Positions 1 to 64,000 of a stretch of DNA of 64,000 nt are shown here, piece after piece. Numbering within the stretch: position 1 is the first letter of the stretch; the number at the start of each line of letters is the position of its first letter. The notes below the pieces were generated by a model. It saw only the letters and a list, made by a program, of their open reading frames with translations, was not told where the DNA came from and ran no database searches. The position numbers and the translations under genes are program-made. Source of the DNA: a virus (taxonomy: Duplodnaviria > Caudoviricetes); the IMG/VR virus record IMGVR_UViG_3300024252_000005. One strand, given 5' to 3'.

Positions 1-669
1 TCTATAAAAAAAGGAGATTCTAGAGCAAGACAAAAATTAATTGAATCAAACTATAGGCTTGCTTTTTCTATTGCCAAGAAATATTACAGACAAGGAATGA
101 ATTTTGAAGACTTGCTTCAAGAGAGTAATATAGGTTTAATTAAAGCAGTTGACAAGTTTGATCACACGTTAGGTTATAAGTTTAGTACATATGCTTGTTG
201 GTGGATTAAACAAGCAGCTCTACAGTATTTAAACGAAAGCTCAACAGATATTAAAGTTCCTACTCATTCTAGAATGCTTAATTCTAAAATAAGAAAAACA
301 GCGTTAGCACTTGAAAAAAAGAATGGCAAATCACCTTCGATTGAAGAAATTAGCGAAGAGATAGGCGAGTCAGTTAAGAAAATAAATTATACTTTAAAAG
401 CAAACAAAACAATTCTCTCTATTGATAAAGAGAATTCTGATACTGGTTATAGTATAAAAAACTCTTACAAAGATGACAGTGACTATTCTAATCCTGAAAA
501 GTCTTTGGAAAACAAAGAGTTAAATTCTTTAATAAGAGAAAGTCTTTCTTTGTTAACACCCAAAGAAGAAAAAATAATTAGATTAAGGTTTGGCATCACA
601 GAAGATAAGTTTGATACAGAAAACTTTCCTGTTACTAAAGAAATGGATGAATACTTAAATGAAAAATAA
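1..669 (+). CDS. Sigma70-family (RpoD-like) RNA polymerase sigma factor, 5' end outside window, region 4.2 HTH missing
   Basis: Frame 1 is open from base 1 ([17 protein letters not shown]); [20 protein letters not shown] and [15 protein letters not shown] are regions 2.2-2.4; [12 protein letters not shown] is region 3; [15 protein letters not shown] is region 4.1, with a stop soon after. Confidence 0.93.
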
Positions 670-937
670 AAAATATGTCACGGTAACAAATCAAGGTTTA
701 GGATTATATGATATCGCAAAGATTATGACAGATGGAGGTGACAAAATGAATCATTCAACTGTAAGAAACATAATCAATAGATCTTTTGTTAAGGTTGCAA
801 AAAATATGACAAAAAATTATAATCTAAAATATTCAGATGATCAAATATTTAATATTGCTAAGTCTCCTGAGTTTCAAGAGTCTATAGTTAAATTATTAGA
901 AAGAAAGAGATTAAATAGCTATGAAGGAACATCATAA
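659..937 (+). CDS. Small HTH protein resembling sigma region 4.2
   Basis: GLYDIAKIM...[19 protein letters not shown]; start overlaps the sigma stop by 11 nt. Confidence 0.6.
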
Positions 938-1178
938 TATTAATTTTAAGCTTTTTTGTCAAAGAAAAGGTTTTATTTTAGAAAGCTGGATAAAAAATAA
1001 TCCAAGCTCTACTTTTGAAGACTTAAAAAAACAATTGTTAAATATCAAAGTAATGCCACCTTCACTAGAAGATTTTGAGCTTATCAAGGAAAAGCATGAA
1101 ATTGTTGAAGAAAAACCTGAAGAAGTTAAAGTTGTCAAAAAAACAAGAAGAAGAAAAGTTAAAAAAGATGAAAGTTGA
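921..1178 (+). CDS. Hypothetical protein, basic C-terminus
   Basis: ORF overlaps both neighbours in an operon-like arrangement. Confidence 0.7.
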   Translation: MKEHHNINFKLFCQRKGFILESWIKNNPSSTFEDLKKQLLNIKVMPPSLEDFELIKEKHEIVEEKPEEVKVVKKTRRRKVKKDES

Positions 1179-1327
1179 CTTAGTCACAGAGTTTTTTTTA
1201 ATAAAACAATATGACTTTGAAAATCTTACAGAAAGAAGAAAAGTAGAAGCAATAGAGAATAATTCTAATAATAATTCAGCCAAAAAAGATAATTATAGCT
1301 ATAATAAAAACAAAGGCAAGAATTATT

Positions 1328-1540
1328 ATGGCAAAAAAAGACGATATTACACTGATTATTGCTAAGAGCTTTTCTAGACAAAAGCTTACAATTGTAGAAC
1401 AAGAAGCATGTAAAGACTTAAGCATTGTTAAGCTAATATCTGAGCATGGCTTGAACGACATTCAAGCTAAAGAAGTTATCAAATGGTGTTGCATGCATTA
1501 TGACATTGGCTTCTTGTCTGGAGTAGAAGATGAAGGGTAG
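1328..1540 (+). CDS. Hypothetical protein
   Basis: ORF translationally coupled to the next gene. Confidence 0.65.
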   Translation: MAKKDDITLIIAKSFSRQKLTIVEQEACKDLSIVKLISEHGLNDIQAKEVIKWCCMHYDIGFLSGVEDEG

Positions 1541-1844
1541 AAACTTTGATTATGGCACACAAATGTCAAATTCTAAAGAAGGCGAGATGGCAAAGAGAAC
1601 GCTAATAAATATGGCAAAAGACTTGTATGATCTTTACATTAACTTAAATGATCATGATGATTTGCCTGAATGGTGCCACTATAAATTAGCTAGATCACAA
1701 AATGAGTTAGAAGCAGTTTCAAATTACTTGACTTCTAAAATATACAAGCATTGTTTAGATAGTAATATAGGAATATCTAAATTAACACTTGAAGTGAAAA
1801 ATACAATTAAAGAAAGACAGGACTTAATTGAGATATCTAAGTAA
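1530..1844 (+). CDS. Hypothetical phage protein
   Basis: EGEMAK...DDLPEWCHYKLA pattern that I recall from large-phage hypothetical proteins. Confidence 0.7.
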   Translation: MKGRNFDYGTQMSNSKEGEMAKRTLINMAKDLYDLYINLNDHDDLPEWCHYKLARSQNELEAVSNYLTSKIYKHCLDSNIGISKLTLEVKNTIKERQDLIEISK

Positions 1845-3567
1845 TTTTATAATATTTTCGTTGTTTTTCCTGGGCTGTAGTCAAACAAATCTAGAAGAAT
1901 CAATTAGTTTAAGCTCAAACAAAAAAAAAGTAGTTGCTGGAGAATCAGTAAAGCTTTTATACTTTTCTCAAAAAAAATATGATTCTGTAGAAGTTTTCTT
2001 AAAAAATAAAAACATTTCTATTTCTTACGGGAAAAGAATGTATGATAAAAATTACATTATAAATAGAATAATTCTAAGCAAAGAATCTTTAAATATCGAT
2101 GATTATTATTTAGAAGCTTTCTTTGTCAAAGGTAGCGAAGTTAGTAGTAAAAAGTTAAATATCACTGTAGAACCTTCTGTAATTATTAATAGCTTTTGTT
2201 CTACAAATGAATGCAGTACAACTTCAGGAAATATAGTACAACAAACTATAAACAAATTAAATATAAATACTTATAGATTAGCAGCTACAAAGATCACTTA
2301 TACAGTTAATACACCTTACACAAATTACACTAGAGTTCATGAATTTAATTCTCCAATTAACAATGATTGGTTAGACAATATTGTTTTTGACAATGTTCCT
2401 GTTGGAATATCTTCATATATTGCATCAGTATCAATAGTTGCTGAAGATAGCGAAGGAGATATAGCAGAAAATGTTTTACCGTTCAGAGTTGTTAGACCAA
2501 TTGAAATTAAACACTTTGGGGAATATGAATTAGCTGAGACTTATATTCCTATTCCAGTTACGGGTTGTATTCCTGGCTCTATAGGAAATAATGTTCAGTA
2601 TTCTGAATCTGAATCTGAAACAAAACAAAACAGTGTCTCGCTTACTCTTAATAAAAATTGGAGTGATAGTAACTCTTTAACCGAAAACATTGGCAGATCT
2701 GAGGGCATTTCAGTTAATGAAACTGAGAATACTGTTTATTCTTCATCACTATCAAGATCTGAGACTAATGGAGAAAGCTATTCTAATTCTGTTTCTAACG
2801 GTGAATCTTCTAATATAAGCTTTAATACGTCTGATGGAGAAAACTGGTCTTGGGATATTAATGAATCACAAACACAAGGCTCAGCTAATTCTAATACTAA
2901 TAGCAGTAACACATCAGTTTCAGGTTCTGTAACAACAGGATTTAGCGGTGAAGGCTCTCTTCCTTTTCTTGCAAAAGCTAGCGGTAAAGTTGAAGTAAGC
3001 GCTGGTGTCTCTCGGGGTTGGGGAAACTCAAACTCTTCTACAGAAAGTGAGTCTAATTCAAACTCGAGAGGATATTCTTCAGGAGGAACTACACAAAATG
3101 GCAGGACATACGGAAGTGTCCAGAATGATTCTAGAAGTCATTCTTTGAGCGGCTCATATGTTTTATCAAGTTCAACATCAAACTCAATAACAGAATCATC
3201 TGGATTATCTTCTGGCAGGGTCTGGAATATGTCTGAGAGTATAGCTAGCGGCAAAACAGTAACAACTGGGAATAGTGAATCTCTAGCAGAGACTTTAGTC
3301 GCTTCTTCTTCTAGCAGCACAACGTTTAGTTATTCAGCTTATATACCAAGAGGAAGATATGGTATATTCTATAGACAAACAAGCAGATATGTTAAATTAT
3401 CTGAAGTTATTACATATGATCTTAATGGGTTTCCGCATCATTCTGGTTTTGTTTCAATGAATACATGGGCGTGGGCGCCTGAGTTATCTATTGGCGAAGA
3501 TTGTAATAATATGCCAGAACCTAATTTGCCAGAAGCTACATGTTATATTCCACCTTGCGGAGAATAA
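1828..3567 (+). CDS. Lipoprotein with a long Ser/Thr-rich beta region, possibly aerolysin/ETX-MTX2-like
   Basis: Lipobox FFLGC; alternating Ser/Thr runs flank the amphipathic hairpin VSGSVTTGFSGEGSLPFLAKASGKVEVSAGVSRGWG. Confidence 0.6.
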   Translation: MRYLSNFIIFSLFFLGCSQTNLEESISLSSNKKKVVAGESVKLLYFSQKKYDSVEVFLKNKNISISYGKRMYDKNYIINRIILSKESLNIDDYYLEAFFVKGSEVSSKKLNITVEPSVIINSFCSTNECSTTSGNIVQQTINKLNINTYRLAATKITYTVNTPYTNYTRVHEFNSPINNDWLDNIVFDNVPVGISSYIASVSIVAEDSEGDIAENVLPFRVVRPIEIKHFGEYELAETYIPIPVTGCIPGSIGNNVQYSESESETKQNSVSLTLNKNWSDSNSLTENIGRSEGISVNETENTVYSSSLSRSETNGESYSNSVSNGESSNISFNTSDGENWSWDINESQTQGSANSNTNSSNTSVSGSVTTGFSGEGSLPFLAKASGKVEVSAGVSRGWGNSNSSTESESNSNSRGYSSGGTTQNGRTYGSVQNDSRSHSLSGSYVLSSSTSNSITESSGLSSGRVWNMSESIASGKTVTTGNSESLAETLVASSSSSTTFSYSAYIPRGRYGIFYRQTSRYVKLSEVITYDLNGFPHHSGFVSMNTWAWAPELSIGEDCNNMPEPNLPEATCYIPPCGE

Positions 3568-3568
3568 A

Positions 3569-3736
3569 ATGAATAATATTATATTAGAAAAAATATTGAT
3601 TAGAATTCTAGAAGTGTTGTATAAATATGGCTGGCCTAAGTATGATGAAGAGTGGTTTGATAAAGAAGGCATAACTACTTGGGAAGAAGATAGAGAATGG
3701 ACAAAACAATACTATAAAAGTATGGGTTTACTCTAA
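3569..3736 (+). CDS. Small hypothetical protein (55 aa)
   Basis: ATG at 3569 directly follows the previous stop; shorter than the ORF-track call. Confidence 0.6.
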   Translation: MNNIILEKILIRILEVLYKYGWPKYDEEWFDKEGITTWEEDREWTKQYYKSMGLL

Positions 3737-4518
3737 AATAAAAAACTATTTACGTAATTTCTAATTAAGCTTTCATTAGAAGAAGAAATTTGCGAAGAAG
3801 GTCTTCCAAGTTCTACACTTTTAACAAGAGTTGTAGCTATCTTTTCTTTGTTCTCTTCGCTAAGAGAACGAGGAAGCATTACTTTTAGGCTTTCAATATC
3901 ACCGCTCATTAAGTATTTTCTCATTTGTGTGCCGCTTATTGCAACAACTCTTGGGATAGGTAATACATTTATCAATCCTGATTCAAACATTTCACCGTAA
4001 TAGTTTAACATTAATTGATCACTATATCTAGGCGCATCATCTTCACCGCAATAGAAAGTAATAGCTGTTTCGCCTGTTTCATATCTAATATCTGAAATAG
4101 GGTCTATCCAATAAGACTCACCTTCATTATATGCATCTCTAAAAGCATTGGCTACATCAAATCCAGCCTTAACTGGAGAGTTGATTCCAGACTCTCTTGG
4201 AGTAATAATTGAAACATTGGTTCCAGAATATGACAAATTATCAGCTGTTAGTATATTATTCCAGATATATTCCATGTCTTTACCGAAAACAGGAGCTTCT
4301 CCAGGAATAGGTTCTTCAAATTTAACACCTTTTCTAGATCTTTTTTTAACACCTCTACTTGAATATGAAACGTATACATTAACTTTATCATTTTCTTGTT
4401 CAGCAAATCCTAGGTTGACTAGTTCATCTAGTAATTCAATACCAGCAGCAAATCTGATTAACGAATTGTGGCCTGCATGAAATGGTTTAGCAGACATTGG
4501 TACAATACCTATTTTCAT
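3733..4518 (-). CDS. Cytidylyltransferase-like (HxGH) nucleotidyltransferase
   Basis: KPFHAGH motif at the N-terminus; ISGTQMRK matches the C-terminal SxT/SxxR motif. Confidence 0.85.
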   Translation of the reverse strand: MKIGIVPMSAKPFHAGHNSLIRFAAGIELLDELVNLGFAEQENDKVNVYVSYSSRGVKKRSRKGVKFEEPIPGEAPVFGKDMEYIWNNILTADNLSYSGTNVSIITPRESGINSPVKAGFDVANAFRDAYNEGESYWIDPISDIRYETGETAITFYCGEDDAPRYSDQLMLNYYGEMFESGLINVLPIPRVVAISGTQMRKYLMSGDIESLKVMLPRSLSEENKEKIATTLVKSVELGRPSSQISSSNESLIRNYVNSFLF

Positions 4519-4529
4519 ATTTCTATCCT

Positions 4530-7500
4530 TTAAAATAAAATCTTGTAAACATTTTTAAGTGACATCTTCTTTGATTCTTGTTGCATAAACTTTTCTTTGA
4601 ACGTAGGAAATATTCCTTTTTTGTCTCTGTAAGCTGCACCTAAAATCTGATTCATTGGTGCAAAACCACCTGTAACTTTTAATAAATCACGTTGGTAGTC
4701 ATAAACACCACCTTCAACTGAAGTAGAAACTATTTCATCTATATCTTTATCGATTACTTTATTAAGATGCGGCATTAGTCTATGAACTTCAGGTTCCCAT
4801 AGATCATCTGTTGTTTCTTTCATATACCTAACTAAGTCATCAACAGCAGTCTGAAGTTTGTCTTTGAGTAATTCAATGTTCATTTGACTTGTTTCTTCTG
4901 ACATGTATGAAGATTTTATGCCTCTTAATAAATCAATACCTAAGTCTACGAATATCTCTTTAAAAGGAGATATAATTTTCTGCACTTTCTTTAGTGCATT
5001 TGCTGAACTTGTAAGATCAATACTGCGAAGTTTTGGAATATCTTCTTTCGACATAGATGAAGTGAAATCTTTGCTTTTTATTTTTTCTCCTGATTTAGTT
5101 TCACCATAAATTGCAAAGTCACAAAGCTTTTCTAAATCTTTTCTGCTTATACTAATACCTAAGCTTTCAACTTCTTTTTTGATTTTATTTTCTATTCCAT
5201 CACCTAAGAATTGATTTTCATTTATTTCTAACGTTTGTGTAATTTCTTTTATTCTCTCAATATAATCTTCTATTTGTATATTAGTTAGTTTATTTAGATC
5301 AACAGTTCTATTAGATGCAAGAGTAAAACCTGCGCTTGATATACCATTGTTTATTAGATTGATTAGCTTTTCTAATCTCTGGCTATTATTTGAAGAGTGT
5401 GTTGTTTCTCTACCATTAACAAAATCAACTATGCTGTGAAACACTATATACTTTTCGTCGTATATTATTTGGTTTGGCTTGTCAGGATGCATAATTTCAA
5501 AATTGATAAATGATTTTGTTTCACCATCTGGGTGGAATATTTCTCTTATTTCCATTTCTGATGCTTGACCTGCAGAACTTAGCCATTGATCTACACCTCG
5601 TTTGATAGCATTTCCGCCTTCAACAAAAGGTAGCTCTGCAGGATGACCTGTAAATTTTTCTACTAGATCATCATGTGCCATATCTTCTTTGTTGCGCGCA
5701 AACATTAAAGTGCCATCTTCTTCTACAGTAAAGAATAGATTTTGACCGTCAACTTTTTCTATTATCTTTTGAGGAAGCTCATATTCTTTTATTCTGTCTA
5801 TGATTTGTCTTGGGGTCATATCAAATGCTTCATATGGGTGCATCATATGACCAGCTAAACCACCTTCGTTAATTATTTTTTTTTTATAAAGATTTGAATA
5901 TACTTCTTTTAAAATCATTCCTTTTCTGTTGAAAGAAGATGTTACTTTGTTGTTTTTAGTTGGAAATTTACTATAATCATATACTCCAGATGCACTAGGA
6001 TCTCCTAGTAATCCAAGTACTAACTTATCTAATCTTTGTCTATCATTAAACGAATCATTCTCAAGAACATTAAACGGAATTCTTTCATTTGAAGGAACAG
6101 CTGCAATACTTAAGTAATCTTTGCTCTCTTCTATAGATTTAAAAGAAAACATATTGCTAGCAAAACTTCCATACATAGCTAAAATACCTTTAGAATCATG
6201 CTCAGACGCTATTGACGCTTTAAACTCTTTCCAGCACTTTAGAGAATTTTTTCTTTTGCTTTCGTCATAAGATAGATTTCCACTCTCATCTTTATCAACA
6301 AAAGCAAATATTTCATAATCTCCAATATGCGAAGAATTATCAGAGCTATGCCCGGTTACAGCTTTTCCGTTCAAGACTACTTTATGTTTTTGTGGATTTT
6401 TAAAAAAAGTGTTTAGAAATAATTCATATTTTTGTCTAATATTTTTTGACATATTACCACCAGTTTGAGACGTTGCTTTTTGCAATCCGTAATATTTAAT
6501 AGAGCAAGGAAAACTAGATCCATCACTCATTTCAAAAATAACATCAGGCTCAATACCCAAACAAGTATTTGATGATTTTACAAGCGCATGTGCGTGAAAT
6601 TCTCCTCTTCCTTTAACGTCACCTTGACCGCCACCTTTGCCTTCATAGTCTTTAAATATTTTACCTTTGTCATTTAAATAATTGACAATATCATTTATAT
6701 TACCAAAAGACTTTCTAAAATCTTCACTCTTTAAATCGTTATCTTTAATATCTTGTATAAGCTGTGGTATTTGCTTGTTTCCACAGTATTCATACAATAT
6801 AGCTTTAATTATGTCATCTTTTTTTATTGAATTTATTATAAATTCATGTTCAAAGCTTTCGCGAGAATGAATTTTTGCTCTTATAAAATCAATCTGAACT
6901 TTGATGGCTTTTTCAATTATTTGTTTCAAGATAGACTCTGGTTCTTTGATGAGTTTATAAAAACTAACAATATCAAGTTTGTTTTTTTGTTTGTCTAGAG
7001 TTTGCTTGGATTTTTGTGTAATATTCTTTGTATTGATGAAGCTTGAATAATTGTAACTTATTGTGTAATTAACTAGATCGTTTTGCAAAGCTTTAGGATT
7101 ATTAGTTTGATTATCTACATAATCAAAATGTTTATTATTAACTGTTCTTCCTTTACTAGGATCATTGATGTAGCGTTTTTCTCCAGCAGTTATCAAATAT
7201 ACTAAAAACTTTTTTAACGTATCATTTTTTAATGAGTTTAGAAAAGAAACTCTCGTTATTTTTTTATGAATATCTCTGTAATCTTTTGTCTCATCATAAC
7301 TTTGTATTTCTAGTTTAACGTCTGTAAGCCCTATTAAGTTTGCGCAATTTTTAGATAACAAGTCCATTTCATTGCTGTCAATATTATTTAGCTTTTCAAT
7401 TAAGTTGTACGAGCTAGAAGTCTCTTCTGACATGTTTATTATATCATTGGTTATCTTGTTTTCTATCTGTCTATTTACGACTTGAATTAAAAGCTTTTTA

Positions 7501-7778
7501 AAAGAGAGTCCAGACTTTTCAGTACTTTTTGCTGAAATTTCGGATGCTGTATGTCTTCTAGCATTGACATTGTATGCTGTGTTTACAAAGCTTATTGAGT
7601 TTAGAGTGACTTCATCTTCTTTACTTAATGATAAAGTATCGCTTTTTTTTGCATCATCAATATCAGAATCAGTAGAATACATTCTTGCTTTTCCTGCTGT
7701 ATCTTTAGGAAATACTACTCTAACATGTGTCTCTTCTTTTAATAAATTTTTATAAACTTTTTTGAGACTATATTTCAT
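4530..7778 (-). CDS. Large multidomain protein: possible PD-(D/E)xK-like central region plus C-terminal ligase-like KxDG nucleotidyltransferase domain
   Basis: EGGLAGHMMHPYE...EKVDGQNLFF...FARNK; upstream GRGEF...EPDV...SIK. Confidence 0.65.
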   Translation of the reverse strand: MKYSLKKVYKNLLKEETHVRVVFPKDTAGKARMYSTDSDIDDAKKSDTLSLSKEDEVTLNSISFVNTAYNVNARRHTASEISAKSTEKSGLSFKKLLIQVVNRQIENKITNDIINMSEETSSSYNLIEKLNNIDSNEMDLLSKNCANLIGLTDVKLEIQSYDETKDYRDIHKKITRVSFLNSLKNDTLKKFLVYLITAGEKRYINDPSKGRTVNNKHFDYVDNQTNNPKALQNDLVNYTISYNYSSFINTKNITQKSKQTLDKQKNKLDIVSFYKLIKEPESILKQIIEKAIKVQIDFIRAKIHSRESFEHEFIINSIKKDDIIKAILYEYCGNKQIPQLIQDIKDNDLKSEDFRKSFGNINDIVNYLNDKGKIFKDYEGKGGGQGDVKGRGEFHAHALVKSSNTCLGIEPDVIFEMSDGSSFPCSIKYYGLQKATSQTGGNMSKNIRQKYELFLNTFFKNPQKHKVVLNGKAVTGHSSDNSSHIGDYEIFAFVDKDESGNLSYDESKRKNSLKCWKEFKASIASEHDSKGILAMYGSFASNMFSFKSIEESKDYLSIAAVPSNERIPFNVLENDSFNDRQRLDKLVLGLLGDPSASGVYDYSKFPTKNNKVTSSFNRKGMILKEVYSNLYKKKIINEGGLAGHMMHPYEAFDMTPRQIIDRIKEYELPQKIIEKVDGQNLFFTVEEDGTLMFARNKEDMAHDDLVEKFTGHPAELPFVEGGNAIKRGVDQWLSSAGQASEMEIREIFHPDGETKSFINFEIMHPDKPNQIIYDEKYIVFHSIVDFVNGRETTHSSNNSQRLEKLINLINNGISSAGFTLASNRTVDLNKLTNIQIEDYIERIKEITQTLEINENQFLGDGIENKIKKEVESLGISISRKDLEKLCDFAIYGETKSGEKIKSKDFTSSMSKEDIPKLRSIDLTSSANALKKVQKIISPFKEIFVDLGIDLLRGIKSSYMSEETSQMNIELLKDKLQTAVDDLVRYMKETTDDLWEPEVHRLMPHLNKVIDKDIDEIVSTSVEGGVYDYQRDLLKVTGGFAPMNQILGAAYRDKKGIFPTFKEKFMQQESKKMSLKNVYKILF

Positions 7779-8140
7779 TTTTTGCCACCCCAGTATTCTT
7801 TTGCTAAACCTTCGTTAATCAATTTTTTATTATAACTATTTTCATACTCAAGTTTATCTTCTTCTAAGCTCCATATTGTACCTAACCACCTACCAAACTT
7901 TCCTTTTTTCTCTGTATGTATCATCACTTTCTTGCCAAGGATTCTCTCTCTCAACCAGTCTCTAGTTTCTTTGCCCTTCTTCTTTTCTTCTAAGTCTTTA
8001 GTTCTAATCTCTGGAGTATCAATACCTACAAGTCTAACTTTAATGCGAGCTGATAATTTGAATCCTAAGTCTACAACACATGTACATGTATCTCCATCAT
8101 AAACTTTAACAACTTCAGCTATATAAAAATATGGTTTCAT
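7775..8140 (-). CDS. Thermonuclease (SNase-like) family nuclease
   Basis: VYDGDT, VRLVGIDTPE and GKFGRWLG motifs. Confidence 0.92.
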   Translation of the reverse strand: MKPYFYIAEVVKVYDGDTCTCVVDLGFKLSARIKVRLVGIDTPEIRTKDLEEKKKGKETRDWLRERILGKKVMIHTEKKGKFGRWLGTIWSLEEDKLEYENSYNKKLINEGLAKEYWGGKK

Positions 8141-8206
8141 TTTCTTCCTTATTATAATATTTATAACGTATAATTAATATATTTAAATATCAAGGCAAAC
8201 ATTAAA

Positions 8207-8692
8207 ATGAAAAAACAAAAGCTGTCTAAAGAAGATTTTGAAAATGTCAAAACTATTGGTAATCTAAAACAATTGCTTGAAAGATTTTTAAAAGAAATAA
8301 GATCAAAAGATGCAAAGTCAGCTTTGACAAAAGCAATAGTTTCAGAAGTACCGTTTTTAGGTACAGCAAAAAACGTTAAAGATATTATAAAAAGGCTAGC
8401 AGTTAAAAGACCTGATAGTGAAAGACCTGATAACGCTCTCGGCGTGTTAGATATTGATGATGAATTAGAAAAAATTATATCTTCTAAGGTGTTAGAAAAA
8501 TTTTTAGACTTTCTGGTAATGTCTATAAACGACGATGATTCTACGCCTATAAGCAATTGGAATATAAATAGCGAATTAGAAGAATATCTAAAAGAGTTAT
8601 ATAAAGGTAGAACTATAACTGGCTTTAACAAAAAAAGAATGAAAACAACAGAAAGCGTGTTAAAAGAGTACATAAAAAACTATTTGATTTAA
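8207..8692 (+). CDS. Hypothetical protein with putative virion-type C-terminal motif
   Basis: Ends ESVLKEYIKNYLI, similar to the ends of other large proteins in this window. Confidence 0.7.
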   Translation: MKKQKLSKEDFENVKTIGNLKQLLERFLKEIRSKDAKSALTKAIVSEVPFLGTAKNVKDIIKRLAVKRPDSERPDNALGVLDIDDELEKIISSKVLEKFLDFLVMSINDDDSTPISNWNINSELEEYLKELYKGRTITGFNKKRMKTTESVLKEYIKNYLI

Positions 8693-8775
8693 ATCAATCC
8701 TCAAACTAATATTAACAATTTATTTTTATAAATTGAATTATAAAATATTATAATGAATTCTATATAGAGGAAAAA

Positions 8776-9843
8776 ATGAAGTCAAATAAAAATAAACTAA
8801 AAGAATCAAACAAGGCATTGAGCTTTGATGATGTAATATTAAAACCCAGATATTCTGATATTTTATCTAGAAAAGAAATAGATACAAGCATTAAACTGCC
8901 TGAACATATGCTTGATTTTGATATTCCACTAATTAGCAGTCCAATGTCAACTGTAACTGAAGCTTATATGTGTAACGCGATGTCTAATCTTGGAGGTTTA
9001 GGCATTATACATAGATATAATACAGTAGAATTCCAAACAAAATTATTATCTTACGTCTCTTGTCCAAATACAAAAGCAGCAGCAATAGGTGTTACAGGAG
9101 ATTTCAAAGAAAGACTAGCTTCACTTGTCAGTGAAGGTTTAACAATAGTCTGTATAGATGTTGCGCATGGAGATCATATATTAGTAAAGAATGCAATAGA
9201 ATTTATAAAGGAAAAATATCCAAGTCTTTTTATAATAGCAGGCAACGTAGCATCTGGCGAAGCTTACGCTAGATTGTCTTCTTGGGGAGCAAATGCAATT
9301 AGAACAAGTGTAGGTAGTGGAAGTATATGTACAACAAGAATACAAACAGGACACGGAATTCCAACTTTTCATGCTGTTGTTGACTGCTATAATGAAAAGA
9401 TTTTACTTGAAAAACAAAATAAACATGCTGCATGTATAATTGCAGATGGTGGAATTAAGAACAGTGGTGATATTGTTAAATCACTAGCTGCAGGTGCTGA
9501 CTTTGTAATGTTAGGCGCTATGTTAAGCGGGACAAAAGAAACACCAGGAAGAGTAATAACTAGTGATGAAGGCAAGAAAATAAAAAGATACAATGGAATG
9601 GCTTCAAAAGCAGCACAAAAAAACTGGAAAGGCTCATATTCATCAATAGAAGGTGTCTCTTCACACGTTCAGTATAAAGGAACGTTATCAAAAGTAGTTA
9701 ATGAAATAATGTCAAATGTTAGAAGCGGAATGTCTTATAGCAATGCTAGAAACTTAAAAGAGTTAAAAGACGTTGCTGATTTTATGATTCAAACTAACTC
9801 TTCTAATGTAGAAGGTAACCCACACATTTTTAATAAAAGGTAA
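8776..9843 (+). CDS. guaC: IMPDH/GMP reductase family enzyme without CBS domains, more likely GMP reductase
   Basis: SPMSTVTE, IDVAHG, GSGSICTTR (catalytic Cys), ADGGI, YNGMAS...IEGV; the flap is short and lacks the IMPDH Arg-Tyr dyad. Confidence 0.85.
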   Translation: MKSNKNKLKESNKALSFDDVILKPRYSDILSRKEIDTSIKLPEHMLDFDIPLISSPMSTVTEAYMCNAMSNLGGLGIIHRYNTVEFQTKLLSYVSCPNTKAAAIGVTGDFKERLASLVSEGLTIVCIDVAHGDHILVKNAIEFIKEKYPSLFIIAGNVASGEAYARLSSWGANAIRTSVGSGSICTTRIQTGHGIPTFHAVVDCYNEKILLEKQNKHAACIIADGGIKNSGDIVKSLAAGADFVMLGAMLSGTKETPGRVITSDEGKKIKRYNGMASKAAQKNWKGSYSSIEGVSSHVQYKGTLSKVVNEIMSNVRSGMSYSNARNLKELKDVADFMIQTNSSNVEGNPHIFNKR

Positions 9844-9847
9844 GAAA

Positions 9848-11119
9848 ATGCCAACAAAATTAGTATTAGGCCTCCAACATGGAGATGAAGGTAAAGGTAG
9901 AGTTGTAGATGATATCGCAGTCGACTGGGCAGACGTTGTTGTAAGATTTCAAGGAGGAGGAAATGCAGGCCATACTGTGTATGACTCTGACGGGAATAAA
10001 CATGTAACGCATATCCTGCCCGTAGGTGTAATAATCAGCAACGAGTTAAATACACTAAAGAAATATAAGTATAACGAAGTCAAAAGACATATAACTAACG
10101 TTATAGCAAGAGGCTGTGTATTAAATGTATTTGATCTATATAATGAAATAAAAGAATTAAATATAGATATAACACCTGCTGACTTACAAATATCAGGTTA
10201 CTGTCCCTTGATAGAACCTACACATATTTTAATTGATAGACTTAAGTATCAAGGAAAACTAGGGACAACTGCAAGAGGAATAGGTCCCGCATACTCAGAC
10301 TTTTATGCAAGAGACTCTATTTTATTTAAAGACTTAATTGAAGACCCGCATAACTCTTTAAATAAAATGCAAAACAAGTTCTTTAAATTCCAAACAGATC
10401 TAGTGCAAGAGGGTCATGTACATACTCGACTTTCAAATTATTCACACAACGATCTTTTAAATGATAATTTTGCTTTCTTTAACAGCTGGACTGATAATTT
10501 CTTAGAAAAGATTGAGTTTATTAAACAGTTTGTTGTAAAAGATGAAAGTTTAATTATTGATTTTTATAATGAAGGAAAAAATATATTGCTAGAAGGAGCG
10601 CAAGGTTGCGGCTTAAATATTCATTCTAATAATTACCCAGATGTCACATCTTCAGCACCTACTGTTGGAGGAGCATTAAACTCGACTGGTTTGAATCATA
10701 ATCAAATTGATGAAGTAATTGGTGTAATTAAAGCTTATAAGACAAAAGTAGGCACAGGTACTTTTCCAAGTTTATGTGATGAACAAAGCGGCGATACTTT
10801 AGCTAAAGAAGGCAATGAATTCGGAGCAACAACTGGTCGCCCAAGAAAGTGTGGATGGCTTGATTTAGATGAAGTAAATCAGGCAATTAAAATGAACGGC
10901 GTAGATCATTTATGCCTTATAAAGACAGATGTTTTTACAAATATAGAAAAGCCTTTCGTGTATTATAAAAAGAATCTAATGCAGATAGCTAAGATTAACA
11001 CCGTTTCAATCGAAGACAAATCATTTGTAAACCTATTAGAAGCAATTAAAGATAAAACTGGCGTAAACAGAATATCTTTTACGACTGGCCCAAAGAGAGG
11101 TGAAATTGTTTGGGACTAG
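9848..11119 (+). CDS. purA: Adenylosuccinate synthetase
   Basis: GDEGKG, GGGNAGHT, GTTARGIGPAY, EGAQG, EFGATTGRPRKCGWLD. Confidence 0.97.
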   Translation: MPTKLVLGLQHGDEGKGRVVDDIAVDWADVVVRFQGGGNAGHTVYDSDGNKHVTHILPVGVIISNELNTLKKYKYNEVKRHITNVIARGCVLNVFDLYNEIKELNIDITPADLQISGYCPLIEPTHILIDRLKYQGKLGTTARGIGPAYSDFYARDSILFKDLIEDPHNSLNKMQNKFFKFQTDLVQEGHVHTRLSNYSHNDLLNDNFAFFNSWTDNFLEKIEFIKQFVVKDESLIIDFYNEGKNILLEGAQGCGLNIHSNNYPDVTSSAPTVGGALNSTGLNHNQIDEVIGVIKAYKTKVGTGTFPSLCDEQSGDTLAKEGNEFGATTGRPRKCGWLDLDEVNQAIKMNGVDHLCLIKTDVFTNIEKPFVYYKKNLMQIAKINTVSIEDKSFVNLLEAIKDKTGVNRISFTTGPKRGEIVWD

Positions 11120-11283
11120 AAATAGGCAATTTAGCTGTTATAGAAAGCTGTGATTCTATTTGGAGATTTGCTAATACATCTTTGATTTGCTTAGGATATG
11201 ATTGGAGTGATATTGCTTCTATGGTGAAGAAATCAGAAGAATAGCAATTAGAGAAAAAGCATTAGAAAGAATGAAAATAAAAA

Positions 11284-12438
11284 ATGATACCAAGATATAA
11301 AAACAAAAAAATACATGAAATCTGGTCAACAGATAATAAGCTAAAAGTATGGCTTGGCGTAGAGTTAGCACATCTTTCAGCTTTAAATAGTAATATTATA
11401 GATAAAACTATAAACCAGCGCGAATATGAAACTATTGTTGACAATATTAAAATAGACAAAGATAGATGGAAGGAAATTGAAGCAGAAACTAAGCATGATG
11501 TTCAAGCTTTTGTTCAGATGCTAGAAGAGTTAATACCAGATAATAGTGGGCGATGGATACATTATGGATTAACTTCTTCAGATGTTCTAGACACTTCACT
11601 TACTATAATGTGTAGATATTCTATAAAAGAAATATTAAGTCACTGTGCTTCTTGTATTTACTATGTTGAGCAACTATGTAATAGAAAAGAATCTGAGTCT
11701 AGTATTTTAGCAAGAACACATGGCAAAGCTGCAGAAGTTCAAACTTATAAAGACATATTTACAAGATGGAAATATATGTTGCGAAGAGCATATGATGAAC
11801 TATCAAGATCACAAACAACTGTCAACAAAGGAAAGCTATCAGGCCCATCTGGAAACTATACTACTAACTCAGTTTTGAATGAAAACGTTGCTTTAAATAT
11901 CTTGGGACTTAGATCAACAAAAGCATCACAAATTATTCCTAGAGATATTTATTTAGATTATTTTTATGGAATTCTAAAAGTCATGCTAGCTGTAGAAAAA
12001 ATATCATATGATATTAGAATGTATAGTATCGATGGAATAAACGAAATGTCAGAAAGCTTTAGCAAAGGACAAAAAGGATCAAGTTCGATGCCACATAAAA
12101 AGAATCCCATAGGAACAGAGAATTTATGTGGCATTGTTAGATTATATAAATCATATTATCAAGCAGCAATTGATAATTGCTTCACACTCTTTGAAAGAGA
12201 CATATCCAATTCAGCTCCAGAAAGGATTATCTTTAAAGACTCAGCACATATTGCATGTTATTCTTTGGAAAGGTTAGCTAGCATTCTTAATCATTTAGTT
12301 ATAAAAGACGCCAACGCTGCTAAAAATATAGAGATATTTAACGAAAATATTGCCTCACAAGAAATAATGAATATTAAAATCAAAGAAGGCAAAAGCAGAA
12401 AAGAGTCGCACGATTTTTCACAAACTATGTCTAAGTAA
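11284..12438 (+). CDS. purB: Adenylosuccinate lyase (C-terminally short)
   Basis: TKHDV, HYGLTSSDV, ARTHG and the fumarate-lyase signature GSSSMPHKKNP. Confidence 0.95.
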   Translation: MIPRYKNKKIHEIWSTDNKLKVWLGVELAHLSALNSNIIDKTINQREYETIVDNIKIDKDRWKEIEAETKHDVQAFVQMLEELIPDNSGRWIHYGLTSSDVLDTSLTIMCRYSIKEILSHCASCIYYVEQLCNRKESESSILARTHGKAAEVQTYKDIFTRWKYMLRRAYDELSRSQTTVNKGKLSGPSGNYTTNSVLNENVALNILGLRSTKASQIIPRDIYLDYFYGILKVMLAVEKISYDIRMYSIDGINEMSESFSKGQKGSSSMPHKKNPIGTENLCGIVRLYKSYYQAAIDNCFTLFERDISNSAPERIIFKDSAHIACYSLERLASILNHLVIKDANAAKNIEIFNENIASQEIMNIKIKEGKSRKESHDFSQTMSK

Positions 12439-12471
12439 TATTTATTCTATATTAACTTTTCACAGAAAGAA

Positions 12472-12942
12472 TTGAGTATGAAAGAAAGATCACTAATAAG
12501 AGAATTCCTTGAGACAATGTACAAAGAACCTGCTATAGATATAGATACAGACTATAGCCTAGATTCTGTAAGCCACGATTCAAATCATGACATTGACCCA
12601 AATAGAGATGGTATAGTTAGTAAAGAAGATTTATACACGCATTTTGATTTAGACAATGATGGTATAGTAACAACTGATGAGTATGCAAATCATGTAGGCT
12701 TTCATTGTCAATATCCAGAATCTTTGGATCATTATAATACACTAAAGTCAAAATCTCATGAAGTTGTTCCCTGTAGAACTTCTTACGACTCTTGTTCACA
12801 GCACTTTTTGGGTAATACAGATGATATAGATATATATCTTTCACCATTAATGGATGCTACAGGCTCAACATGCAAAACTTCATCTGTTCAAGGACTTTTA
12901 GATGTATTACAGTCTTTGATAAATTGTGGAATGCTTAAATAA
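12472..12942 (+). CDS. EF-hand calcium-binding protein
   Basis: Two EF loops: DPNRDGIVSKED and DLDNDGIVTTDE. Confidence 0.75.
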   Translation: MSMKERSLIREFLETMYKEPAIDIDTDYSLDSVSHDSNHDIDPNRDGIVSKEDLYTHFDLDNDGIVTTDEYANHVGFHCQYPESLDHYNTLKSKSHEVVPCRTSYDSCSQHFLGNTDDIDIYLSPLMDATGSTCKTSSVQGLLDVLQSLINCGMLK

Positions 12943-12946
12943 ATTA

Positions 12947-12976
12947 CGTGTAAAGTTTTATTAATTATTTTATAAT
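12947..12976 (+). promoter_or_regulatory. Repeated phage promoter
   Basis: CGTGTAA-N17-TATAAT. Confidence 0.8.
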
Positions 12977-12997
12977 AAATAAAAACAAGGATAAAGC

Positions 12998-13195
12998 ATG
13001 ATTAAATTAGGTGACAAAGTTTACCACTGGCAAGAGATGAATAAAGTCGGTGTTATAGTAGAAGTTGTAAGTAACAAGAACAATCAAATGACTGTTGGCG
13101 GCACAACAGATGTTAGAATATATTATAAAGTAGAATACGAAAACGGAGAAATTAAAGTATATAACTCAGGTGATATACAAAAACACTATGAATAG
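12998..13195 (+). CDS. Small hypothetical protein (SH3/KOW-like pattern)
   Basis: IKLGDKVYH...GVIVEV; lies downstream of a repeated promoter. Confidence 0.65.
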   Translation: MIKLGDKVYHWQEMNKVGVIVEVVSNKNNQMTVGGTTDVRIYYKVEYENGEIKVYNSGDIQKHYE

Positions 13196-13700
13196 CTTGA
13201 TTTTTAATGTTATTAAAGAGTTTGCTATATCATATGCATTGCAAGATGAATTTTGTATGGAAACATATAAACAACTATCTGGAGTAGAAGCCACTCTAGA
13301 AAATAGAATTGTTTGTTCTGCTGTGATAAATGCTGCTAAAAGCCATGAAATAAAACCCATTAGAGGATTAAGCGTTGCATGGGTTGAAAGTAGATTGACT
13401 AGTCAACTGGTTCCTACTAAATCTAAATGTATTGGGCCAATGCAAATAAAAACAAAGTATTGGTGTAAAGGAAAAAATGTTGATAGCTGTGAACCAGTTA
13501 CTGATGGTGTTAAAGCTTTAAGATACTATATAAAACATTTCAAGCCTATAAGAAAAGCTTATTGCTTTTATAACGATTCAAGAAAACCAGAATGCAAAAA
13601 AGACTATATGACTAAATATGTTAAAAAAGTAGTTAAGGCTTACGGAAATATTAAAAAAATAGCTATTAAAAAGAAATTTAAATCTCTTAATATTCTATGA
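13188..13700 (+). CDS. Lytic transglycosylase (SLT)-like protein
   Basis: VAWVESR (catalytic Glu), GPMQI and AYCFYN motifs; start moved to ATG 13188. Confidence 0.75.
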   Translation: MNSLIFNVIKEFAISYALQDEFCMETYKQLSGVEATLENRIVCSAVINAAKSHEIKPIRGLSVAWVESRLTSQLVPTKSKCIGPMQIKTKYWCKGKNVDSCEPVTDGVKALRYYIKHFKPIRKAYCFYNDSRKPECKKDYMTKYVKKVVKAYGNIKKIAIKKKFKSLNIL

Positions 13701-13730
13701 CGTGTATTGATGAAAAAATTAATATACAAT
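13701..13730 (+). promoter_or_regulatory. Repeated phage promoter
   Basis: CGTGTAT-N17-TACAAT. Confidence 0.7.
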
Positions 13731-13747
13731 AATATATGGAGGCATAA

Positions 13748-14218
13748 ATGGAAAAAATTAATTATGAGGATCAATATTACTTTTTAAAATGTTTTATGGA
13801 GGACAATTACAATGTGATAGTAAGACAAGAATCTTACTCGGATGATGCTTGGTATCCTTTGTTAGATCTAATAACTATTAATTCAAATTTAAAGTTTAGA
13901 GAACGGTTTTTTACATTAGTACACGAATCAGGACATGCAATAATAGATACAGATGTAAGAAAATTAAAAGGTACATGTTTCAATAAAAATTCTCCAGACT
14001 CTATAAGATCTAAAAAATCTTACGTCCATAATTTAAACGAAGAAATACTTGCTTGGAATTATGGGAAACAATTGATAAGCAACATAGGTCTAGCTTATGA
14101 TGAAGAAAAGTTTGAAGAGTACATGACAGACTGTATAATGTCTTATGTAAAATCAGGATTAGATTCTATCTATGGGAAAAACATAGATGTTAGCTCTATT
14201 AATACAAAATACGTGTAA
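13748..14218 (+). CDS. HExxH metallopeptidase-like protein (ImmA/IrrE-like)
   Basis: TLVHESGH and downstream EEILAW. Confidence 0.7.
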   Translation: MEKINYEDQYYFLKCFMEDNYNVIVRQESYSDDAWYPLLDLITINSNLKFRERFFTLVHESGHAIIDTDVRKLKGTCFNKNSPDSIRSKKSYVHNLNEEILAWNYGKQLISNIGLAYDEEKFEEYMTDCIMSYVKSGLDSIYGKNIDVSSINTKYV

Positions 14219-14241
14219 TTTGTTTTTCTTTTTGTTATAAT
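14212..14241 (+). promoter_or_regulatory. Repeated phage promoter
   Basis: CGTGTAA-N17-TATAAT. Confidence 0.8.
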
Positions 14242-14260
14242 TATTTATAAGGAGAATGCT

Positions 14261-14593
14261 ATGTCATATTCTAAAAGCGATTTAAAACAAATTAAAAAAC
14301 AATTATTAAAGAGCAATCCACAAGCACTTAAAAGAAAAATAAAAACAGCATCTAAGTCTGTAGCTAGAAAAGAAATAAAGGCTAGTTATAAGAAACCAAA
14401 AAGCGTAGTTCAATGGAATTTTGATGTCAATGATCTAATTGAATTAAAAGATAGTTCTGGTATGTCTGGAAACATAGGCTTAATTGTTTCTGACTATATT
14501 TATCATTCTAGCAGAGTAGAAAAAAATAATTTCTTCGTGTTAGTAAACAATGCTGTTAGACAGATAGAAGGTAGATATTTAAAGAAAGTATGA
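14261..14593 (+). CDS. Hypothetical protein
   Basis: ORF has its own promoter copy. Confidence 0.7.
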   Translation: MSYSKSDLKQIKKQLLKSNPQALKRKIKTASKSVARKEIKASYKKPKSVVQWNFDVNDLIELKDSSGMSGNIGLIVSDYIYHSSRVEKNNFFVLVNNAVRQIEGRYLKKV

Positions 14594-14600
14594 TATCCCA

Positions 14601-14630
14601 CGTGCAATTTTGAATTTAAAGAATTACAAT
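14601..14630 (+). promoter_or_regulatory. Repeated phage promoter
   Basis: CGTGCAA-N17-TACAAT. Confidence 0.75.
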
Positions 14631-14671
14631 ATTAATATAAAGCAAATAAAAATTTAACTGAGGCGGAATTA

Positions 14672-15421
14672 ATGAAGTTAAACATTAAAAGAGACGAAAT
14701 TGTTTTCGGTACAAATATTCTCGATATCAGAATTCCAGAAAAACTTCGAGAAAGACACCAATGTGGAATACCCTATCTAGACACAGCGTTTGGTGGTCAA
14801 GGCTTTACTCCTTCAACTATATCGCTTTTTACAGGAGAGCCTGGTGCCGGCAAAACAACTTTAATGTTAACTTTAGCTAATGCGCTTACAGCTGAAGGTC
14901 ATGTTTGCTTGTTTAATACAGCAGAAGAGAGCCTTTATCAAGTAAAACTTACTTGTGAAAGGTTAGATCTAGATGCCGGGTTTATCGCCGGTCAAGAATC
15001 ATATGTTCCAAGACTACTAAAGAACTGTGAGGTTCTAAGAAAAAGGACTAAAGGAAAGCATTTCTTTTTAATTGTAGATTCTTTACAGACGCTTAATGAT
15101 GGAAAATATGGTGAAGAAAGTACTAATAGCCATTCAGCAGTTAGATCACTTCAAATGCTGACTGATTATGCTAAAGAACATTACATAAACATTATATGTA
15201 TTGGTCAAGTAAATAAAAGTGGCTCAATGGCAGGTTCTCAAAAGCTCAAACATATGGTAGATGCTATGCTACACTTATCAATAGAGAAAAAAGATGAAGA
15301 CTTTAAAGGGCTTAGGGTTCTAGAGACTGTAAAGAATAGATTCGGAGGAGCTGGCTGGACATTCTTTCTAGATCTTAAGAAAGAAGGTTTCGAAGAAGTA
15401 GCAAGGGTTGGAGTTAAATAA
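14672..15421 (+). CDS. radA: RadA/Sms-like RecA-family ATPase (ATPase domain only)
   Basis: GEPGAGKTT, IVDSLQ and the RadA-specific KNRFG; no Zn finger or Lon-like domain. Confidence 0.88.
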   Translation: MKLNIKRDEIVFGTNILDIRIPEKLRERHQCGIPYLDTAFGGQGFTPSTISLFTGEPGAGKTTLMLTLANALTAEGHVCLFNTAEESLYQVKLTCERLDLDAGFIAGQESYVPRLLKNCEVLRKRTKGKHFFLIVDSLQTLNDGKYGEESTNSHSAVRSLQMLTDYAKEHYINIICIGQVNKSGSMAGSQKLKHMVDAMLHLSIEKKDEDFKGLRVLETVKNRFGGAGWTFFLDLKKEGFEEVARVGVK

Positions 15422-15423
15422 AT

Positions 15424-15759
15424 ATGTTGTATGCATTATGCGCTTACATGCTCGCATCTACATTAGCATTCTTTCAGCATAATCTACAGTTTATTTATCC
15501 ATGCTGTAAAGATAAAACAAGTCTAATTATTTTAACTTCAAGTATTCCCATATCATATCTATACTATTCGTCATGGACATATTTTGTAAAAATAAACAAT
15601 GGTTCAGTATGGTCTGCAAGATTCGTTTTCTTTGGTTTATCATACTTAATTTACCCTTTGCTTGTTTACATTTTCTTGGATGAATCACCTGTATCTTTAA
15701 AGACTTTTTTGTGTGTCTTGCTAAGTATGCTGATAATGTTTATTCAGTATAAGTTGTAA
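15424..15759 (+). CDS. Small membrane protein (about 4 TM)
   Basis: Four hydrophobic segments in 111 aa. Confidence 0.7.
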   Translation: MLYALCAYMLASTLAFFQHNLQFIYPCCKDKTSLIILTSSIPISYLYYSSWTYFVKINNGSVWSARFVFFGLSYLIYPLLVYIFLDESPVSLKTFLCVLLSMLIMFIQYKL

Positions 15760-15766
15760 TTCAATT

Positions 15767-15796
15767 CGTGTAACAAAAATAAATAATAATTATAAT
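15767..15796 (+). promoter_or_regulatory. Repeated phage promoter
   Basis: CGTGTAA-N17-TATAAT. Confidence 0.8.
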
Positions 15797-15845
15797 ATAA
15801 CATAAAATAAATAATTTCAACACCTTTAATCAAGGAATAAATAAA

Positions 15846-16928
15846 TTGAATATTAAAAACTTCATTGAAACAGTATCTAATCTTCCACCTCATATTGCTG
15901 TTTTAATACGAGCATCAACAGGTGTAGGTAAATCAGAAATTGTAAACAGTATTTCAAAGAAAAAGACTTTACCGCTTATTGATGTTAGAGCTTCAATTAT
16001 GTCTGAAGGTGATGTGCAAGGTTATCCCGACATTGAGGGCATGAAAACAAAAGGTGTTATGACTTTTTGCATGCCATCTTGGTTTGTTAGGGCTTGCAAT
16101 GAACCTGTTGTTTTGTTTCTTGATGAATTAAATCGTGGTTTGCCTGCTGTTCAACAATCTTTTTTCCAAATAGTACTGGATAGGCAGTTAGGCAACGATG
16201 AAAACGGCAACCCATATGATATTCACCCTGACACTTGTATATTTGCTGCTATTAACCACGGAAACGAATATGATGTTAACGAGATGGATCCAGCACTTTT
16301 GCGAAGATTCTGGACAGTTGACTTAGAACCAAATACTTCTGACTGGATTGATTGGGCAAAAGAAAACAATATTGACAATCTAATTATTGACTTTGTCAAA
16401 ACAAGGACTTCACATCTTTACACTGATCTTGGAAAAGTCAAGCCAGGACATGTTTTCCCAACACCTGCATCATGGGCTAGACTAGATGAAACTTTAAAGT
16501 TTAGAAACATTAATCTTACAAACGATAGAGATAAAATCAATCTTTACAATACTTCGTTAGGTTTTCTTGGAATTGAAACTTCTATTGAGTTCTCTGACTT
16601 TGTAAAAAAATATGAGATTGATGTAACTCCTGAAGAACTTCTTAGAAGTTATAATAAATGTAAAGAAAAGCTGAGCTCTATGTCTAATGATCGTATTAAT
16701 TCTTTAATCGAAAGGCTAGGAGAACATGGTACACAAAACAATTGGACTGTTTCTCAATCGAAAAATGCTGCTAAACTTGGGAAATCAATATCAGAAGAGA
16801 TGATGATTCACTTTTGGTCTGTAATGACTAAAGGCAAAAACATCAAGACAATCCAAAACTTTCATAAAGAAATAGGTGAATATGTTGTAGAAATTGTTAA
16901 CAACAACAGAGACTTGCTCAACAAATAG
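15846..16928 (+). CDS. MoxR-like AAA+ ATPase
   Basis: ASTGVGKS, LFLDELNRG and MDPALLRRF; TTG start. Confidence 0.88.
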   Translation: MNIKNFIETVSNLPPHIAVLIRASTGVGKSEIVNSISKKKTLPLIDVRASIMSEGDVQGYPDIEGMKTKGVMTFCMPSWFVRACNEPVVLFLDELNRGLPAVQQSFFQIVLDRQLGNDENGNPYDIHPDTCIFAAINHGNEYDVNEMDPALLRRFWTVDLEPNTSDWIDWAKENNIDNLIIDFVKTRTSHLYTDLGKVKPGHVFPTPASWARLDETLKFRNINLTNDRDKINLYNTSLGFLGIETSIEFSDFVKKYEIDVTPEELLRSYNKCKEKLSSMSNDRINSLIERLGEHGTQNNWTVSQSKNAAKLGKSISEEMMIHFWSVMTKGKNIKTIQNFHKEIGEYVVEIVNNNRDLLNK

Positions 16929-16942
16929 AGGGCTTAACAGAT

Positions 16943-18232
16943 ATGTCTAATAAAAAAGATAATAATAATAATAATCTCTATAGAAAAAAACAAATATCTG
17001 ATCTTAGATTAAAAGAATTTAGTCTTTCAAAAAATCTTGTTGATTTCCTGTGGTCAGAACCTTTTTATAGCAGAATTCTAAGATCATTAAACAAAATAGA
17101 GACAAAAGAAATTCCAACAGCTGGCGTATCAACTCAAGACGAAGAAATTACTTTATGGTGGAATAGAGAATTTTTAGCTGGATTAAACAACAAACAAATT
17201 AATGGTTTGTTAAAACATGAATGCCTACACTTAGTATTTGGTCACACTACAGAAAGAAGAAGATCACCACATTTAATCTGGAACTATGGCACAGATCTTG
17301 CAATAAACTCAACAATTCCTGAAGAAGAATTACCTGAGGGCGGTCTTATTCCTGGAAAGCATTTGAGTTTAGAAGAAGATCAGAAAAAACAGATGTCTCC
17401 AGATCAAATAGAAACTTATGAAAATATTTCTAAACTAATTGCATCTTTACCTAAAAATAAAACTGCAGAGTTTTATTTTGAAAAGCTTCTTCAAAATGAA
17501 GACATGAAAAAACTTTCTAAAGATGAAGAAATGATGGCTGGTATTGGGTTTGACTGTCATAATGGGTGGGATGAATTATCTGATGAAGAAAGAGAAAAGA
17601 TAGCTGCAAAAATAAAAGAGGTAATTAAAGATGCCGCAAGAGAAGCTGATGGTAGGGGTTGGGGATCTATTACTTCATCAACTAGATCAGAAATAATGAG
17701 ACTATTATCTAATGAAATAAAATGGGAAGCGCTTCTTAAAAGATTTTGCGGATTTACAAAAAGAGATGATAGAAGGTCTTCTATAAGAAAATTAAATAGA
17801 AAATATCCGGGAATTCATCCAGGCAGCAAAAAGCTATATAAGCCAGCTATAGCTGTATACATCGATGAAAGCGGGTCTGTATCAGACAAAGAGCTGAATG
17901 TATTTTACGGAGAATTAGACAGTTTATCTAACAGCACAGACTTCCATGTCTATAAATTTGATCATGGTGTTGATGATAAATCTAGTTTCTTGTGGAAAAA
18001 AAGAAAAAGACCAAAGCTTAACAGAACATTAACTGGTGGTACATGCTTTGAAAAAGTAACTGAGCATGCTTTGAAAAACAAGAAAAAGTTTGATGCTTAT
18101 ATGATTCTTACAGATGGAGGAGCTCCAAAGCCTTCAAGTTCTAGAGGTCTTAAGCGATGCTGGATATTAGCAAAAAACTGTAAATTAGTGTTTGATGCAG
18201 ACTCTTCTGACATTCAAATTCATATAAAATAA
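16943..18232 (+). CDS. VWA-domain putative metallopeptidase (MoxR partner)
   Basis: LKHECLH (HExxH), YIDESGSV (MIDAS), GGTCF, LTDG. Confidence 0.88.
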   Translation: MSNKKDNNNNNLYRKKQISDLRLKEFSLSKNLVDFLWSEPFYSRILRSLNKIETKEIPTAGVSTQDEEITLWWNREFLAGLNNKQINGLLKHECLHLVFGHTTERRRSPHLIWNYGTDLAINSTIPEEELPEGGLIPGKHLSLEEDQKKQMSPDQIETYENISKLIASLPKNKTAEFYFEKLLQNEDMKKLSKDEEMMAGIGFDCHNGWDELSDEEREKIAAKIKEVIKDAAREADGRGWGSITSSTRSEIMRLLSNEIKWEALLKRFCGFTKRDDRRSSIRKLNRKYPGIHPGSKKLYKPAIAVYIDESGSVSDKELNVFYGELDSLSNSTDFHVYKFDHGVDDKSSFLWKKRKRPKLNRTLTGGTCFEKVTEHALKNKKKFDAYMILTDGGAPKPSSSRGLKRCWILAKNCKLVFDADSSDIQIHIK

Positions 18233-18254
18233 ACTTATAAAAAAGGCTTAAAAC

Positions 18255-18419
18255 TTGTATAATTTTAATGGTGAAACATTTAAAGTAAAAAAAACCGATG
18301 ATAAAACTTTTAAGTTATATCATCAAGCAAATAACAAATGGTCTTCTGGCTGGACATTTATTGGTAAATTTGAAAGTGAAGAAAAAGCTAAGAGATCAGC
18401 ACGTTTATACACAAACTAA
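18255..18419 (+). CDS. Small protein (54 aa) missed by the ORF track
   Basis: TTG start after AAGG; MYNFNGETFKVKKTDDKTFKLY...SARLYTN fills the gap between neighbours. Confidence 0.55.
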   Translation: MYNFNGETFKVKKTDDKTFKLYHQANNKWSSGWTFIGKFESEEKAKRSARLYTN

Positions 18420-18428
18420 GGAAACAAA

Positions 18429-18659
18429 ATGAAGAAAGTTTACAGATATAAGATTACTATTGACAAGAACGGACTAAATGATTATGAGTCTAACTTTGTA
18501 AAATATGTTTTTGAATCATCATCACCTAAAGATGCCTTAAGAAGAGTTGATGTTGTATATGATAGAAATGAAAAGATTGGTAAAAGAATTCCGTACAGAG
18601 CTAAACAATTTTTAGAAGCTTTAGCAATATCAGCTGAGGCCGATGTTTACAATCTTTAG
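18429..18659 (+). CDS. Hypothetical protein
   Basis: ORF with RBS-like AAGGA. Confidence 0.65.
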   Translation: MKKVYRYKITIDKNGLNDYESNFVKYVFESSSPKDALRRVDVVYDRNEKIGKRIPYRAKQFLEALAISAEADVYNL

Positions 18660-18677
18660 GGATACAAAAAATAAAAC

Positions 18678-19982
18678 ATGATTGAAGAAGTAAACAACTT
18701 TTTAGACAAGATGAATTCTTCTAGCTCTTCTAACAACAAGGTTGAGGTTATAAGAAATTCATCTAGATTAATAAGGAAAATTCTTTATTATACTTATAAT
18801 AATTTTATGCAGTATAATGTTACATCTAATTTATTAGAAAAAAGAAAAGATCTTTGCAATAACAACACTAAATTTAATTCTATTTTTGATCTGCTTGATT
18901 CTTTAAATCAAAGATTAATTACAGGTCATAAAGCCATAGAAGAAACAAACGGGTTCATTTACAGAAACAAAGAGTATAAAGATGTATTATATCTAATACT
19001 CAAAAGAAATTTGAAAATAAGAGCTTCAGTTAAGTTAATCAACAAGGCTGTTCCAAGTCTTATTCCGACATTTAATGTTGCGCTAGCAAACAAGTATGAT
19101 GAAAAGACAAAGAAGAAAGTTGATTTAGAAAAAGATGTTTGGTATGTATCAAGAAAACTTGATGGTGTTCGCTGTCTTATTGTTGTCGATGAAAAAGGAA
19201 AAGCAAAGTCTTACTCTAGAGCAGGAAAACAATTTCATACGTTATCCTTGGTAGAGAAAGAAATAGAATCATTAGGTGTTAAAAACGTTGTTTTTGATGG
19301 TGAGATGTGTATTGTCAACAAAGATGGCAATGAAGATTTTCAAAGTATAATGAAAGAGATAGGCAGAAAAGATCACACAATCCAAAAGGGTTTATTTCAA
19401 TCATTTGATTACATTGTCTATGAAGACTTCTCGAAAGGTTACAGTACAAAAAAACTATTTTCTGAAAGATTTTTAGCTTTACAAGATTTATTGCAAGATG
19501 CTGTTATCAATAACTCAATTAAACATTTAAGCTTTTTGCAGCAGACACCTATATTTAGTTTCAAAGAATTAGATGATTTTGCATCAGAAGCTGCGTCAAA
19601 TGGCTGGGAAGGGTTAATGTTAAGGAAAAATGATCTTTACAAAGGAAAAAGATCTAATGACATTTTAAAAGTAAAGACTTTTTTTGATTATGAATACAAA
19701 GTTGAGTCATTGAACTTTGGGCCTTTTAGACATATAAAAGAAGGTAAAGAAGTAGAAGAAGAAATGCTTTCAGCTGTAACTATAAAACACAAAGGAAATA
19801 CAGTTAACGTTGGAAGTGGATTTACCATAGATCAACGCAAACGTTTTTACTCCAAACCTTCAGAAATTCACGGTAAAATAATTACAGTTCAGTACTTTGA
19901 AGAATCACAAAACCAAAGCGGTGATTATTCTTTAAGGTTTCCAGTTGTAAAGGCTATTCATGGTAATAAAAGAGAAACATGA
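18678..19982 (+). CDS. lig: ATP-dependent DNA ligase
   Basis: KLDGVRC (motif I), FDGE, EGLMLR, ILKVK, VGSGFT, LRFP. Confidence 0.95.
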   Translation: MIEEVNNFLDKMNSSSSSNNKVEVIRNSSRLIRKILYYTYNNFMQYNVTSNLLEKRKDLCNNNTKFNSIFDLLDSLNQRLITGHKAIEETNGFIYRNKEYKDVLYLILKRNLKIRASVKLINKAVPSLIPTFNVALANKYDEKTKKKVDLEKDVWYVSRKLDGVRCLIVVDEKGKAKSYSRAGKQFHTLSLVEKEIESLGVKNVVFDGEMCIVNKDGNEDFQSIMKEIGRKDHTIQKGLFQSFDYIVYEDFSKGYSTKKLFSERFLALQDLLQDAVINNSIKHLSFLQQTPIFSFKELDDFASEAASNGWEGLMLRKNDLYKGKRSNDILKVKTFFDYEYKVESLNFGPFRHIKEGKEVEEEMLSAVTIKHKGNTVNVGSGFTIDQRKRFYSKPSEIHGKIITVQYFEESQNQSGDYSLRFPVVKAIHGNKRET

Positions 19983-20151
19983 TCCACATATAAATTTTAA
20001 AAAAGGTAAAATTTATAAATTTAAAGATGACTATGTTTTAGTTGTTAAAAAGTCTAGAGATAGAGAAATAGACAGAGTAGCTGTTTACTCAGTTTTATTT
20101 TCAGATGGTACTATAGATACAGTACCTGTGACATTAATAAAACCTGTTTGA
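19960..20151 (+). CDS. Small hypothetical protein
   Basis: Overlaps the ligase end and is followed by a terminator. Confidence 0.6.
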   Translation: MVIKEKHDPHINFKKGKIYKFKDDYVLVVKKSRDREIDRVAVYSVLFSDGTIDTVPVTLIKPV

Positions 20152-20157
20152 TAGATT

Positions 20158-20182
20158 AAGCCAGCTTCTTGCTGGCTTTTTA
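20158..20182 (+). terminator. Rho-independent terminator
   Basis: AAGCCAGC-TTCTT-GCTGGCTT hairpin followed by a T run. Confidence 0.85.
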
Positions 20183-20312
20183 GTATTTACTTCCAGGCTT
20201 AGATTTGACGAAGCAGGTGGCTGTATACGCAAGTAAGGTTAAATTTTAAAACGTTATTTAAATCAATTAAAAGTTATATAATATTTATACATAAATAGAA
20301 AAAGGTAAATTT

Positions 20313-23300
20313 ATGAAATTGTTATCTCTAAAGTCAGTCTACAAAAACTTATTAAAAGAAGCAATAATAGATCAAGGGTCTTTCTTAGAAAAGTTAGTTG
20401 ACGTAATTACTAAGAAACTAACAGATGAAAGTAGTTTTGGTAACTTATTAAATAAAATAATTGTAACGACTAAAAAGTCTAGATTGCTAGAATTAAAAGC
20501 AGAGCAAGAAGAAATTGAAAATAAAGCAAAAGATGCTTCTCCTACACAAAAAGCTGATCTGAAAAAGAGAAAATCTTTAAATAAAAAAGCAAGAAAAAAA
20601 GCAGAAATATCAATACATAAAAGTTTGCAAGACATAAAAGGTCTTAACGGTGATCCTATCGATCTAAAGAAAATGAGGCCTTTGTATGACAGTATTATCC
20701 AGCATCTATCAGCGCCTAAAGATGTAGATATTGAGCACTGCTTGCTTGCAGCTGATTACTATATGCAAGATTTTTATGATAACGCAGATGATGATATAAA
20801 GCAAAAAATTAATAACGGTAAAATTGAGTTTGATGAAATTCTAAAGACAACAAAATTTTATGAAAGATACTTTGAATTTAAAAGTGAGATGGGTACTTTT
20901 AACAATGAAATCATTAGTGTTTATGAGGACCATAATATAAGAGTAGTATACCCGGTAAATCCACATTCTTTTAACAACTTTATTAATTCCACGGGCATAA
21001 GCGTTTCATGGTGTACACAATCTCCTTCAACATGGGAAAGCTATAACTCAAGACAGTTTGTCATGATAGTACACGACAAATCAGAAGTTGAAGGTATAAT
21101 AAGCCTAAAGGTCAACTTTGACGGAAGTATTGACTATGATGAAACTTGTAATGTATACAATGAGCATATGGATAGCTATTCTGTAGGAATGATTTTAAAT
21201 GGCGTTGCTCAAGAAGAAATTAGAGAAAAAGTAAATAGTGGCGAAATTTATAAAGCTGATCCTAACCCTCTTACTGCTGAAGACTTGACAGAATACCTAT
21301 CAGGACTTCTCGATACAAATAATGTAACAGAAATGTTCTCAATAATGATTGCTTCAATGCAAGGCTCAGAAGACGGCACAATGCTTGTTGACGCTTCTTC
21401 TGAGCTTTTCAAGTATGCTGCTGAAAACAATAAGGTTAATACGGCACTCGAAGTTTATGCAGATGTTTTTTCTAGTTTGATATTCGATGGCTTTGACATT
21501 AGCACTCGATTTGTTAAAATACCTTTGAGGAATAATAATCTCGAAGATCAATTTAACAATATTCTTTTTGAAAAAGCTTTAAATAAAAGAAGCCATATAA
21601 AATATTTTGTAGCCATTGCTGAGTCTTTTCAGCTGCCAATATTATCTAAAAGTGAACTTGATAATAAAATAAAAGAAATTACTTTTATAGCTGCAAATAA
21701 AAATAATCCTGCCAACTTCAAAAAAGTACTTGCTGCAATAAATAAAAATAGAGAAATACGCATTATTGTTACTAAGAAAAACTTTTTTCCTGAATTTTTT
21801 AAAACTAAAGGCTTTATACAATACTTTAAAGAAAAGAAAGCAAGCATACGCGTTTTTATAGATAAAAAAGATTATCATAGCATGGCTGATAAGTCTGGTA
21901 ACTTGTTATCAGAATTAATAACAAATAATATCGATTCCTTTAATGAAACTCTATACGCTCTTCAGGAGTCTGGAGAAACAGAAGTAACTTCTGAAGACAT
22001 GGACCTTTCTTTAATAGCAAGATTTATAATTCATAAGTCTGCTTTTCAAAACTTTGATATAGAAGATTATGAGTTAGATAGACTTAGCACTGTTACTTTT
22101 GAAATAAAAGAAGATCAACTTAATGACATTGCAAGTGTTTTATACACAGACTTAAGTTTAGTTAAGTTACTTTGCAAAAGTCATCCTGATTTAAACGATG
22201 TACTTTTGCAACATTTTTATTCTAAAGTAAATAAATGGCTTGATAAAAACAGAATAAACAAGTCAATATCTTTTAGTAACCAATCTTCTTATGATGTACT
22301 AGTTTATTTAATTAGTAACTCTAAAGAAAAAGTTGAAAGAATGCATACAAACAATGGAGATGATATGCCTTACTTAGCAATTGCAAATTTTGTTACTTCA
22401 ACTTTACTTTTAGTTAATAAATTTGGAAAAGGATATAATCTAGGTACTAGCTTGACAGAAGTTTTAAAGAAGATAATGATTAATCAATCTTTCTTTAGAG
22501 GTATTTTACACAAAAATTCAGATTTTAATAAATTAAATCAAAATTTAACGCATAATGTACTTAACATAGCTTCAGATATCGATTTTGATGACTCAGTTAA
22601 AGAACGCATTAAAAATGAAATAAAAAAGTTAGAAGCTTTAAAAAATTTAAATAGTAATGAAAATAGATTTTTATTTCTAAGAGATCTTGTAAAAATTACA
22701 AGTATTAAAGAATACATTATTTCTTCATTAAATTCAAGCAAACCACCTACACCAGCCCGACATAGACTAGACTACGATGATTTAGTTGATTTATATTCCA
22801 TGTTTTATGTTGTTGCTAACAATAATTTAAGCGAGGACGTGTTATTAAACATGTTTAAAAAGTATGCAAATCTTGTCTCGCTCGATGATAGCTCTCATAC
22901 TCCTGAATCATTAAATCTACTAGACAACGGTGGAAGTAATATTATTAGTAGAATAATATCTTCAACAATAACAATAGATAAAGAATTTACAAAATCAATA
23001 GGTAGCCTCATACATAAAAGGTTTTTTCATAATTCAATGCATTTTGTAAGCTTAATAATAGAAATCGTTACAAAGTGTAATGAAAAAAATATTGGTTTTC
23101 ATAAAGAACATTTAGCAAAAGTATTTTACAGTCAGCAATTTAAAAATTACGCAAGAAGTACTAGGCATAAATTTTTAACAAACTTTATCACAAAAGGATC
23201 TGATGGCGAGGATAACTTTTTAGACACAAGAGATAGAGTTATAGTTAAAAACTGTTTAAGAGACGGTATAAAAAAAGCACCTAAATCTTTAGCACGAGAC

Positions 23301-23447
23301 TATGATTTTATTATGGATTTATGCGCTAATTTAGACGAGTACTCAAAATTCCAGTTAAGAACTGCATTTCCAAACGAAGAAAGAATAAAAAGCAAAGATA
23401 CTAACGAGGTATTAATTAAAAAGTACATAAAACTATTTTTTAGTTAA
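20313..23447 (+). CDS. Large hypothetical protein, putative virion-associated
   Basis: N-terminal LKSVYKNLLKE, C-terminal EVLIKKYIKLFF, internal SWC...WESY motif. Confidence 0.7.
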   Translation: MKLLSLKSVYKNLLKEAIIDQGSFLEKLVDVITKKLTDESSFGNLLNKIIVTTKKSRLLELKAEQEEIENKAKDASPTQKADLKKRKSLNKKARKKAEISIHKSLQDIKGLNGDPIDLKKMRPLYDSIIQHLSAPKDVDIEHCLLAADYYMQDFYDNADDDIKQKINNGKIEFDEILKTTKFYERYFEFKSEMGTFNNEIISVYEDHNIRVVYPVNPHSFNNFINSTGISVSWCTQSPSTWESYNSRQFVMIVHDKSEVEGIISLKVNFDGSIDYDETCNVYNEHMDSYSVGMILNGVAQEEIREKVNSGEIYKADPNPLTAEDLTEYLSGLLDTNNVTEMFSIMIASMQGSEDGTMLVDASSELFKYAAENNKVNTALEVYADVFSSLIFDGFDISTRFVKIPLRNNNLEDQFNNILFEKALNKRSHIKYFVAIAESFQLPILSKSELDNKIKEITFIAANKNNPANFKKVLAAINKNREIRIIVTKKNFFPEFFKTKGFIQYFKEKKASIRVFIDKKDYHSMADKSGNLLSELITNNIDSFNETLYALQESGETEVTSEDMDLSLIARFIIHKSAFQNFDIEDYELDRLSTVTFEIKEDQLNDIASVLYTDLSLVKLLCKSHPDLNDVLLQHFYSKVNKWLDKNRINKSISFSNQSSYDVLVYLISNSKEKVERMHTNNGDDMPYLAIANFVTSTLLLVNKFGKGYNLGTSLTEVLKKIMINQSFFRGILHKNSDFNKLNQNLTHNVLNIASDIDFDDSVKERIKNEIKKLEALKNLNSNENRFLFLRDLVKITSIKEYIISSLNSSKPPTPARHRLDYDDLVDLYSMFYVVANNNLSEDVLLNMFKKYANLVSLDDSSHTPESLNLLDNGGSNIISRIISSTITIDKEFTKSIGSLIHKRFFHNSMHFVSLIIEIVTKCNEKNIGFHKEHLAKVFYSQQFKNYARSTRHKFLTNFITKGSDGEDNFLDTRDRVIVKNCLRDGIKKAPKSLARDYDFIMDLCANLDEYSKFQLRTAFPNEERIKSKDTNEVLIKKYIKLFFS

Positions 23448-23498
23448 TTTGCAAAAATAGTTATATAATAAAAACATGTAACTTAAGGAACATATTTA

Positions 23499-24326
23499 AT
23501 GAAAAAGTTTTTTTTAATCATAGCTATATTATTGATAAGTTGTGCATCTGATCTTGACACTTACCAGTTCTACAATCCTGACTTCAGAAACAAGTCATAT
23601 CTAGATGTTAAACACGTCGGTGCTTCATGCGATAATCATTGTGTATACTCGAGTTATGCGGTAACTCATAATATACAAAATAAACATTATGATTGCGTTG
23701 AAGGTCCTTGCGCTTGTGTAAAAGAAGGTGACGCTTATACTCTATGCAGTATAGATTCTGAACCTGAAAATTTGTTGTCTAAACAATCTACTTCACAACA
23801 AGTCAACATTCAACAAAATGTTGATATTCCATATTATAATCAATACGACAATAAAAACTATCCTTACTCAACATGTCAAAATACTTCTATAGCTATGGTG
23901 TTAAGTCATTTCCAGTTCAATATTTACCCAGACGATATTTTTATGCGTTGGGGCAAAGATATTGCACAGTCACCGTCTGGTTTGAACTATATTTATAGAC
24001 ATTATGCATCTACTAGCTTAATAAATACTTATACAAATGCTTCGCCTGAAGATTTGAGAGGCGCTTTATCACAAGGTTACATTGTAATTGTTCACGGTTA
24101 TTTTACATCTTACGGGCATGTTTTAGTTACAAGATATTTTGACGGCCAACATTATTACGTAAATGATCCTGCTGGTAAATGGAGTGGTTGCTTTAAATGC
24201 GGGTATACAACAGGTGACTACAACGGTGTAACTAAATATTCAAAACAAGCATTTGAAAATGCTGTATTCACATCAGACGGAAGTTCATATCTTCCTGGCT
24301 GGATTCACTTAATAAAAGGGCAATGA
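23499..24326 (+). CDS. Lipoprotein with C39-like cysteine peptidase domain
   Basis: Lipobox LISC; TCQNTSIAMVL (Cys), YGHVLV (His), VNDP. Confidence 0.8.
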   Translation: MKKFFLIIAILLISCASDLDTYQFYNPDFRNKSYLDVKHVGASCDNHCVYSSYAVTHNIQNKHYDCVEGPCACVKEGDAYTLCSIDSEPENLLSKQSTSQQVNIQQNVDIPYYNQYDNKNYPYSTCQNTSIAMVLSHFQFNIYPDDIFMRWGKDIAQSPSGLNYIYRHYASTSLINTYTNASPEDLRGALSQGYIVIVHGYFTSYGHVLVTRYFDGQHYYVNDPAGKWSGCFKCGYTTGDYNGVTKYSKQAFENAVFTSDGSSYLPGWIHLIKGQ

Positions 24327-24327
24327 A

Positions 24328-25002
24328 ATGAAGTCATATTTTGGTCTCTGTTTAATTTTATTTATTTTCATGAACAATATATCATACGGGCAAAGTTATG
24401 AATGCGACAATAATTATGGTGACTGTGGCGCGCCCAATCAAAGCGGTGGAGGAGACGGCGGTGGAGGATCTGTGCTGATAGCAAATACAGATTTAGGCGA
24501 TACGTATCAAAATGCTGATGATTTTGACAACGATGGCGTTGAAGACCCAAGCGACAATTGCATGAGACTATCAAATCCAGATCAGTTTGATCGCGATGGA
24601 GATGGTATTGGTGACGCATGCGATAACTGTCTTCATGATTATAATATGCAACAAAAAGATTATGATGGAGATGGTATTGGTGATATTTGTGATGAAGACG
24701 ATGATGATGATGGCTTAGAAGATTTTGAAGATTCATGTCCAAAACAGTGGGGTATCTCTTGCGAGGAAATATTTATTGAATCTCGTCAAGAATATCAATC
24801 ATATAACTATACACAAAACACAAATGTAGAAGAAGCAGAAAAAATAATATTATTAAACAGGCCTGAAAGCTGTGATTCTTCTTCAAATACAAGCAATACA
24901 TTCTTATTTTTATTAACAATTCTTATTGTTTTGACAATAATTCTTTTATCTAAAAATAAAAAGCAAGAAACAGTAAGGTTTCTGACGAAACGAAACGTAT
25001 GA
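24328..25002 (+). CDS. Secreted thrombospondin type-3 repeat (Ca-binding) protein with C-terminal membrane anchor
   Basis: Signal peptide; repeated DxDxDGxGDxCD; C-terminal Cys-Ser linker, TM segment and basic tail. Confidence 0.85.
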   Translation: MKSYFGLCLILFIFMNNISYGQSYECDNNYGDCGAPNQSGGGDGGGGSVLIANTDLGDTYQNADDFDNDGVEDPSDNCMRLSNPDQFDRDGDGIGDACDNCLHDYNMQQKDYDGDGIGDICDEDDDDDGLEDFEDSCPKQWGISCEEIFIESRQEYQSYNYTQNTNVEEAEKIILLNRPESCDSSSNTSNTFLFLLTILIVLTIILLSKNKKQETVRFLTKRNV

Positions 25003-25307
25003 TTTGCAAGTCAAATAAGAATAGCTTAGCTATAATTAATAAAGGTATGTATAAAGATAATATATGTATTATACTAAAGAAGTGTGTGTATATAAATACA
25101 GAAAAATTAAAATATTATACAGTATACCAAAACAAAACTATCATGACTATTTCAAATAATTCGCTAACTTTATTGTAAATTAAATATTCAGAGTTATAAT
25201 TACGATAAGCAATATTAAGGTGAATAGAATGAAAATAGATAACACATCAAAAGAACCAATATTTTTAGCACTCATGTATTTAGTTATATTTTTTATACCT
25301 AGTTTTA

Positions 25308-25562
25308 TTGAGTTTTTATAAGAAAGGAATTAAAGTGAGCTTCATAGAAAAAGATTACCAACAATCTTTTATTGATCCAAAAACAAAAATTTTAAGTTTT
25401 CTAAACGAAATGAGAACTTTACTTGACAAGCACAAAGTAAAAATATACACTGCAAATTGTGAAGTATATATAGACGGGCTAGGATTTATTGGTAAGGTAG
25501 AGGATAACATAGAAACGTTAGATATAGTTGATGGCGAAGAAATATTGTATACTTCACAATAG
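25308..25562 (+). CDS. Hypothetical protein
   Basis: ORF only; start uncertain. Confidence 0.55.
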   Translation: MSFYKKGIKVSFIEKDYQQSFIDPKTKILSFLNEMRTLLDKHKVKIYTANCEVYIDGLGFIGKVEDNIETLDIVDGEEILYTSQ

Positions 25563-25584
25563 CAAAAAAACGCTCATTTAAAGT

Positions 25585-25935
25585 TTATACTTGTTTTTTG
25601 CAACATTTCTTTATCGGCATTGTTATTGTTAATACACCGTTCATTAAACTGGCAAAAGATTGCTTGCTGTCAACTTCTTTAAAAAGCTTGAATTTATTGT
25701 TTATATCGAAATTAAAATCAGCATCAAACTTTTTTTTGTTCGACTTAACTTCTAATATCTTCCCTTCTATAAACAATTCAATGTCTTTTTCTTCATACGA
25801 TGGCGCAAGACATTTTAGCACTACATTGTTTTCTTCTTCGTAAACTTTAAAGTTTACGAAGTTTGTATTATTATTTATAAGATCGAGTTCTTTTCTCCCT
25901 AAATACTGTGTAAATAAATTATCGATATTTTGCAT
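25585..25935 (-). CDS. Small heat-shock protein (Hsp20/alpha-crystallin)
   Basis: APSYEEKDIEL...LEVKS...ASLMNGVLTITMP. Confidence 0.85.
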   Translation of the reverse strand: MQNIDNLFTQYLGRKELDLINNNTNFVNFKVYEEENNVVLKCLAPSYEEKDIELFIEGKILEVKSNKKKFDADFNFDINNKFKLFKEVDSKQSFASLMNGVLTITMPIKKCCKKQV

Positions 25936-25995
25936 TTTATCTCCTTAATATCTTGTTATCTATAATTTAAACACAGAAATAAAAAATGCAACCCT

Positions 25996-26226
25996 TTAGA
26001 GTTTATTTTTTTTGTAATTTCTCACTAAATCTTTTATCGAAACAAGATCTATAGTGCCTCCCCAACTTTCTACTTGAATTTTCATTTCTTCGTAATTCAT
26101 CTTGTTAGTTTTAATAATTTCGCATATTTCTTCTTCATACTCATTGATATTATTGAATATAAAAACTTTGCTTTTGTTACCAATATCAAATACTTCATCT
26201 TCTTTAGTCACAGTAATTATTAACAT
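25996..26226 (-). CDS. Hypothetical protein
   Basis: ORF with AAGGAG RBS. Confidence 0.65.
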   Translation of the reverse strand: MLIITVTKEDEVFDIGNKSKVFIFNNINEYEEEICEIIKTNKMNYEEMKIQVESWGGTIDLVSIKDLVRNYKKNKL

Positions 26227-26277
26227 AACATGCTCCTTTTTGTTATGTTAATAAGTAGGTCTTACGTTGGCTTTGAA

Positions 26278-26514
26278 TTACTCTATTATTTTTCTATTCT
26301 CAGCAAATTCTTTTCTAACAAGTAAGAGCTTTTTTTTATAAATAATCCAAGCGAACTTATTATTTTCTTCGAGTTTGCCTTCGTTTTTACAATGAAAAAC
26401 AAGGTAAATTCCGGAATTTAACCATACGTTTACAACACTTTTGTTGACTTTGAAATCAAAACCTATTAGATCTCTATTAGTCTTTAAATGAACTAAAAAA
26501 CTACTTTTTAACAT
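26278..26514 (-). CDS. Hypothetical protein
   Basis: ORF overlaps the upstream gene. Confidence 0.55.
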   Translation of the reverse strand: MLKSSFLVHLKTNRDLIGFDFKVNKSVVNVWLNSGIYLVFHCKNEGKLEENNKFAWIIYKKKLLLVRKEFAENRKIIE

Positions 26515-26984
26515 TTTCTCGTATGCAGATCTGCAATAGAAGAAGCTACAAAAGAGAAAGGCTTTATTCTTACGTCAAAACCACATCCAGTTATATAACC
26601 CATTATCATGTTTTTATGTCTGGATGATTCATGAATTATATCGGAATTTACGTCAGCATGAACTTCAATGTTTGCGTTTGAAAGCCTTTTTTTTATTTTT
26701 ATGGCAACACCTATAGAGTCTGAAGTTTCTTTAAGAAGTCTTTTATGCAAGTCTAAAAAAGAGTCGTCTTTGATTTTTTCTCTAAAATAAAAATATCGCC
26801 TGTCATAATAGTCATTATTAAGTATGCAAATCGCTTTAGTGAAAACAAAACCAGTACCTAGTTTAACACTATCTGATCCTACTATTATCTTGTGGTTTTT
26901 ACTAGATACTACTTTTTCCAATATGTTTAAAATATCATCGATTGATATAGTTTCTTTTGAACCAGTTTTCCAAGATTTAGACAT
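26508..26984 (-). CDS. RNase H-like YkuK/DUF458-type protein
   Basis: IIVGSDS, EVHADVN, KPFSFVASSIAD. Confidence 0.8.
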   Translation of the reverse strand: MSKSWKTGSKETISIDDILNILEKVVSSKNHKIIVGSDSVKLGTGFVFTKAICILNNDYYDRRYFYFREKIKDDSFLDLHKRLLKETSDSIGVAIKIKKRLSNANIEVHADVNSDIIHESSRHKNMIMGYITGCGFDVRIKPFSFVASSIADLHTRKC

Positions 26985-27024
26985 TATATAATATTTCTTT
27001 TCTATAAACTAAATATTCTTTTTA

Positions 27025-27576
27025 CTAAAAACTTCTAGTGTAAATAACACTAACTCCAAATAATTTCTTTTTATACTCTTCAGCAGTTAGACCAGATCTT
27101 TGTATTTCTTCTTGCCAGTCTTTATACATGGCATAACCCAGCTCAGTCAGTTCTTCTTCTACGGGCGGATAATCAATAGGGTCATTAAAGCCGTCATCAG
27201 GTTTTTTCCATTTTCCTTTCTGTTTTTTGTCATTCGTCTTATAAAGCTTTAGCGTTTTCGGTGTACCTGAAAGATTGTTTGCATTTAAAATTGATTCGGG
27301 TGACAAAACAATTTCTACTTTATTGTTTTCTTTGTCAATTATATTACAGACGCATGTAAAGTTTTTTCTACCTTTAGTTTTTACAAACTTAATAAAAGCT
27401 TTTTCATGAAACTTAAAACTTTTTATTAAGTCAATTGCATTAGTTGAATTATAACTTCCATTCTTAATAGATTCAGTTATTTTATCAATAATAACGTAAA
27501 ACTCATTTGAATCAATATGAAACCATATCCACTTTTGACGTTGATTTAAGAATTTCTCTTTAATTCTTTCTTTCAA
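27025..27576 (-). CDS. Hypothetical protein
   Basis: ORF only. Confidence 0.65.
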   Translation of the reverse strand: MKERIKEKFLNQRQKWIWFHIDSNEFYVIIDKITESIKNGSYNSTNAIDLIKSFKFHEKAFIKFVKTKGRKNFTCVCNIIDKENNKVEIVLSPESILNANNLSGTPKTLKLYKTNDKKQKGKWKKPDDGFNDPIDYPPVEEELTELGYAMYKDWQEEIQRSGLTAEEYKKKLFGVSVIYTRSF

Positions 27577-27581
27577 AAATA

Positions 27582-27785
27582 TTACTCTTCCATTTCAGCT
27601 AATTTAACTTCAAACCCATAATTTTCTGATAAGTACTCTACAACTTCTTCTTCACATGCATCTTCATCTAGCTCTTTGATTTTTAAGCTTTTTGGAAGAA
27701 TTGCAATTTTTCTTACTTCTTCATATAAGAGACCCTCGAATTCTGTTCCATCAAAATCCCATATTATTTTTTTTACATGAATCAT
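27582..27785 (-). CDS. Small acidic protein, distant member of paralog family B
   Basis: IIWDFD...VEYLSENYGF resembles IQWEFD...TDALSDEYGW. Confidence 0.65.
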   Translation of the reverse strand: MIHVKKIIWDFDGTEFEGLLYEEVRKIAILPKSLKIKELDEDACEEEVVEYLSENYGFEVKLAEMEE

Positions 27786-27827
27786 ACATAAACCTTTCTA
27801 CTTATTTGATTATATATGGCCGTGCTT

Positions 27828-28112
27828 TTACTTTTCTTTTAATTTATCTATTTCAAATTGAATAAGCCATAAAGCCTTGTTCAAGTCTTCTGCAGTTTTT
27901 TCTTTGTTTTTCTTACCTGCGCGAGCAATATATTTTATAGCACTTCCTAGCTCAAAATTCAAAGACCAAGCATTTATAACATCAATTACTTCATGACCAG
28001 TATCTTTTAAATAATGTACAGGATGATCCACACTTTCAGTTTTTATTGTTTTCATACAATCACACATGATTCCTGCTTTACAGCTTCCACACCTTAAACT
28101 ACTTTTATTCAT
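27828..28112 (-). CDS. DUF3310-type phage protein
   Basis: VDHPVHY...AIKYIARAGKK...EDLNKALWLI. Confidence 0.85.
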   Translation of the reverse strand: MNKSSLRCGSCKAGIMCDCMKTIKTESVDHPVHYLKDTGHEVIDVINAWSLNFELGSAIKYIARAGKKNKEKTAEDLNKALWLIQFEIDKLKEK

Positions 28113-28164
28113 TGATTTAAATCCGTTCTTTTAAATTTATAACTATTTATTACTTGTTGTCTTG

Positions 28165-28779
28165 CTAAATTAAATCTTCTATAGTTTGAATTCCAAGATT
28201 TCGCAAGTCTTCTTTAGAGACTGGTATATCTATTAATTCTTTTTTTAATTTCAAATCTTCAAAGATGCCAGGCTCTAAACCAATTTTATGTGGAACACCA
28301 TCAAGATTTGAAATTTTTCCATTTAATACGTCTGCTGAATCAATATAAACTTTTATATGATAATCTAACTTTGAGCCTTTTGTTCTTAAATGAAAAACTA
28401 CCTTCTGTTTTGAAATAGAACCAAATCTCATCCATGCAAATCCTTCATTCTCGAACATATCAATCATGTTTGTATGTTCTTCAAATGATTTTGAAGATAT
28501 GTCTGATTCAAACAGTTCACTTTCCAGCGCTATTTTAATCTTGGACCAGACAATATTAGAATCAGAAACTTCTGTTCTTGCCCAAACTCTACCTCTACCA
28601 GAAAACATAGCTTTAATGCTTGAATTATTTGTATGACTAATATTAAGTGAACCGTTTATTGCTTCATTAAATATGTCTCTCAATATTACTAATTTTACTT
28701 CATGACTATTTTCTTCGAGCTTGACAATAACATCTTTTACTGCAGGAAAAATTATTTTTCTAATTGATTCAATATCCAT
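28165..28779 (-). CDS. Paralog family A protein
   Basis: FSGRGRVW, EGFAWMRF, FHLRTKGSK. Confidence 0.75.
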   Translation of the reverse strand: MDIESIRKIIFPAVKDVIVKLEENSHEVKLVILRDIFNEAINGSLNISHTNNSSIKAMFSGRGRVWARTEVSDSNIVWSKIKIALESELFESDISSKSFEEHTNMIDMFENEGFAWMRFGSISKQKVVFHLRTKGSKLDYHIKVYIDSADVLNGKISNLDGVPHKIGLEPGIFEDLKLKKELIDIPVSKEDLRNLGIQTIEDLI

Positions 28780-28821
28780 GTGATTGTCTCGCTTTATAAG
28801 TCAATTCTTTATTTGTGTTTT

Positions 28822-28851
28822 ATTATAAAATAAAATTAATAAAGTTGCACG
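28822..28851 (-). promoter_or_regulatory. Repeated phage promoter
   Basis: CGTGCAA-N17-TATAAT. Confidence 0.8.
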
Positions 28852-28854
28852 AAA

Positions 28855-29109
28855 TTATTTTCTCTTCATCATTTCATTAAAGTCTTTTCTAGACTCAGCA
28901 TATTTTGCTGTCATTCTTGCTGTAGGCTTCTTTATAATTTGATCAGATCTTCCCATTCTATACCCGCCGTTGACTAAACAGTGAAAGTTGAAATATTGAA
29001 TTTCACTATCTTTTTCACACCAAACTTCTTTTACTTCACCATATCCATAATCATTATGCGGACCTTTTAATATAACCCATATCATATCACCAGATTTCAA
29101 TTTAGACAC
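28855..29109 (-). CDS. Hypothetical protein
   Basis: ORF in a tightly packed minus-strand run. Confidence 0.65.
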   Translation of the reverse strand: MSKLKSGDMIWVILKGPHNDYGYGEVKEVWCEKDSEIQYFNFHCLVNGGYRMGRSDQIIKKPTARMTAKYAESRKDFNEMMKRK

Positions 29110-29116
29110 ATTTTAC

Positions 29117-29347
29117 CTACTTGTATAAAATAACATAAGCACCAAACCAAATATCAAATGTTTTGATTAAATCTTCGTAGCTTCCCATCATCATTACGCT
29201 TTTAATGTCTTTTCTAATTTTGTTAGGTATGTTAAGTTGTTTGCCTATATCATCAACTATACTAAGTAGATACATAGCATTTCCATTTTTGCCATGAAGA
29301 TCAATCTCTATTTTTCTATTTTCTAATTCATCTCTTGATTTTATCAT
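29117..29347 (-). CDS. Hypothetical phage protein
   Basis: IDLHGKNGNAMYLL...GSYEDLIKTFD pattern that I recall from phage proteins. Confidence 0.7.
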   Translation of the reverse strand: MIKSRDELENRKIEIDLHGKNGNAMYLLSIVDDIGKQLNIPNKIRKDIKSVMMMGSYEDLIKTFDIWFGAYVILYK

Positions 29348-29357
29348 CTAGTAAATC

Positions 29358-29642
29358 CTATTTAACTACAAAGCTTGATTTGCCTTTTTTAAAGTTTTCA
29401 TAAACATCTTTTTCAACTAAAGCCCAATACTTTTCACAATTAAAGTTTTTAAACATCTTTTCTCTGCTTCTCCAGTGATCAATGCCATTTAAGAATTTAA
29501 TGCAACCAAGGATTTTTACATTTGTTCCTAATACACCTATACAAGCTGCGTAAACATATTCGTCAAGAGATAAGCAACATTTTAAATAGCCTATTTCTCT
29601 CAATAACTCTTTATAAGTTTTCATTCGTTTATAGTTTGACAT
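29358..29642 (-). CDS. Hypothetical protein
   Basis: ORF only. Confidence 0.6.
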   Translation of the reverse strand: MSNYKRMKTYKELLREIGYLKCCLSLDEYVYAACIGVLGTNVKILGCIKFLNGIDHWRSREKMFKNFNCEKYWALVEKDVYENFKKGKSSFVVK

Positions 29643-29972
29643 TTAAACCTCTGAAAGAAATGAAACATCAGCTTTGCAAAAATAACTGTAGAGTTCGTTT
29701 TCACTTATAGCAAATTGCGTGCCATTATGTAGTCTAGTTAGATAACACTTTATTATTCTTTTATTGTTCTGTTTCTGTACAACGTAGTCATTAAAAACAA
29801 ACCTTTCAAATCTTGCAATTGGATTTTTTTCTCCTGAAATTCTCATTCCTAGCTTGGCCGGCATAAAGTAGAAACCTTTATTTTTTATCTTGACAACAGA
29901 ACCATGTCCATGGTTCTCTTTGAAATATACGATATCACCTTTTTTAAGTTCAACGTTCATATATACACTCAC
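29643..29972 (-). CDS. Hypothetical protein
   Basis: ORF abuts the next start. Confidence 0.6.
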   Translation of the reverse strand: MSVYMNVELKKGDIVYFKENHGHGSVVKIKNKGFYFMPAKLGMRISGEKNPIARFERFVFNDYVVQKQNNKRIIKCYLTRLHNGTQFAISENELYSYFCKADVSFLSEV

Positions 29973-30241
29973 TTAAACATCAAGTAGCTTGTAATTATTG
30001 ATAATTCTGATAGTAAAAAAATATAATATTTGTCAGTTTTTCTTCTATTGTTATGCTTTGAATGTAAATAAGAAAAGAAAAGAATAAATGAAGTTATTAT
30101 TAGCAAATCAAACATAAAAACTAACCTTTAATATGAAAATCAAATATCCAGAAATTACTGATAATATTGCGTCGATAGACTTCATGCTTGAAACACATGT
30201 GATATTAACTAATAACCATGTTAGAAGGAAAAAATTAAGTG

Positions 30242-30796
30242 TTATTGCCATGAACTCTCTTCGTATATATTATTTATTTTTAAAAACTCGTACCAATTAC
30301 TAAGTTCTTTACTTGAAGGTTTTGATAACGCTGCTTCTTTTATTACCCTAATATCTTCAGCAATTTCTAGCAAATTATTTTTTTGTTTTAGACTTGCTTT
30401 CTTTTCCTCTTTCATGACACTTGCTTCTTTAAAAGATTTTAAACTTGTTTCTAGCTGAAGTTTTAAAGGCGTATTACCTAGCAAAACAAGATCTTTGACA
30501 GCATCATCTGGTATCTCTATTGAATATTCAGGCTGATCAAACTTTGATCCTTTTAGCCTGACTTCAAAAAGTACAACAGGATTATCGATAGAACCTACAG
30601 CTTTTTTGAATCTCATCCAAGCAAAACCTTCACGTTCAGTATGACAAATATAATCATGCTTTTCTGAATCAGAAACTTTTCCGTAGAGTGCTTTAATATA
30701 GCTGAAAGTTTTTGTATTAAAATCGACTCTAACCCAAGAGTTTCCTCTTCCTTTATATCTTTCGTTGATAGCTTTTTTAAAAGTATTTTTTGCCAT
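30242..30796 (-). CDS. Paralog family A protein
   Basis: YKGRGNSWV, EGFAWMRF, FEVRLKGSK. Confidence 0.75.
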   Translation of the reverse strand: MAKNTFKKAINERYKGRGNSWVRVDFNTKTFSYIKALYGKVSDSEKHDYICHTEREGFAWMRFKKAVGSIDNPVVLFEVRLKGSKFDQPEYSIEIPDDAVKDLVLLGNTPLKLQLETSLKSFKEASVMKEEKKASLKQKNNLLEIAEDIRVIKEAALSKPSSKELSNWYEFLKINNIYEESSWQ

Positions 30797-30830
30797 TTTT
30801 CCCCAATATGATTATTTGTTATTATAATAT

Positions 30831-30860
30831 ATTATATTAAATTAAGTAATATATTACACG
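30831..30860 (-). promoter_or_regulatory. Repeated phage promoter
   Basis: CGTGTAA-N17-TATAAT. Confidence 0.8.
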
Positions 30861-30865
30861 ATATA

Positions 30866-31114
30866 TCAACTATTTTTTTTAAATAAACTAGAAAAATAAA
30901 AAGAAATTTTTGTAAAAATTATCTCTAGATACAATACTATGCTAAATATTACAGAATGATCACCGATAACAGTTAAGAGTTTGTTAGCAGCAATACTTTG
31001 CGTTTTTGTTATATCACCTGAAGTTATCATAACTACTGAGCCTTCTTCATCTATATACAGTAAAATCGCCCCTCTATTTTCTGCTATGTCTTTTATTATT
31101 TTATCATTCATCAA
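30866..31114 (-). CDS. Hypothetical protein with C-terminal hydrophobic segment
   Basis: ORF only. Confidence 0.6.
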   Translation of the reverse strand: MMNDKIIKDIAENRGAILLYIDEEGSVVMITSGDITKTQSIAANKLLTVIGDHSVIFSIVLYLEIIFTKISFYFSSLFKKNS

Positions 31115-31170
31115 ATTACCTTATACTAAATTTAAAAATTCCTTATAGTTATTATAGAGGTTTTAAAAAA

Positions 31171-32097
31171 ATGAAAAATTATTTCTTAAAGTTATTCATA
31201 GTTTTTTCTCTATTATTCAATAGCGGAAGCAGTTACAACATAAATATTAATAAAACAAAAAGCTTGAGACTTGAAAATACTTTTGTTTTTATTAGTACAC
31301 ATCTTAAACTAGAAAAAATAAATAGTCAATGTGTTAATGCTAATTGTTATCAAATATTTGATAATGAAAAAGAAGTAGACAGAATAAACAATGTGTTAAT
31401 AGATACACCCATGATCGTTGGCTCAGGCTTTATATATGATTTATCGATGACGACAAAGATACTGACAGCAGATCATTTGTGCACAAAAATTGATGAGTAT
31501 TTAAAGTATTCAAAAGAGTTTAATGATTCCAAGATAGAGCTTTTAAGTGAGTTAGGTGAATCAATAAAGATTGATCATTTATTGTTTCTTCAAGTTTTAA
31601 ATAATCACAGCCTAATCCCAGTTGTTACATTATTTGATTTCAATGGTAATAAATACAAGTACAATAAAACCATAAAACAAGATAAAAACAAAGATCTCTG
31701 TGCAATAGAGTCTGATAGTTTGTTTGGCGAAAAGATAGAGTTAAGTGAAAAAAACTGTACGTATGGTGAAGAAGTCGTGAACATATCTGCAGCAGATGGA
31801 ATTTATCTGCCTAAAGCAATACCATATTATACAGGAATATATTCAGGTCACGTAAAAAATTCTAAATTTAAAGTGTACGAAAAAGGCGTTGAAGTTAGCT
31901 TGTATTCCATAGACATAAGTGAAGGTTCTTCAGGATCAGCAGTTTTTTCTAAAAAAACAAACAAACTTTGCGGAAATATTAATGCTTCTTTAAGAAAAGC
32001 AAAATTAAGTCTAGGCAGTTCGAGTGATACAATAAAAGAATTTTTAGATGGAGATACTGGGAGTCGAGACAAGATCAAAAAACATTTAAAGCATTAA
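31171..32097 (+). CDS. Secreted trypsin-like (S1) serine protease
   Basis: Signal peptide; GSGF, ILTADHLC (His), KDLC (Asp), EGSSGSAVF (Ser). Confidence 0.85.
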   Translation: MKNYFLKLFIVFSLLFNSGSSYNININKTKSLRLENTFVFISTHLKLEKINSQCVNANCYQIFDNEKEVDRINNVLIDTPMIVGSGFIYDLSMTTKILTADHLCTKIDEYLKYSKEFNDSKIELLSELGESIKIDHLLFLQVLNNHSLIPVVTLFDFNGNKYKYNKTIKQDKNKDLCAIESDSLFGEKIELSEKNCTYGEEVVNISAADGIYLPKAIPYYTGIYSGHVKNSKFKVYEKGVEVSLYSIDISEGSSGSAVFSKKTNKLCGNINASLRKAKLSLGSSSDTIKEFLDGDTGSRDKIKKHLKH

Positions 32098-32318
32098 AGA
32101 AATTTAACTATTTTTTTCTTGTCAATATAACAAATCTCGTAGTCTAGATCAGGAATTATAGCTTCATAATAGTTGTTTTGATAATCATCTTGATGGTAAT
32201 TATGTATACACTTTACAAAACTTATTACAGATATATATTTTTTCCCAGGCTTACCGTAAACATAGTCGACAATCGCTAAGCCCCATCCTTCATTGACGTT
32301 AACGTTTACTTCTATCAA
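32094..32318 (-). CDS. Hypothetical protein
   Basis: ORF only. Confidence 0.55.
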   Translation of the reverse strand: MIEVNVNVNEGWGLAIVDYVYGKPGKKYISVISFVKCIHNYHQDDYQNNYYEAIIPDLDYEICYIDKKKIVKFL

Positions 32319-32559
32319 AACATATTCCTAACTTGTTATCACAATTAATAAGACGCTGTTTATGTTGTCTTAAACTATTTAAACATTCATCATATCTAGT
32401 GTTGACATGATTTATTTCTTTGTTTGTTTCTTTTAAGAATTCATTCTCTATCTTTAGCATTAAAGCTTTTTCTTTCAACCTTTTATGATTTTCAATAGAT
32501 ATACAAGACGGTAGCAAAAAACATGTTACCCATAACAATACTAATAGATTATTTTTCAT
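32299..32559 (-). CDS. Small coiled-coil lipoprotein
   Basis: Lipobox LPSC followed by a heptad-rich segment. Confidence 0.6.
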   Translation of the reverse strand: MKNNLLVLLWVTCFLLPSCISIENHKRLKEKALMLKIENEFLKETNKEINHVNTRYDECLNSLRQHKQRLINCDNKLGICFDRSKR

Positions 32560-32560
32560 A

Positions 32561-32929
32561 TTAATTTAATCTAGTGCAATTTAAGTTTTTATCTTTATCG
32601 AACCAGAAAACTTTTTTAATTCCTTTTCTTTTTAATAATTTTTTACATCCTTTACAAGGTGCGCCATGTGACAAACTCCCAGCGCTTGTTATTCTAATTG
32701 CAAGCATACTTGATCCATGTATTTGATGAGCTCTCAAGCCGTTCAGACAATCTCGTTCAGAATGAATAGAAAATTTTCTAGAAATTACCCCTGGCGCTGG
32801 CATGTGATAATTATAACCTGCAGCTAATATTTTCTTCCCTTTCCAAATTACTGCACCATGTTTATGATTCATAGGGCTTTTTTTTGCTTGAGATAAAGCT
32901 AGTGCTAATGCTCCCGCTAGTAGTTTCAA
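32561..32929 (-). CDS. Zn-dependent cytidine/deoxycytidylate deaminase-like protein
   Basis: HGAVI, HSE (HxE) and PCKGC motifs. Confidence 0.85.
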   Translation of the reverse strand: MKLLAGALALALSQAKKSPMNHKHGAVIWKGKKILAAGYNYHMPAPGVISRKFSIHSERDCLNGLRAHQIHGSSMLAIRITSAGSLSHGAPCKGCKKLLKRKGIKKVFWFDKDKNLNCTRLN

Positions 32930-32933
32930 TTGA

Positions 32934-33308
32934 TTATTCTACGTAATTCAAACGAGAGCAATGCCAAACATCTACAACATCATTTAATGTCCTATCTTCT
33001 GAAACGTCTAAGAGAAAAAACTTCATTCCATTTTTCTTTTTTAATTCGAAATTATACTTGAATATTTCATAGAAATCTTTAATATTTTTGTATACATAGT
33101 TGTTTGTATTTAAATCAATAGCTCTTGACGTAAAAAAATCATCAAATAAGAAGTCTAGTTTTTTAGACCTATCTTTAACTAATTTATTCATTAAGTTTCT
33201 AAATATAAATAGTGATGCATCATAATCAGATATGTTATAAATAGTTACTTCCTCTTTTAACTTATTACTAATTCTTGGGTGTGTAAAACCAATATATACG
33301 CTATACAT
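32934..33308 (-). CDS. Hypothetical protein
   Basis: ORF only. Confidence 0.6.
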   Translation of the reverse strand: MYSVYIGFTHPRISNKLKEEVTIYNISDYDASLFIFRNLMNKLVKDRSKKLDFLFDDFFTSRAIDLNTNNYVYKNIKDFYEIFKYNFELKKKNGMKFFLLDVSEDRTLNDVVDVWHCSRLNYVE

Positions 33309-33310
33309 CT

Positions 33311-33535
33311 TTAACTCTCGCTTATTTCTTTTAACTCATATGGCCAAACATATCTAACAATATCTTCAACCAAGACTGGTATCATATCATAATCAACATC
33401 GTTTACATCAGCATTAGCCCATGTACACTCATATAAACAATCTAGCGTAAGGGCAAAAACATTCATATTAACTGTATTATATCCAATTGTAGAATCATAA
33501 CTTAAACAATAAAGTTTGTTTTTTTCAATTATCAA
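33311..33535 (-). CDS. Hypothetical protein
   Basis: ORF overlaps the upstream stop. Confidence 0.55.
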   Translation of the reverse strand: MIIEKNKLYCLSYDSTIGYNTVNMNVFALTLDCLYECTWANADVNDVDYDMIPVLVEDIVRYVWPYELKEISES

Positions 33536-33765
33536 AAGCTTTCTTCCCCAACTTTAACTAAAGAAAATTTTCGATTAGGAGAAGAAGGTATCCAAAACTT
33601 TTCTTTTTTTTCACAATCGAACAAAATATAATCACTTATAATTACATTATTACTAGTTTCATATGTATCTATTTCTAAAATCATAATAATTTCTTTTCTT
33701 GCTAGCAAAGAATCATAATAAGTAATGTAAACTAAATCGCTTACTTTTAAGTTTTTATCATCCAC
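33532..33765 (-). CDS. Hypothetical protein
   Basis: ORF overlaps both neighbours. Confidence 0.55.
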   Translation of the reverse strand: MDDKNLKVSDLVYITYYDSLLARKEIIMILEIDTYETSNNVIISDYILFDCEKKEKFWIPSSPNRKFSLVKVGEESF

Positions 33766-34714
33766 TCATTACATCCAAAGCCCAGTCGTAATTTCTTGTT
33801 TCTGTATAGCTATAATGACCGTAACCTCCATTGTGATATTTTGTGCTAGACATAGTAATCTTACCTAGAAATAGAATCAAATCTTCTTTTTTAAGCTTAA
33901 TAATGTCATGAAGCCTTGTTAAGCACAAATTTTCAGGAGTTAAAGTGTTGTAGAAATTTTCTTCATATACTTTGTCCCAATCATTAGTCAATACTTTTAG
34001 ACAAAATGAGCTCAAAATCTTTTGATTTCTTTCAGATTCATATAATCCATCAAGGAATTTTTTCCTTGTAAGATACTTTACAATTCTATTTCCTAACAGA
34101 GGAGAATTGCAATGTTCAAGATTCAAAGCTTTTATTGTATCAAACTTTACAGCTTCTTTGTCATAATGAAGAATGAACTTTTTATTTGAAAAAGTTAATG
34201 CATATTTGCAATTCGTAAAGTCAAAATTATTAAAGCATTCTTTTATGTTTTTGTAAAAGAATTTATTTACAAATTGCAGTTTTATATGCTGAATGTTGTA
34301 TGGTCTAAGGCTTTGAGGGGTATTTATATCTAATCCCTTTTTTTCGGGAAAGTTGATATTATTTGAAAAACAACTATCGTAATTTAACTCAAAGCAATCA
34401 TTGATCGAAACTTTCTTTGCAGCTTGATAAAGTTTACCCCTAGTAAATTTCATATAAGCATTTTTAATATTAGATAAGCTAGAACTGAATATGTCTATGT
34501 CGCCATTGCTGTAAAGATATTCTTCAATATACTTATGATTTTTACTTTGTGATAATTTAAATTCATCAAGTGCTACAATTCTTGCAAATCCCCCAGCAAT
34601 CCAAGCATTATCTTTGACTACCCTAACAAGGTTTGTATGACTAAATAGATCTAATAAGTATAAGTTTAGAGAGTTGCTCAAAGGTCTAGATATAATATTA
34701 TTTTGTATATCCAT
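33758..34714 (-). CDS. Pol-beta superfamily nucleotidyltransferase (CCA-adding/poly(A) polymerase head-like)
   Basis: AWIAGGFAR, GDIDIF, FDFTNC. Confidence 0.72.
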   Translation of the reverse strand: MDIQNNIISRPLSNSLNLYLLDLFSHTNLVRVVKDNAWIAGGFARIVALDEFKLSQSKNHKYIEEYLYSNGDIDIFSSSLSNIKNAYMKFTRGKLYQAAKKVSINDCFELNYDSCFSNNINFPEKKGLDINTPQSLRPYNIQHIKLQFVNKFFYKNIKECFNNFDFTNCKYALTFSNKKFILHYDKEAVKFDTIKALNLEHCNSPLLGNRIVKYLTRKKFLDGLYESERNQKILSSFCLKVLTNDWDKVYEENFYNTLTPENLCLTRLHDIIKLKKEDLILFLGKITMSSTKYHNGGYGHYSYTETRNYDWALDVMSG

Positions 34715-34752
34715 TTAATCCTCGCTTTAAAGAATTGTTTATTTATATTAAT

Positions 34753-34782
34753 ATTATATTAAAAAAAAAAAAATGTTGCACG
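34753..34782 (-). promoter_or_regulatory. Repeated phage promoter
   Basis: CGTGCAA-N17-TATAAT. Confidence 0.8.
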
Positions 34783-34902
34783 CATAAATATAATAACATT
34801 TTTTCGATTTACAAATTTATACAAAAAGGTTTTTTAAGTCTAAAGTGTTTAATGTTTCATGATACTTATTACATATAATTTAAATAAAGAAAGCTTATTA
34901 TT

Positions 34903-35373
34903 TTGTCATATACATTTGATATAAGATCTAAAAAACAAACACACTTACAACCTTCAGAAGGAAACTTTTCCGGGCAAACGAGCAGCACTTCTTATACAGA
35001 TGTTTCTGGTACTGAACTTAGTTTTGAGTGTGATACCGTATCTGGATATTCAAAAGTTATATTTGAAATATCTGTACAAACTGGTTGGGGACCAGACGCA
35101 AATAACAATACAGGCGATATGAAGTTACTTGAAAGTTCTGATCAAACAAACTGGTCTGATATAGAAAATTCAAAAGTAAGAATTTCCATGTCAGCATCTT
35201 ATCATGACAGTACTTTTGAACATAAGTTTACATTAAACCCTTGGTCAGGAACTAAGTATTTTAAACTACAAATAAAATCATCTAGCAGCAGTACAGATTT
35301 TAATATCAACAAAAGAGGTAGTAGCACATATCCTTGGCTTACACCACCAACTATCAGTATTAGAGTAATATAA
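34903..35373 (+). CDS. Beta-rich protein, 1 of 3 tandem paralogs (putative virion accessory)
   Basis: Starts (M)SY with TTG; Ser/Thr-rich; LLESSDQTNWSDI. Confidence 0.6.
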   Translation: MSYTFDIRSKKQTHLQPSEGNFSGQTSSTSYTDVSGTELSFECDTVSGYSKVIFEISVQTGWGPDANNNTGDMKLLESSDQTNWSDIENSKVRISMSASYHDSTFEHKFTLNPWSGTKYFKLQIKSSSSSTDFNINKRGSSTYPWLTPPTISIRVI

Positions 35374-35374
35374 T

Positions 35375-35830
35375 ATGTCTTATAATAAATATAAAAACTA
35401 TAATGCTGGAACTACGACTAATAGTTCAACTCAAACAACAACAACAGCGGGTATTGTAGTTAATGGTTTAACCTTTAGCTATATACCTGCAAAGAACTCT
35501 AGTGAAGTTATTTTTGAATACAGCTTTTATGCTGAAAAAAATAACGGTATACCTTTTATACATACTGAGATCGAATACTCAACAGACAACGGCTCATCTT
35601 TTACTAACATTGGAGAAAAATATAAAATGTATAGCTGCTCTGGGCCTTATAATAATTTCTATATACACTATAGAGTTTTATGTAAACTATCGTCATGGTC
35701 AGGTGAAAGAATAATTAGAGTTAAAGCTTTTGAGCATAACTATAGCAGCACAACTAATGTTGCAATACTTCACTATATTTCTGACTTGTCTGAATATATT
35801 AATACAAATTATATTATCTATAGCGAGTAA
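35375..35830 (+). CDS. Beta-rich protein, 2 of 3 tandem paralogs
   Basis: MSY start; IEYSTDNGSSFTNI. Confidence 0.6.
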   Translation: MSYNKYKNYNAGTTTNSSTQTTTTAGIVVNGLTFSYIPAKNSSEVIFEYSFYAEKNNGIPFIHTEIEYSTDNGSSFTNIGEKYKMYSCSGPYNNFYIHYRVLCKLSSWSGERIIRVKAFEHNYSSTTNVAILHYISDLSEYINTNYIIYSE

Positions 35831-35834
35831 ATTA

Positions 35835-36287
35835 ATGTCATATGATTCAAGCCTTCCTATAAATTATCAAATTATTGAAACTGTAAATTCTTCTACACAA
35901 AGTGTATCAAACTCTTCTGTTGAATTAGAAGGTTCTAAAATAGATTATAATTTTTCAATGGGAAACTTTGTTGTATATAAATTTAGTTTTTATATGAATT
36001 GTGATGGAACTTATACATCATCTATATTTAAACTAGAAACTTCTACAGATGATTCCAGTTGGAATCATATTACGGGATGCTCGCTTTTAATTGGCGATGA
36101 TCGAGCAGCTGAAAACCAAAAAACAAATGTTAATATTTTTTTTGTTATTCCTGCTAGTAGTATTTCTAGATACTTAAGAATTGTAGGTTATTCAAAATCT
36201 GCTTCAACTAGTTTTACACTATTTCAAAGTTCATTTGAAGGAACAAACAGATACATAAATTCAATATTAGAAGTATTTACTATTTAA
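35835..36287 (+). CDS. Beta-rich protein, 3 of 3 tandem paralogs
   Basis: Start moved to MSYDSS at 35835; LETSTDDSSWNHI. Confidence 0.6.
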   Translation: MSYDSSLPINYQIIETVNSSTQSVSNSSVELEGSKIDYNFSMGNFVVYKFSFYMNCDGTYTSSIFKLETSTDDSSWNHITGCSLLIGDDRAAENQKTNVNIFFVIPASSISRYLRIVGYSKSASTSFTLFQSSFEGTNRYINSILEVFTI

Positions 36288-36288
36288 A

Positions 36289-36444
36289 TACCATCAACAG
36301 AGATCAAACCGGTACAGCCATAAATACTCCGAGCGGGATTCGAACCCGCAAGCCATAAGGCGCCTGATTTTAAGTCAGGTTTGTCTACCAATTCCAACAT
36401 CAGAGTTAATAATTTACTGCGTCTGCCTATTCCGTCATGGTGGC
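36289..36444 (-). pseudogene. Degenerate tRNA-Leu-type gene split into a 5' half (36411-36444) and a 3' part (36289-36324) around an intact tRNA-Leu
   Basis: 5' GCCACCA TG ACG GAATAGGCAGA CGC A GTAAA TT; 3' TTTATGGCTGT ACCGG TTTGATC TCTGT TGATGGT A; the acceptor halves pair at 6 of 7 positions. Confidence 0.7.
36325..36406 (-). tRNA. tRNA-Leu(TAA), no encoded CCA
   Basis: ACTCTGA/TCGGAGT acceptor, CCTGA CT TAA AA TCAGG anticodon arm, long variable arm, GGTTCGAATCC T-arm. Confidence 0.95.
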
Positions 36445-36600
36445 TTGATTAATGTCATGTTTATGCCAGTCAGGATTACAAATAGTACACCAATTATCAC
36501 ACTTCTTGCAACCGTATATCTCTTGTACGCCTTTGACACACTCATGCAAGAAAAAATCATAAGTTTTTTTGCACTTTTTACATTTTGATTTTTTGCTCAT
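36427..36600 (-). CDS. Small Cys-rich Zn-binding protein (57 aa) missed by the ORF track
   Basis: MSKKSKCKKCKKTYDFFLHECVKGVQEIYGCKKCDNWCTIC...; similar to the C-terminus of 46560..47213. Confidence 0.7.
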   Translation of the reverse strand: MSKKSKCKKCKKTYDFFLHECVKGVQEIYGCKKCDNWCTICNPDWHKHDINQATMTE

Positions 36601-36618
36601 GAATAATATTAACCTTTA

Positions 36619-36691
36619 AGCTAATGATGGGACTCGAACCCAGAACCTCTTGTTTACAAATCAAGAGCTCTGCCAATTGAGCTACACCAGC
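36619..36691 (-). tRNA. tRNA-Thr(TGT), no encoded CCA
   Basis: GCTGGTG/CATTAGC acceptor, CTTGA TT TGT AA ACAAG anticodon arm, GGTTCGAGTCC T-arm. Confidence 0.92.
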
Positions 36692-36772
36692 ATGTTCTTG
36701 TTTAGATTATATATTTACATATTCATATTGTTAATTTTTTTTGTTCTTATGTAATTAATCTCCTTTTTTATT

Positions 36773-36802
36773 ATTATAATATTAAATTAAACTATTTACA
36801 CA
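36773..36802 (-). promoter_or_regulatory. Repeated phage promoter driving the Thr/Leu tRNA cluster
   Basis: TGTGTAA-N17-TATAAT. Confidence 0.72.
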
Positions 36803-36814
36803 TGAGGAAAATGC

Positions 36815-37351
36815 ATGAGAAATAAACCTAATCAAATATCTTGGGATGATGGTAATAGACTATACAGCTTAGAGACTAAAGATATAATACATGTACTTGT
36901 TAGTAATGATGTTCAAGTAAAAAATATCTCTCCAGCTGGTTCATTAAGAAGAAAAAGACATAAAGTTGGAGACTTAGACATTGTAATAGAGGTAGATAAT
37001 CCTAAATTGGCAGGTAAAATACTAGAAGACAAAATGAATTATAATTTTATTGCTAAAAGCTCTTTTTACAAAGGTAAAATTCTTAATACAGGCGTTGACT
37101 TATTTGTTGCAGGCCATCACGATTATTACGCTATGCTATTTTTCTTAACTGGTTGTGAAGATTGGAACTTAAGAATTATGAAATATTTAAAAAACAATAC
37201 TGATATTAGATACACACCATTTCAGTTTATTAATAGTAAAAACAAAAAAGTGTATAAGTTTAACTCAGAAAAAGAAATATTTAAACTAATTAATCATAAT
37301 TATGTATTACCAGTAAATAGAAAACCTAACTACGTAAAATTTGGAGATTAA
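36815..37351 (+). CDS. DNA polymerase X family catalytic core (truncated)
   Basis: AGSLRR...GDLDIVI, VDLF, LTG motifs. Confidence 0.85.
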   Translation: MRNKPNQISWDDGNRLYSLETKDIIHVLVSNDVQVKNISPAGSLRRKRHKVGDLDIVIEVDNPKLAGKILEDKMNYNFIAKSSFYKGKILNTGVDLFVAGHHDYYAMLFFLTGCEDWNLRIMKYLKNNTDIRYTPFQFINSKNKKVYKFNSEKEIFKLINHNYVLPVNRKPNYVKFGD

Positions 37352-39541
37352 ATGAAGTTATTAAGAGAACACTATAAAGAGCTGTTAAACGAAGAAATTG
37401 ATTATTCTTCAAAGTTGGCAACAGTATATCATCTTACAGGATTTAAAACTGAACAATATGATTCTGTTTACGCAAAACTTAAAAAGAAAACGCCTAAAGA
37501 CCTTGAAGGTGAGATTGATGCAAAATATAGCTCAAAGCCAAAGTCTAGAGCACAGAGTATTTTATCTAAAACTGAGTACAAAGCAGGACTTAAAAATTTA
37601 AAAAAATACAAAACATCAGCAGGACAAGCTTATCATATAGCAAGAAATATTAGCAATAATTTATTTGATGTAGGAAGTTATTTTCAAGCAGGCGGTGGTG
37701 CAGCATACGGATCAGGTCTTTACACTTGTTATAGATTAAATCCAAAAATAGCGCAGAATTACGGTAACGTTATTTTAAGGTTTGATGTAGACATATCAAA
37801 CTTTTTAATATTCAATGAAGGAATAGCAAGAAAAATACACGGTAATGATCATTATAAGTTAGACGACCAATTTATGCAAATTCTTAAAAGAAAAGGATTT
37901 AATCTTCGCGGACACTACGAATACTCTGATTCTGTAGAAATGTCGGACGACGCTGAAGAGAACTTAGGTGACTATATTGCTTTGCTCGATCAAATGTCTT
38001 CTTCTGATGCTTTTAAGAATAGTGATTTTAATACAGACGTAAGAACAGCAGATATGGCAAATCATGCTTTGTATGAATTTAGCAAGAAATTTAAAAACGG
38101 CAGTGCTTTAAAACTAAGAGATATCATTGATGGTGTTATATTTTATGGTTATAGTGACGGCCCTGTTTGTGTAATATATCACCCAGAATCTCTAGGAACT
38201 TATAAACTTACAGGTGCAGGTTATTTTAAGAATGGTCGGCCTGTAATAGAGTCAGACATAGAAGCTTTAGTAGGTAGAACAGGAAGAGATCTCGCAAATT
38301 CTTTTCAAACTTCACAAGAACTAGATCAAGATGCTCAAGAGCGAGCTGAAGAAAGAAATCAAAGATTTAAAGATGTTCTTACAAATTACGAAATAAACTC
38401 AAAAACTTCAGAAGAAGAGTTTATCAACAATATTCCTTCAGAACTTACTAGCATTATTGAACCCTTAAGACTGGTACTTGAAGATAATATTCCTGAAGAT
38501 ATTATGATAGAAAGGTTAAGCTCAACTACCAACTGGGATAAATTCTTACAAGGCATGGCAGATTCATATCATTACATTCAATGTATTGTTTCTATACTTG
38601 CTGAGCCAATGTTAAAATTTATTGAACATTTTGGCCCAGGTTTGGAAATAATTAGTGAGGACGAGTTTAAAGAATATTTTAAGTTATTTAAACAATATGC
38701 ACAAAATAAAACTTCTAATGCACCAAAGCTTGCAGATTTTGAGTCTAGAGGTTTGAAGTGTGTAGCACAAAACGAAGAGGAGTTTTCTAATCTTGTTGAT
38801 CAACATTTAGGAAGTCTTATTGAGAATTATAATACAATGTTAAGAGATCAGATAGGCGCATATTTTGTTGACTTCGTAGTTGCAGCCATGTTTGACGGTG
38901 AGACCAGTAGCATTAATAATTCTATTGGCAGATGTACTTTGGATACAATTGATATCAATACTGACAATGATAAAAAAGTTATCGAGAAGCACATGTCAGT
39001 TATTAACAACATACTTTCTAACGTACAAAGCAAGTTAATTGAATTTATTACAAAAACAATACCGGAAAATGTACAATCTGATGAAGGCAAAAATGCAGTT
39101 CGAATAGCATTCAGACATGTAGACGCTTTTGATGAAAATGGCAACATTTTTCTTGATGAGATTATTGAAAGATATGGCTGGTATTCTGATTGGTGTCACG
39201 CTGGTACTGAGTTATTTTATACTATACATGAAACTTTTAACGTAGGTTCTTTCGATGCTTTCACTAGTGAATTAAATTCTTACAAAATTGACAGAGAAAA
39301 ATTTGATCCTGAATTCATACTTCATGAAATGTATGAAGTTCCTAATAATAATTTATTAGGTGATGTATCTGGCTTAGTTCTAGTAATGTTTAAAAACGGC
39401 AAGGATGTCTATAAAAGAAACAACATAATGTCAACTGAATATCTATATAAACAAATTCTTGAATCAAAAGCAACTAATGTAGCATATGCTGTTCAAGAAC
39501 AATTTTATGTAGGCTCGCCTGGGGGAAGCATTGATATTTAA
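37352..39541 (+). CDS. Large protein with N-terminal ADP-ribosyltransferase-like domain
   Basis: VYHLTG, YGSGLYT, AQNYG, IDGVIF...VCVIYHP; leader MKLLREHYKELLNEE. Confidence 0.7.
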   Translation: MKLLREHYKELLNEEIDYSSKLATVYHLTGFKTEQYDSVYAKLKKKTPKDLEGEIDAKYSSKPKSRAQSILSKTEYKAGLKNLKKYKTSAGQAYHIARNISNNLFDVGSYFQAGGGAAYGSGLYTCYRLNPKIAQNYGNVILRFDVDISNFLIFNEGIARKIHGNDHYKLDDQFMQILKRKGFNLRGHYEYSDSVEMSDDAEENLGDYIALLDQMSSSDAFKNSDFNTDVRTADMANHALYEFSKKFKNGSALKLRDIIDGVIFYGYSDGPVCVIYHPESLGTYKLTGAGYFKNGRPVIESDIEALVGRTGRDLANSFQTSQELDQDAQERAEERNQRFKDVLTNYEINSKTSEEEFINNIPSELTSIIEPLRLVLEDNIPEDIMIERLSSTTNWDKFLQGMADSYHYIQCIVSILAEPMLKFIEHFGPGLEIISEDEFKEYFKLFKQYAQNKTSNAPKLADFESRGLKCVAQNEEEFSNLVDQHLGSLIENYNTMLRDQIGAYFVDFVVAAMFDGETSSINNSIGRCTLDTIDINTDNDKKVIEKHMSVINNILSNVQSKLIEFITKTIPENVQSDEGKNAVRIAFRHVDAFDENGNIFLDEIIERYGWYSDWCHAGTELFYTIHETFNVGSFDAFTSELNSYKIDREKFDPEFILHEMYEVPNNNLLGDVSGLVLVMFKNGKDVYKRNNIMSTEYLYKQILESKATNVAYAVQEQFYVGSPGGSIDI

Positions 39542-39822
39542 TCTTCAAATGCGATTTTGATATCATTATAAGGATCATTTGTATTTGCATAAAACAATGC
39601 TAGTTTACCTTTGTCGTTCAATAAACGAAAAACGCACTTACAATAGAAGCCATTCTCAACTTCTTTATGTATAACCAAATGAACATTGTTGTTTTTGCCT
39701 TTCTCATAGTTCATTCCTGTAATTTCTACTAAGTCACCAACTTTTATTTGGCCATACATGAAATAAAAACTCGATATACTTTTGAAATTAAATTTATGTG
39801 AATCATAGAATGATAATAGCAA
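39538..39822 (-). CDS. Hypothetical protein
   Basis: QIKVGDLVEI small beta-barrel pattern. Confidence 0.6.
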   Translation of the reverse strand: MLLSFYDSHKFNFKSISSFYFMYGQIKVGDLVEITGMNYEKGKNNNVHLVIHKEVENGFYCKCVFRLLNDKGKLALFYANTNDPYNDIKIAFED

Positions 39823-39849
39823 AAAGTATTCTAAGAAGGAAATTTATTA

Positions 39850-39999
39850 ATGAAAAATAATAATGTATTGCAAAGATATATTGAAAATATTCTATTAGAA
39901 ATAGCATCAATTGGAAAACAATCTAACTTTAAGCTAGAAGAAGAAATAGAAAGTCTTGAAAGAAGACTAATTCATATGCAAACGCATGAGAATTATTAG
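39850..39999 (+). CDS. Small protein (49 aa) with the virion-type leader, missed by the ORF track
   Basis: MKNNNVLQRYIENILLEIASIG...; AAGGA RBS. Confidence 0.55.
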   Translation: MKNNNVLQRYIENILLEIASIGKQSNFKLEEEIESLERRLIHMQTHENY

Positions 40000-40023
40000 T
40001 TAACACACTAGACAGGACTTGAA

Positions 40024-40063
40024 CACGCCTATCTGGACTCGAACCAGAACTCTTGGGCTTAAG
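40024..40063 (-). pseudogene. 3' half of a split tRNA (Arg-type identity)
   Basis: CTT AA GCCCA AGAGT TCTGG TTCGAGT CCAGA TAGGCGT G: perfect T-stem; acceptor strand pairs with 41085-41091. Confidence 0.8.
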
Positions 40064-40150
40064 CACCTCCTGGAGGATTCGAACCTCGCACTCTCCAATT
40101 CCCCTATATTAATGAGACCGGCTTAGAAGGCCAGTGGGGATGCAGAAGGC
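40064..40150 (-). ncRNA. Atypical D-armless tRNA-like RNA with TCT (Arg) anticodon
   Basis: 8-bp acceptor GCCTTCTG/CAGGAGGT; CTGGC CT TCT AA GCCGG; 4-bp T-stem GAGG TTCGAAT CCTC; an 8-nt linker replaces the D-arm. Confidence 0.75.
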
Positions 40151-40247
40151 ATATAACAATATTATTATTTTTTTGTTTATTGTTAAATTATTTTTGCATT
40201 AACATTGATCTAAGCATATTTATTATATGTTCAAGTTGAGGATAAAT

Positions 40248-41057
40248 ATGTATTGCAATAAATGTGAAAAAGAGATACCCAAAAAAGAAGCTGGTAATCA
40301 TAAAAGATGGTGTGGAAATAAAAAAACTATTAAAGATTCTTACTGTAAGATATGTAATTCTCCAATAAAAAACACAAGAACAAACTCAGTTAGAAAATAC
40401 TGTGCTAGAGAATGTTTTAACAAAGGAGTATATACTAAAGAGTTTAAACAAAAAATATCTAATAGCAGAAAAAAATATCTTAAGGAAAACCCTAACAGTC
40501 ATCCTTGGTGTAAAGAAAACAAATTTAAGTCTGCGCTAAAGAAGTTTCTTAAGGAAAATAATATAGACTTCATTGAAGAGCACCAGCCTCTGAAAGATAG
40601 ATTTTTCTCTATTGATATTGCCATACCAGAAGTTATGTTTGGAATAGAAGTAAATGGTGAGCAACATTATAATAGGGATAAAACTCTTAAGAAATATTAT
40701 CAAGAAAGACATAATTTAATTAAAGCACAAGGTTGGGTGATATATGAGATTCACTACTCTAAAGTTTATGACGATATTTTTTTATCGAGTTTAATTGAAA
40801 GAATAAGAAAAAATAATTTTAATAACTTTACAATAGACTTTGAGTTACGTAAAAACAAAGTTAAAAGAAGAAAAAATGTAAAGGAAGTCTCTCTAAAGCA
40901 TAAAGAAGAAAAAGCTAAAAAGTTGCTTGAAACAAGATTAGAACATATTAGTAAGGCTGAAAAGAATTGGGGTTGGATTTCCAAAGCTTCTCGAGATCTA
41001 GATATAAGTCATACTCATGTAAGAAGGCTCGTAAACAAGTATCTTTCTGATGCGTAA
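40248..41057 (+). CDS. Free-standing homing-type endonuclease (Zn fingers, Vsr/DUF559-like PD-(D/E)xK domain, C-terminal HTH)
   Basis: CNKC, CKIC...YCAREC; FSIDIAI...GIEVNGEQHY...GWVIYEI; GAGGA RBS before ATG 40248. Confidence 0.82.
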   Translation: MYCNKCEKEIPKKEAGNHKRWCGNKKTIKDSYCKICNSPIKNTRTNSVRKYCARECFNKGVYTKEFKQKISNSRKKYLKENPNSHPWCKENKFKSALKKFLKENNIDFIEEHQPLKDRFFSIDIAIPEVMFGIEVNGEQHYNRDKTLKKYYQERHNLIKAQGWVIYEIHYSKVYDDIFLSSLIERIRKNNFNNFTIDFELRKNKVKRRKNVKEVSLKHKEEKAKKLLETRLEHISKAEKNWGWISKASRDLDISHTHVRRLVNKYLSDA

Positions 41058-41091
41058 AGGCCCCTGCTTTATCCTATTAAGCTATAAGCGC
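41058..41091 (-). pseudogene. 5' half of a split tRNA (Arg-type identity)
   Basis: GCGCTTA TA GCTT AATAGGATA AAGC A GGGGC CT; ends at U33, exactly at the endonuclease stop codon. Confidence 0.8.
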
Positions 41092-41095
41092 TGAA

Positions 41096-41141
41096 TAGAT
41101 CTTTAATCAGAATTACTATTATTCTTTATATTAAAGATCTA
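41096..41141. repeat. Perfect 12-bp inverted repeat between tRNA elements
   Basis: TAGATCTTTAAT (41096-41107) and ATTAAAGATCTA (41130-41141). Confidence 0.85.
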
Positions 41142-41143
41142 AA

Positions 41144-41216
41144 TGGGCACCCTGGGATTTGAACCCAGAATCGACGCTTTATGAGAGCGCTGCCTTAACC
41201 CTTTGGCCAGATGCCC
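41144..41216 (-). tRNA. tRNA with CAT anticodon, probably Ile2 (lysidine type); no encoded CCA
   Basis: GGGCATC/GGTGCCC acceptor with C4-G69 and A73; GCGCT CT CAT AA AGCGT. Confidence 0.9.
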
Positions 41217-41256
41217 ATATAAGACCTTTTTGCTCTAACTACTGGGCTATAGGCCC
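41217..41256 (-). pseudogene. Degenerate 5' half of a tRNA-Ile-type gene
   Basis: GGGCCTA TA GCCC AGTAGTTA GAGC ... CT TAT, running directly into the intact CAT tRNA. Confidence 0.65.
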
Positions 41257-41317
41257 GTTAAAGGTGCTAAAAGCACCTAGATAATTATATAATCAAACTT
41301 TTAAAAGTTTAACAATA

Positions 41318-41704
41318 TTAACGTGGAGATACAACAAAAGTTTGATTATTAACTTGGTATGTATTAGTAATTCCTGAAGAATTGTAATTTTGTGCAACTT
41401 GCTGAATCCTTCTCAATTGATCATTAATTCTATGAAGCTTGATAAAACTCCCATTATTAGGCTTTCGATAATTAACACATGTATACTTAGATCGATTACG
41501 TGTTGTAGTTGTAGTTGTGCTGTTGTTTGACGCTGTTACAATCTTTTCATTAGTCTTAATAATTCTATTAATAGTTCCATTCCTGTTTGCTGAGTAATAA
41601 ACGCCTGGGTTCTGTGTATCCATAAACATCATTGTACCGTTGCTAATCTGGCGAACTGTTGAAGTCTCAATAAAACGATTTGTGTCAAAATTTGTGTTTC
41701 CCAT
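41318..41704 (-). CDS. Paralog family C protein
   Basis: FIETSTVRQISNGTMMF. Confidence 0.7.
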   Translation of the reverse strand: MGNTNFDTNRFIETSTVRQISNGTMMFMDTQNPGVYYSANRNGTINRIIKTNEKIVTASNNSTTTTTTRNRSKYTCVNYRKPNNGSFIKLHRINDQLRRIQQVAQNYNSSGITNTYQVNNQTFVVSPR

Positions 41705-41759
41705 AAAATGTACCTTTCTTATGGTGTTGAAATATTTGGGTTACTTAGCACTTACTATA

Positions 41760-42062
41760 TTATAGTAAATCTAAGTCAGAAGAACGAATAAATATGAATT
41801 CGCTCTCATCGGAATCATCTACGACAATAGTGATTCCACCTATTGAAAACAATAAGCACTTAAAACTTTTTTTACTTTTAGCAAAATAAATAGTTCCTAT
41901 CTTATTAGCAATATTCATTATCTTGCTATAAGATTCAATATTCTCTTTGCTATTTTCAATACAAACAATATCTTCTATATTTGATCTCAAGATAGAAGAT
42001 ATTTCTTTTGTCAACATATGCTTTTTATTCTGGATATTGTTTTTGTTTTTGCTAATATTCAT
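41760..42062 (-). CDS. Hypothetical protein
   Basis: ORF downstream of a promoter copy. Confidence 0.55.
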   Translation of the reverse strand: MNISKNKNNIQNKKHMLTKEISSILRSNIEDIVCIENSKENIESYSKIMNIANKIGTIYFAKSKKSFKCLLFSIGGITIVVDDSDESEFIFIRSSDLDLL

Positions 42063-42102
42063 TTTTTTCTTTAAAAAGCATGTTGTTTTAATTTATATTA
42101 TT

Positions 42103-42132
42103 ATTATATAATGTGATTCAAATATTTACACA
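42103..42132 (-). promoter_or_regulatory. Repeated phage promoter
   Basis: TGTGTAA-N17-TATAAT. Confidence 0.72.
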
Positions 42133-42335
42133 TTATATAATAATTAATTTTTCTTAGCTAAACTCTTTCCCTTAATGTGCAACGGCTTGTCAGAAAAGTC
42201 AATGTACTGAATATTGTTATTCATTTCTGAATATTCTTTGTATGATAATACAATACCCATCGATGTAAGCATTATTAGTGATGATAAATAATACGTAACT
42301 AACTTGTTTTTCATTTTTATTCTTTCTATGTAGAT

Positions 42336-42641
42336 TTAATCAATGCTGTTAAGATTGTCAATATGAAGCTGTAGAATATCGTTCCAATAAAATTCTTCTT
42401 GTCCTGACCCAAAATTGACTACAGTAATTTCTGCAGAGCCATAGTCTATTTCAAATGTATACTTAATCTCACTATCAGAAACAATTTCTGTATAAAAGTA
42501 TTCTGGTAAATCATTATTTTCAAAAGTCTCGCTAGACATATTAACGTTAAATCTTTCTTCTAACTCTGGAATAATAAACAATGCTCTTTTTTTAATATCC
42601 ATTTTATTCTTAACCCTTTTGTCTTGAATGATATATATCAA
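42336..42641 (-). CDS. Hypothetical acidic protein
   Basis: ORF; true start probably MDIKKR. Confidence 0.6.
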   Translation of the reverse strand: MIYIIQDKRVKNKMDIKKRALFIIPELEERFNVNMSSETFENNDLPEYFYTEIVSDSEIKYTFEIDYGSAEITVVNFGSGQEEFYWNDILQLHIDNLNSID

Positions 42642-42885
42642 TATCTTTCCAATTTAAATTGTTTTCTTTTATTGTTAGTACTATCATTTTTGCTTTATCG
42701 TTTAAAATCAACATCTTGTCATCTAGTGGGTTTATTAAATAATTAAGCTTTCTAACACTTGCAAGAAAATTTAGCAAGTATTTTTTTGTAATTACAGTAG
42801 ATTCGTTTACTTCTTTAGATAAGCAAACACCAGTATCAGTAAGAACATGAATTTTAATTGTATTCAACTTTAAATTTGCTTCCAC
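42610..42885 (-). CDS. Hypothetical protein
   Basis: ORF with GAGGAG upstream. Confidence 0.55.
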   Translation of the reverse strand: MEANLKLNTIKIHVLTDTGVCLSKEVNESTVITKKYLLNFLASVRKLNYLINPLDDKMLILNDKAKMIVLTIKENNLNWKDIDIYHSRQKG

Positions 42886-42935
42886 TTACAAAACATATAT
42901 TTCTCCTCTTTTAGCAAAAACGAACTATAAACAAG

Positions 42936-43121
42936 CTATGCTTCAATTCCGTAATAGTAATAAATAATTCGTGTAATAGATATAAACCAAAAACAAATCG
43001 ACATGCCTGCAACAAGCAAGCTATCAGTTTTTATGAACATATAACCTCCAAAAACATAACCTAAAATAAAAGCTATCATCCAATAAGGACTAATTACAAC
43101 AACGTCAACATTTTCAATCAT
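42936..43121 (-). CDS. Small two-TM membrane protein
   Basis: Hydrophobic segments; promoter copy upstream. Confidence 0.6.
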   Translation of the reverse strand: MIENVDVVVISPYWMIAFILGYVFGGYMFIKTDSLLVAGMSICFWFISITRIIYYYYGIEA

Positions 43122-43141
43122 TATGCCTCCTATATGTACTA

Positions 43142-43172
43142 ATTATAATATTAATATTAACAATTTTACACG
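43142..43172 (-). promoter_or_regulatory. Repeated phage promoter
   Basis: CGTGTAA-N18-TATAAT. Confidence 0.8.
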
Positions 43173-43182
43173 TATTAGATCA

Positions 43183-43578
43183 TCAAGAGTAAGTATCTAG
43201 CACTGTTGATGGGTAATATTCGTCAGTGTAATCTGTACCAATCATTAATATAACTTCACCATTATTTGATTTTCTCAATACCCAACCACAAAAAACTTCA
43301 TATTCTTCTGTTTTTACTTCATTCCACTTTTCTAAATAAGAATCTTCATCTATGTCATTGTTAATATTGCAATCTTGATCTCCATATACAACCCAGTCTA
43401 GCTGACTCCTATTACCATCATAAGTATCTTCTATTACCTCCCAAACAATGCTTGCAAATTTAAAAGACATGTTGGCGCTAGAAAAACCTCTATACTTAAA
43501 AGTAATACCAGACAAACTTTTAAAATGATCAAACATTGAATTATTTACAGAATTATCTATTCTCATTAGCACGCACAA
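43183..43578 (-). CDS. Hypothetical acidic protein
   Basis: ORF only. Confidence 0.6.
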   Translation of the reverse strand: MCVLMRIDNSVNNSMFDHFKSLSGITFKYRGFSSANMSFKFASIVWEVIEDTYDGNRSQLDWVVYGDQDCNINNDIDEDSYLEKWNEVKTEEYEVFCGWVLRKSNNGEVILMIGTDYTDEYYPSTVLDTYS

Positions 43579-43715
43579 TCACAAGCCGGTTGACGAAACG
43601 GAACGTTTACATGGTAAGTCATTTACTCAATCAACCAATTAACGTATAAAAGATAAACAAGTGTTATTAACAAACAAACAAAAAGCTCGTCATGTGTTAA
43701 ATATAAAAACTTCAA

Positions 43716-44090
43716 TTAGTCCTCTTTTCTGACTGTATAGCATAAAACTCTATGATTTAAGAATTCTTTATGCATATTATCTAAATAATCTATTTTTATA
43801 CTTGAGTTTTTTCTAGAAAAATATCTCTGGCATGTTATCTTGTTTTTATTGTAGTTCATGTCAAAAAAACATCTATTACTCTCAAAACATCTCGCTAATA
43901 CAAAATCTTTATTGTGAGACAATGTTTTGTTAATCTCTATAAAGCTAAACTCGTTTGAATTGTATCTTTTGATATTGTTACAGGTAATTTCAATATATCC
44001 TGTATTTTTTAGTGTACTTATGACATTTTGATCATCAATAGAGCAAGATATATTAAAAGCTGTAAATAATAATATTGATTTTTTTAACAT
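43716..44090 (-). CDS. Putative lipoprotein
   Basis: N-terminal hydrophobic segment ending NISC. Confidence 0.6.
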   Translation of the reverse strand: MLKKSILLFTAFNISCSIDDQNVISTLKNTGYIEITCNNIKRYNSNEFSFIEINKTLSHNKDFVLARCFESNRCFFDMNYNKNKITCQRYFSRKNSSIKIDYLDNMHKEFLNHRVLCYTVRKED

Positions 44091-44097
44091 GAAATCC

Positions 44098-44406
44098 TTA
44101 GGATACTGTTTGGTTTGTGTTCTTTTTTAATTCTTTAAATCTAAAGTTGAATTTTCTTTTTAGTATGCTTAAGTTTTCTTTGCTTCCAACATATAGCCCA
44201 ACTTCATCATTATTGTAAATTACAAACTTTACTTTTATGTTTTTTTCAATATAAGCTTTTTGTCTTTTAACTTCTTTAATAATTTTATTCGCATTGAAAG
44301 ATGCTAAGAAAAGCCTGTCTGTTTCTTTTTTATTATCAACTATTTTTTTTAGCTGAAGCATAAAGTCTTCATAGCTTAAAGAATTCATTAGTATTTTATC
44401 AATCAT
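44098..44406 (-). CDS. Hypothetical protein
   Basis: ORF overlaps the upstream gene. Confidence 0.6.
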   Translation of the reverse strand: MIDKILMNSLSYEDFMLQLKKIVDNKKETDRLFLASFNANKIIKEVKRQKAYIEKNIKVKFVIYNNDEVGLYVGSKENLSILKRKFNFRFKELKKNTNQTVS

Positions 44407-44656
44407 GATGTGCGCAGCTAATCATCCTTTTATTTACTATCTCATATTCGTTTGAGGAACTAATACAAAATCCAGATTTTAGATAGATATCAGTACCACC
44501 AGATATTCTATTAATCACACTGTTCTTAGAATCAGGATCTATAAATCTTTCTTTCCTAATTAAAGGTGTATAATACGCAATAAAGTCAACATTAATCGTT
44601 ATCGGTGTATCATCATCATATCTTTGAACAGTAATAGTTTTCATTAATAAAGTCAC
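44399..44656 (-). CDS. Hypothetical protein
   Basis: ORF only. Confidence 0.6.
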   Translation of the reverse strand: MTLLMKTITVQRYDDDTPITINVDFIAYYTPLIRKERFIDPDSKNSVINRISGGTDIYLKSGFCISSSNEYEIVNKRMISCAHHD

Positions 44657-44700
44657 CTTTTGTCTTAAATTATATATTACTTTATTTATTGTACATTATA

Positions 44701-44913
44701 TTATAATATTTGTGAATATAAATTGCACGTCAATAACAGCTTTTCCTGGCCAATTCGGTTTAAAAATAAAAAGACAGTACAATATATTACTAAAGAAGCA
44801 AGTATAAATATCTTTGCGTTAGCGTTTGTTATGACAGAAATTGCGACTGTAAACATACATAAAGCGGGTATTGAAGCTGCAACAACTGTTACAATATCAT
44901 AGTAGTCAAACAT
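44701..44913 (-). CDS. Small two-TM membrane protein
   Basis: Hydrophobic segments. Confidence 0.6.
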   Translation of the reverse strand: MFDYYDIVTVVAASIPALCMFTVAISVITNANAKIFILASLVIYCTVFLFLNRIGQEKLLLTCNLYSQIL

Positions 44914-44934
44914 TCATTTTCCTTTTTAAATACT

Positions 44935-45321
44935 TTATCCACCGTATATATCGTTGTATCTTCTAGCATCAGCAAATCCAGGCGTAGACCAAGCAATCAT
45001 TGACTCAAGACTTCTTGCAACTGCAACATGACCATTACTCCAGCTTCTTGGAGGCGGTGGATATTGAGATACAATCATTGCAAGTAAAGCTTTGAGATAA
45101 GGTCTTTTAGAACCACATTCTTCTTTCCAATTACTTTTAATTACTTTACTTATAATAGAATCATAATAATAAGATGCATCAAAGTTTTTGTTGCTGCATT
45201 CTTTTACAAGCTCATCAACAATTGGCTGTAGTTTTTTCTTGCTAAAAGATATTTCTACATAATTAGAAAACCATGGTGAAGGATGAGTATCAAATTTGAT
45301 TGTAAATAAATCATTAGTCAT
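44935..45321 (-). CDS. Hypothetical protein
   Basis: Promoter copy upstream. Confidence 0.65.
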   Translation of the reverse strand: MTNDLFTIKFDTHPSPWFSNYVEISFSKKKLQPIVDELVKECSNKNFDASYYYDSIISKVIKSNWKEECGSKRPYLKALLAMIVSQYPPPPRSWSNGHVAVARSLESMIAWSTPGFADARRYNDIYGG

Positions 45322-45355
45322 TGTAATGCCCTTGATATTGTTGCCTTATGTTATC

Positions 45356-45386
45356 ATTATAATATAATTGTCATCTAAGTTACACT
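45356..45386 (-). promoter_or_regulatory. Repeated phage promoter
   Basis: AGTGTAA-N18-TATAAT. Confidence 0.75.
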
Positions 45387-45396
45387 ATAAAAGTCT

Positions 45397-45681
45397 TTAC
45401 TCGTCACCTGTAACAATCATTGTGCTATCTGTATAACACGGTCCGTGTGTCTTGACTTCAATATTGTTTACGTCGGTAAACCTCCAAACACTGTTTCTAT
45501 AACCAGTAGCACGCTCCCATTCTGACTTAACTAAATGTATCCTTATTATATGGCCCATAGGATGATTACAAACTACTTCATATACATCATCTTCATGTCT
45601 GTTTTTGTAATCTAATTTGTCGCTGTTTTTGCAAGATATTAAAAGCTGAAATGATAGAAAGATCAAGATGCATTTTTTCAA
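45397..45681 (-). CDS. Putative lipoprotein
   Basis: Lipobox LISC. Confidence 0.65.
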   Translation of the reverse strand: MKKCILIFLSFQLLISCKNSDKLDYKNRHEDDVYEVVCNHPMGHIIRIHLVKSEWERATGYRNSVWRFTDVNNIEVKTHGPCYTDSTMIVTGDE

Positions 45682-45761
45682 GTTATACCCATTTAAACAT
45701 TAAATTGTTTTTCTCATAAAGTATTATATAATACTTTTAATTTAATTACAAACTATATGTG

Positions 45762-46016
45762 TTATTTAATTGTTAGCTTTTTTTCTTGATGACATATAGA
45801 GCTTCTTACTTTAACTCCCGCGAGATTGTAGAATGACCAACCTCCTTTAAAGAAAGGATCACCATCATAAGTGTAGTACTCTACCCATCCTTTGGGCGTA
45901 AAGCACCAGATCGGTGCCCTTGTAATCTTCATTCGTTCTTTTTGTTCGCGTGCTAACTGTTTGTGCTCGCATCCTGCAAAGAGCGCAATGAGCAGAAAGA
46001 ATGTAATATGCTTCAT
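45762..46016 (-). CDS. Putative lipoprotein
   Basis: Lipobox FAGC. Confidence 0.7.
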   Translation of the reverse strand: MKHITFFLLIALFAGCEHKQLAREQKERMKITRAPIWCFTPKGWVEYYTYDGDPFFKGGWSFYNLAGVKVRSSICHQEKKLTIK

Positions 46017-46025
46017 AAGATCTCC

Positions 46026-46403
46026 TTAAAATGTACTAGCATTTCCATCCATAACCCACTCACAGACAATTGTTTCTGCCATCTCACCACCGTAGTCGTT
46101 AAAAAAGTTTCGAGCAATCTGCATGCCTTCTTCGAATGTAATAGGAGCTCTAGCCATTTCTGAAGCATTATGCACAGTTAATTTACCTAACTGATCGTTG
46201 TTTGCTATTACGAGATCAAAACCCGGATGATCAATTCGATCATAGTTGTCATAACAGTAAAACCGATTGCTGTACGTATTCTGCTTCGAACCACGATAAA
46301 GGACATCAGCTGGCCAGCATTTTGCTTCATCAATGTGCTGATCAACAGCCTCCATCAACTGATTCCACTGCTCAGCAGTAATGTTATTATTTTTTGTAGA
46401 CAT
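46026..46403 (-). CDS. Hypothetical protein
   Basis: Promoter copy upstream. Confidence 0.7.
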   Translation of the reverse strand: MSTKNNNITAEQWNQLMEAVDQHIDEAKCWPADVLYRGSKQNTYSNRFYCYDNYDRIDHPGFDLVIANNDQLGKLTVHNASEMARAPITFEEGMQIARNFFNDYGGEMAETIVCEWVMDGNASTF

Positions 46404-46437
46404 TTTAAATCCTATGAATGGCTTGTTGTTATGTTAT

Positions 46438-46467
46438 ATTATATTTTGATGTGATCTAAGTTACACG
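46438..46467 (-). promoter_or_regulatory. Repeated phage promoter
   Basis: CGTGTAA-N17-TATAAT. Confidence 0.8.
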
Positions 46468-46559
46468 CTCAGACGTATGAAATCGCTACCTGAAGTCATA
46501 ATAACTCTAGTCTCAGCTTCACATAACTCATCTAACTCTACATACTGAACGTAATAGTT

Positions 46560-47213
46560 TCACCTACAGTTGCCACATTTGTCATCACAATTACTACAAC
46601 CGTACACTTCATTATAGACAATCGTTTCAGAACAATTATGCATAAACGTTGAATAATCTTTTCCACATTCTGTACAATAACTTGCATCCTCTTCAGCCTG
46701 ATTATTAAACCCGGAACTTGTATAACTGTCATCTGTTAGATCAATCCACTCCTCAAGAGAATCCTGCATACTATGCATGCTTCGGCCCATAAAGTCGCTA
46801 TCATCATTCAATGAAGTAATAATATGTGCATACCAATAAGACTTAGCACAATTCTTCATGTTCTCAGGTAAGAGGCTAAGAGCTTCTTCAGCTAAGCTAC
46901 TAATTTCTTCAATAATCTCTTGAAATCTTTGTTTATCTTCATTCATTGCAGTTTGATCCTTTAAATCATCTAGACTAGTAACTTCAAAGCGTTGACCGTC
47001 TTTATATATACTAAAACAATACGTGTCATTATTTTTGTCAACCCATAAGATCATTCCAACTAAAAAACTTGGCTTGCCAAGCTTTTGCGTATATTCTTCG
47101 ATTAATGCATTGACTTCTGAAATTCTTAAGTTTTCAAACAAATTTCTATCGCCAAAATTGTGCGCACCTCTAATGATGTCAGAAGTAAAATCTATTGTAT
47201 AGACATTTTTCAT
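46560..47213 (-). CDS. Modular hypothetical protein with C-terminal Zn-binding domain
   Basis: AKSYWYAHI module, then CTEC...HNC...CSNC..KCGNC. Confidence 0.7.
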   Translation of the reverse strand: MKNVYTIDFTSDIIRGAHNFGDRNLFENLRISEVNALIEEYTQKLGKPSFLVGMILWVDKNNDTYCFSIYKDGQRFEVTSLDDLKDQTAMNEDKQRFQEIIEEISSLAEEALSLLPENMKNCAKSYWYAHIITSLNDDSDFMGRSMHSMQDSLEEWIDLTDDSYTSSGFNNQAEEDASYCTECGKDYSTFMHNCSETIVYNEVYGCSNCDDKCGNCR

Positions 47214-47256
47214 ATTATACCCTTTTAAATGAATGATTGTTTATGCCTTATGGTTT

Positions 47257-47287
47257 ATTATAATATAAACTTGATCTAAGTTACACG
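47257..47287 (-). promoter_or_regulatory. Repeated phage promoter cassette
   Basis: CGTGTAA-N18-TATAAT then AAACCATAAGGCA. Confidence 0.85.
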
Positions 47288-47306
47288 CTTGAGGACCTCT
47301 TTGGTT

Positions 47307-47930
47307 TTATCCTCTAGTCCTATCTACATTATCAATGTGATCAATCATACGATCGACAGATTGGCGTGCTCGAGACTGAAGGTGCTGCATAACGTTGTGG
47401 ATAGCTTCAACCTTTTCTTGATGAGAGTTAAAATTAAATCGATGTCCTGGAATATCTGATAACATCTGGTCTAGACGATTCGCAATCATATTAGGTGTTT
47501 CATTAAGCATCATGCTTGAATGCACAACTTGGACAATGTATGATGGCCACTTCAGATTCTTTCTAGCGCCTGTAAACGAACGGCTCTTTGTGGTTGTTGG
47601 TCTCACATTAGTTTTAACATTTGTGTTTAACATAACTTCTTCTTTCTTTACATTTATCATATTAGGTTTAAACTTTGAACTGCGTTGATTGATAAGATCT
47701 AGACGAGCTGATTCTGTAATTAGGCGTTCACGCTTAATCATATTAGAAACACCGGGAAACGGCTTAAAGGTCTTGTTAAGCTGATAACAGTGGGAGCTTG
47801 GGTTAGTTTTTCTTCTTACATAACCTGAAGCATAGCTTCCATAAATTGCACCTGTTCTGGTGCACCTAAACATACGTGTTCCGTTTTTAGTCTGACGTGG
47901 TGTTGTAATTTCGATTAGATTGGAATTCAT
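47307..47930 (-). CDS. Paralog family C protein with C-terminal extension
   Basis: LIEITTPRQTKNGTRMF...SYASGYVRR. Confidence 0.75.
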   Translation of the reverse strand: MNSNLIEITTPRQTKNGTRMFRCTRTGAIYGSYASGYVRRKTNPSSHCYQLNKTFKPFPGVSNMIKRERLITESARLDLINQRSSKFKPNMINVKKEEVMLNTNVKTNVRPTTTKSRSFTGARKNLKWPSYIVQVVHSSMMLNETPNMIANRLDQMLSDIPGHRFNFNSHQEKVEAIHNVMQHLQSRARQSVDRMIDHIDNVDRTRG

Positions 47931-47976
47931 ATTTAATGTCCTTTTTAAAAAATTTGTTGTTGTTGCCTTATGGTTT

Positions 47977-48007
47977 ATTATAATATAATGTTGAACTTAG
48001 TTACACG
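47977..48007 (-). promoter_or_regulatory. Repeated phage promoter cassette
   Basis: CGTGTAA-N18-TATAAT then AAACCATAAGGCAAC. Confidence 0.85.
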
Positions 48008-48056
48008 AATATAAAATCATAATATGATTACCTTTAACGTTAGTCATAGATTACTC

Positions 48057-48275
48057 TTAAGCAACAACATATGAATCTACAGAGACTGCAACCGGTAAGT
48101 TAAACTCATCAAAAGCTTGTATAACACTAATTACAGTAGACACATTTGGTATAACTTTTGTTCCGTCATTTAGATAATGATCAATCTTAAATCGATAGCT
48201 TGCTGCTCTTGAAACAAGCATGTTGTTCTTGTCAGCGCTATAACCCGCAGGTAGTTTCCATGTTGCAATACTCAT
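48057..48275 (-). CDS. Hypothetical protein
   Basis: Promoter cassette upstream. Confidence 0.7.
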   Translation of the reverse strand: MSIATWKLPAGYSADKNNMLVSRAASYRFKIDHYLNDGTKVIPNVSTVISVIQAFDEFNLPVAVSVDSYVVA

Positions 48276-48312
48276 TGTAAGCCTTTGATTTGAATTGTTG
48301 CCTTGTGATATT

Positions 48313-48343
48313 ATTATAATATATTGTTTATATAAGTTACACG
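48313..48343 (-). promoter_or_regulatory. Repeated phage promoter
   Basis: CGTGTAA-N18-TATAAT. Confidence 0.82.
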
Positions 48344-48353
48344 ATATTAGATT

Positions 48354-48701
48354 CTACATACTCCAATAACTTTCTGAACTGGGAGAGCAATAGCTAGGTG
48401 TATCATATCTTTCATAAAACATCTCACCAGACATTATGCTCTTCCTTTTTGTGTAAGTCTTGATGATATCAAACTTATATCCGTTTTTAGGGTTCCAGCT
48501 TTCAGAAAGAAGCTCAATAATGTCACTTTCTGACATGTCTTTAAAGTCAACGCAATTAATATACCTCAGCCCTTTTTTGTTTTTGCTATACATCTTTTTG
48601 TTTTTAATACGGAGATCAACCTTGTAAACTTCAGCAGTCATCATGTTTTCTTTAATTGGGTCATAAAGTTTAAGTTCTTGGGTAGATATATCATTTTTCA
48701 A
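48354..48701 (-). CDS. Paralog family D protein
   Basis: Ends TPSYCSPSSESYWSM. Confidence 0.8.
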   Translation of the reverse strand: MKNDISTQELKLYDPIKENMMTAEVYKVDLRIKNKKMYSKNKKGLRYINCVDFKDMSESDIIELLSESWNPKNGYKFDIIKTYTKRKSIMSGEMFYERYDTPSYCSPSSESYWSM

Positions 48702-48808
48702 TTTAACTGTCTCCTTAAAAGCATGGCATGTATCACTTCAATTACATTCAAAGCCACTTTAGCATTTTCAATATTCTTTTTTCTAATCATGTAACATCTA
48801 TAAGCTAA

Positions 48809-49231
48809 TTATATATAAGAAACCTCTAATAAAACAGCAGTATTCTGGAGTCTTGCTGAAACTGAATATTTGAAGTCGTATACTTCACTAAACTCGTCTA
48901 CATAAAAGTTTGCTTCTTTCTTTTTCATAGAGTCCTGCGCCCACTGTTTAATATCTGACGTTATCAAGCCCAACAAACTATCAGGCCCACTAGAATCAAC
49001 ACCTTTAACTTTTCTTGTTAACTCTTCTTTAAGCTCAGATGCATTAACTCCTGTAAAAGGCTCATCATGTGGAATCTTCCAGCAAAATGCATGTGTATAA
49101 TCAATCAATCCTTTAATGAAGCTCTTACTACTGGCTTTATGTAGTTCACCACGAGCTTTGAACAAAGCTGAATAGTTTTCTGTATTCAATGTCAACTCAG
49201 AATTTTTAAATGCAGCTTTAGGTAGGATCAT
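48809..49231 (-). CDS. Hypothetical protein
   Basis: ORF only. Confidence 0.65.
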   Translation of the reverse strand: MILPKAAFKNSELTLNTENYSALFKARGELHKASSKSFIKGLIDYTHAFCWKIPHDEPFTGVNASELKEELTRKVKGVDSSGPDSLLGLITSDIKQWAQDSMKKKEANFYVDEFSEVYDFKYSVSARLQNTAVLLEVSYI

Positions 49232-49272
49232 TATTATCTCGCTTTCATGTTTTATTTAGGATGTGAGTGTTT

Positions 49273-49443
49273 TTAGTTATAAACTCTTTTTAAGAGCTTT
49301 CGATTACCGTTTTCTAGGACACCCCAGACTGAACCATTCCAAAGGTTAATCATGTCTGCACTTGCAAAACTGCTGAAAGTCATTCTCTTAAATCTTCTGC
49401 CGGAAGTATAACTACCCGTTACGTGAAATTCTTTGAAATACAT
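49273..49443 (-). CDS. Small protein (56 aa) missed by the ORF track
   Basis: MYFKEFHVTG...INLWNGSVWG...RKLLKRVYN; promoter cassette and AAGGA RBS upstream. Confidence 0.75.
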   Translation of the reverse strand: MYFKEFHVTGSYTSGRRFKRMTFSSFASADMINLWNGSVWGVLENGNRKLLKRVYN

Positions 49444-49487
49444 ATTATTATCCTTTTGGATGAATGATTGTTGTTGCCTTATGGTTT

Positions 49488-49518
49488 ATTATAATATAAT
49501 ATTGAACTTAATTACACG
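49488..49518 (-). promoter_or_regulatory. Repeated phage promoter cassette
   Basis: CGTGTAA-N18-TATAAT then AAACCATAAGGCAAC. Confidence 0.85.
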
Positions 49519-49524
49519 TATAAT

Positions 49525-50166
49525 TTACAACATTTCTTTTTGATTATAAGGTTTAATACTTATATCTGCAATGTCTTTCAATAAAATATTGATTGTACTA
49601 ATTAGATAAGCAGCATTTTTATAACCATAGTTGTTTAAGAAATATATGTTATGACCATAAACATCTTTTCTAAAACCCCATAAAGACTTTTTGTTTCCTG
49701 ATTCTACTAGCCAGTTATTAACAAAGTCTTCTGAAACAATTATTGGCACTACTTTTTTATTGCTTATTTCTAAACTAGCATTGCTAATTAAAGATCTAAA
49801 CAGAAAAATTAGACGAACTTTATCGTCCAAAAGATTCCAAACAGAATTAATTAAACCACCTGCAGTAGAAACAACTTCTTTATCGTCCAAAGAAACACAA
49901 AACTTTTTTATATACCTAAAGCTTTCTAATTCAATTTTATCTTTTTTTGTTTCAAAGTTTATATTGTTTAACATACTTAAAAGTTCCTTGTTCTCTATAG
50001 GATTGTTTTCAAAAGCCTGATTTGGAGAAACAAAATAATCAGCGCCAACTTTGTTTTTTAGATAATATTTACCTGCTAAAGCAGTTGCTATTGCTATTCC
50101 CAATATTTCTCCTGATCTTGAAATAATGCCTTCTCCAAATCCATTGAGTAAAGCTTCAGAAATCAT
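49525..50166 (-). CDS. Hypothetical protein with N-terminal TM
   Basis: GEILGIAIATALAG hydrophobic segment. Confidence 0.65.
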   Translation of the reverse strand: MISEALLNGFGEGIISRSGEILGIAIATALAGKYYLKNKVGADYFVSPNQAFENNPIENKELLSMLNNINFETKKDKIELESFRYIKKFCVSLDDKEVVSTAGGLINSVWNLLDDKVRLIFLFRSLISNASLEISNKKVVPIIVSEDFVNNWLVESGNKKSLWGFRKDVYGHNIYFLNNYGYKNAAYLISTINILLKDIADISIKPYNQKEML

Positions 50167-50423
50167 TTTCTTTTCCTCTCTAAGGAAACGTATTTTTGAT
50201 GTCTAGATATGATACCAGCTGATCAGTTGTTAATGATTCTTTTTTTGCTTAGTATATTTTAGAACAATGTCTACTAATTCATTATAATGCTCATTTGGAT
50301 ATGTATAAAATCCGCAGTTCTTTGTAGCCTGTGTCCATTTACGATTATTAATAAACTTTTTTCAAGTCTAGCATTTCTTGTTTTTCTGACATGACATTAC
50401 CCTTTACTGTCTCTTAAAATAAC

Positions 50424-50870
50424 TCAGTAACAATCATACCAGCTCTCACCTGTCTCTTCCCCCCACTGGCTTCTAGAAGCTAACATGCTTCCGCTACCAT
50501 TATAATCAGCATTACAACTAGGACAAGTATTTGTAAAACTACCTAAGCTTAACCACTCACCACAGCACTTGAGCTTTGCAGGAGTTCTCTCGAAATAATC
50601 ATAGTTAAACTCTGTAAGCTTATAGTCTCCAGACTCAATAACTTTCAAAAGATTAGTGTAAGCTAGATCTTTTGAAACATCATAGACACCATTAACAAAA
50701 CAAGACTCGTTATATGTCATCTTTGCTCTTTCTTTTTTGAACAAATCTTTAAAGACTTCAATTCCTTTTGTCGAAGACTTAACATCAAAATGAAAACCTT
50801 TAGCAATGATCTCTGTCTTGGTAAACATTACTCTTTCCATCTTAGCTTTGATAAAGTTTTTATTTGGCAT
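50424..50870 (-). CDS. Hypothetical protein with C-terminal Zn ribbon
   Basis: CCGEW...TCPSCNADYNGSG...QWGEETGE. Confidence 0.75.
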   Translation of the reverse strand: MPNKNFIKAKMERVMFTKTEIIAKGFHFDVKSSTKGIEVFKDLFKKERAKMTYNESCFVNGVYDVSKDLAYTNLLKVIESGDYKLTEFNYDYFERTPAKLKCCGEWLSLGSFTNTCPSCNADYNGSGSMLASRSQWGEETGESWYDCY

Positions 50871-50907
50871 TTTTAATTCCTTGTTTGGTTTGTTGCCTTA
50901 TATTAAT

Positions 50908-50938
50908 ATTATAATATAATTTTTATCTAAGTTACACG
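50908..50938 (-). promoter_or_regulatory. Repeated phage promoter
   Basis: CGTGTAA-N18-TATAAT. Confidence 0.82.
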
Positions 50939-51223
50939 ATTCAAAATCTATCTAAATCTTTCTTTCTTTTATTACCATATATAATATCCTCAAGCTTGAC
51001 GTGAGGTTACCAAATACACTTAATTAAGTCACCTATCTTGTTCATGACTAATTGATATGCGCTAATTCATAATATATGCAATAAACTATCCCGACGCAGC
51101 AAAATGTTAACGCATAGTCAGGGTTATAAGTTATTAGTTTAATTAAACCATATATAAAGCTAAGAAGCAAGATGCCATATAGACTTAATACTAAAAAGTT
51201 CTTCATCTTAAAGCACCTGTATA

Positions 51224-51424
51224 TTATAATAAGCCAAACTTAAACTTAGCTTTTCTAATATTATATTCTAAAGTTGAATAACTACTTGCGCCCCCTGCAA
51301 TAGTCACATTCTCTGTGCCTTTAACACCTGCATATATAATATAACCGCCACTCTTTTTTGACTCTGCCCATACTGTGTGGCTGTTTCTGTTAGTCTTTCT
51401 TTTTCTTACTATGTTAGCTCTCAT
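51224..51424 (-). CDS. Hypothetical protein
   Basis: ORF with AGGAG RBS. Confidence 0.6.
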   Translation of the reverse strand: MRANIVRKRKTNRNSHTVWAESKKSGGYIIYAGVKGTENVTIAGGASSYSTLEYNIRKAKFKFGLL

Positions 51425-51696
51425 CTATAAGCTCCTTGCTCTTCTACTAGTAGTACAAACTATCATTATTGTCTTGCTGTCGCTCAGTGACCAAAGATTC
51501 ATAAGCTAGCTTACCAGCTAATGCCCACGACTCAGAGTCACAATCCATAGGGTCAACGTATATATTGGCATGCTGCCAAAATAAATCATAGCTGAACTCC
51601 TTTGAAGCTTTATTCTTCCAGATGTCATAAATATTTAAGTAAGTGTTGGGTTTAATTGTAGATAAAGTTAATCCTTTCTAGCCTGTTATATGTTAT

Positions 51697-51727
51697 ATTA
51701 TAATATCAATGATTGCAAATATGCACG
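51697..51727 (-). promoter_or_regulatory. Repeated phage promoter
   Basis: CGTGCAT-N18-TATAAT. Confidence 0.72.
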
Positions 51728-51732
51728 TTAAG

Positions 51733-52059
51733 TCAATCTACGAGGTGAGGCACAGCTTCTTCAATAGCTTTCTTAATCTTTTCATAATCATCTTGGCTCA
51801 AAGAATCATGTTTACCATTAAAATAAATTGCTGCAATAGGCGACACCTTGTTTTTACTCATAATAGGCATCCAAAAAGAAATGTCCAAGTGAAGTTGCTC
51901 ACCTGCTCCTTTCTTCATCTCTTCATAACTACTCAAGAGACCCGCAATCTCAGCTGAAATGTCTGACATAACACTTACTTCTTTCATAAAGAAAACAATA
52001 CACAATGATCTTATATCTATATCATAGATGATAAGAAAAAACAATGCTGTTCGTATCAC
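51733..52059 (-). CDS. Hypothetical protein (true start probably ATG 51969)
   Basis: MSDISAEIAG preceded by GAAGT. Confidence 0.55.
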   Translation of the reverse strand: MIRTALFFLIIYDIDIRSLCIVFFMKEVSVMSDISAEIAGLLSSYEEMKKGAGEQLHLDISFWMPIMSKNKVSPIAAIYFNGKHDSLSQDDYEKIKKAIEEAVPHLVD

Positions 52060-52131
52060 ACGAAAGCTATCGTTGTCTTGACGAAACCAAGGGCGGTAAT
52101 ATCAAGACAGTAGCTAGATACCTGTTATATC

Positions 52132-53187
52132 TCAGAAGATATCATCATTCAAATCATCATCAACACTAACGAAGTCTTCATAAACATTCTGAAGATTCTC
52201 TGGATCTAAACGATCTAACACAACTTCAGAATCGTCAACAACCTCTTCAGAAACTAGCACGTCGATTTCATCTCCAGCTGCTGATACTTCATCCTTTACA
52301 ACAACCTCAAACTTCAAAGATCTAGGCGTCCCACCCATAGATCTGATTGTCTCATCAAGAAGCTCAACGGGAATCAAGTGAAGCTGCTTAGGATGATCAG
52401 ATGTAGATCCACCAGTTCGAACCTCAAATGCTGCTGATTGCTTGCCATCTTCTGATACACGAGCTCCAGAATAACGGATCCAAGCTCCTCCCTGCATCTC
52501 AATTAGCGTCTTATAATCATCACAATCGACACCTTCTGATTCGAGCTGAGCAATAGTAGGATTAATCTCAGATAACGCAACTATCACCCACTTTGCTCCC
52601 TTCCCAGAAAAACGAGCCTTAAGCTTAGATCTCCAATCAGATCCATCAGCTGCCTTTCCAGACCTATGACACAAAGCCTTAACATTATCATTAATCAATG
52701 TATTAAGATGCATCTTAAAAGCTGTTACCTTAGGATCTCCACCCTCAGCCAAAAAACTCTTAAACATGCTCACAATCATATCTTGCTGAGACATAACTTC
52801 CTCATTATTATTTAGATTATCAACAGTAAAGCCAGAATCATTATCTGCCATAGAAATCTCCTCATTTGAACTAGGGGCTGAAATAGTTAAGTTGTCCATT
52901 TGATCCTCCAAAGGATTGATTGTTTGTGCCTGATGGTTTATTATATCAATGTCTTTATCTAAGTTGCACGCCTCATTAATCACCTCCCAGTTATTAACTA
53001 ACCAACCATACTCATCACTCAAAGCATCAGTAATCTGAAATTCGTCTGTGTTCTCAGGATCTTCAAAGTAATCGCTGAGATTAACTTCAAGAGGAATACC
53101 ATTATCAAAAGCAAACTTATCATGCTCTTCATCATAATAATCTACTGTAGTAGGCAAATCAAATTCCCATTGTATTTTAATCTTCAT
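52132..53187 (-). CDS. In-frame fusion of a family B gene (53187 to about 52970) and a family A gene (internal start 52899)
   Basis: Internal promoter 52940-52970 and GGAGGA RBS before MDNLTI; C-terminal DDLNDDIF. Confidence 0.8.
   Translation of the reverse strand: MKIKIQWEFDLPTTVDYYDEEHDKFAFDNGIPLEVNLSDYFEDPENTDEFQITDALSDEYGWLVNNWEVINEACNLDKDIDIINHQAQTINPLEDQMDNLTISAPSSNEEISMADNDSGFTVDNLNNNEEVMSQQDMIVSMFKSFLAEGGDPKVTAFKMHLNTLINDNVKALCHRSGKAADGSDWRSKLKARFSGKGAKWVIVALSEINPTIAQLESEGVDCDDYKTLIEMQGGAWIRYSGARVSEDGKQSAAFEVRTGGSTSDHPKQLHLIPVELLDETIRSMGGTPRSLKFEVVVKDEVSAAGDEIDVLVSEEVVDDSEVVLDRLDPENLQNVYEDFVSVDDDLNDDIF
52940..52970 (-). promoter_or_regulatory. Repeated phage promoter embedded in the 351-aa ORF
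   Basis: CGTGCAA-N18-TATAAT then AAACCATCAGGCAC. Confidence 0.85.
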
Positions 53188-53226
53188 ATTATTTAATCCT
53201 TGTTGGATGTGGGGTGGTGATGGTTT

Positions 53227-53257
53227 ATTATAATATATTGTAGGTTGTTGTTACACG
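53227..53257 (-). promoter_or_regulatory. Repeated phage promoter cassette
   Basis: CGTGTAA-N18-TATAAT then AAACCATCACCAC. Confidence 0.85.
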
Positions 53258-53279
53258 AAATACTTTTTATTAAATCTAA

Positions 53280-53702
53280 TTATTTATTTTTTTCTATCCA
53301 GATATCATCAAATTCAACATTGCTTATGTCACAGCAAATAATGTTGAATTTGATGATGGTTACAGCACTTTCCCAATTTACTCTTTTTAATCCTAGACTG
53401 CATGCTGTAGTAAAAAGCCTTTTTCTTGATTCTATGACATTATCTTCCATAATATCTATTCCATATAAGCTTCTTAAAGATTCTATTATAGAGTTACCGT
53501 GAAATACTTTTTTCTTTAAAATCTCTACTAAAAAGTTTCCTGTTCCGCAAGTAGGCTCTAAAAAACTTTTGTTAAGTTTCCAGTAGTTAGAAGGAATATT
53601 GTTTAACATTTTTTCTATTATAAACTCAGGCGTAAAAACTTCACCTAAATTATCTACTCTTTCTTTTGATTTAATTAAGCTTTTCATTTCATTAAACCAC
53701 AA
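53280..53702 (-). CDS. N6-adenine DNA methyltransferase, SAM-binding half only
   Basis: GEVFTP, FLEPTCGTGNFL, LYGIDI; no NPPY. Confidence 0.85.
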   Translation of the reverse strand: MWFNEMKSLIKSKERVDNLGEVFTPEFIIEKMLNNIPSNYWKLNKSFLEPTCGTGNFLVEILKKKVFHGNSIIESLRSLYGIDIMEDNVIESRKRLFTTACSLGLKRVNWESAVTIIKFNIICCDISNVEFDDIWIEKNK

Positions 53703-54843
53703 ACTTATTATTTAGTATAAAGTCAATTGTATCTTGTGTTAAATTGTATTTAGAAAACAACATCTGATCTGTCCACTTTACGTTCCAGTCAACAATAGGC
53801 GTTGAACAAAACTTAGGATGAAAGTCTCTTTTCTTTATAAGCAGCATAGCTTTTGCAAAACGAGTATCTAAATAACTAACAAAATTCTCAGCCTCATTTT
53901 TGCTTTTAAACTCAAAATTATATGTTCTTGATAGACATTTATCTCCTGCGCTCATAACTTTTATCTTAGACTTACTGTAGTAAGTAAAAAAGTCATCTTT
54001 AAAAAACTTATTTTTGTCACCAACATTTCCTCTAAGTTTAGGAAGACCAACGTAGAAATAATTTGTTTTTTCTACATCGCTTTTTTTTAGCTTAATACTC
54101 TTCAAGCTTTTACTTAATTCTAAGTTGAAAAACATATCATGTAGCTGTTTATAACCTCTTAAACCTGTAAAAACATCTGGAGACATTGTTTTTTTGTTTA
54201 TTCCAGTTATCTCGTTTGAATAATCAACACTTGATGTGATGTGGTTTTTGTCAAAATATGTAATGCAGACTAATGATTGTATTTTAGCATCTGGAAATGA
54301 AGTTGATGAATTTACTATTTCAATACTAGACAAAGGCAAATCAATTTTTTCTAAATGCTTCTTGTATATGTTCTTTTTTCGCTGATCTAGAAAAGGATTA
54401 GAAGGTTGTATAAATGTAAGTATGTCACATTTTTTACTTAACTTGGATAAAATTTCTAGATGGAAATTCTTCTTATAAGGCGGGTTTCCTAAAATAACAT
54501 CAAATTTTGGCATTTTCTCTTCTTCCATATTTAACATAAACTCAATTAGATTTCTTTTCCATCTTGAACTTGTAATATTGCATTCTTTAACAGCATAAAT
54601 CTTTGATTGATGGTCTGCTAAAAAACTTATAGCGTCAGGTGAAACATTGAAATCTTCTACAAGAGAAATTACAATTTCGGGATTGAAAATAACAAGAAAC
54701 TTTTTCTTCTCAGACAATTTATTAATTTTAGAAATCATTTTTTTTATTAAAGAAAAAGTTGTGTGCTCATTTTGATCAGCACCCTCAAAAATTTGCAAAG
54801 ATCTTTCTGTTAGAAGCTTTCTTGTATAATCAATTTTGCTCAT
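53692..54843 (-). CDS. N6-adenine DNA methyltransferase-like protein (NPPY catalytic motif plus TRD-like region)
   Basis: KFDVILGNPPY; no recognisable FxGxG motif I. Confidence 0.8.
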   Translation of the reverse strand: MSKIDYTRKLLTERSLQIFEGADQNEHTTFSLIKKMISKINKLSEKKKFLVIFNPEIVISLVEDFNVSPDAISFLADHQSKIYAVKECNITSSRWKRNLIEFMLNMEEEKMPKFDVILGNPPYKKNFHLEILSKLSKKCDILTFIQPSNPFLDQRKKNIYKKHLEKIDLPLSSIEIVNSSTSFPDAKIQSLVCITYFDKNHITSSVDYSNEITGINKKTMSPDVFTGLRGYKQLHDMFFNLELSKSLKSIKLKKSDVEKTNYFYVGLPKLRGNVGDKNKFFKDDFFTYYSKSKIKVMSAGDKCLSRTYNFEFKSKNEAENFVSYLDTRFAKAMLLIKKRDFHPKFCSTPIVDWNVKWTDQMLFSKYNLTQDTIDFILNNKFVV

Positions 54844-54880
54844 GTCGTTCCTAATTGTTAAATTATTGATATTACTTTTT

Positions 54881-54910
54881 ATTATATACTTTTATTATAA
54901 GTGTTACACT
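54881..54910 (-). promoter_or_regulatory. Repeated phage promoter upstream of the methyltransferase genes
   Basis: AGTGTAA-N17-TATAAT. Confidence 0.72.
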
Positions 54911-55561
54911 TTAAGTTAACTCATTGTAGAAGTTTTTCCAGAAGTTGCTATTATTGTTTCCAATGACTTTTTTAATTTTATCGTAGCCAAATACGGTAAT
55001 GCTTTCATGATACATGTGTTTATATGTATTTATATTTAAACCTTTACAAGTTGTAAATAAATACATTTGAGAATCTCTGAAAGCTTTGCTTGTCATTGTA
55101 TAAGCAACAAAATTAGAGATATGATCTTTGTTTGCTTCTAGTAAACTAGTTACATTTGACCTATACTTGCATTGAACTGTTACGCTTCTATCACTACCGT
55201 TCATCTTACCAACACCATCAACACCCCAATCTTCACCGAACTCAGAACTATCCCAAGGATGATAATCAGAAATTCCAATTCTAGGATCGCTGCTAAATGT
55301 TTTAATAAAATACTCTACAAAAATTTCAAATGCTGAACCTTTGAATTCATCAATAGCGTTGCTTCCGTATATATTGTGTGTAGTAAAGTTATCTTCGACT
55401 AATTCTTTATCACACTCAATTATCTTTTTTATATTACGCATAAAATCTTTTAACGATAAAACATTATGACACAATTTTTTTTTAAGAGACAAAGGGCAAG
55501 ACAACTTAAAATCATGATCTAACATACTAAATCCTTGTTCCTGCAGATACGCATTTTTCAT
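54911..55561 (-). CDS. Mrr-like PD-(D/E)xK restriction endonuclease domain protein
   Basis: GSAFEIFVE, DWGVDGVG, VTVQCKYRS. Confidence 0.78.
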   Translation of the reverse strand: MKNAYLQEQGFSMLDHDFKLSCPLSLKKKLCHNVLSLKDFMRNIKKIIECDKELVEDNFTTHNIYGSNAIDEFKGSAFEIFVEYFIKTFSSDPRIGISDYHPWDSSEFGEDWGVDGVGKMNGSDRSVTVQCKYRSNVTSLLEANKDHISNFVAYTMTSKAFRDSQMYLFTTCKGLNINTYKHMYHESITVFGYDKIKKVIGNNNSNFWKNFYNELT

Positions 55562-57128
55562 ACATCAAAGTGAATATGTCTATTTTGCTGTTTTTCTTTG
55601 ATTGCTCTATGATATTACTTAGTTCCTCTTCTTCTATATCTTTTTCTATTAAATGTTTTGCATCATCTAGTTTCTTTTGAACATTTTTCCTATGCTCTTC
55701 AGTTGATATTAGATCACATAAGTCTTGTTCTTCTTTTAAATTAAACAATTCTTTTGTATCTTTTACAAACTCTCGTGAAATATCAAATTCTTCGTTTAAA
55801 GGAAAACCGCCTAGTCTTAAAGCTATTAAATGCTTTTGAACATTAACCCAGTCATCCCTGTTTTTATTCCAAGCAACAATTGTTACTAAAGCATATTCTT
55901 TCTTATTTATACCTTTTACCTTATAAAGCCTTAAAGATCTTCCAACTGTTTGCAACAACTTACAAGTATTCATAGCTCTTAATATTACAACTCCAGTGAT
56001 CCCCGGAACATCAATACCTTCAGACAATATATCATAATGGAATATTAGACAGTTTTTTGATTCTTTTACTTCTTCTAAGAATTCATTTCTATTACTTATT
56101 TCTTTTCCATTTTTTGTTGCCTTTATTTCTTCTCTAGAATGAATAATAAATATATCATGATTAGGCAGAAATTCTTTGAATGATTCTTGACAACTCAATA
56201 CTTCTTTTATTTCACTAGATCCCGACATTGAAAATAAAGTTTTGCTGAATCCTAACATTTTATTGAATTTTTTGTTATGATAAACAGCAATTTTTTTACA
56301 TAAATCTAATGTTTTGTTTTTTCTATCTTCATCTGAAGTTTCTAATATATGAATTCTAGGCTTTACAATAATTTCTTTTTCTATTAGGACAGAAGCTTTT
56401 ACTTCATAAATTCTAGGCCCAAAAACACTTTCGTTATTTAAACCAAGCCCACAATCACTTTCTGTCCATTTTTCTGTAGCTGTAAAACATATCTTTTTAT
56501 TTGCAGATATTTTGCTATAAACATTATGATACTTTTCATGAACTAGAAATTGGCTTTCGTCTGCTATCATAACATCAAAAAGAATATCAGTTAGTTTGTA
56601 ATAGCTGTGATAAGTACTGAAAACTATTACATAATTTCCTTTTCTTTTTTGCAATTCAATAAATTCTTGCAGAACGCTACTTTTTGTTGTACTACACTCC
56701 GAGTATTTGCTTTTTCCCTTAGGAACATAATGTTCGCCACTATGGAAAGCTGCAGCAACCCAGTTGTCAATTCCAATCCACTCTCTAAAACCTTTTTTTT
56801 CTTGAATAGAAGATCCTAGGCCTACATGCTGTTGCCCTAAAGCTATGCGATGAAATAAAACTAGACTTGCACCTACATTGTTTTCTTTTTTAATTCCAAA
56901 CTCGTCAATTACCAAGCTTTCAATTCTTGACTTGCCTCCGCCAGTAGGAATTACAACTCTTGAAGAAACTTTTTTTTCGTCTAAGTAAAAGTTTCTAATC
57001 GCTAAAAGGCAGTCTTCTTGATGTCTATAGAGGGGAAGCGTAGTCATTTTTTTACCTTCGTCTTTGTTTTTCTTTTTAGTAAATAAATTCCTGATAAGAC
57101 TTTTAAGCAATATATACTCAACTTTCAA
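55527..57128 (-). CDS. SF2 helicase/ATPase (restriction ResIII-like); true start possibly 57047
   Basis: PTGGGKS, IADESQ, FTAT, ILSEGIDVPG, QTVGRSLR. Confidence 0.9.
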   Translation of the reverse strand: MKVEYILLKSLIRNLFTKKKNKDEGKKMTTLPLYRHQEDCLLAIRNFYLDEKKVSSRVVIPTGGGKSRIESLVIDEFGIKKENNVGASLVLFHRIALGQQHVGLGSSIQEKKGFREWIGIDNWVAAAFHSGEHYVPKGKSKYSECSTTKSSVLQEFIELQKRKGNYVIVFSTYHSYYKLTDILFDVMIADESQFLVHEKYHNVYSKISANKKICFTATEKWTESDCGLGLNNESVFGPRIYEVKASVLIEKEIIVKPRIHILETSDEDRKNKTLDLCKKIAVYHNKKFNKMLGFSKTLFSMSGSSEIKEVLSCQESFKEFLPNHDIFIIHSREEIKATKNGKEISNRNEFLEEVKESKNCLIFHYDILSEGIDVPGITGVVILRAMNTCKLLQTVGRSLRLYKVKGINKKEYALVTIVAWNKNRDDWVNVQKHLIALRLGGFPLNEEFDISREFVKDTKELFNLKEEQDLCDLISTEEHRKNVQKKLDDAKHLIEKDIEEEELSNIIEQSKKNSKIDIFTLMYEKCVSAGTRI

Positions 57129-57240
57129 TACATAAACAATATTTAATCGTTAAAATATTTTAACAATTAAATTAAAATTATTAATTCCTATTTACATTAG
57201 TATTATAACAACAAATGTTTTTCATTACACGAATATTAAC

Positions 57241-57510
57241 TCACATACTTATTAATTTAACAGATAAAACAGATGCAAACTGCCCAAACAAAAAACCGGA
57301 GAAGAAACATAAAAGAGAATTAAAACCCATCTCAGGATTAAATATATCTAACGCTAAACCACCAAAACATAACCCAAGCAATAAACCAAATATAACAAGC
57401 AAAGGCAAAGAACTAACATCTAACTTAACTTTCCAAACTACTCTCATAAAACCAAAAAAAGATAGTCTACACATTATATAACACCTTCCAAACCCAACCA
57501 AACCTACCAC
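57241..57510 (-). CDS. Membrane protein in G/T-skewed block
   Basis: Hydrophobic ORF. Confidence 0.5.
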   Translation of the reverse strand: MVGLVGFGRCYIMCRLSFFGFMRVVWKVKLDVSSLPLLVIFGLLLGLCFGGLALDIFNPEMGFNSLLCFFSGFLFGQFASVLSVKLISM

Positions 57511-57543
57511 TCAAATCTTCACGAAAAACTTTAACAAACATAA

Positions 57544-57774
57544 TCAAACTCCCTCAATAACTCTAATGATAGCTACCTCAACAAAAAACGTTGACAAAGT
57601 TAATAACAAAATCCAATACACAGATAAATTACCCTCAACTAATGAATCAACGTATAAAGGCACAACAAAAGGCATGATTATCAATAAGACAAAACAAAAA
57701 GTCATACCAAAAATAAAAAAGCCACAAGCTAAACTAACACCAAATTCACGGGCAGTATCAAAAAGAAATTTCAA
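57544..57774 (-). CDS. Two-TM membrane protein
   Basis: Hydrophobic ORF; GGAG upstream. Confidence 0.55.
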   Translation of the reverse strand: MKFLFDTAREFGVSLACGFFIFGMTFCFVLLIIMPFVVPLYVDSLVEGNLSVYWILLLTLSTFFVEVAIIRVIEGV

Positions 57775-57811
57775 AATAACTCCACAATAAAAAGAAAAGG
57801 CAGCAGCTAAA

Positions 57812-58180
57812 TCAATAATAAAACCTAATCAACTCAATAAACTTCTCCAATAACATATAATCACTCTCTAACTCATACTGATCAGCTAACTCAGGATCAC
57901 ACACAATCTCTACTCCCTCCCTTAACAATATCTCAAATAACTCCTCACACGCCTTCTCATACTCCACTCCCATATCATAACTTATATATATCACCTCATC
58001 ATATACTCCATCACTTACCCCTACCTTGTAACCCTCATGCTGAATCAATACTAAACTACCATCTACTCGCTCAATAGTTCCACAACCACTCGGCGGAGAT
58101 CTATAATCCACAACAAATAATACCCTCCCCTCCAAACATAATCTACTCATAACCAAAACCTTTCTATTCTTATTCAACAA
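57812..58180 (-). CDS. Hypothetical acidic protein
   Basis: ORF in the skewed block. Confidence 0.5.
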   Translation of the reverse strand: MLNKNRKVLVMSRLCLEGRVLFVVDYRSPPSGCGTIERVDGSLVLIQHEGYKVGVSDGVYDEVIYISYDMGVEYEKACEELFEILLREGVEIVCDPELADQYELESDYMLLEKFIELIRFYY

Positions 58181-58421
58181 GTGGCCAAAAAGACGTTCTG
58201 TGGGAACTTCTCAAAAAACATATGTTATACCTTATCTAGTTTATTCTAATTAAACGTAGATTAACGTCGTAACTGTTAACGCAACGCTAGGCTGATGACT
58301 CGGGACAAAGCTGAGCGCTGACTCGGAATATGAATCTCTATTCATTAGACTTTTTTTGACACCGGGTTGCGCAGAAGCTAGATCAATAGCTGTGCTACGT
58401 GCGCAGAATCGGCATAGAGCT

Positions 58422-58700
58422 TTAGATGGGATTATTGGTATTGTATTCGCGGAGAGCTTCGGCGACTTCTAACATTCCCGTCAGTGCTTTTCTGGTTGTG
58501 ATCTCGCGCTGATCAAACTTTCGTTTAGTCGACTGCACACCAGATGTTTGACCTTGTATTACCATGGATCTCATTACTTCGAGAGCAAGCTCTGAATCCT
58601 CTTCCCTGACATGAAGGTGTATTCTTCGGTCGCCGGGTGCGATATCGATGTAGGCTATGGCATACTTTGATTCAGTGTTAATGTTTCGAATTGAGGGCAT
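58422..58700 (-). CDS. Hypothetical protein
   Basis: AAGGA RBS; first gene of the higher-GC block. Confidence 0.7.
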   Translation of the reverse strand: MPSIRNINTESKYAIAYIDIAPGDRRIHLHVREEDSELALEVMRSMVIQGQTSGVQSTKRKFDQREITTRKALTGMLEVAEALREYNTNNPI

Positions 58701-58728
58701 ATTTTATTTCCTTATAATGCTATAGTTT

Positions 58729-58953
58729 TCAGAGATTATCCATATACTCCGTGACATCCCTTGCAACATCTTCGTATGAATCTGTAACATGGATGCATTT
58801 GCCGTTGTTAAAGTGTATCCAGCAAGTCTCGCCCAGCTTTTCAATAGTATTCTCTTTGCACTGATTGACATGAGAGATAGAGTCGAAGGGGACAAGAACG
58901 TTGATGTTAGAGTTGACTGTATTGTATGTTGTGTATCGTGAAGCGTTTGTCAT
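58729..58953 (-). CDS. Hypothetical protein
   Basis: AAGGAT RBS. Confidence 0.7.
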   Translation of the reverse strand: MTNASRYTTYNTVNSNINVLVPFDSISHVNQCKENTIEKLGETCWIHFNNGKCIHVTDSYEDVARDVTEYMDNL

Positions 58954-58978
58954 GATGATGATCCTTTATTTATTTAAG

Positions 58979-59021
58979 AAAAGCTGCGACTAGATCTATG
59001 CGCAAGTAGATTAAAAGTTGT
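58979..59021. repeat. Hairpin-containing intergenic repeat, copy 1
   Basis: AAAAGCTGCGACTAGATCTATGCGCAAGTAGATTAAAAGTTGT. Confidence 0.8.
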
Positions 59022-59036
59022 GTAGCGAACGAAGAG

Positions 59037-59243
59037 TTAGTCTTCGCTATTTTCGTCTAGTTGTTGTTGTAAGAGTAAGACATGGTTCATAATAGAAATG
59101 GCGATCTCTATGTCACCATCGATGAAAGCACTGTTAACTTTACCTTGAAGTGCTTTCATCTTTTTACGGATCTCTTGTTTATTAAAATATTGCTTTTTAA
59201 GTTTTTTGTTATCGCGAGGTTTGTGATTATCGGATTGAGACAT
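59037..59243 (-). CDS. Hypothetical protein (start moved downstream of the promoter)
   Basis: MSQSDNHKPR...; the ORF-track start lies inside the promoter. Confidence 0.65.
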   Translation of the reverse strand: MSQSDNHKPRDNKKLKKQYFNKQEIRKKMKALQGKVNSAFIDGDIEIAISIMNHVLLLQQQLDENSED

Positions 59244-59277
59244 ATCATCCACCTTGTGTGTGTGTTGTTGTTGATAT

Positions 59278-59307
59278 ATTATATCAATGATATTATGTAT
59301 TTGCACG
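59278..59307 (-). promoter_or_regulatory. Repeated phage promoter
   Basis: CGTGCAA-N17-TATAAT. Confidence 0.8.
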
Positions 59308-59365
59308 TCGGGTTGATGACGCAGAGGGTTGTAGCCTCGAGGCTGCTTTTTCCCTGGGTGAAGAC

Positions 59366-59584
59366 TTAGTTTTGTTTAGGGTACATGAGTAGTTGAGCTT
59401 CGTGAGAAGACATCCAGTGGATATTCATTGCGTCGCCATCGTCGAAGACTTCTTGTCCGCCGCGAATATGAATTGGTTCTTTGAAGTCGATGGTTTGAAC
59501 AGGAGGCATGTTGTGTTTAACTGCGAAGAAAGCGCCAATTGAAAGAGTAAAGGAGATGAGGAGTGCGATTAAGTTACCTTGCAT
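59366..59584 (-). CDS. Small N-terminally anchored membrane protein
   Basis: LIALLISFTLSIGAFFAV. Confidence 0.65.
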   Translation of the reverse strand: MQGNLIALLISFTLSIGAFFAVKHNMPPVQTIDFKEPIHIRGGQEVFDDGDAMNIHWMSSHEAQLLMYPKQN

Positions 59585-59610
59585 ATGTAGATCTTTCTTT
59601 AGTGTAGTGA

Positions 59611-59925
59611 TTAAATAAATAGTGCAGAAGCGACTAGGTTTAGCCAGGGAGAAGTCTTAGCGTTGTTATTCTTTGCTGGTTCATGTGTAACCTTGCACAC
59701 TTCAGCCCTTTGAATATCCTTGTAATATCTTGCTGTTAGCTCATCCTTGCATTGTAGAGCTTCTTGGGCATCGTTAAAATAGAAGCATCGTGAAGGTTTC
59801 TTCATGTCTGGGTGAAGTAATACATGAACTGCGAAAGTGTACTGTTCAGATGAGCTAAGCCATGAGACTTTGTCACCGTGAGAGTTAATAGCGATATTGT
59901 AGTATGAAGCGTGTTCGTCAAACAT
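59611..59925 (-). CDS. Hypothetical protein
   Basis: ORF downstream of hairpin repeat copy 2. Confidence 0.65.
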   Translation of the reverse strand: MFDEHASYYNIAINSHGDKVSWLSSSEQYTFAVHVLLHPDMKKPSRCFYFNDAQEALQCKDELTARYYKDIQRAEVCKVTHEPAKNNNAKTSPWLNLVASALFI

Positions 59926-59950
59926 ATTGTTAGCCTTGTAATGTTATTGT

Positions 59951-59993
59951 AAAAGTTGCGACCAGATCTACGCAAAAGTAGATCAAAAGCTGT
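59951..59993. repeat. Hairpin-containing intergenic repeat, copy 2
   Basis: AAAAGTTGCGACCAGATCTACGCAAAAGTAGATCAAAAGCTGT. Confidence 0.8.
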
Positions 59994-60036
59994 TTCTTCT
60001 TATTTAGGATGACACGTTAGCGTTGATATACGCGAG

Positions 60037-60252
60037 TCACTCTGTATCTAGACTGTACCAATCATTGACCAACCAGCCATGCTCATCGCTCAGCGCGTCT
60101 GTAACTTGGAAAAGTGTAACTGTGCTCATGTCTTCGAAGTAATCAGATAGATCAACTTCGAGTGGCACTCCGTTAGCATTAGCAAATTGATCATGCTCTT
60201 CAGGTGTATGATTGGAAGGTAAGTCGAAGTCCCATTGGATTTGAATGATCAT
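60037..60252 (-). CDS. Paralog family B protein
   Basis: IQWDFDLP...VPLEVDLSDYFED...VTDALSDEHGWLVN. Confidence 0.8.
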   Translation of the reverse strand: MIIQIQWDFDLPSNHTPEEHDQFANANGVPLEVDLSDYFEDMSTVTLFQVTDALSDEHGWLVNDWYSLDTE

Positions 60253-60288
60253 GTTGATCCTTGATTGTTTGGGTAGTGGTGATGGTTT

Positions 60289-60319
60289 ATTATAATATGA
60301 TATTAAGTTGGATTACACG
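60289..60319 (-). promoter_or_regulatory. Repeated phage promoter cassette
   Basis: CGTGTAA-N18-TATAAT then AAACCATCACCAC. Confidence 0.85.
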
Positions 60320-60396
60320 TTAGAGCTGTCGACCAATATTTTTACCTAATCTATGCTTGAATAGTTAAAGTAGTGTTAGCTATATGTGTAACGATA

Positions 60397-60708
60397 TCAC
60401 ATGCTCCAATAAGACTCTGATGAAGGTGAGCAGTAAGAAGGTGTATTATACCTTTCCTTATACTCTTCACCTGACATCATGTTCTTTCGAATGACATAAG
60501 TTTCGTAGATATTTGTAACAAAGCGCTCAGCTTCAGGATACTGTGCTTTACATAATTCTTCAACTTCTTTCCTGCTCAATCCTTCATGATCATGAAATTC
60601 AACAAATCTTAATCCAGCCTTGTTCTTTCCCGAGCGAATAGACTTAGACCTAGATGTAATACGATTGTCTTTTTTGTATACTTCAACAGTAAATTGATTA
60701 GTTGTCAT
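60397..60708 (-). CDS. Paralog family D protein
   Basis: Ends TPSYCSPSSESYWSM. Confidence 0.8.
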   Translation of the reverse strand: MTTNQFTVEVYKKDNRITSRSKSIRSGKNKAGLRFVEFHDHEGLSRKEVEELCKAQYPEAERFVTNIYETYVIRKNMMSGEEYKERYNTPSYCSPSSESYWSM

Positions 60709-60756
60709 ATTAAAGCTTTCTTGGTTGATTGATTTTTTGATGTTGCCTTATGATAT

Positions 60757-60787
60757 ATTATACACAACGAATTAACTAGTTTACACG
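60757..60787 (-). promoter_or_regulatory. Repeated phage promoter
   Basis: CGTGTAA-N18-TATAAT. Confidence 0.82.
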
Positions 60788-60828
60788 CACAGAGTGCGAC
60801 GATGCCAGCCGTTGCCAGGCCAAGTCAG

Positions 60829-61239
60829 TTACTTCATGATGAGGGTGTGGCCAGGATTAGTGAATCGGCCGCGATACCCCTTGTAGTTAGCTGAGATACG
60901 ATCGATCATATCCATCCGAGCTTGAGCACAAGGTTCTTTGATAACTTTTTTAGAATTGAATCCCCACTGAGTTGGAATGCTCTTGCGACGATTGATAACG
61001 AACTGATCTTGGACCTTGTAGGTCTTAGACACACCTTCAGGTGGAGGAAAGGAGTTATAGATAGGATTGGTGTATTCTGCGTTGATCTCACGTCGTACGT
61101 AGCCATTAGCATATGAGATGTAAGATACTTTATGTTGTTGGCAGAAGAACTGTTGGTTGCCGCGACGTGCTTGGACTGGTGTTGTGGTCTCGATGAGGTT
61201 TGTGTTTTGAGGCTGAATGGTGTGGATATTGGTGTCCAT
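60829..61239 (-). CDS. Paralog family C protein
   Basis: LIETTTPVQARRGNQQF...SYANGYVRR. Confidence 0.75.
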   Translation of the reverse strand: MDTNIHTIQPQNTNLIETTTPVQARRGNQQFFCQQHKVSYISYANGYVRREINAEYTNPIYNSFPPPEGVSKTYKVQDQFVINRRKSIPTQWGFNSKKVIKEPCAQARMDMIDRISANYKGYRGRFTNPGHTLIMK

Positions 61240-61274
61240 GATGGTCCTTATTGGATGAGCGGTGTTGATGGTTT

Positions 61275-61305
61275 ATTATAATATACGTGTTATTTAAGTT
61301 GCACG
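61275..61305 (-). promoter_or_regulatory. Repeated phage promoter cassette
   Basis: CGTGCAA-N18-TATAAT then AAACCATCAACAC. Confidence 0.85.
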
Positions 61306-61318
61306 ACCTAGTTATAAC

Positions 61319-61585
61319 TTAGCGCTTGATGAGCATATTTTCGTTGTTGAAAAAGTGTGCGTATGTGACAGCAAAAGAATCTACAAACTCTCTCTTTCGA
61401 TTATAGATGCACACATTGTAATCGTTATGCAGTTTCATCGATCGTGTTGTCATGCTCTTGCCTGAGTCAATGTCAGTAACTAAAACCTTGTGACCAGTAG
61501 CGAACGGTGCTTTGGAGCTTAGCCATAGAACGTGAGCCTGTAGAGGTTTAGGTGTGTCAACAATAATAATGTTTTGTGAATCCAT
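61319..61585 (-). CDS. Hypothetical protein
   Basis: Promoter cassette upstream. Confidence 0.7.
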   Translation of the reverse strand: MDSQNIIIVDTPKPLQAHVLWLSSKAPFATGHKVLVTDIDSGKSMTTRSMKLHNDYNVCIYNRKREFVDSFAVTYAHFFNNENMLIKR

Positions 61586-61620
61586 GATGATCCTTATTGG
61601 ATGAGTGGTGGTGATGGTTT

Positions 61621-61651
61621 ATTATAATATGGAAGTTAACTTAGTTACACG
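61621..61651 (-). promoter_or_regulatory. Repeated phage promoter cassette
   Basis: CGTGTAA-N18-TATAAT then AAACCATCACCAC. Confidence 0.85.
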
Positions 61652-61673
61652 ACGTGGGTTGGCGAGAGGATTG

Positions 61674-61859
61674 TTATAGATAGATTCCTCTGCTGATTTG
61701 AGACTTAAGCGACTCCTTGCGTTGCGAGATGTCTTCAAGCTTACCGGTCAAACCGTTTTTGTGTAGCTCTTTAGTGTAAGAAGCTGTAGCTTGACGAAGT
61801 AACTCTTTGAGTTCGTTGCGAGTGTGGACGATGATCATTGATTGTTTGTTGGAGTTCAT
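61674..61859 (-). CDS. Hypothetical protein
   Basis: Promoter cassette upstream. Confidence 0.7.
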   Translation of the reverse strand: MNSNKQSMIIVHTRNELKELLRQATASYTKELHKNGLTGKLEDISQRKESLKSQISRGIYL

Positions 61860-61891
61860 GTTGAACCTTATTGTTTGGGTGGTGATGGTAT

Positions 61892-61922
61892 ATTATAATA
61901 TGATTATTAACTTAGTTGCACG
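61892..61922 (-). promoter_or_regulatory. Repeated phage promoter cassette
   Basis: CGTGCAA-N18-TATAAT then ATACCATCACCAC. Confidence 0.85.
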
Positions 61923-62223
61923 AAGGCTCGTGCCATGCGTAGTTATTGATGAGCCAGCCGAATTCGTCGCTGAGAGCATCAGTGATTTGCTCAGGTGAAA
62001 CACTTCGTGGGTCTTCAAAGTAATCAATGAGATCGACTTGTTGTGGGACACCGAATAACATTGAAACGTCTCGTTTATACCCAGCTAATCGCTCGGGATC
62101 TTCCAGGATGACCTCGATGTCTCCTTCAGATAGACCAAGCATCTCTTGAGTTTGTTCATCCTGTTCGATGTCAAACTCCCAGTCAATGTTAATGATTGTT
62201 GATTGTGTGTTTGGTGTTTCCAT
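61912..62223 (-). CDS. Paralog family B protein (start moved to METPNT)
   Basis: IDWEFDI...VPQQVDLIDYFED...ITDALSDEFGWLIN; the stop lies next to the following -35 box. Confidence 0.8.
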   Translation of the reverse strand: METPNTQSTIINIDWEFDIEQDEQTQEMLGLSEGDIEVILEDPERLAGYKRDVSMLFGVPQQVDLIDYFEDPRSVSPEQITDALSDEFGWLINNYAWHEPSCN

Positions 62224-62263
62224 TATATTAAATCCTTTGTTGGATAAGTAGTGGTGATGGTTT

Positions 62264-62294
62264 ATTATAATATATGTGTTATCTAAGTTACACG
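62264..62294 (-). promoter_or_regulatory. Repeated phage promoter cassette
   Basis: CGTGTAA-N18-TATAAT then AAACCATCACCAC. Confidence 0.85.
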
Positions 62295-62334
62295 AATAGG
62301 GTTGATGACGCCGCTGGTTGAACGGCCAAGACAA

Positions 62335-63141
62335 TTAAAAGATGTCGTCGTTGAGCTCATCGTCGGAGTTATCTTCAAGATCTGGATCTGCAAGACCTTC
62401 GGCTGCTAGAAATGCTTCCCATTCCTCAGGGTTGTCTGATGTTGGAGCTTCGTTTAGTTCTTCAAAAGGATCAGAATCTGTTTCTTTTACGTTAGGTCCA
62501 ATGACAACGTCAGCACGAGTTACAGCGCTTTTTTCCTTAGGCTCAGGCTTAACATCTTCAGGCTTAACATCTTCAGATTCAGCTTTTGCTGAGCTACTGG
62601 ACTCAAGGCCGAGAGCATGAGGGGTTTTATTCATTGGGCGAATTGCCTCATCAAGGACATCAATTGCGATATAGTGAAGTTGCTTAGTATGATCAAGTTT
62701 AGACCCACCAGTTCTGACTTCAAAAGCTGCACAGTTTTTCCCATTTGAGACTCGAGGTGCAGAAAATCTGATCCAAGCAGCACCTTTAGCTTCAGTGTTA
62801 GTTATGTAATCACTGCAATCAATGCCTTGAGATTGAAGTTCAGTTATAGTCAGACTGATCTCTTGAAGAGAAACGAAAACCCATTTAGCACCGGTGCCAG
62901 AAAACTTTGCTTTGACATCGCGTCGCCAAACTGCTTCGCCTTCTCCGGTCTTGCCTGATCTTGTTGTTAGATGCTTGATGTGACTGTCAATCAGTTCGTT
63001 AAGATGCTTCTTGAAGCCAGTTACGGAAGCTTTGTGTCCTTCAGCAATGAAGTTATCAAAAAGACCGCGGATCATTTCGTCGTCGTACTTATTCATTTCA
63101 GTTCCTTGACTGTTTGATTGTGGGAGAGAATTGTTATTCAT
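62335..63141 (-). CDS. Paralog family A protein with acidic tail
   Basis: FSGTGAKWV, GAAWIRF, FEVRTGGSK; ends DDELNDDIF. Confidence 0.8.
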   Translation of the reverse strand: MNNNSLPQSNSQGTEMNKYDDEMIRGLFDNFIAEGHKASVTGFKKHLNELIDSHIKHLTTRSGKTGEGEAVWRRDVKAKFSGTGAKWVFVSLQEISLTITELQSQGIDCSDYITNTEAKGAAWIRFSAPRVSNGKNCAAFEVRTGGSKLDHTKQLHYIAIDVLDEAIRPMNKTPHALGLESSSSAKAESEDVKPEDVKPEPKEKSAVTRADVVIGPNVKETDSDPFEELNEAPTSDNPEEWEAFLAAEGLADPDLEDNSDDELNDDIF

Positions 63142-63188
63142 ATTGAATCCTTATTTATTGTTGGTTTGAAGGTGTGCCTTATGGATGT

Positions 63189-63219
63189 ATTATATGTTAT
63201 GTTGATTGAAACTTACACG
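63189..63219 (-). promoter_or_regulatory. Repeated phage promoter
   Basis: CGTGTAA-N18-TATAAT then ACATCCATAAGGCAC. Confidence 0.82.
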
Positions 63220-63224
63220 CGGTA

Positions 63225-63431
63225 TTAAACCTCATCATCTTTTTTGTTTTCTAGAACTTCATCGATGACACCAGTTTCTTTTAGATGGAACTCAAGAGCT
63301 TGACGTCCTTCCTCTGTGATGCTGATGTATTCTTCTTCGTTGCACATTGCTTCCTGATAGTAATCGAAGATCTTGCAGCCAAGGACAAAGCCTAAAGCTA
63401 GAATGATGATGTAGATTAGAGTGGAAAACAT
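63225..63431 (-). CDS. Small N-terminally anchored membrane protein
   Basis: LIYIIILALGFVLGC. Confidence 0.65.
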   Translation of the reverse strand: MFSTLIYIIILALGFVLGCKIFDYYQEAMCNEEEYISITEEGRQALEFHLKETGVIDEVLENKKDDEV

Positions 63432-63476
63432 TTGAATCCTTGTTGAGTGTTTGTTTGTTGTTGTCCTTACTTATAT

Positions 63477-63507
63477 ATTATATAATAAGGAATAACTTCG
63501 TTACACG
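63477..63507 (-). promoter_or_regulatory. Repeated phage promoter
   Basis: CGTGTAA-N18-TATAAT. Confidence 0.82.
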
Positions 63508-63546
63508 AAGTGTCGACGACCTAGGTGGCTAACCCGTCAAGGAAGA

Positions 63547-63960
63547 TTACTGAACGAAGTTTCGTTTGATCTCTTCTTGATTAGCGATGTCAACGAGCTG
63601 TTTGCTGTGCTTAAGTGCAATCTTTCGTGCTCTGAACATAACAGACTTTCCTTGAGCATAGTGACCTAGAACGCGCTCGCATAATGGGTGTCGAAGATCC
63701 TTTTGTGGGTAGCGAACTTCGTTGCGATCGTTCATCCCAAGGAGCCACCGAGCCATGCGAGTCCCAGCTTTAGCGTCAGCAGCTGAGAAGCCGACAGAGT
63801 TCTCATACTTGGTCGTTGAAGTCTTAACTTCATCAGAAGTCTGCAAATTGAAGAGTCGCACGATAGCTCTCATCACCGCGATGTCGTTGTCGTTTAGAAG
63901 TTGATCGATCTCAGATCGTGTCCATATGCGTAGTGTCTTTGTTGATGTCTTGTCAGTCAT
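63547..63960 (-). CDS. Hypothetical phage protein
   Basis: ND.AV.RAIV.LF..QT.DE...N.VGF...DA pattern. Confidence 0.7.
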   Translation of the reverse strand: MTDKTSTKTLRIWTRSEIDQLLNDNDIAVMRAIVRLFNLQTSDEVKTSTTKYENSVGFSAADAKAGTRMARWLLGMNDRNEVRYPQKDLRHPLCERVLGHYAQGKSVMFRARKIALKHSKQLVDIANQEEIKRNFVQ

Positions 63961-64000
63961 AGTTAATCCTTGATGGAGTGTTGAAATGTTGTTTTGGACC

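Follow-up and report, generated by a model that had tools for sequence, protein, structure and literature searches.

Why a phage should carry, side by side, genes for an enzyme of the IMPDH/GMPR family, for PurA, and for PurB is the question raised by a locus in the 64,000-nucleotide stretch of DNA analyzed here (the window), whose source is an uncultured marine giant phage with a G+C content of 31%. An initial annotation had read the trio as a three-gene operon predicted to convert GMP to AMP. This conversion is the best-supported reading after the comparisons described below, although the activity is predicted from sequence and the first enzyme is overall nearer to IMPDH.

Organization of the Locus

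All three open reading frames (ORFs) of the initial annotation were recovered on the plus strand (table 1). Their adjacency holds, but the limits of the proposed operon do not: the block is longer, with a 161-aa ORF upstream and an EF-hand ORF downstream. The upstream ORF is probably the true gene, as opposed to an overlapping minus-strand ORF (8161–8673) that is a low-complexity frame; a related locus (L005) has a plus-strand gene at the equivalent position (7381–7920). The ORF is not conserved throughout the family, UvdE occupying its place in another relative (L001). The position homologous to the EF-hand ORF is occupied in both of these relatives, and this ORF is possibly the last gene of the trio's transcription unit; it shows no link to purine metabolism.

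Table 1. Features of the Purine Gene Block and Its Flanks (Positions in the Window)
Feature	Coordinates	Strand	Remarks
ORF of 161 aa, no assigned function	8207–8692	+	Directly upstream of the trio, codirectional; plausible charged protein
Sigma-70-like promoter match TTTATA-18-TATAAT	8725–8754	+	22 nt 5' of the first gene; consensus match only
Ribosome-binding site GAGG	8768–8771	+	Before the gene at 8776
CBS-less IMPDH/GMPR superfamily enzyme, predicted GMP reductase, 355 aa	8776–9843	+	PF00478
Adenylosuccinate synthetase PurA (EC 6.3.4.4), 423 aa	9848–11119	+	PF00709
Spacer ORF of 44 aa	11110–11244	+	Between purA and purB; coding status doubtful
Adenylosuccinate lyase PurB (EC 4.3.2.2), 384 aa	11284–12438	+	TIGR00928
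Protein of 156 aa with two EF-hand calcium-binding loops	12472–12942	+	Conserved neighbor 3' of PurB
Phage-type promoter GTGTAA..TATAAT	12948–12976	+	Opens the next unit

The promoter-motif scan found no phage-type promoter (GTGYAA..TATAAT) ahead of the trio, and sigma-70-like matches are just as frequent in the region as expected from shuffled sequence. The purA–purB spacer measures 164 nt; relatives carry an ORF of 52–60 aa where the window has the 44-aa ORF, with no similarity between them evident by eye. An RNA library yielded a single 261-nt contig identical to positions 11148–11408, the rest of the module being unmatched; this contig was not counted as expression, since DNA carry-over is possible.

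Active Site of the First Enzyme

The first protein matches the IMPDH/GMPR family model end to end (E 8e-95) and has no Bateman insert of two CBS domains, comprising 355 aa compared with 488 aa in GuaB. A catalytic Cys and a Thr/Glu relay (human Cys186, Thr188, and Glu289) are common to GMPR and IMPDH; Cys185, Thr187, and Glu292 align with these residues and do not vary among 40 members of the phage enzyme's clade, in which the ribose-binding Asp224 of the DGG motif is likewise invariant. GMPR has a truncated flap without the Arg-Tyr dyad (PMC2525682). Just such a flap had been reported in the initial annotation, and residues 272–294 (YNGMASKAAQKNWKGSYSSIEGV) are identical to the peptide quoted there: 16 residues separate GM from EG, compared with 26 and 19 in the GuaB and GuaC proteins, respectively, of Escherichia coli. 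The DRYF motif of GuaB, which contains the dyad, is absent, the position of its Arg being occupied by Ser in the phmmer alignment, and a Tyr stands at −4 from the Glu, as in GuaC. Aligned with E. coli GuaC, human GMPR2, and the Bdellovibrio/Legionella type, the phage flap shows the GuaC arrangement (GMASKAAQKNW-KGS---YSSIEGV in the phage and GMASREAQEDF-MGGMADWKTAEGV in the Bdellovibrio/Legionella type).

The cofactor pocket also departs from that of GuaB, in which Leu26'/Pro27' together with Ala441'/Tyr445' form the bacterial NAD adenosine subsite (PMC4342496). The phage enzyme has Leu-Ser-Arg where canonical GuaB has Leu-Pro, and it stops before the C-terminal tail (..E[AS]PNY) that contains Ala441'/Tyr445'. 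Its Ser31-Arg32 corresponds to the SR found in GMPRs from E. coli, human, and Firmicutes, and Arg32 may take part in cofactor binding. Loss of Arg418 in IMPDH slows hydrolysis about 1000-fold, and an ancestral IMPDH has been argued to be able to hydrolyze E-XMP* via Thr/Glu alone (PMC2525682); on that argument, the phage enzyme may still have slow IMPDH activity.

Phylogenetic Placement of the First Enzyme

The enzyme scores below the cut-offs of the IMPDH model TIGR01302 (262.7 bits, cut-off 481.5) and of the GMPR models NF003470 (211.1, cut-off 397), TIGR01305 (191.9, cut-off 492), NF003966 (206.4, cut-off 344), and TIGR01306 (166.2, cut-off 466). Sequence matches in the PDB reach 242 bits for dCBS IMPDH versus 166 bits for GMPR, and a Foldseek fold search, which cannot tell IMPDH from GMPR activity, has nothing but IMPDH catalytic domains among its first 50 matches. 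In a quick maximum-likelihood tree of 83 rows, the enzyme falls within a viral clade of 39 rows that lies outside both GuaC clades; the deep branches put this clade on the side of GuaB but are weak (SH-aLRT 87–88). Among 11 columns that separate our own GuaB and GuaC reference sets, two are GuaC-like and three GuaB-like, a mixed verdict. As judged by sequence, the enzyme is neither a canonical GuaC nor a canonical GuaB and belongs to its own, mostly viral clade, so that the description GMP reductase-like holds for the flap and the other discriminating motifs but not for membership in the known GuaC families. Since it lies outside those families and is overall nearer to IMPDH, its activity can be given only as a prediction. 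The viral clade comprises thousands of sequences, many of them interrupted by an intein at the catalytic loop, and is very common in marine phages; it is labeled "dehydrogenase" in PHROG 9582 and "IMP dehydrogenase" by metagenome pipelines.

The PurA and PurB Homologs

Both downstream genes, which had been called canonical, belong to the families assigned to them but do not merit that adjective, as each scores below its NCBIfam cut-offs and PurB is short at its C-terminus. The second protein matches PF00709 with an E of 1.5e-90 and scores 297.5 bits against NF002223 (cut-off 402) and 267.8 bits against TIGR00184 (cut-off 395.6); it contains a 16-aa insert peculiar to the window protein (residues 64–79), and its C-terminal part is shortened and divergent. 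Its P-loop (GDEGKG), IMP ligands, and guanine-specific (N/T)KxD motif are all invariant in the alignment with E. coli PurA, and Asp13, Lys16, Asn38, His41, Thr129, Arg143, Gln224, Thr239, and Arg303 (E. coli numbering) are retained. Asp13 is replaced by Ser in 100% of phage PurZ/PurZ0 proteins (PMC12884076); its retention here, together with a score of 108.6 bits against the PurZ model NF038379 (cut-off 300), rules out that the protein is a PurZ.

The third protein matches the purB model TIGR00928 (E 2e-84; 283.7 bits, cut-off 326.2) over profile positions 1–382 of 436. It has no C-terminal ADSL_C region (about 50 aa), as is also the case in its relatives of 383–387 aa. The motifs HYGLTSSD, RTHG, and GSSSMPHKKNP align to the lyases of Bacillus anthracis and Thermotoga maritima, and the signature loop SSxMPxKxN and both catalytic His motifs of the fumarase/aspartase superfamily are present.

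Distribution among Viruses and Cellular Genomes

Each of the nine family loci examined (L001–L006 and L017–L019), which derive from marine phages, carries the trio in synteny. Beyond the family, PurA lies within 10 kb of the enzyme in 11 of 80 viral loci, eight of the 11 being from other lineages, and it occurs in 9/20 long viral records with the enzyme (4/5 among those at least 75% complete); all PurA copies co-occurring with the enzyme retain Asp13. Among the 20 long records, PurB was found in the family member only. The absence of guaA from the operon, noted in the initial annotation, extends from the window block to all of these data sets, with GuaA (GMP synthase) found within 10 kb in 0/80 loci and anywhere in 0/20 long records. 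Most clade members are solitary among unrelated small phage genes. Viral contigs bearing the enzyme, with or without PurA, span 27–48% G+C (median 42%), which weakens the proposed rationale of an AT-rich phage in a G-rich host; the complete three-gene set occurs only in the most AT-rich family (27–32% G+C), one relative of which also has a dCMP deaminase gene.

The region had no blastn match in 50,697 phage records, and the phage thus has no cultured relative among them; PHROG and Pfam scans of the other large ORFs of the window gave almost nothing informative on host or lineage. A search of sequencing runs returned seawater metagenomes only, with no single-cell or host-labeled runs. The best match among cellular records (L097, a 7-kb contig of a Pelagibacteraceae single-cell assembly, 53% identity) was not taken to indicate the host, as it has 44% G+C and belongs to another clade. 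A full-text literature search found no paper on a phage GMPR–PurA–PurB module.

CBS-less homologs also occur in cells. In the genomes of Bdellovibrionota and Myxococcota that were checked, a canonical GuaB adjoins guaA and the CBS-less paralog is encoded elsewhere; Cloacimonadota genomes carry both canonical and CBS-less forms, and Melainabacteria have a CBS-less gene plus a GuaB3-like gene near guaA (linkage checked in four of six genomes). The Bdellovibrio-type proteins cluster with E. coli GuaC in the 83-row tree (SH-aLRT 90). No purine genes were found within 6 kb of the cellular CBS-less homologs, and no biochemical characterization of these paralogs was found in the literature. In Patescibacteria, Gracilibacteria, and Woesearchaeota, the enzyme is present and GuaA and PurA were not detected; these assemblies are small and incomplete, so the absences are uninformative.

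A Predicted Guanylate-to-Adenylate Module and Its Alternatives

Our best reading, which we hold to be probable though by no means secure, is that the trio forms a phage guanylate-to-adenylate module (GMP to IMP to AMP). The 355-aa enzyme would act as a GMP reductase, in which Cys185 attacks C2 of GMP, the Thr187/Glu292 relay helps ammonia to leave, and NAD(P)H reduces the thioimidate intermediate to IMP. PurA, as its family predicts, would then join IMP and aspartate with GTP to give adenylosuccinate, from which PurB, by the same token, would free fumarate to leave AMP. As all three genes are in the phage, the route would be independent of host enzymes. During infection, purines released from the RNA, DNA, and nucleotide pools of the host may in this way be shifted from guanine to adenine, the side for which a genome of 31% G+C presumably has the greater need. 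The assignment of the first step draws on the retained Cys/Thr/Glu, the missing IMPDH-only hydrolysis machinery, the GuaC-like flap, the Ser-Arg pocket, and the lack of both the GuaB tail and a CBS domain (the latter as in bacterial GuaC), as well as on the cellular parallel, in which the guaA-linked gene is the other family member, usually a canonical GuaB. The direction from G to A is supported by the recurrence of PurA with the enzyme in several phage lineages, GuaA never accompanying it. We count against the module the missing C-terminal domain of PurB, the scores of PurA and PurB below their cut-offs, and the solitary state of most clade members.

Were the first enzyme instead a minimal IMP dehydrogenase (IMP to XMP), it would together with PurA raise the general purine supply, host GuaA aminating the XMP. 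Its nearest relatives in sequence and fold are indeed bacterial IMPDH catalytic domains, the viral clade lies weakly nearer to GuaB in the tree, and water activation by Thr321/Glu431 works without Arg418 (PMC2525682). We nevertheless consider this unlikely, given a flap that lacks the dyad and is shorter even than that of GuaC, the loss of Leu-Pro and of the C-terminal Tyr/Ala from the NAD adenosine pocket (PMC4342496), the absence of GuaA from loci and long records in which PurA recurs, and the linkage of guaA to canonical GuaB in those genomes of Bdellovibrionota and Myxococcota that were examined.

The same GMP-to-AMP chemistry could serve another purpose, either rebuilding or sustaining the ATP/dATP pool of a very small marine host under starvation or countering a defense that destroys ATP/dATP. 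Nucleotide-depleting defense systems exist, the broad G+C range of the enzyme's contigs shows no tie to extreme AT-richness, and homologs occur in predatory and other bacteria (Bdellovibrionota, Melainabacteria) that are known or suspected nucleotide scavengers. The restriction of the full trio to the most AT-rich family, the dCMP deaminase of one relative, which fits a combined purine and pyrimidine shift to A/T, and the lack of any link to defense systems in our data make such a purpose rather unlikely, if slightly less so than a minimal IMPDH. Very improbable, in our view, are nonclassical substrates, either dGMP to dIMP to dAMP from degraded host DNA or a nonstandard purine. No curated model covers the first enzyme's clade, PurA and PurB diverge and score below their cut-offs, and PurZ is a PurA homolog that evolved to deoxynucleotides (PMC12884076), but Asp224 is invariant, PurA keeps Asp13, Arg303, and the other E. 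coli IMP and GTP ligands with no PurZ signature, and no DatZ-, MazZ-, or DpoZ-type gene was found among the neighboring ORFs scanned: Pfam gave no such match in 8161–8673 (minus strand), 12472–12942, 13170–13700, 13748–14218, or 14672–15421, and the ORFs 12998–13195 and 14261–14593 had no significant match at all.

Beyond the guanylate-to-adenylate module itself, we tentatively propose, at a little short of an even chance, that the CBS-less short-flap proteins form a third functional family, as yet without a name, within the IMPDH/GMPR superfamily and are minimal GMP reductases, which would also be the missing GuaC of Bdellovibrionota, Melainabacteria, Legionella, and bacteria like them; a bolder variant suggests that the phage enzymes accept deoxynucleotides too. 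If the first of these proposals is correct, converting the guanine pool to adenine would be a common strategy among marine viruses, and the window's phage family would have the sole version in which three phage enzymes make it wholly independent of the host. Should the assignment of the trio hold, it would add a purine counterpart to the well-known dCMP-deaminase/thymidylate-synthase route by which phages alter nucleotide pools. A large unannotated clade would gain a name, with revision of the PHROG 9582 and PDB 3R2G labels, and metabolic reconstructions would be corrected for predatory and other bacteria seemingly without guaC. The compact three-gene cassette would be directly testable in E. 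coli purine mutants.

Comparison with Known Systems

The phage enzyme shares with the GuaC proteins of E. coli, human (GMPR1/2), and Firmicutes a CBS-less (beta/alpha)8 barrel of about 350 aa, the catalytic Cys/Thr/Glu, a truncated, dyad-less flap with the same motif layout, and the N-terminal Ser-Arg. GuaC (EC 1.7.1.7) supplies IMP to PurA and PurB and is thereby part of the physiological guanine-to-adenine route. However, the phage enzyme shares only about 32% identity with E. coli GuaC, its flap is three residues shorter, and its C-terminus has an IMPDH-like E-G-x-P-H; in cells, guaC is as a rule a regulated gene standing by itself, whereas the phage counterpart is clustered with purA and purB. 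The catalytic domain of GuaB (EC 1.1.1.205; B. anthracis and Clostridium perfringens dCBS) is the best match in both sequence (37–41% identity, 242 bits) and fold (TM about 0.88), with the same Cys loop and phosphate-binding motifs, yet the phage enzyme is without the Bateman/CBS domains, Arg-Tyr dyad, long flap, Leu-Pro, and ..PNY tail of GuaB, and its gene never adjoins guaA.

At 38–44% identity, the CBS-less paralogs of Legionella pneumophila (PDB 3R2G, deposited as "IMPDH"), Bdellovibrionota, Myxococcota, and Melainabacteria resemble the phage enzyme in length (330–370 aa), the CIDVAHG motif, a short GuaC-like flap, and Ser-Arg, and their genomes have a separate guaA-linked IMPDH-family gene, usually a canonical GuaB. 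They differ in forming clades apart from the viral one, in a flap three residues longer, and in having no linkage to purA/purB. Jumbo-phage GuaC proteins (Xanthomonas phage XacN1, Stenotrophomonas phage RAS14, and gp120 of Bacillus phage G), annotated as GMP reductases with a role in the nucleotide pool, are placed with the classical GuaC families by the 83-row tree and are about 31–32% identical to the window enzyme; the records of these three phages are not among the matches of the PurA search. In the PurZ/PurZ0 systems of the 2-aminoadenine pathway, too, a phage PurA homolog (succino-amino-deoxyadenylate synthase) and PurB reroute guanine nucleotides to an adenine-type base, but PurZ has Ser for Asp13, uses dGMP as its substrate, and is accompanied by DatZ/MazZ/DpoZ or DutZ/DmtZ, whereas the window PurA keeps Asp13 and the K-x-D motif for GTP.

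A Purine Gene Block Shared by Marine Phages

The initial annotation had read 8776-12438 as genes for an IMPDH/GMPR-family protein, PurA, and PurB, and the plus-strand ORF coordinates and profile matches confirm all three. The trio is part of a longer codirectional unit, running from roughly 8207 or 8776 to 12942, as indicated by its codirectional neighbors and by the phage-type promoter GTGYAA..TATAAT, which first occurs at 12948. Relaxed to GTGYAA-N(8-22)-TANAAT, the motif has 32 matches in the window, crowded together between 42 and 64 kb on the minus strand (42103-63506) and placed on the plus strand at 12948, 14213, 14602, and 15768; none of the 32 lies upstream of the purine module. A GAGG ribosome-binding site precedes the first gene, as does a sigma-70-like match, the latter by consensus only and at chance frequency. 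Only 4 nt separate this gene from purA, and the 164-nt spacer between purA and purB contains an unconserved 44-aa ORF but no terminator-like site. At the upstream end, the minus-strand ORF is probably spurious; the overlapping plus-strand ORF encodes a normal-looking protein and agrees with the gene order in relatives.

Features of the purine gene block and its upstream neighbors (window coordinates)
Feature	Position	Strand	Description
Overlapping ORF	8161-8673	-	170 aa; hydrophobic, low-complexity
Upstream ORF	8207-8692	+	161 aa
First enzyme	8776-9843	+	355 aa; PF00478 IMPDH/GMPR, E 8e-95
PurA	9848-11119	+	423 aa; PF00709 adenylosuccinate synthetase, E 1.5e-90
PurB	11284-12438	+	384 aa; Lyase_1 and purB model TIGR00928, E 2e-84
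EF-hand protein	12472-12942	+	156 aa; two canonical EF-hand loops (DPNRDGIVSKED, DLDNDGIVTTDE); directly 3' of purB, kept in relatives

A 261-nt seawater metatranscriptome contig is identical to 11148-11408, linking the purA-purB spacer to the start of purB; DNA carry-over is possible, and the rest of the module was not represented in that library.

No cultured relative was found at the nucleotide level when the region was compared by blastn with phage genome records. Metagenomic relatives of the first protein number in the thousands, the best 120 of them being 66-95% identical and from marine data, and the order IMPDH-like protein, PurA, PurB, EF-hand protein is retained on contigs of 12-238 kb. 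Within the phage family that shares the trio, one branch carries a 218-aa ORF without a Pfam match between the IMPDH-like gene and purA (9064-9720 in locus L001; also in L002-L004), and in some relatives purB is preceded by an ORF of 52-60 aa. One sequence has been annotated differently by two pipelines, as a 437-aa PurB (L005, 10230-11543) and as two separate genes (L006, 10230-10388 and 10392-11543), the former call reading through an in-frame TGA and thereby fusing a 52-aa upstream ORF. Here TGA appears to serve as an ordinary stop codon, as it ends 8 of the window's ORFs of at least 150 codons (TAA ends 27 and TAG 6).

PurA and PurB

The description of purA and purB as canonical is too strong: both proteins are divergent and score under the curated cut-offs. 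In alignment, PurA keeps all checked catalytic and ligand residues of the Escherichia coli enzyme, including Asp13, His41, Arg303, and the guanine-specific K-x-D. Position 13 is always Ser in phage PurZ and PurZ0 (PMC12884076), and the window protein scores 108.6 on the PurZ model against a cut-off of 300; it is therefore a PurA, and a PurZ identity is ruled out. Neither close relatives nor E. coli PurA share the protein's 16-residue insert (residues 64-79, after PVGVI; SNELNTLKKYKYNEVK). Residues 1-381 of PurB, which include the signature loop and both His motifs, align with the adenylosuccinate lyases of Bacillus anthracis and Thermotoga maritima, and the protein ends about 50 residues early. 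Its length is 383-387 aa throughout the phage family, which makes the lack of the C-terminal domain a trait of the family and not damage.

Phylogenetic Position of the First Enzyme

The first enzyme, a CBS-less member of the IMPDH/GMPR superfamily, reaches no curated NCBIfam cut-off (IMPDH, 262.7 vs. 481.5; GMPR models, 166-211 vs. 344-492). Its overall similarity runs toward IMPDH and against a GMPR reading: among PDB sequences it scores 242 bits with CBS-deleted bacterial IMPDHs and 166 with GMPRs, and its AlphaFold model (pLDDT 93) best matches IMPDH catalytic domains (TM ~0.88). In a quick maximum-likelihood tree of 83 sequences, whose deep branches are short and weakly supported, the phage family forms a fully supported clade within a starred, essentially viral clade of 39 rows, apart from the starred clade of canonical GuaB. 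E. coli GuaC and the GMPR of phage XacN1 cluster with Bdellovibrio-type cellular CBS-less proteins (SH-aLRT 90), and Firmicute GuaC stands apart on a long branch of its own. The tree thus separates the enzyme from GuaB without placing it in either classical GuaC family, and together with the profile scores this shows that it belongs to none of the three.

PDB entry 3R2G, a Legionella pneumophila structure labeled "IMPDH" on deposition, falls in the cellular CBS-less short-flap group, with 385 bits to a Bdellovibrio homologue. This label is probably wrong, because the tree places that group beside E. coli GuaC, and it is found together with a canonical, guaA-linked GuaB.

Inteins occur at two sites in 18 of 150 representative homologues of the first protein. 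Sixteen (P0124, P0128, P0131, P0140, P0153, P0156, P0157, P0159, P0166, P0167, P0176, P0183, P0204, P0235, P0249, and P0271) carry one between Gly182 and Ser183 in the catalytic Cys loop (GSG|C...HN|SICSTR), some being mini-inteins of ~135 aa and others ~370 aa; in the remaining two (P0160 and P0267) it lies between Ala276 and Ser277 at the flap base.

Genomic Context and the Predicted Pathway

The first enzyme would convert GMP to IMP, which PurA and PurB would then carry through adenylosuccinate to AMP. On sequence evidence we consider this route, as originally proposed, probable with moderate confidence; the flap, the Leu-Ser-Arg strand, and the occurrence of PurA without GuaA speak for it, whereas overall similarity lies nearer IMPDH. 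The same similarity favors a plain IMPDH, but this reading is unlikely given the genomic context. GuaA was found within 10 kb of the first-enzyme gene in none of 80 IMG/VR loci, and anywhere in the record in none of 20 long viral records with the enzyme, while PurA recurs, being within 10 kb in 11 of the 80 loci (three family members and eight of other lineages) and present in 9 of the 20 records, including four of the five that are at least 75% complete. In viruses PurA-family genes are rare, with 481 homologues in 53,887 genomes (PMC12884076). This pattern fits an enzyme that makes IMP, and not one that consumes it and needs GuaA next. Some other chemistry is very improbable.

The PurA proteins of the eight other-lineage loci are short (328-352 aa); Asp13 is retained in every one, and their scores assign them to PurA rather than PurZ. 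PurB was found among the 20 long records only in the family member, and most members of the clade are solitary among small phage genes. Cellular CBS-less homologues occur in Bdellovibrionota, Myxococcota, Cloacimonadota, Melainabacteria, and others. In those Bdellovibrionota and Myxococcota genomes that were examined, canonical GuaB adjoins guaA and the CBS-less paralogue lies elsewhere; in Melainabacteria a GuaB3-like gene lies beside or near guaA, the CBS-less paralogue again being elsewhere, and Cloacimonadota have both canonical and CBS-less forms. A guaA-linked gene plus a separate CBS-less paralogue is what a genome with GuaB plus GuaC would be expected to show.

Base Composition

The window has a G+C content of ~31%. 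The proposal that an AT-rich phage rebalances the pool of a G-rich host is not established; viral contigs with the enzyme span 27-48% G+C (median 42%; those with PurA, 27-45%). Stable RNA is comparatively G-rich even in an AT-rich host, so finding that the host matches the phage in AT-richness would not, in our view, be a decisive refutation. All three genes were found together only in the family richest in A+T (27-32% G+C). A dCMP/cytidine deaminase-family protein is encoded at 162916-163236 in a family relative (G006, the record of locus L018; 211 kb, 27% G+C locus) and may be the pyrimidine counterpart of a shift toward A/T; the confinement of the trio and this deaminase would fit a general shift of the pool toward A and T.

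Comparison with Known IMPDH and GMPR Systems

Cys185, Thr187, and Glu292, common to the IMPDH and GMPR chemistries, are invariant in 40 members of the first enzyme's clade. The long Arg-Tyr flap, the part that makes IMPDH a hydrolase, is absent: the flap quoted in the initial annotation is exactly residues 272-294, and is indeed short and without Arg-Tyr. GMPR likewise has a truncated flap and no dyad, and loss of the Arg costs hydrolysis about 1000-fold (PMC2525682). The layout is of GuaC type: an aromatic residue is followed by Gly and then by a Tyr that lies four positions ahead of Glu-Gly. E. coli GuaC, human GMPR2, and the Bdellovibrio/Legionella type all line up with this flap. In the N-terminal strand the enzyme has Leu-Ser-Arg, which it shares with the GMPRs of E. 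coli, human, and Firmicutes, whereas every canonical GuaB of the set compared has Leu-Pro there; the protein also stops just past E-G-x-P-H, without the GuaB tail ..ITKE(A/S)PNY. In bacterial IMPDH, Leu26', Pro27', Ala441', and Tyr445' form the NAD adenosine subsite, which resembles that of GMPR (PMC4342496). The Arg of Leu-Ser-Arg may serve the 2'-phosphate of NADPH. No description of the three-gene phage arrangement was found in the literature searched; the reactions and superfamilies are already known, but the enzyme clade is uncharacterized.

Follow-up and report, generated by a model that had tools for sequence, protein, structure and literature searches.

Homing endonucleases are known to travel by two routes, either inside a self-splicing intron or intein or parked beside the target gene. 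Several described systems bear on phage tRNA genes and split genes. SegB of T4 and T6 is a free-standing GIY-YIG homing endonuclease in a phage tRNA cluster (Brok-Volchanskaya 2008, cited in PMC13096335); it cuts within the tRNA genes of relatives, drives preferential inheritance of the tRNA region and causes rearrangements there. The EDxHD (Vsr-like) homing endonucleases include I-Bth0305I and those of "fractured genes", in which a free-standing Vsr-like nuclease gene parts two halves of a host gene (PMC3239194, PMC2677866). Group I introns with homing endonucleases occupy bacterial tRNA anticodon loops, for example I-Ssp6803I in tRNA-fMet (PMC3984707), and in collaborative homing the free-standing F-CphI lies beside an ORF-less psbA intron (PMC6083498, PMC2988022).

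The window, by which we mean the whole 64,000-nucleotide stretch of viral DNA analysed (IMG/VR record IMGVR_UViG_3300024252_000005), carries the three tRNA arrangements of Arg, Ile and Leu type that the earlier note had described, all of them on the minus strand. The Arg arrangement (41091..40024) is probably a canonical tRNA-Arg(UCU) gene that was recently invaded by a mobile cassette made of a homing-endonuclease gene and a replacement tRNA-Arg(UCU). Like SegB, its nuclease gene stands free inside a phage tRNA array; unlike SegB, a GIY-YIG enzyme that is encoded between tRNA genes and recognises a T-loop-like motif, the predicted enzyme is Vsr-like, and its cassette interrupts a single tRNA species in the anticodon loop and brings a spare of the same anticodon. 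I-Bth0305I is the best structural match of the modelled nuclease core and shares its phage and metagenome origin; in contrast to fractured genes, where a group I intron or split inteins restore the product, there is here no splicing, the replacement is a separate gene and the target is an RNA gene. As in introns of the I-Ssp6803I type, true examples of which occur in loci L023 and L068, the insertion is in an anticodon loop and an endonuclease is linked to the site, but no ribozyme is present, the ORF is antisense and the host tRNA is dead and replaced rather than spliced. Finally, the nuclease gene lies, like that of F-CphI, beside a target allele guarded by interruption of the cleavage site (L040 and L070 resemble this case), although in the window both protection and rescue would come from a different gene copy and not from an intron. 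This would be a third route into an essential gene, with the nuclease gene inside its target and a spare copy carried along; among the papers searched, none describes it.

The split tRNA-Arg(UCU) gene and its relatives

The features of the Arg locus are given below; the last is the insert-free form of the same site in the related locus L206.

40001..40023, minus strand: older T-arm/acceptor relic, predating the cassette (also directly after the intact tRNA-Arg in cassette-free L206)
about 40024..40061, minus strand: 3' relic of the canonical tRNA-Arg(UCU), U36 to discriminator (nhmmer, Arg HMM positions 37-72)
40062..41056, no strand assigned: inserted cassette, 995 bp, absent from intact alleles (window against L206; conservation in L001)
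40064..40149, minus strand: candidate non-canonical, "rewired" tRNA-Arg(UCU) gene (covariance model R1, 43.4 bits, E 4.6e-10)
40150..40226, no strand assigned: AT-rich spacer between the diverging endonuclease and tRNA(UCU) genes, with a GAGGA ribosome site before the ATG (read from the sequence; conserved in L001)
40227..41057, plus strand: predicted free-standing homing-endonuclease gene, 276 aa (Pfam, homologues, AlphaFold, Foldseek)
41057..41091, minus strand: 5' relic of the same canonical tRNA-Arg(UCU), G1 to U34 (nhmmer, Arg HMM positions 2-35)
L206 5757-5832: intact tRNA-Arg(UCU) allele

Rejoined in silico, the two Arg relics are called as a tRNA by ARAGORN, and both are almost base-for-base equal to the uninterrupted alleles of nine metagenome contigs, which ARAGORN calls tRNA-Arg(tct) and whose anticodon loop reads CTTCTAA. 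L206 is syntenic with the window and aligns on both sides of the insert (94% over 1789 nt); the tRNA-Arg halves adjoin in L206, while they are 995 bp apart in the window. The 5' relic equals L206 5758-5792 at 34 of 35 bases, and a 61-nt alignment that includes the 3' relic shows 98% identity to L206 5794-5854. The 5' relic breaks off behind U34 and the 3' relic resumes with U36, C35 being absent, and the stop codon of the endonuclease gene overlaps U34. The cassette block, kept in L001 at 87%, holds the nuclease ORF on the plus strand and the tRNA(UCU)-like gene on the minus strand, to which both relics also belong. We considered tRNA-Lys(UUU) as the disrupted gene, since the relics end in CTTT and the Lys HMM scores slightly higher, and rejected it on the CTTCTAA loop of the intact alleles.

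Among the traits of a group I intron, the anticodon-loop insertion is present at this site and the catalytic core is absent: with E-values of up to 10 allowed, Rfam gave no ribozyme between 34000 and 43000, and no RF00028 (group I intron) match was obtained in the window region by a search that detects one in L023. Only about 160 bases of the insert are non-coding, and the nuclease ORF runs antisense to the split tRNA. A scan of 10 neighbouring ORFs revealed neither an integrase nor a transposase domain, and both Arg halves are single-copy and apart, lacking the duplicated 3' tRNA segment of an integrase insertion.

The insert is present or absent at related loci (window versus L206, L001 versus L208 and L212, L019 versus L133), L208 and L212 being empty-site forms of the L001 locus, and the cassette occurs in different tRNA contexts (window, L001, L002, L005, L201, L202, L203 and L204). 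Arg-type 5' relics stop after C32-U33-U34 in seven independent contexts; in terms of the Arg HMM, those of the window, L001, L202, L203, the L019 group, L048 and L167 stop at position 34-35, and the 3' relics of window/L001, L002, L005 and L038 begin at position 36-37. The earlier note would have counted it as a refutation if the flanking halves showed no positional bias at the anticodon loop in other genomes; we found the same Arg break in unrelated contexts. A second junction class is formed by 5' relics that stop in the D-loop (L002, L039, L046, L204, L206). The L001 relics are chimeric, with a native 3' half and a foreign 5' half; L001 and L202 have the same 3' half as the window and different 5' halves. 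By reading, the acceptor of the foreign L001 half appears complementary to the acceptor strand of the L201 3' relic, and the chimeric relics would fit co-conversion, a sign of homing. L133 corresponds to L019 minus 780 bp between 9-bp repeats, the two being otherwise 97-99% identical, which shows that the nuclease gene can be missing while the relic 5' half and the replacement tRNA stay. In L203 a split tRNA and the nuclease occur without the replacement tRNA, and in L002, L005 and L201 the Arg halves are decayed, shortened or gone. Against 50,697 phage records blastn returned tRNA-length matches only, and thus no close isolate of the window; the 729-aa neighbouring protein retrieved no relative, and exact-pattern searches found neither an empty-site form of the L005 locus nor an intact form of the L001 5' half.

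A nuclease family that neighbours tRNA-Arg genes of phages

The 276-aa endonuclease displays N-terminal Cys/His zinc-finger-like motifs, a Vsr-like core and a C-terminal helix-turn-helix (GW..SHTHVRR). Its Pfam matches to REase_MTES_1575 and RAP are weak, and 103 homologues were found. In the AlphaFold model (pLDDT 83.9) the core is predicted to have the Vsr-like alpha/beta nuclease fold: Foldseek aligned it with I-Bth0305I (3r3p, TMt 0.67-0.73, probability 1.0), with Vsr (1vsr, TMt 0.52) and with the DUF559-like 3hrl (TMt 0.56), at weak E-values of 5e-3 to 0.1. Invariant in alignment A2 of the family are D130, E141, N143, Q146, H147, H162 and H176. A search of PDB sequences with the endonuclease profile gave no relative, only a spurious chitodextrinase match.

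Across the 82 sequences scanned (81 fetched loci, some of them duplicates, and the window), 74 contain tRNAs, and 41 of 64 distinct loci have an Arg-type gene as their closest tRNA. The family is therefore tied to tRNA-Arg genes, and in the window the gene lies outside any self-splicing intron or intein, as expected of a free-standing enzyme. Directly upstream of the same tRNA-Arg, L206 has an HNH-like ORF that ends in the same C-terminal HTH, such that one tRNA gene is occupied by two different nuclease types in the window and in its 94%-identical relative. The family is a candidate source of site-specific nucleases against a tRNA gene, with a predicted modular C-terminal DNA-binding domain in common with an HNH enzyme.

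Other neighbourhoods of the family differ in layout. At several loci a canonical tRNA-Arg adjoins the nuclease gene, with no relic. L040 and L070 have a tRNA-Arg with a 190-225-nt loop insertion beside the nuclease gene, and these insertions were not recognised as group I introns. Near the nuclease relative of L023 lies an intron-bearing tRNA (Rfam group I, 59.8 bits), and near that of L068 a tRNA-Leu intron with an HNH ORF.

A rewired tRNA class

The tRNA(UCU)-like gene of the cassette is called by neither ARAGORN nor Rfam. Its elements follow in the order acceptor, a 4-bp helix (CCCC/GGGG) around the anticodon arm (loop CTTCTAA), AATTGGA and T arm. The gene is kept, with compensatory changes, in L001, L002 and L005. 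In the 12-sequence seed of this rewired class 99.2% of cells are paired, with compensatory changes in 19 of 20 pairs, and 96.9% of cells are paired in 96 distinct sequences. Covariation supports the acceptor stem, an anticodon arm with a 7-nt loop and a T arm with a GTTCRANYC loop, whereas the canonical D-arm hairpin between position 9 and the anticodon arm is lacking; in agreement with this, the Infernal alignment of a relative deletes the D-arm and inserts 17 nt, and related copies score just 30-39 bits in Rfam. The anticodon loop, AATTGGA and ATG are conserved, and an encoded CCA ends many copies. Folding of the tRNA-like region by minimum free energy is no better than that of shuffles (z -0.35), and the structure consequently rests on covariation.

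A pattern scan of IMG/VR yielded at least 119 rewired tRNA-Arg(UCU) loci. A nuclease is nearby in 6 of the 119 and absent in 113; we therefore dropped the idea that these independently found copies are a by-product of the nuclease, and the rewired tRNA is not a product of the nuclease system. A canonical tRNA-Arg(tct) is also present in only 14 of the 119, and the arrays average 6 tRNAs. Besides, in the fetched loci the model finds rewired Arg-CCU, -UCG and -ACG, Ile-GAU and -UAU, and CAU copies. From its sequences the class appears to be a large, mostly unannotated set of phage tRNAs.

The sequence evidence is about evenly poised on whether the Arg-like gene works as a tRNA, with an architecture not previously described; if so, it may double as a cleavage-immune allele, since the usual sequence around the anticodon arm is missing. 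The chain that we propose, with the same even confidence, would run acceptor, U8-A9, a strand acting as D-stem 22-25, anticodon arm, a strand acting as 10-13, D-loop, U48 and T arm. Its D-loop may equally well prove to be A14 A15 U U G18 G19 A20 or not, and the chances are similarly balanced that three joints are swapped relative to canonical tRNA (9 to 22, variable region to 10, and 21 to 48). The swapped joints link residues that are adjacent in the L-shape of a canonical tRNA, which could leave the fold intact, and the class keeps the conserved tertiary-contact nucleotides. Non-canonical tRNAs already described include allo-tRNAs (8/4, 9/3), tRNA-Sec and D-armless mitochondrial tRNAs (PMC5389517, PMC7609411). 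Like these, the rewired class departs from the 7/5 cloverleaf and keeps acceptor, anticodon and T elements; in the rewired class, however, the partner of the strand that follows U8-A9 is a strand 3' of the anticodon arm, behind which the D-loop-like AATTGGA leads into the T stem. This topology is in neither of the two reviews (PMC5389517, PMC7609411). If charged and decoding, the rewired RNAs would widen the range of tRNAs accepted by bacterial translation, would mean that ARAGORN-based phage tRNA counts are too low and would offer natural scaffolds for orthogonal tRNA engineering.

Proposed invasion, alternative explanations and the Ile and Leu cases

During co-infection with a cassette-free phage, the enzyme would cut that phage's intact tRNA-Arg gene in the DNA at or near the anticodon loop. 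Repair of the break would be templated by the cassette-bearing genome, whose two relic halves would provide the homology arms, and the cassette would thereby be copied in and destroy its own target site. The halves have no ribozyme for splicing, hence it would be the linked tRNA that keeps AGA decoding alive, and the rewired gene, whose anticodon arm has the usual sequence on neither side, would probably escape cutting. At the Arg locus the empty-site alleles and the recurring break bear out the anticodon-loop element with a replacement tRNA that the earlier note had imagined, while we infer cutting at the loop from the insert position alone. With an immune rewired copy at hand, destruction of the canonical tRNA-Arg gene by tRNA-targeting homing endonucleases would be free of cost, and such a route would explain the half-tRNA litter of phage tRNA arrays and the fast turnover of tRNA-Arg(UCU) genes in particular.

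We find it distinctly improbable that undirected duplications and deletions in the tRNA array made all three arrangements, with the nuclease gene a mere neighbour. The phage tRNA arrays of the fetched loci are indeed rich in fragments, many starting near position 44, the Ile relic is old, common to L206 and broken after the loop rather than at U33, and selection for AGA, ATA and TTA decoding alone would give like-for-like pairs; yet the Arg insert is exact against nine intact alleles, the relic end in CUU is repeated in seven independent contexts, the nuclease family is tied to tRNA-Arg and some relics look co-converted. Post-transcriptional joining of the Arg halves, through an unrecognised intron or by proteins that splice or ligate the RNA, with the tRNA-like RNA as part of the intervening sequence, would make the locus a functional split gene, and the nearly unmutated halves that rejoin as a canonical tRNA, together with the true intron-bearing tRNAs beside nuclease relatives (L023, L068), agree with it. 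Nevertheless, C35 is missing, so a plain join yields no UCU anticodon, no ribozyme accompanies the roughly 160 non-coding bases and the antisense ORF, and the halves are decayed, truncated or lost in L002, L005 and L201, which leaves this reading very improbable. That an integrase or transposase recombined the cassette into a tRNA attachment site, in the manner of temperate elements and not by homing, is hardly to be expected: the cassette codes for a nuclease and a tRNA only, no integrase or transposase domain occurs in the nearby ORFs scanned, and integrases duplicate the 3' part of a tRNA whereas the Arg halves here are single-copy and separated, even though tRNA genes, anticodon loops included, are classic integration sites at which insertions leave tRNA fragments (PMC9897764).

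The remaining alternative concerns the inner RNA, which would be non-decoding, as a decoy for host anticodon nuclease, a processing or regulatory element or a non-functional cleavage-immune copy, and would then be no true replacement. It is missed by ARAGORN, its related copies reach just 30-39 bits in Rfam, it has no canonical D-arm and L203 does without it altogether. On the other hand, all four of its helices covary strongly, which argues for a replacement tRNA under selection, its anticodon loop, AATTGGA and ATG are conserved with CCA encoded in many copies, and a canonical tRNA-Arg(tct) accompanies it in only 14 of 119 loci. In the window ARAGORN finds no other AGA-reading tRNA, though AGA makes up 73% of Arg codons. 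We accordingly regard a non-decoding role as unlikely. Some observations count against the homing-cassette explanation itself, namely the absence of the replacement tRNA from L203, the existence of more than one junction class and the nuclease genes beside a relic-free canonical tRNA-Arg.

The Ile and Leu cases comprise the following features.

41217..41256, minus strand: Ile(UAU)-type 5' tRNA relic that includes the entire anticodon loop (read from the sequence; also in L206)
about 41143..41217, minus strand: intact tRNA(CAU), either Met or Ile2 (ARAGORN; Rfam 62.4 bits; identical in L206)
36411..36444, minus strand: Leu-type 5' relic, overlapping the last codons of a 57-aa ORF (36600..36427) (library matches; nhmmer)
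36325..36406, minus strand: intact tRNA-Leu(UAA) (ARAGORN; Rfam 55.1 bits)
36289..36324, minus strand: decayed Leu-type 3' relic with variable arm, T arm and acceptor (shared TTATGGCT and layout)

The earlier note placed all three breaks at or just after U33; the Arg break lies just after U34, the Ile break after position 38, and U33 is uncertain for Leu. It also held that the incoming gene matches the class of the disrupted one, which stands for Arg, with the same anticodon UCU, but like-for-like pairs are also expected from purifying selection. In the long ORFs of the window AGA and TTA are the commonest codons of their sets (73% of Arg and 43% of Leu), and ATA (44% of Ile) is in a near-tie for commonest; with such heavy use a broken tRNA is tolerated only alongside a copy of the same function, and selection alone would leave like-for-like pairs. 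As to nuclease loss from relics, L133 versus L019 demonstrates absence of the nuclease gene for the Arg type, whereas the Leu and Ile cases have no nuclease and different break positions; they are older debris in the same array, for which a similar history followed by nuclease loss is possible.

The Ile relic has a full 7-nt loop (CTTATAT, anticodon UAU), directly adjoins G1 of tRNA(CAU) and has no 3' relic. The arrangement is common to L206, where the relic differs by 6 substitutions over about 37 positions while tRNA(CAU) is identical, which marks it as old debris. In the Leu nest the order is 5' relic, ATTA, intact tRNA-Leu(UAA), 3' relic. The 57-aa ORF over the 5' relic was considered as a decayed nuclease and dropped (hhalign probability 12%). 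Leu tRNAs make up 12 of the 15 best library matches of the 5' relic, and its nhmmer match to the Leu HMM (2-32) is weak (E 0.73). Its last 12 or so nucleotides look like the native spacer that L210 has upstream of a related tRNA-Leu, and for this reason the U33 break is uncertain; L210 has no relics and shares the tRNA alone, at 81%, and an exact-pattern search for relatives of the window tRNA-Leu found none. The 3' relic begins in the variable arm, not in the anticodon loop, and has TTATGGCT and the T-arm/acceptor layout in common with the intact Leu gene. The outer acceptor strands of the two Leu relics pair at 6 of 7 positions, which would occur by chance in about 1% of cases.

A tRNA-Arg gene split by a nuclease cassette

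Read along the minus strand, the tRNA-Arg gene of the window is split, and its parts and the intervening features follow one another in this order:

41091..41057, minus strand: tRNA-Arg 5' part
40227..41057, plus strand: antisense nuclease ORF (276 aa)
between the nuclease ORF and the 86-nt gene: AT-rich spacer
40149..40064, minus strand: 86-nt tRNA-like gene with the loop CTTCTAA
40061..40024, minus strand: tRNA-Arg 3' part
40023..40001, minus strand: further T-arm fragment

The stop codon of the nuclease ORF overlaps the final base of the 5' relic, and the outer 5' and 3' parts, when joined via a 7-nt loop, form a tRNA accepted by ARAGORN. We searched for intact alleles with a pattern consisting of the 3' part with a 7-nt loop before it. 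Nine metagenome contigs matched, each with the two parts joined without interruption, a CTTCTAA loop and an ARAGORN call of tRNA-Arg(tct). The insert is thus 995 bp long (41056..40062) and lies between U34 and U36, with C35 removed. The close syntenic relative L206 aligns with the window on either side of the insert, with 94% identity over 1789 nt and 82–87% further out. Since the window halves differ from the L206 gene by one base, the insertion is recent, while the extra T-arm fragment (40023..40001) is older because it is also found in L206. Many related genomes, whether or not they have the cassette, share one T-arm/acceptor relic (GTAGGTTCAAATCCTAC...) 3' of the tRNA-Arg gene (L001 5766-5796; L207-L212, downstream of tRNA-Arg), a fixed older scar.

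With a cut-off of E 1e-3 the nuclease ORF has 103 homologues, and the family alignment displays N-terminal Cys/His motifs, a core with the invariant residues D130, E141, N143, Q146 and H147, and a C-terminal helix-turn-helix (HTH). Pfam returned weak matches only (REase and RAP). The AlphaFold model (pLDDT 83.9) is best matched by the catalytic domain of I-Bth0305I (3r3p, TMt 0.67–0.73), followed by Vsr and a DUF559-like protein, all with modest E-values. No ribozyme was detectable near the cassette with Rfam (window 34000-43000), so the ORF is a free-standing nuclease gene rather than part of an intron. Free-standing nucleases cutting phage tRNA genes are already known from SegB (PMC13096335), as are Vsr-like homing enzymes with 'fractured genes' (PMC3239194, PMC2677866) and introns in tRNA loops (PMC3984707). 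The window differs from all of these in that the insertion within the tRNA gene is intron-less, and in that a linked gene with the same anticodon would rescue the split tRNA.

Residence and break points at tRNA-Arg genes

We fetched 70 IMG/VR and about 15 metagenome loci for the nuclease family (numbered with an L). Of 82 sequences scanned (the window and 81 loci, with some duplicates), 74 have tRNAs no more than about 2 kb from the nuclease gene. In 41 of 64 distinct loci the closest tRNA feature is of Arg type, as against an Arg-type share of about 18% among all tRNA features in those loci; in most of the remaining ones an Arg gene lies across the nuclease gene, on its other side. The nuclease family resides at tRNA-Arg genes. 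The Arg neighbour is a canonical tRNA-Arg(UCU), an unusual form, or a tRNA-Arg with a 190–225-nt loop insertion (L040, L070).

Anticodon-loop interruptions of 190–225 nt occur in canonical tRNA genes for Arg-UCU twice and for Thr once (L040 1427-1713; L070 1662-1928; L018 1465-1747). Rfam recognised no group I intron in these three insertions, and those of L040 and L070 adjoin the nuclease gene. Separately, L068 carries a tRNA-Leu(UAA) with an intron-like insert of about 680 nt bearing an HNH-motif ORF (682-1449), and L023 a tRNA with an Rfam-confirmed group I intron (1391-1589, 59.8 bits); both arrays also contain the Vsr-like nuclease. We also observed a T-loop-like inverted repeat, CATTCGAACC ... 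GGTTCGAATG, that extends over the start codon and the bases just ahead of it in many same-strand nuclease genes (L019 1935-1990; L018; L022; L039; L046; L206 5180-5232); it may form a hairpin masking the ribosome site.

Break points were mapped with an HMM built from canonical Arg tRNAs, in which each position is one higher than in standard numbering. Arg 5' relics stop at HMM 34–35, after ...CUU, in the window, L001, L202, L203, the L019 group, L048 and L167, and Arg 3' relics begin at HMM 36–37 in the window/L001, L002, L005 and L038. Such recurrence of the ends at ...CUU in other genomes bears out the positional bias that the earlier note had expected of its proposed homing system. The simplest layout is that of L048, in which an Arg 5' half is followed by the nuclease gene and then by an intact canonical tRNA-Arg(UCU). 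A second class of junction lies in the D-loop (L002, L039, L046, L204, L206).

Several loci bear signs of homing. Insert-free forms of the L001 locus (L208, L212) consist of tRNA-Lys, an intact tRNA-Arg and then the downstream relic of L001. In L001 itself the native 3' half is retained while the 5' half comes from a different tRNA-Arg, and, by our own reading, the acceptor of this foreign half complements the acceptor strand in the 3' relic of L201. Co-conversion would leave such a pair of halves if the donor were embedded in a different tRNA-Arg allele. L133 and L019 share 97–99% identity, except that 780 bp with the nuclease gene, lying between 9-bp direct repeats, are absent from L133, leaving an Arg 5' relic and the replacement tRNA. 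Finally, the L206 counterpart of the window's split tRNA-Arg gene is accompanied by a 173-aa HNH-like ORF (weak HNH_3 match; region upstream of the intact tRNA-Arg, L206 5140-5756), which is preceded by a 14-nt tRNA 5' fragment and ends 6 nt ahead of the intact gene. In its C-terminal HTH this ORF shares 44% identity with the window enzyme (E 2e-6). The finding of two nuclease types with a common DNA-binding module at a single tRNA gene suggests that this gene may be the target.

The putative replacement tRNA

The inner 86-nt gene belongs to a tRNA family with a non-canonical D-arm, here called rewired, which ARAGORN misses and which Rfam scores at 30–39 bits, modelling a deletion of the D-arm and an insertion in the variable region. 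A MAFFT seed alignment of 12 sequences supports a 7-bp acceptor, a 3-bp helix, a 5-bp anticodon stem and a 5-bp T stem, four helices in all. The 3-bp helix is formed by the strand after U8-A9 and one lying 3' of the anticodon arm. Pairing holds for 99.2% of the cells of the seed, and 19 of 20 pairs show compensatory changes, a level reached by none of 500 shuffles. Across 96 distinct sequences, in an alignment fitted to the model, 96.9% of cells are paired overall and 98.3% in the new 3-bp helix, where all three pairs covary. The covariance model of the family, R1, scores rewired genes at 41–90 bits and canonical tRNAs at 36 bits or less.

Three single-stranded motifs are conserved: GTA follows the acceptor, GTAATTGGA comes next, and ATG precedes the T stem. 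In canonical tRNAs the established tertiary contacts are U8-A14, R15-Y48 and those of G18/G19 with the T loop, and A20 is an arginine identity element. From these contacts we infer that the rewired core is strand-swapped but probably isosteric.

A pattern scan of IMG/VR gave at least 119 rewired-tRNA loci; among the matches listed, the nuclease is nearby in 6 of the 119 and a canonical tRNA-Arg(tct) is also present in 14. Arg(UCU) makes up the majority of the class, and the rewired form also occurs with the anticodons CCU, UCG and ACG (Arg), GAU and UAU (Ile), and CAU. Rewired phage tRNAs, with a helix enclosing the anticodon arm and a D-loop-like AATTGGA 3' of it, are a large class (window 40064-40149, minus strand; L082-L200; alignments A5 and A7). 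Isolate genomes contain them too, mostly unannotated, and in one pair annotated as tRNA-Ser; Stenotrophomonas phage SOVA965, Agrobacterium phage Atu_ph04 and Limnohabitans phage DC31 are among these isolates. A keyword search of PMC7609411 and the title and abstract of PMC5389517 yielded no description of this topology.

Ile and Leu relics and the phage setting

ARAGORN and Rfam call three tRNAs in the window, all on the minus strand:

36406..36325, minus strand: tRNA-Leu(UAA)
36691..36619, minus strand: tRNA-Thr(UGU)
41217..41143, minus strand: tRNA with CAU anticodon

The earlier note had placed breaks at the anticodon loop in Arg, Ile and Leu genes alike. This holds for Arg, where the break falls between U34 and U36, but not for Ile, whose relic has a complete loop (CTTATAT) and adjoins the CAU tRNA; for Leu it is doubtful, as the 3' relic starts in the variable arm. 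L206 has the same Ile relic and CAU tRNA, the relic with six changes and the tRNA unaltered. The relic is old and decaying; a nuclease is absent from this site in both the window and L206. The Leu nest is genuine, with Leu-type 5' and 3' relics whose outer acceptors pair at 6 of 7 positions, while the end point of the 5' relic is uncertain. A 57-aa Cys-rich ORF with several CxxC pairs (36427-36600, minus strand) ends within the Leu-type 5' relic; it matched no family and was rejected as a nuclease remnant.

As L133 shows, a relic next to a tRNA can be what remains once the nuclease is lost. Like-for-like tRNA pairs are explained equally well by plain deletion with selection for decoding of AGA, ATA and TTA.

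The window has a G+C of about 30% and appears to come from a large phage. Among its PHROG matches are a DNA ligase, a helicase, an HNH endonuclease and an adenylosuccinate-synthetase-like enzyme; a comparison with 50,697 phage records turned up no close isolate. Between the tRNA groups lies a 729-aa ORF (37352-39541, plus strand) that has no Pfam or PHROG match and is kept in L205 and L208 at 68% DNA identity. Over the last 6 kb (58000-64000) G+C climbs from about 30% to 40–42%. The adenylosuccinate-synthetase-like ORF (9848-11119, plus strand) matches PHROG 1211, a family annotated as a PurZ-type enzyme, which is a hint of adenine modification in the phage DNA.

What the first reader, a model, noticed from the sequence alone, without database searches (positions are those of the whole stretch)
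40024..41091. Structurally intact tRNA halves split about 1 kb apart by an endonuclease gene plus a replacement tRNA-like RNA
Seen: the 5' half (41058-41091) ends at U33 exactly at the stop codon of the antisense endonuclease ORF. The 3' half (40024-40063) begins right after the discriminator G of the atypical tRNA. Joined, they form a 74-nt cloverleaf with 7/7 acceptor pairs, perfect D- and T-stems and a 7-nt loop CT-CTT-AA. A20 and G73 are Arg-type features, so the ancestor was probably Arg(TCT), the same anticodon as the insert; the literal junction reads Lys(CTT). Inference: a recent insertion of an endonuclease-plus-tRNA mobile unit. Alternatively, the halves are still rejoined at RNA level.
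Basis: partly seen in the sequence, partly recalled or inferred. Interest (0 to 1): 0.9.

Follow-up and report, generated by a model that had tools for sequence, protein, structure and literature searches.

The report
Endonuclease cassette replacing phage tRNA-Arg
A marine phage's arginine tRNA gene has been cut in two at its anticodon by a selfish DNA-cutting-enzyme gene that brings along its own oddly shaped spare tRNA with the same anticodon, so the two intact-looking halves are fresh wreckage rather than a gene spliced back together.

Summary
The two halves, with one missing C between them, match an uninterrupted tRNA-Arg(UCU) gene at 72 of 74 positions. That intact gene occurs in related phage contigs (L002, L003) and in a seawater DNA run.

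The 995-bp insert replaces C35 of the anticodon. It holds:
- an antisense, Vsr-like endonuclease gene with zinc ribbons and a C-terminal helix-turn-helix;
- a spacer with two promoter-like sites facing opposite ways;
- an 87-nt tRNA-like gene with a UCU anticodon and no D-arm.

In relatives the outer 5' half decays or is exchanged. The endonuclease gene is lost outright in one lineage and replaced by only a distant paralogue in another. The tRNA-like gene is always kept, and every stem substitution preserves pairing. The cassette also sits in two other tRNA genes.

More distant homologues of the endonuclease lie beside tRNA-Arg(UCU) genes that carry a group I intron at the same place (U34|C35). 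One lies beside another D-arm-less tRNA(UCU).

I found no ribozyme and no pairing between the insert ends. The joined form in sequencing runs is a DNA allele. RNA-level rejoining is therefore not supported.

Best reading: a homing cassette that breaks the tRNA gene and supplies a substitute the enzyme does not cut. This scan has noted endonuclease-plus-spare-tRNA cassettes on other DNA before. The D-arm-less spare and the link to the intron are new here.

The parts
41057..41091 (-). 5' part of a tRNA-Arg(UCU) gene: acceptor 5' strand, D-arm, anticodon-stem 5' strand, C32, U33 and U34. The T at 41057 is shared with the stop codon of the endonuclease ORF.
   Evidence: 34/35 identical to the intact genes in L002 (from 1570) and L003 (from 5199).
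40227..41057 (+). Endonuclease ORF, antisense to the tRNAs. It is 276 aa as listed; the likely start is the ATG at 40248, behind GAGGA. It has N-terminal Cys-rich ribbons, a Vsr-like nuclease core and a C-terminal helix-turn-helix.
   Evidence: ORF. Pfam MTES_1575, E 1.7e-4, below cut-off. 103 homologues, some labelled very-short-patch-repair endonuclease. Invariant D130, E141, N143, Q146, H147. Model pLDDT 84. Foldseek hits 3r3p (I-Bth0305I catalytic domain; probability 1.0, TM 0.75 by target), 1vsr and 3hrl.
40151..40226 (.). AT-rich spacer with two diverging promoter-like sites. The plus-strand site (40199-40226) faces the endonuclease gene. The minus-strand site (40186..40159) ends 8 nt before the tRNA-like RNA.
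   Evidence: Consensus scan; the total number of sites is not above shuffles, so position and conservation are the argument. The part next to the tRNA-like gene is kept in loci that lost the ORF.
40064..40150 (-). 87-nt tRNA-like gene. It has an 8-bp acceptor stem, a 4-bp T stem with T-loop TTCGAAT, and a 5-bp anticodon stem with loop CT-TCT-AA. It has no D-arm. Instead nt 11-15 pair with nt 47-51 of a 30-nt variable region. Discriminator G; no encoded CCA.
   Evidence: Eight distinct 87-nt copies without indels. 100% of stem cells paired; compensatory changes at 15/47, 16/53 and 21/29. RNAalifold finds the same structure on its own. No Rfam tRNA hit; tRNA-Sec 20.5 bits against a cut-off of 47. 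ARAGORN finds nothing at default settings.
40062..40063 (-). Two junction bases (CT) between the tRNA-like RNA and the 3' part. The intact allele has a single C (C35) here.
   Evidence: The base after the discriminator varies among relatives (CTT, CTC, ATT, TTT).
40024..40061 (-). 3' part of the tRNA-Arg(UCU) gene: U36, A37, A38, anticodon-stem 3' strand, variable loop, T-arm, acceptor 3' strand and discriminator.
   Evidence: 37/38 identical to the intact genes of L002 and L003. 92-98% identical in the loci where the cassette sits in the Arg gene.
40004..40023 (-). Older relic of another tRNA (T-loop, T-stem 3' strand, acceptor 3' strand), directly downstream.
   Evidence: Homologous but longer relics follow the Arg gene in L001, L002, L004 and L009.

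Best explanation
The halves are the two parts of one phage tRNA-Arg(UCU) gene. It was recently broken, at or next to the U34|C35 bond of the anticodon, by a 995-bp homing cassette.

The cassette has two genes, each with a promoter-like site in front of it:
- a Vsr-like endonuclease gene on the opposite strand;
- an 87-nt tRNA-like gene with a UCU anticodon and no D-arm.

Proposed cycle:
1. In a mixed infection the enzyme cuts cassette-free tRNA-Arg(UCU) genes, and now and then other tRNA genes, in the anticodon region.
2. The break is repaired from the cassette-bearing genome. The tRNA halves and neighbouring tRNA genes serve as homology arms.
3. The target gene is destroyed. The cassette's own UCU RNA takes over reading of AGA, which is 70% of this phage's Arg codons. 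Its gene lacks the D-arm and has the T-arm displaced, so the enzyme does not cut it.
4. The outer halves are not reused and decay. Later the endonuclease gene itself can be lost, while the spare tRNA stays.

Shown: the empty/filled polymorphism, the insertion site, decay of the halves, loss of the ORF, structural conservation of the tRNA-like RNA, and the family's link to tRNA-Arg(UCU).

Inferred: the enzyme's cleavage specificity, charging and use of the tRNA-like RNA in translation, and its immunity to cleavage.

My confidence by part: broken gene plus mobile cassette about 0.9; halves are inert about 0.9; the tRNA-like RNA is a working tRNA-Arg substitute about 0.55.
For: 1. Intact alleles exist. 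L002 and L003 carry the uninterrupted gene. Window flanks + C match it at 72/74. A DNA contig of seawater run X4 joins 40061 to 41057 with one base between and has L002-like flanks.

2. The cassette recurs with variable surroundings. The endonuclease is 78-86% identical in L001, L006, L010/11 and L012, and 54% in L014.

3. In L012 and L014 the cassette splits two other tRNA genes whose acceptor strands pair 7/7. This points to mobility.

4. The halves are not maintained. The 5' half is 64-89% identical to the window's where an ORF is present, against 86-92% for the spacer in L001, L006, L010 and L012. In L004 and L009 about 9 of its 34 positions differ from the intact gene, and in L001 it comes from another tRNA. 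The 3' half has stem-breaking changes in L009 and L010.

5. The ORF is absent from L009. L004/L007 hold only a 34%-identical paralogue. All three keep the tRNA-like gene.

6. The tRNA-like gene is the best-conserved part. In L014 it is 86% identical, against 64% for the ORF DNA and 53% for the spacer. All stem substitutions keep pairing and there are compensatory changes. With L024 added, 11 pairs change on both sides and 0/500 shuffles reach that (the alignment is fitted to the model).

7. The 211-kb relative (84% complete) has only Met, Thr and Lys tRNAs plus the tRNA-like RNA, and no canonical Arg(UCU). AGA is 70% of Arg codons in the window.

8. Homologues at 40-46% identity sit beside tRNA-Arg(UCU) genes that carry a group I intron at U34|C35 (L018, L023, L026). 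Others sit beside a canonical Arg(UCU) (L020) or a second D-arm-less tRNA(UCU) that passes Rfam's tRNA cut-off (L024).

9. Bacterial translation can use a D-arm-less tRNA (PMC11551756).
Against: - No cleavage assay exists, and the nuclease fold match is at weak Foldseek E-values. Pfam is below its cut-off.
- The tRNA-like RNA fails both standard detectors: Rfam tRNA and ARAGORN at default settings. No D-arm-less tRNA is known from bacteria or their viruses (PMC11551756, PMC7609411).
- ArgRS of E. coli uses A20 of the D-loop (my own knowledge), and that loop is absent here.
- The tRNA-like gene shares a 13-bp core (GGCCTTCTAAGCC) with the target, so its immunity to the enzyme is an assumption.
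- The covariation evidence rests mostly on two diverged sequences, L014 and L024.
- No RNA data show that the tRNA-like RNA is made or charged. The RNA contigs did not cover it.
- The cassette also sits in non-Arg tRNA genes, where it does not replace the tRNA it breaks.
Confidence: 0.7

Rival explanations
1. The insert is a new kind of intron. The halves are transcribed, freed and rejoined at RNA level, for example by RNase Z cutting after the tRNA-like RNA plus an RNA ligase. This would give a working 74-nt tRNA.
For: The halves are structurally intact in the window. The 3' half begins exactly where RNase Z would cut the tRNA-like RNA. More distant relatives of the endonuclease do accompany true group I introns at this anticodon position. 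Earlier notes of this scan propose tRNA-shaped inserts removed by tRNA-processing enzymes on other DNA (unchecked).
Against: - No group I or other ribozyme appears at E up to 10. The same search finds RF00028 in L018, L023 and L026.
- The insert ends do not pair above shuffles; 126 of 300 shuffles do as well.
- Nothing defines the 3' end of the 5' half. About 900 nt of antisense ORF follow it.
- The literal join gives CUU or UUU, not UCU, because C35 is missing.
- In relatives the 5' half is decayed, shortened or from another tRNA. The last base of the insert is A in L004.
- The joined form found in runs carries C35 and is present in a DNA run.
Confidence: 0.03
2. The cassette is mobile as described, but the tRNA-like RNA is not a translating tRNA-Arg. 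It could be a decoy or resistant stand-in against host anticodon nucleases, a processing or stability element of the tRNA operon, a cofactor or regulator of the endonuclease, or a tRNA charged with another amino acid, as in allo-tRNAs.
For: It fails the canonical tRNA models. It has an 8/4 acceptor/T layout and a long variable region, as allo-tRNAs and tRNA-Sec do (PMC5389517). It accompanies the cassette into non-Arg tRNA genes. Phage tRNA variants that evade tRNA-cutting defences are known (PMC10264068), and SegB amplifies tRNA loci against Septu (PMC13096335).
Against: - It is kept where the endonuclease gene is lost, so it is not a mere cofactor.
- The anticodon loop CT-TCT-AA, the T-loop and the discriminator are invariant or tRNA-like in all copies.
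- Phages with it lack another UCU tRNA, and AGA is the main Arg codon. Reading AGA as anything but Arg would be costly.
- The variable region pairs with the D-replacement strand and does not form the free hairpin that SerRS reads.
Confidence: 0.22
3. No homing is involved. The pattern comes from illegitimate recombination among similar tRNA genes in a cluster, and the ORF is a passenger or an inactive relic.
For: The cluster is full of tRNA relics of different ages: 40004-40023, 36289-36444, 41218-41256, and several in L002-L004. No enzymology exists for this protein.
Against: - In four different tRNA contexts the anticodon-loop remnant of the 5' half runs straight into the ORF's stop codon, with no spacer.
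- The ORF is full length. The residues invariant across 32 homologues are kept.
- Its homologues lie among tRNA genes in all loci fetched with DNA, several at the same anticodon position as a group I intron.
- Filled and empty alleles coexist in seawater samples.
Confidence: 0.05

Closest known systems
Collaborative homing: a free-standing endonuclease beside an intron-bearing gene (F-CphI with the psbA intron of cyanophage S-PM2; mobE with I-TevIII in T4). Sources: PMC6083498, PMC2790892, PMC3984707.
   Same: [quoted passage not shown] The window's cassette lies at the same position. In both systems the donor's copy of the target is interrupted and so protected.
   Different: In the window there is no intron. 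The endonuclease gene itself sits in the target and the gene is lost, not spliced. Function is apparently supplied by a second, unrelated-looking gene in the cassette.
I-Ssp6803I and the group I intron in tRNA-fMet of Synechocystis (cited in PMC3984707)
   Same: An endonuclease of the PD-(D/E)XK superfamily in the broad sense, aimed at the anticodon region of a tRNA gene.
   Different: That enzyme is encoded in sense inside a self-splicing intron. Here the ORF is antisense, about twice as long, has zinc ribbons and a helix-turn-helix, and its core resembles Vsr and I-Bth0305I. There is no ribozyme.
SegB of phage T4, a free-standing GIY-YIG endonuclease in the tRNA cluster (PMC2330249, PMC13096335)
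   Same: A homing endonuclease that lives among phage tRNA genes and drives preferential inheritance of the tRNA region.
   Different: SegB lies between tRNA genes, belongs to another nuclease family and does not split a tRNA or carry a substitute for one.
Synthetic home-and-rescue and cleave-and-rescue gene drives (PMC7968924, PMC7951863)
   Same: The logic matches: a nuclease targets a needed gene, and the element carries a version of that gene the nuclease does not cut.
   Different: Those are engineered Cas9 systems in insects, with recoded protein genes. This is a natural protein-only endonuclease in a phage, and the rescue would be a restructured tRNA. This is an analogy of function only, not family membership.
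D-arm-less mitochondrial tRNAs such as Ascaris tRNA-Ser(UCU), and 8/4 allo-tRNAs (PMC7609411, PMC4013460, PMC5389517)
   Same: No D-arm; the same UCU anticodon as the classic D-arm-less mitochondrial tRNA-Ser; a 12-bp acceptor/T branch in 8/4 layout, as in allo-tRNAs.
   Different: It is found in a virus of bacteria. The D-replacement strand pairs with a long variable region, a topology I did not find described. Allo-tRNAs keep the D-arm.

Membership tests
Homing endonuclease gene (insertional or free-standing) | Encodes a nuclease fold | tested here: met
   AlphaFold model pLDDT 84. Foldseek: 3r3p I-Bth0305I catalytic domain (probability 1.0, TM 0.75 by target), 1vsr and 3hrl. Pfam MTES_1575 E 1.7e-4, below cut-off. 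The E-values are weak because only about 100 of 276 residues match.
Homing endonuclease gene (insertional or free-standing) | Presence/absence polymorphism at one precise site in otherwise homologous DNA | tested here: met
   Empty alleles in L002, L003 and the DNA contig of run X4. Filled alleles in the window, L001, L006, L008 and L010.
Homing endonuclease gene (insertional or free-standing) | Site-specific cleavage of the empty allele and biased inheritance | not testable with these tools
   Needs enzyme assays or mixed infections.
Homing endonuclease gene (insertional or free-standing) | Cycle of invasion, decay and loss among relatives | tested here: met
   ORF absent from L009. Only a 34% paralogue in L004/L007. 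L008 has a different N-terminal part.
Group I intron in a tRNA anticodon loop | Ribozyme core | tested here: not met
   No RF00028 hit at E up to 10 in 39000-42000. The same tool scores 57, 48.7 and 37.1 bits in L026, L018 and L023.
Group I intron in a tRNA anticodon loop | Exons kept functional in relatives; 5' exon ends in U and the intron ends in G | tested here: not met
   U and G are present in the window. The last base is A in L004, and the exons decay or are swapped in relatives.
Split tRNA genes or bulge-helix-bulge introns (archaeal type) | Complementary sequences next to the halves that bring them together | tested here: not met
   RNAduplex of the first and last 60 nt of the insert: -21.3 kcal/mol, against a shuffle mean of -20.95; 126/300 shuffles do as well.
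Canonical tRNA (Rfam RF00005), for the 87-nt RNA | Scores above the family cut-off; four-arm cloverleaf | tested here: not met
   No RF00005 hit. tRNA-Sec 20.5 bits against 47. ARAGORN finds nothing at default settings. The acceptor stem, T-loop, 7-nt anticodon loop and discriminator are present; the D-arm is absent.
allo-tRNA (8/4 or 9/3) | 12-bp acceptor/T branch in 8/4 layout, with a D-arm and a hairpin variable arm | tested here: not met
   RNAalifold predicts the 8/4 layout. There is no D-arm, and the variable region pairs with nt 11-15 instead of forming its own hairpin.

The most novel reading that the evidence does not exclude
This is a natural home-and-rescue element. An endonuclease family specialised on the anticodon of phage tRNA-Arg(UCU) genes protects its own genome in several interchangeable ways. 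These are a group I intron at U34|C35, a canonical but presumably diverged copy, or a working D-arm-less tRNA-Arg(UCU). That tRNA's unusual fold would have been shaped by the need to escape the enzyme while still being charged and used by a bacterial ribosome. It would be the first natural D-arm-less tRNA outside mitochondria.
Probability: 0.45. Interest if true: 0.85.

Novelty: new variant of a known kind. Interest (0 to 1): 0.72.

Why it matters
Homing endonucleases are thought to persist either by hiding in introns and inteins or by sitting between genes. Here one sits inside the gene it destroys and apparently pays for that with a substitute gene. Gene-drive engineers arrived at the same design independently.

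If the 87-nt RNA is charged and used, it shows that a bacterial translation system accepts a natural tRNA without a D-arm. So far that is known only from laboratory evolution (PMC11551756). It would also give a ready-made, structurally distinct tRNA scaffold.

The link between one endonuclease family, an intron at the same anticodon bond and an atypical tRNA gives a testable picture of how mobile introns and free-standing endonucleases exchange roles. It also explains the many tRNA fragments in phage tRNA clusters, which mislead annotation.

Tried and rejected
- blastn of the region against 50,697 GenBank phage records found no match.
- An exact scan for the 5' half in IMG/VR found none.
- The neighbouring 729-aa protein has no relative in IMG/VR.
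- No whole genome is held for the window. I could not list all tRNAs or look for RNA ligase genes in this phage.
- phmmer of the endonuclease against PDB sequences gave only a spurious chitodextrinase hit. NCBIfam gave nothing. PHROGs gave only families of unknown function.
- ARAGORN in mitochondrial or relaxed mode gave inconsistent calls for the tRNA-like RNA (an alternative Ile(AAU) or Ser(GGA) cloverleaf). I rejected them because changes in L010, L012 and L014 break those pairs but keep the pairs of the adopted structure.
- The helix 35-37/58-60 (a pseudoknot with 11-15/47-51) never varies, so it is neither supported nor excluded.
- A degenerate pattern for the tRNA-like RNA found nothing in 185,579 bacterial and archaeal genomes, so there is no host clue.
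- RNA runs X23 and X24 hold only small parts of the stretch, kept as contigs. They did not cover the tRNA-like RNA and cannot show transcription, ends or charging.
- One look-up (P0019) returned no DNA.
- I considered integrase-type insertion at a tRNA gene. I rejected it because there is no integrase, and the element lies between the halves instead of downstream of a restored gene.
Full report
OBSERVATION

On the minus strand the region reads as follows:
- a tRNA 5' half (41091..41058);
- the reverse complement of a 276-codon ORF (40227-41057 on the plus strand, stop at 41055-41057);
- a 76-nt AT-rich spacer;
- an 87-nt tRNA-like sequence (40150..40064);
- a tRNA 3' half (40063..40024).

ARAGORN finds only three ordinary tRNAs in the window: Leu-UAA, Thr-UGU and a CAU tRNA. 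When the two halves are joined literally, it calls a 74-nt tRNA-Lys(CUU) with full acceptor, D and T stems. The description is therefore accurate.

WHAT THE HALVES ARE

An exact scan for the 3' half in IMG/VR found four contigs. In two of them, L002 and L003, the sequence is part of an uninterrupted tRNA-Arg(UCU) gene. The window's left flank through the T at 41057, plus one C, plus the right flank from 40061, equals that gene at 72 of 74 positions.

The insert is thus 995 bp (41056..40062) and replaces C35. Put another way, it lies at U34|C35 with one extra T. The literal junction lacks C35, which is why it reads as Lys.

I laid public runs on the stretch. This gave one joint, 40061 to 41057 with a single base between. 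It occurs in a seawater DNA run (X4) and in an oligo-dT RNA library (X24). The DNA contig continues into an L002-like tRNA-Lys(UUU) on one side and an L002-like relic on the other. The joined form is therefore the empty-site allele of co-occurring phages, not a spliced RNA.

THE CASSETTE IN RELATIVES

The ORF has an 80%-identical copy in a 211-kb viral contig (L001/L005). A metagenome scan with the tRNA-like motif found L006 to L011. Look-ups of protein homologues gave L012-L017, L022 and L029.

Four patterns stand out.

First, the outer 5' half is not maintained. It has 3-4 changes and a stem indel in L006. It has 6 changes in L010 and about 9 in L004, L008 and L009. In L001 it is replaced by the 5' half of a different tRNA. 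The 3' half is 92-98% identical, which is similar to the cassette itself. It nevertheless carries stem-breaking changes in L009 and L010, and the bases at the junction vary.

Second, the ORF can be lost. L009 (9.9 kb) has no homologue, and its 5' relic is fused to the spacer. L004/L007 keep only a 34%-identical paralogue upstream.

Third, the tRNA-like gene is present in every one of these loci. It is the best-conserved segment. In L014 it is 86% identical, against 64% for the ORF DNA and 53% for the spacer.

Fourth, the cassette occupies other tRNA genes. In L012 and L014 it lies between a 5' fragment and a 3' half of two other tRNAs whose acceptor strands pair 7/7. In L022 a 52%-identical ORF splits a Lys-like tRNA and has no tRNA-like gene with it. 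In all these contexts the anticodon-loop remnant of the 5' half runs straight into the ORF's stop codon.

THE tRNA-LIKE RNA

There are eight distinct copies. All are 87 nt long and have no indels. RNAalifold and my manual reading agree on the structure:
- an 8-bp acceptor stem;
- a 5-bp helix between nt 11-15 and nt 47-51;
- a 5-bp anticodon stem with loop CT-TCT-AA;
- a 4-bp T stem with loop TTCGAAT;
- a discriminator G, or A in one copy.

There is no D-arm. The strand that should be the 3' side of the D stem pairs instead with the long variable region.

Every stem substitution keeps pairing, so 100% of cells are paired. The observed changes are C-G to U-A at 15/47, C-G, U-G and U-A at 21/29, U-G to C-G at 18/32, and U-G to U-A at 5/82. 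An isolated A-U to G-C change at 16/53 looks like a tertiary pair.

The evidence is thin, because most of it comes from L014. A second, 75-nt RNA sits next to a 43%-identical endonuclease in L024. It has the same layout, shares the motif before the T stem, and passes Rfam's tRNA cut-off with the D-loop deleted (37.5 bits). Added to the alignment, it gives 11 pairs changed on both sides, and 0 of 500 shuffles reach that. The caveat is that this alignment is fitted to the model.

The window's RNA itself fails the standard detectors.

A promoter-like site (TTAACA, 16 nt, TAATAT) ends 8 nt before the RNA. A second site faces the ORF. The flank next to the tRNA-like gene is kept even where the ORF is gone.

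IS IT A SUBSTITUTE tRNA?

AGA makes up 70% of Arg codons in 23 long ORFs of the window. The phage's tRNAs read UUA, ACA, AUG or AUA (the CAU tRNA may be Ile2-type) and, in relatives, AAA. These are mostly the A-ending codons of an AT-rich genome.

The 211-kb relative is 84% complete. It has only three canonical tRNAs (Met, Thr, Lys) plus the tRNA-like RNA, and no other UCU tRNA.

Relatives without the cassette have the canonical Arg(UCU) instead.

[quoted passage not shown] All of this fits a working substitute, but charging has not been shown.

THE ENDONUCLEASE

The protein has 103 homologues in the large protein collection, and a few are labelled very-short-patch-repair endonuclease. An alignment of 32 homologues keeps D130, E141, N143, Q146 and H147 invariant.

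The AlphaFold model has pLDDT 84. It shows N-terminal ribbons, an alpha/beta core and a C-terminal helical domain. Foldseek matches the core to the I-Bth0305I catalytic domain, to Vsr and to a DUF559-type protein.

Every homologue whose DNA I could fetch lies among tRNA genes.

In L018, L023 and L026 the gene stands beside a tRNA-Arg(UCU) gene interrupted by a group I intron (Rfam 48.7, 37.1 and 57 bits). Read by the rules that a group I 5' exon ends in U and the intron ends in G, the intron lies at U34|C35. That is the position of the window's cassette.

This is the arrangement called collaborative homing (PMC3984707, PMC2790892, PMC6083498). In L020 the neighbour is an ordinary tRNA-Arg(UCU), and in L024 it is the D-arm-less one.

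The simplest reading is that this family cuts the anticodon region of tRNA-Arg(UCU) genes. Carriers then protect or replace their own copy in different ways.

MECHANISM AND RIVALS

I propose homing by double-strand-break repair into the anticodon, loss of the target gene, and rescue by the cassette's own UCU RNA. The outer halves in the window are simply young: they differ from the intact gene at 2 of 74 positions.

Why the tRNA-like gene would escape cleavage is inference. It shares a 13-bp core with the target. However, it lacks the D-arm sequence on one side, and its T-arm is displaced by about 25 bp on the other. A multi-module DNA binder could notice both differences.

RNA-level rejoining is very unlikely, for these reasons:
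- there is no ribozyme;
- the insert ends do not pair;
- nothing defines the 3' end of the 5' half;
- C35 is missing;
- the halves are not conserved in relatives.

A non-translational role for the tRNA-like RNA remains a serious rival at about 0.2. Plain recombination without homing fits poorly. The ORF stop abuts the anticodon-loop remnant in four tRNA contexts, the ORF is intact, and empty and filled alleles coexist.

COMPARISON AND NOVELTY

All of the following are known:
- free-standing endonucleases in phage tRNA clusters (SegB; PMC2330249, PMC13096335);
- intron-encoded enzymes aimed at tRNA anticodons (I-Ssp6803I);
- collaborative homing.

I found no paper describing an endonuclease gene that sits inside a tRNA gene and carries a substitute tRNA. 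I also found none describing a D-arm-less tRNA in a bacterial virus.

This scan has noted endonuclease-plus-spare-tRNA cassettes on other DNA before. Those are unchecked AI notes, and none share this protein. The design is therefore recurrent within the scan. The new elements here are the non-canonical spare tRNA, the tie to a group I intron at the same bond, and the direct population evidence. I class it as a new variant of a known kind.

Noticed in passing
window 36289-36444 (minus strand), with the ORF at about 36445-36600: An intact tRNA-Leu(UAA) (36325-36406) lies between a Leu-type 5' fragment and a decayed Leu-type 3' part; the acceptor strands pair 6/7. A small Cys-rich ORF on the same strand runs into the 5' fragment. 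This looks like an older event of the same kind, with the endonuclease gene gone.
   Followed up: partly
window 41218-41256 (minus strand): A tRNA 5' fragment (acceptor and D-arm, reaching an anticodon-loop-like CT-TAT-AT) directly abuts the intact CAU tRNA (41143-41217). No matching 3' part was seen.
   Followed up: no
window 41092-41142: A 12-bp inverted repeat (TAGATCTTTAAT ... ATTAAAGATCTA) fills the place where the relatives L001, L002, L006 and L010 carry tRNA-Lys(UUU), just upstream of the Arg gene. The window has no Lys tRNA.
   Followed up: no
L024 868-942 (+), same in L025: A 75-nt tRNA(UCU) without a D-loop sits directly upstream of a 43%-identical endonuclease gene. It passes Rfam's tRNA cut-off (37.5 bits), but ARAGORN misses it. 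It shares the motif AACUGGA..UG before the T stem with the window's RNA.
   Followed up: partly
L018 about 2444-2730; L023 about 2014-2308; L026 about 530-820: [quoted passage not shown] This is a collaborative-homing-like arrangement in tRNA genes.
   Followed up: partly
L003 4669-5190: An HNH-type ORF ends 9 nt before the intact tRNA-Arg(UCU) gene. Its last 25 residues resemble the C-terminal helix-turn-helix of the window's enzyme (44% identity, E 2e-6 pairwise). This suggests a shared DNA-binding module on different nuclease cores.
   Followed up: partly
window 9848-12438: An adenylosuccinate synthetase (PurA/PurZ-like, Pfam E 1.5e-90) lies next to a Lyase_1 (PurB-like) gene. This raises the question of a modified-purine (2-aminoadenine) DNA pathway.
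   Followed up: no
window 58000-64000: G+C rises from about 30% to 40-42% and the sign of the skew changes. This may be a module boundary.
   Followed up: no
L004 about 4080-4830 compared with L008: A related endonuclease gene with a NUMOD3-like segment lies in opposite orientations relative to the tRNA-like gene in the two contigs. It is flanked in L004 by inverted copies of a ~30-nt piece made of an anticodon-stem relic and the start of the spacer.
   Followed up: no
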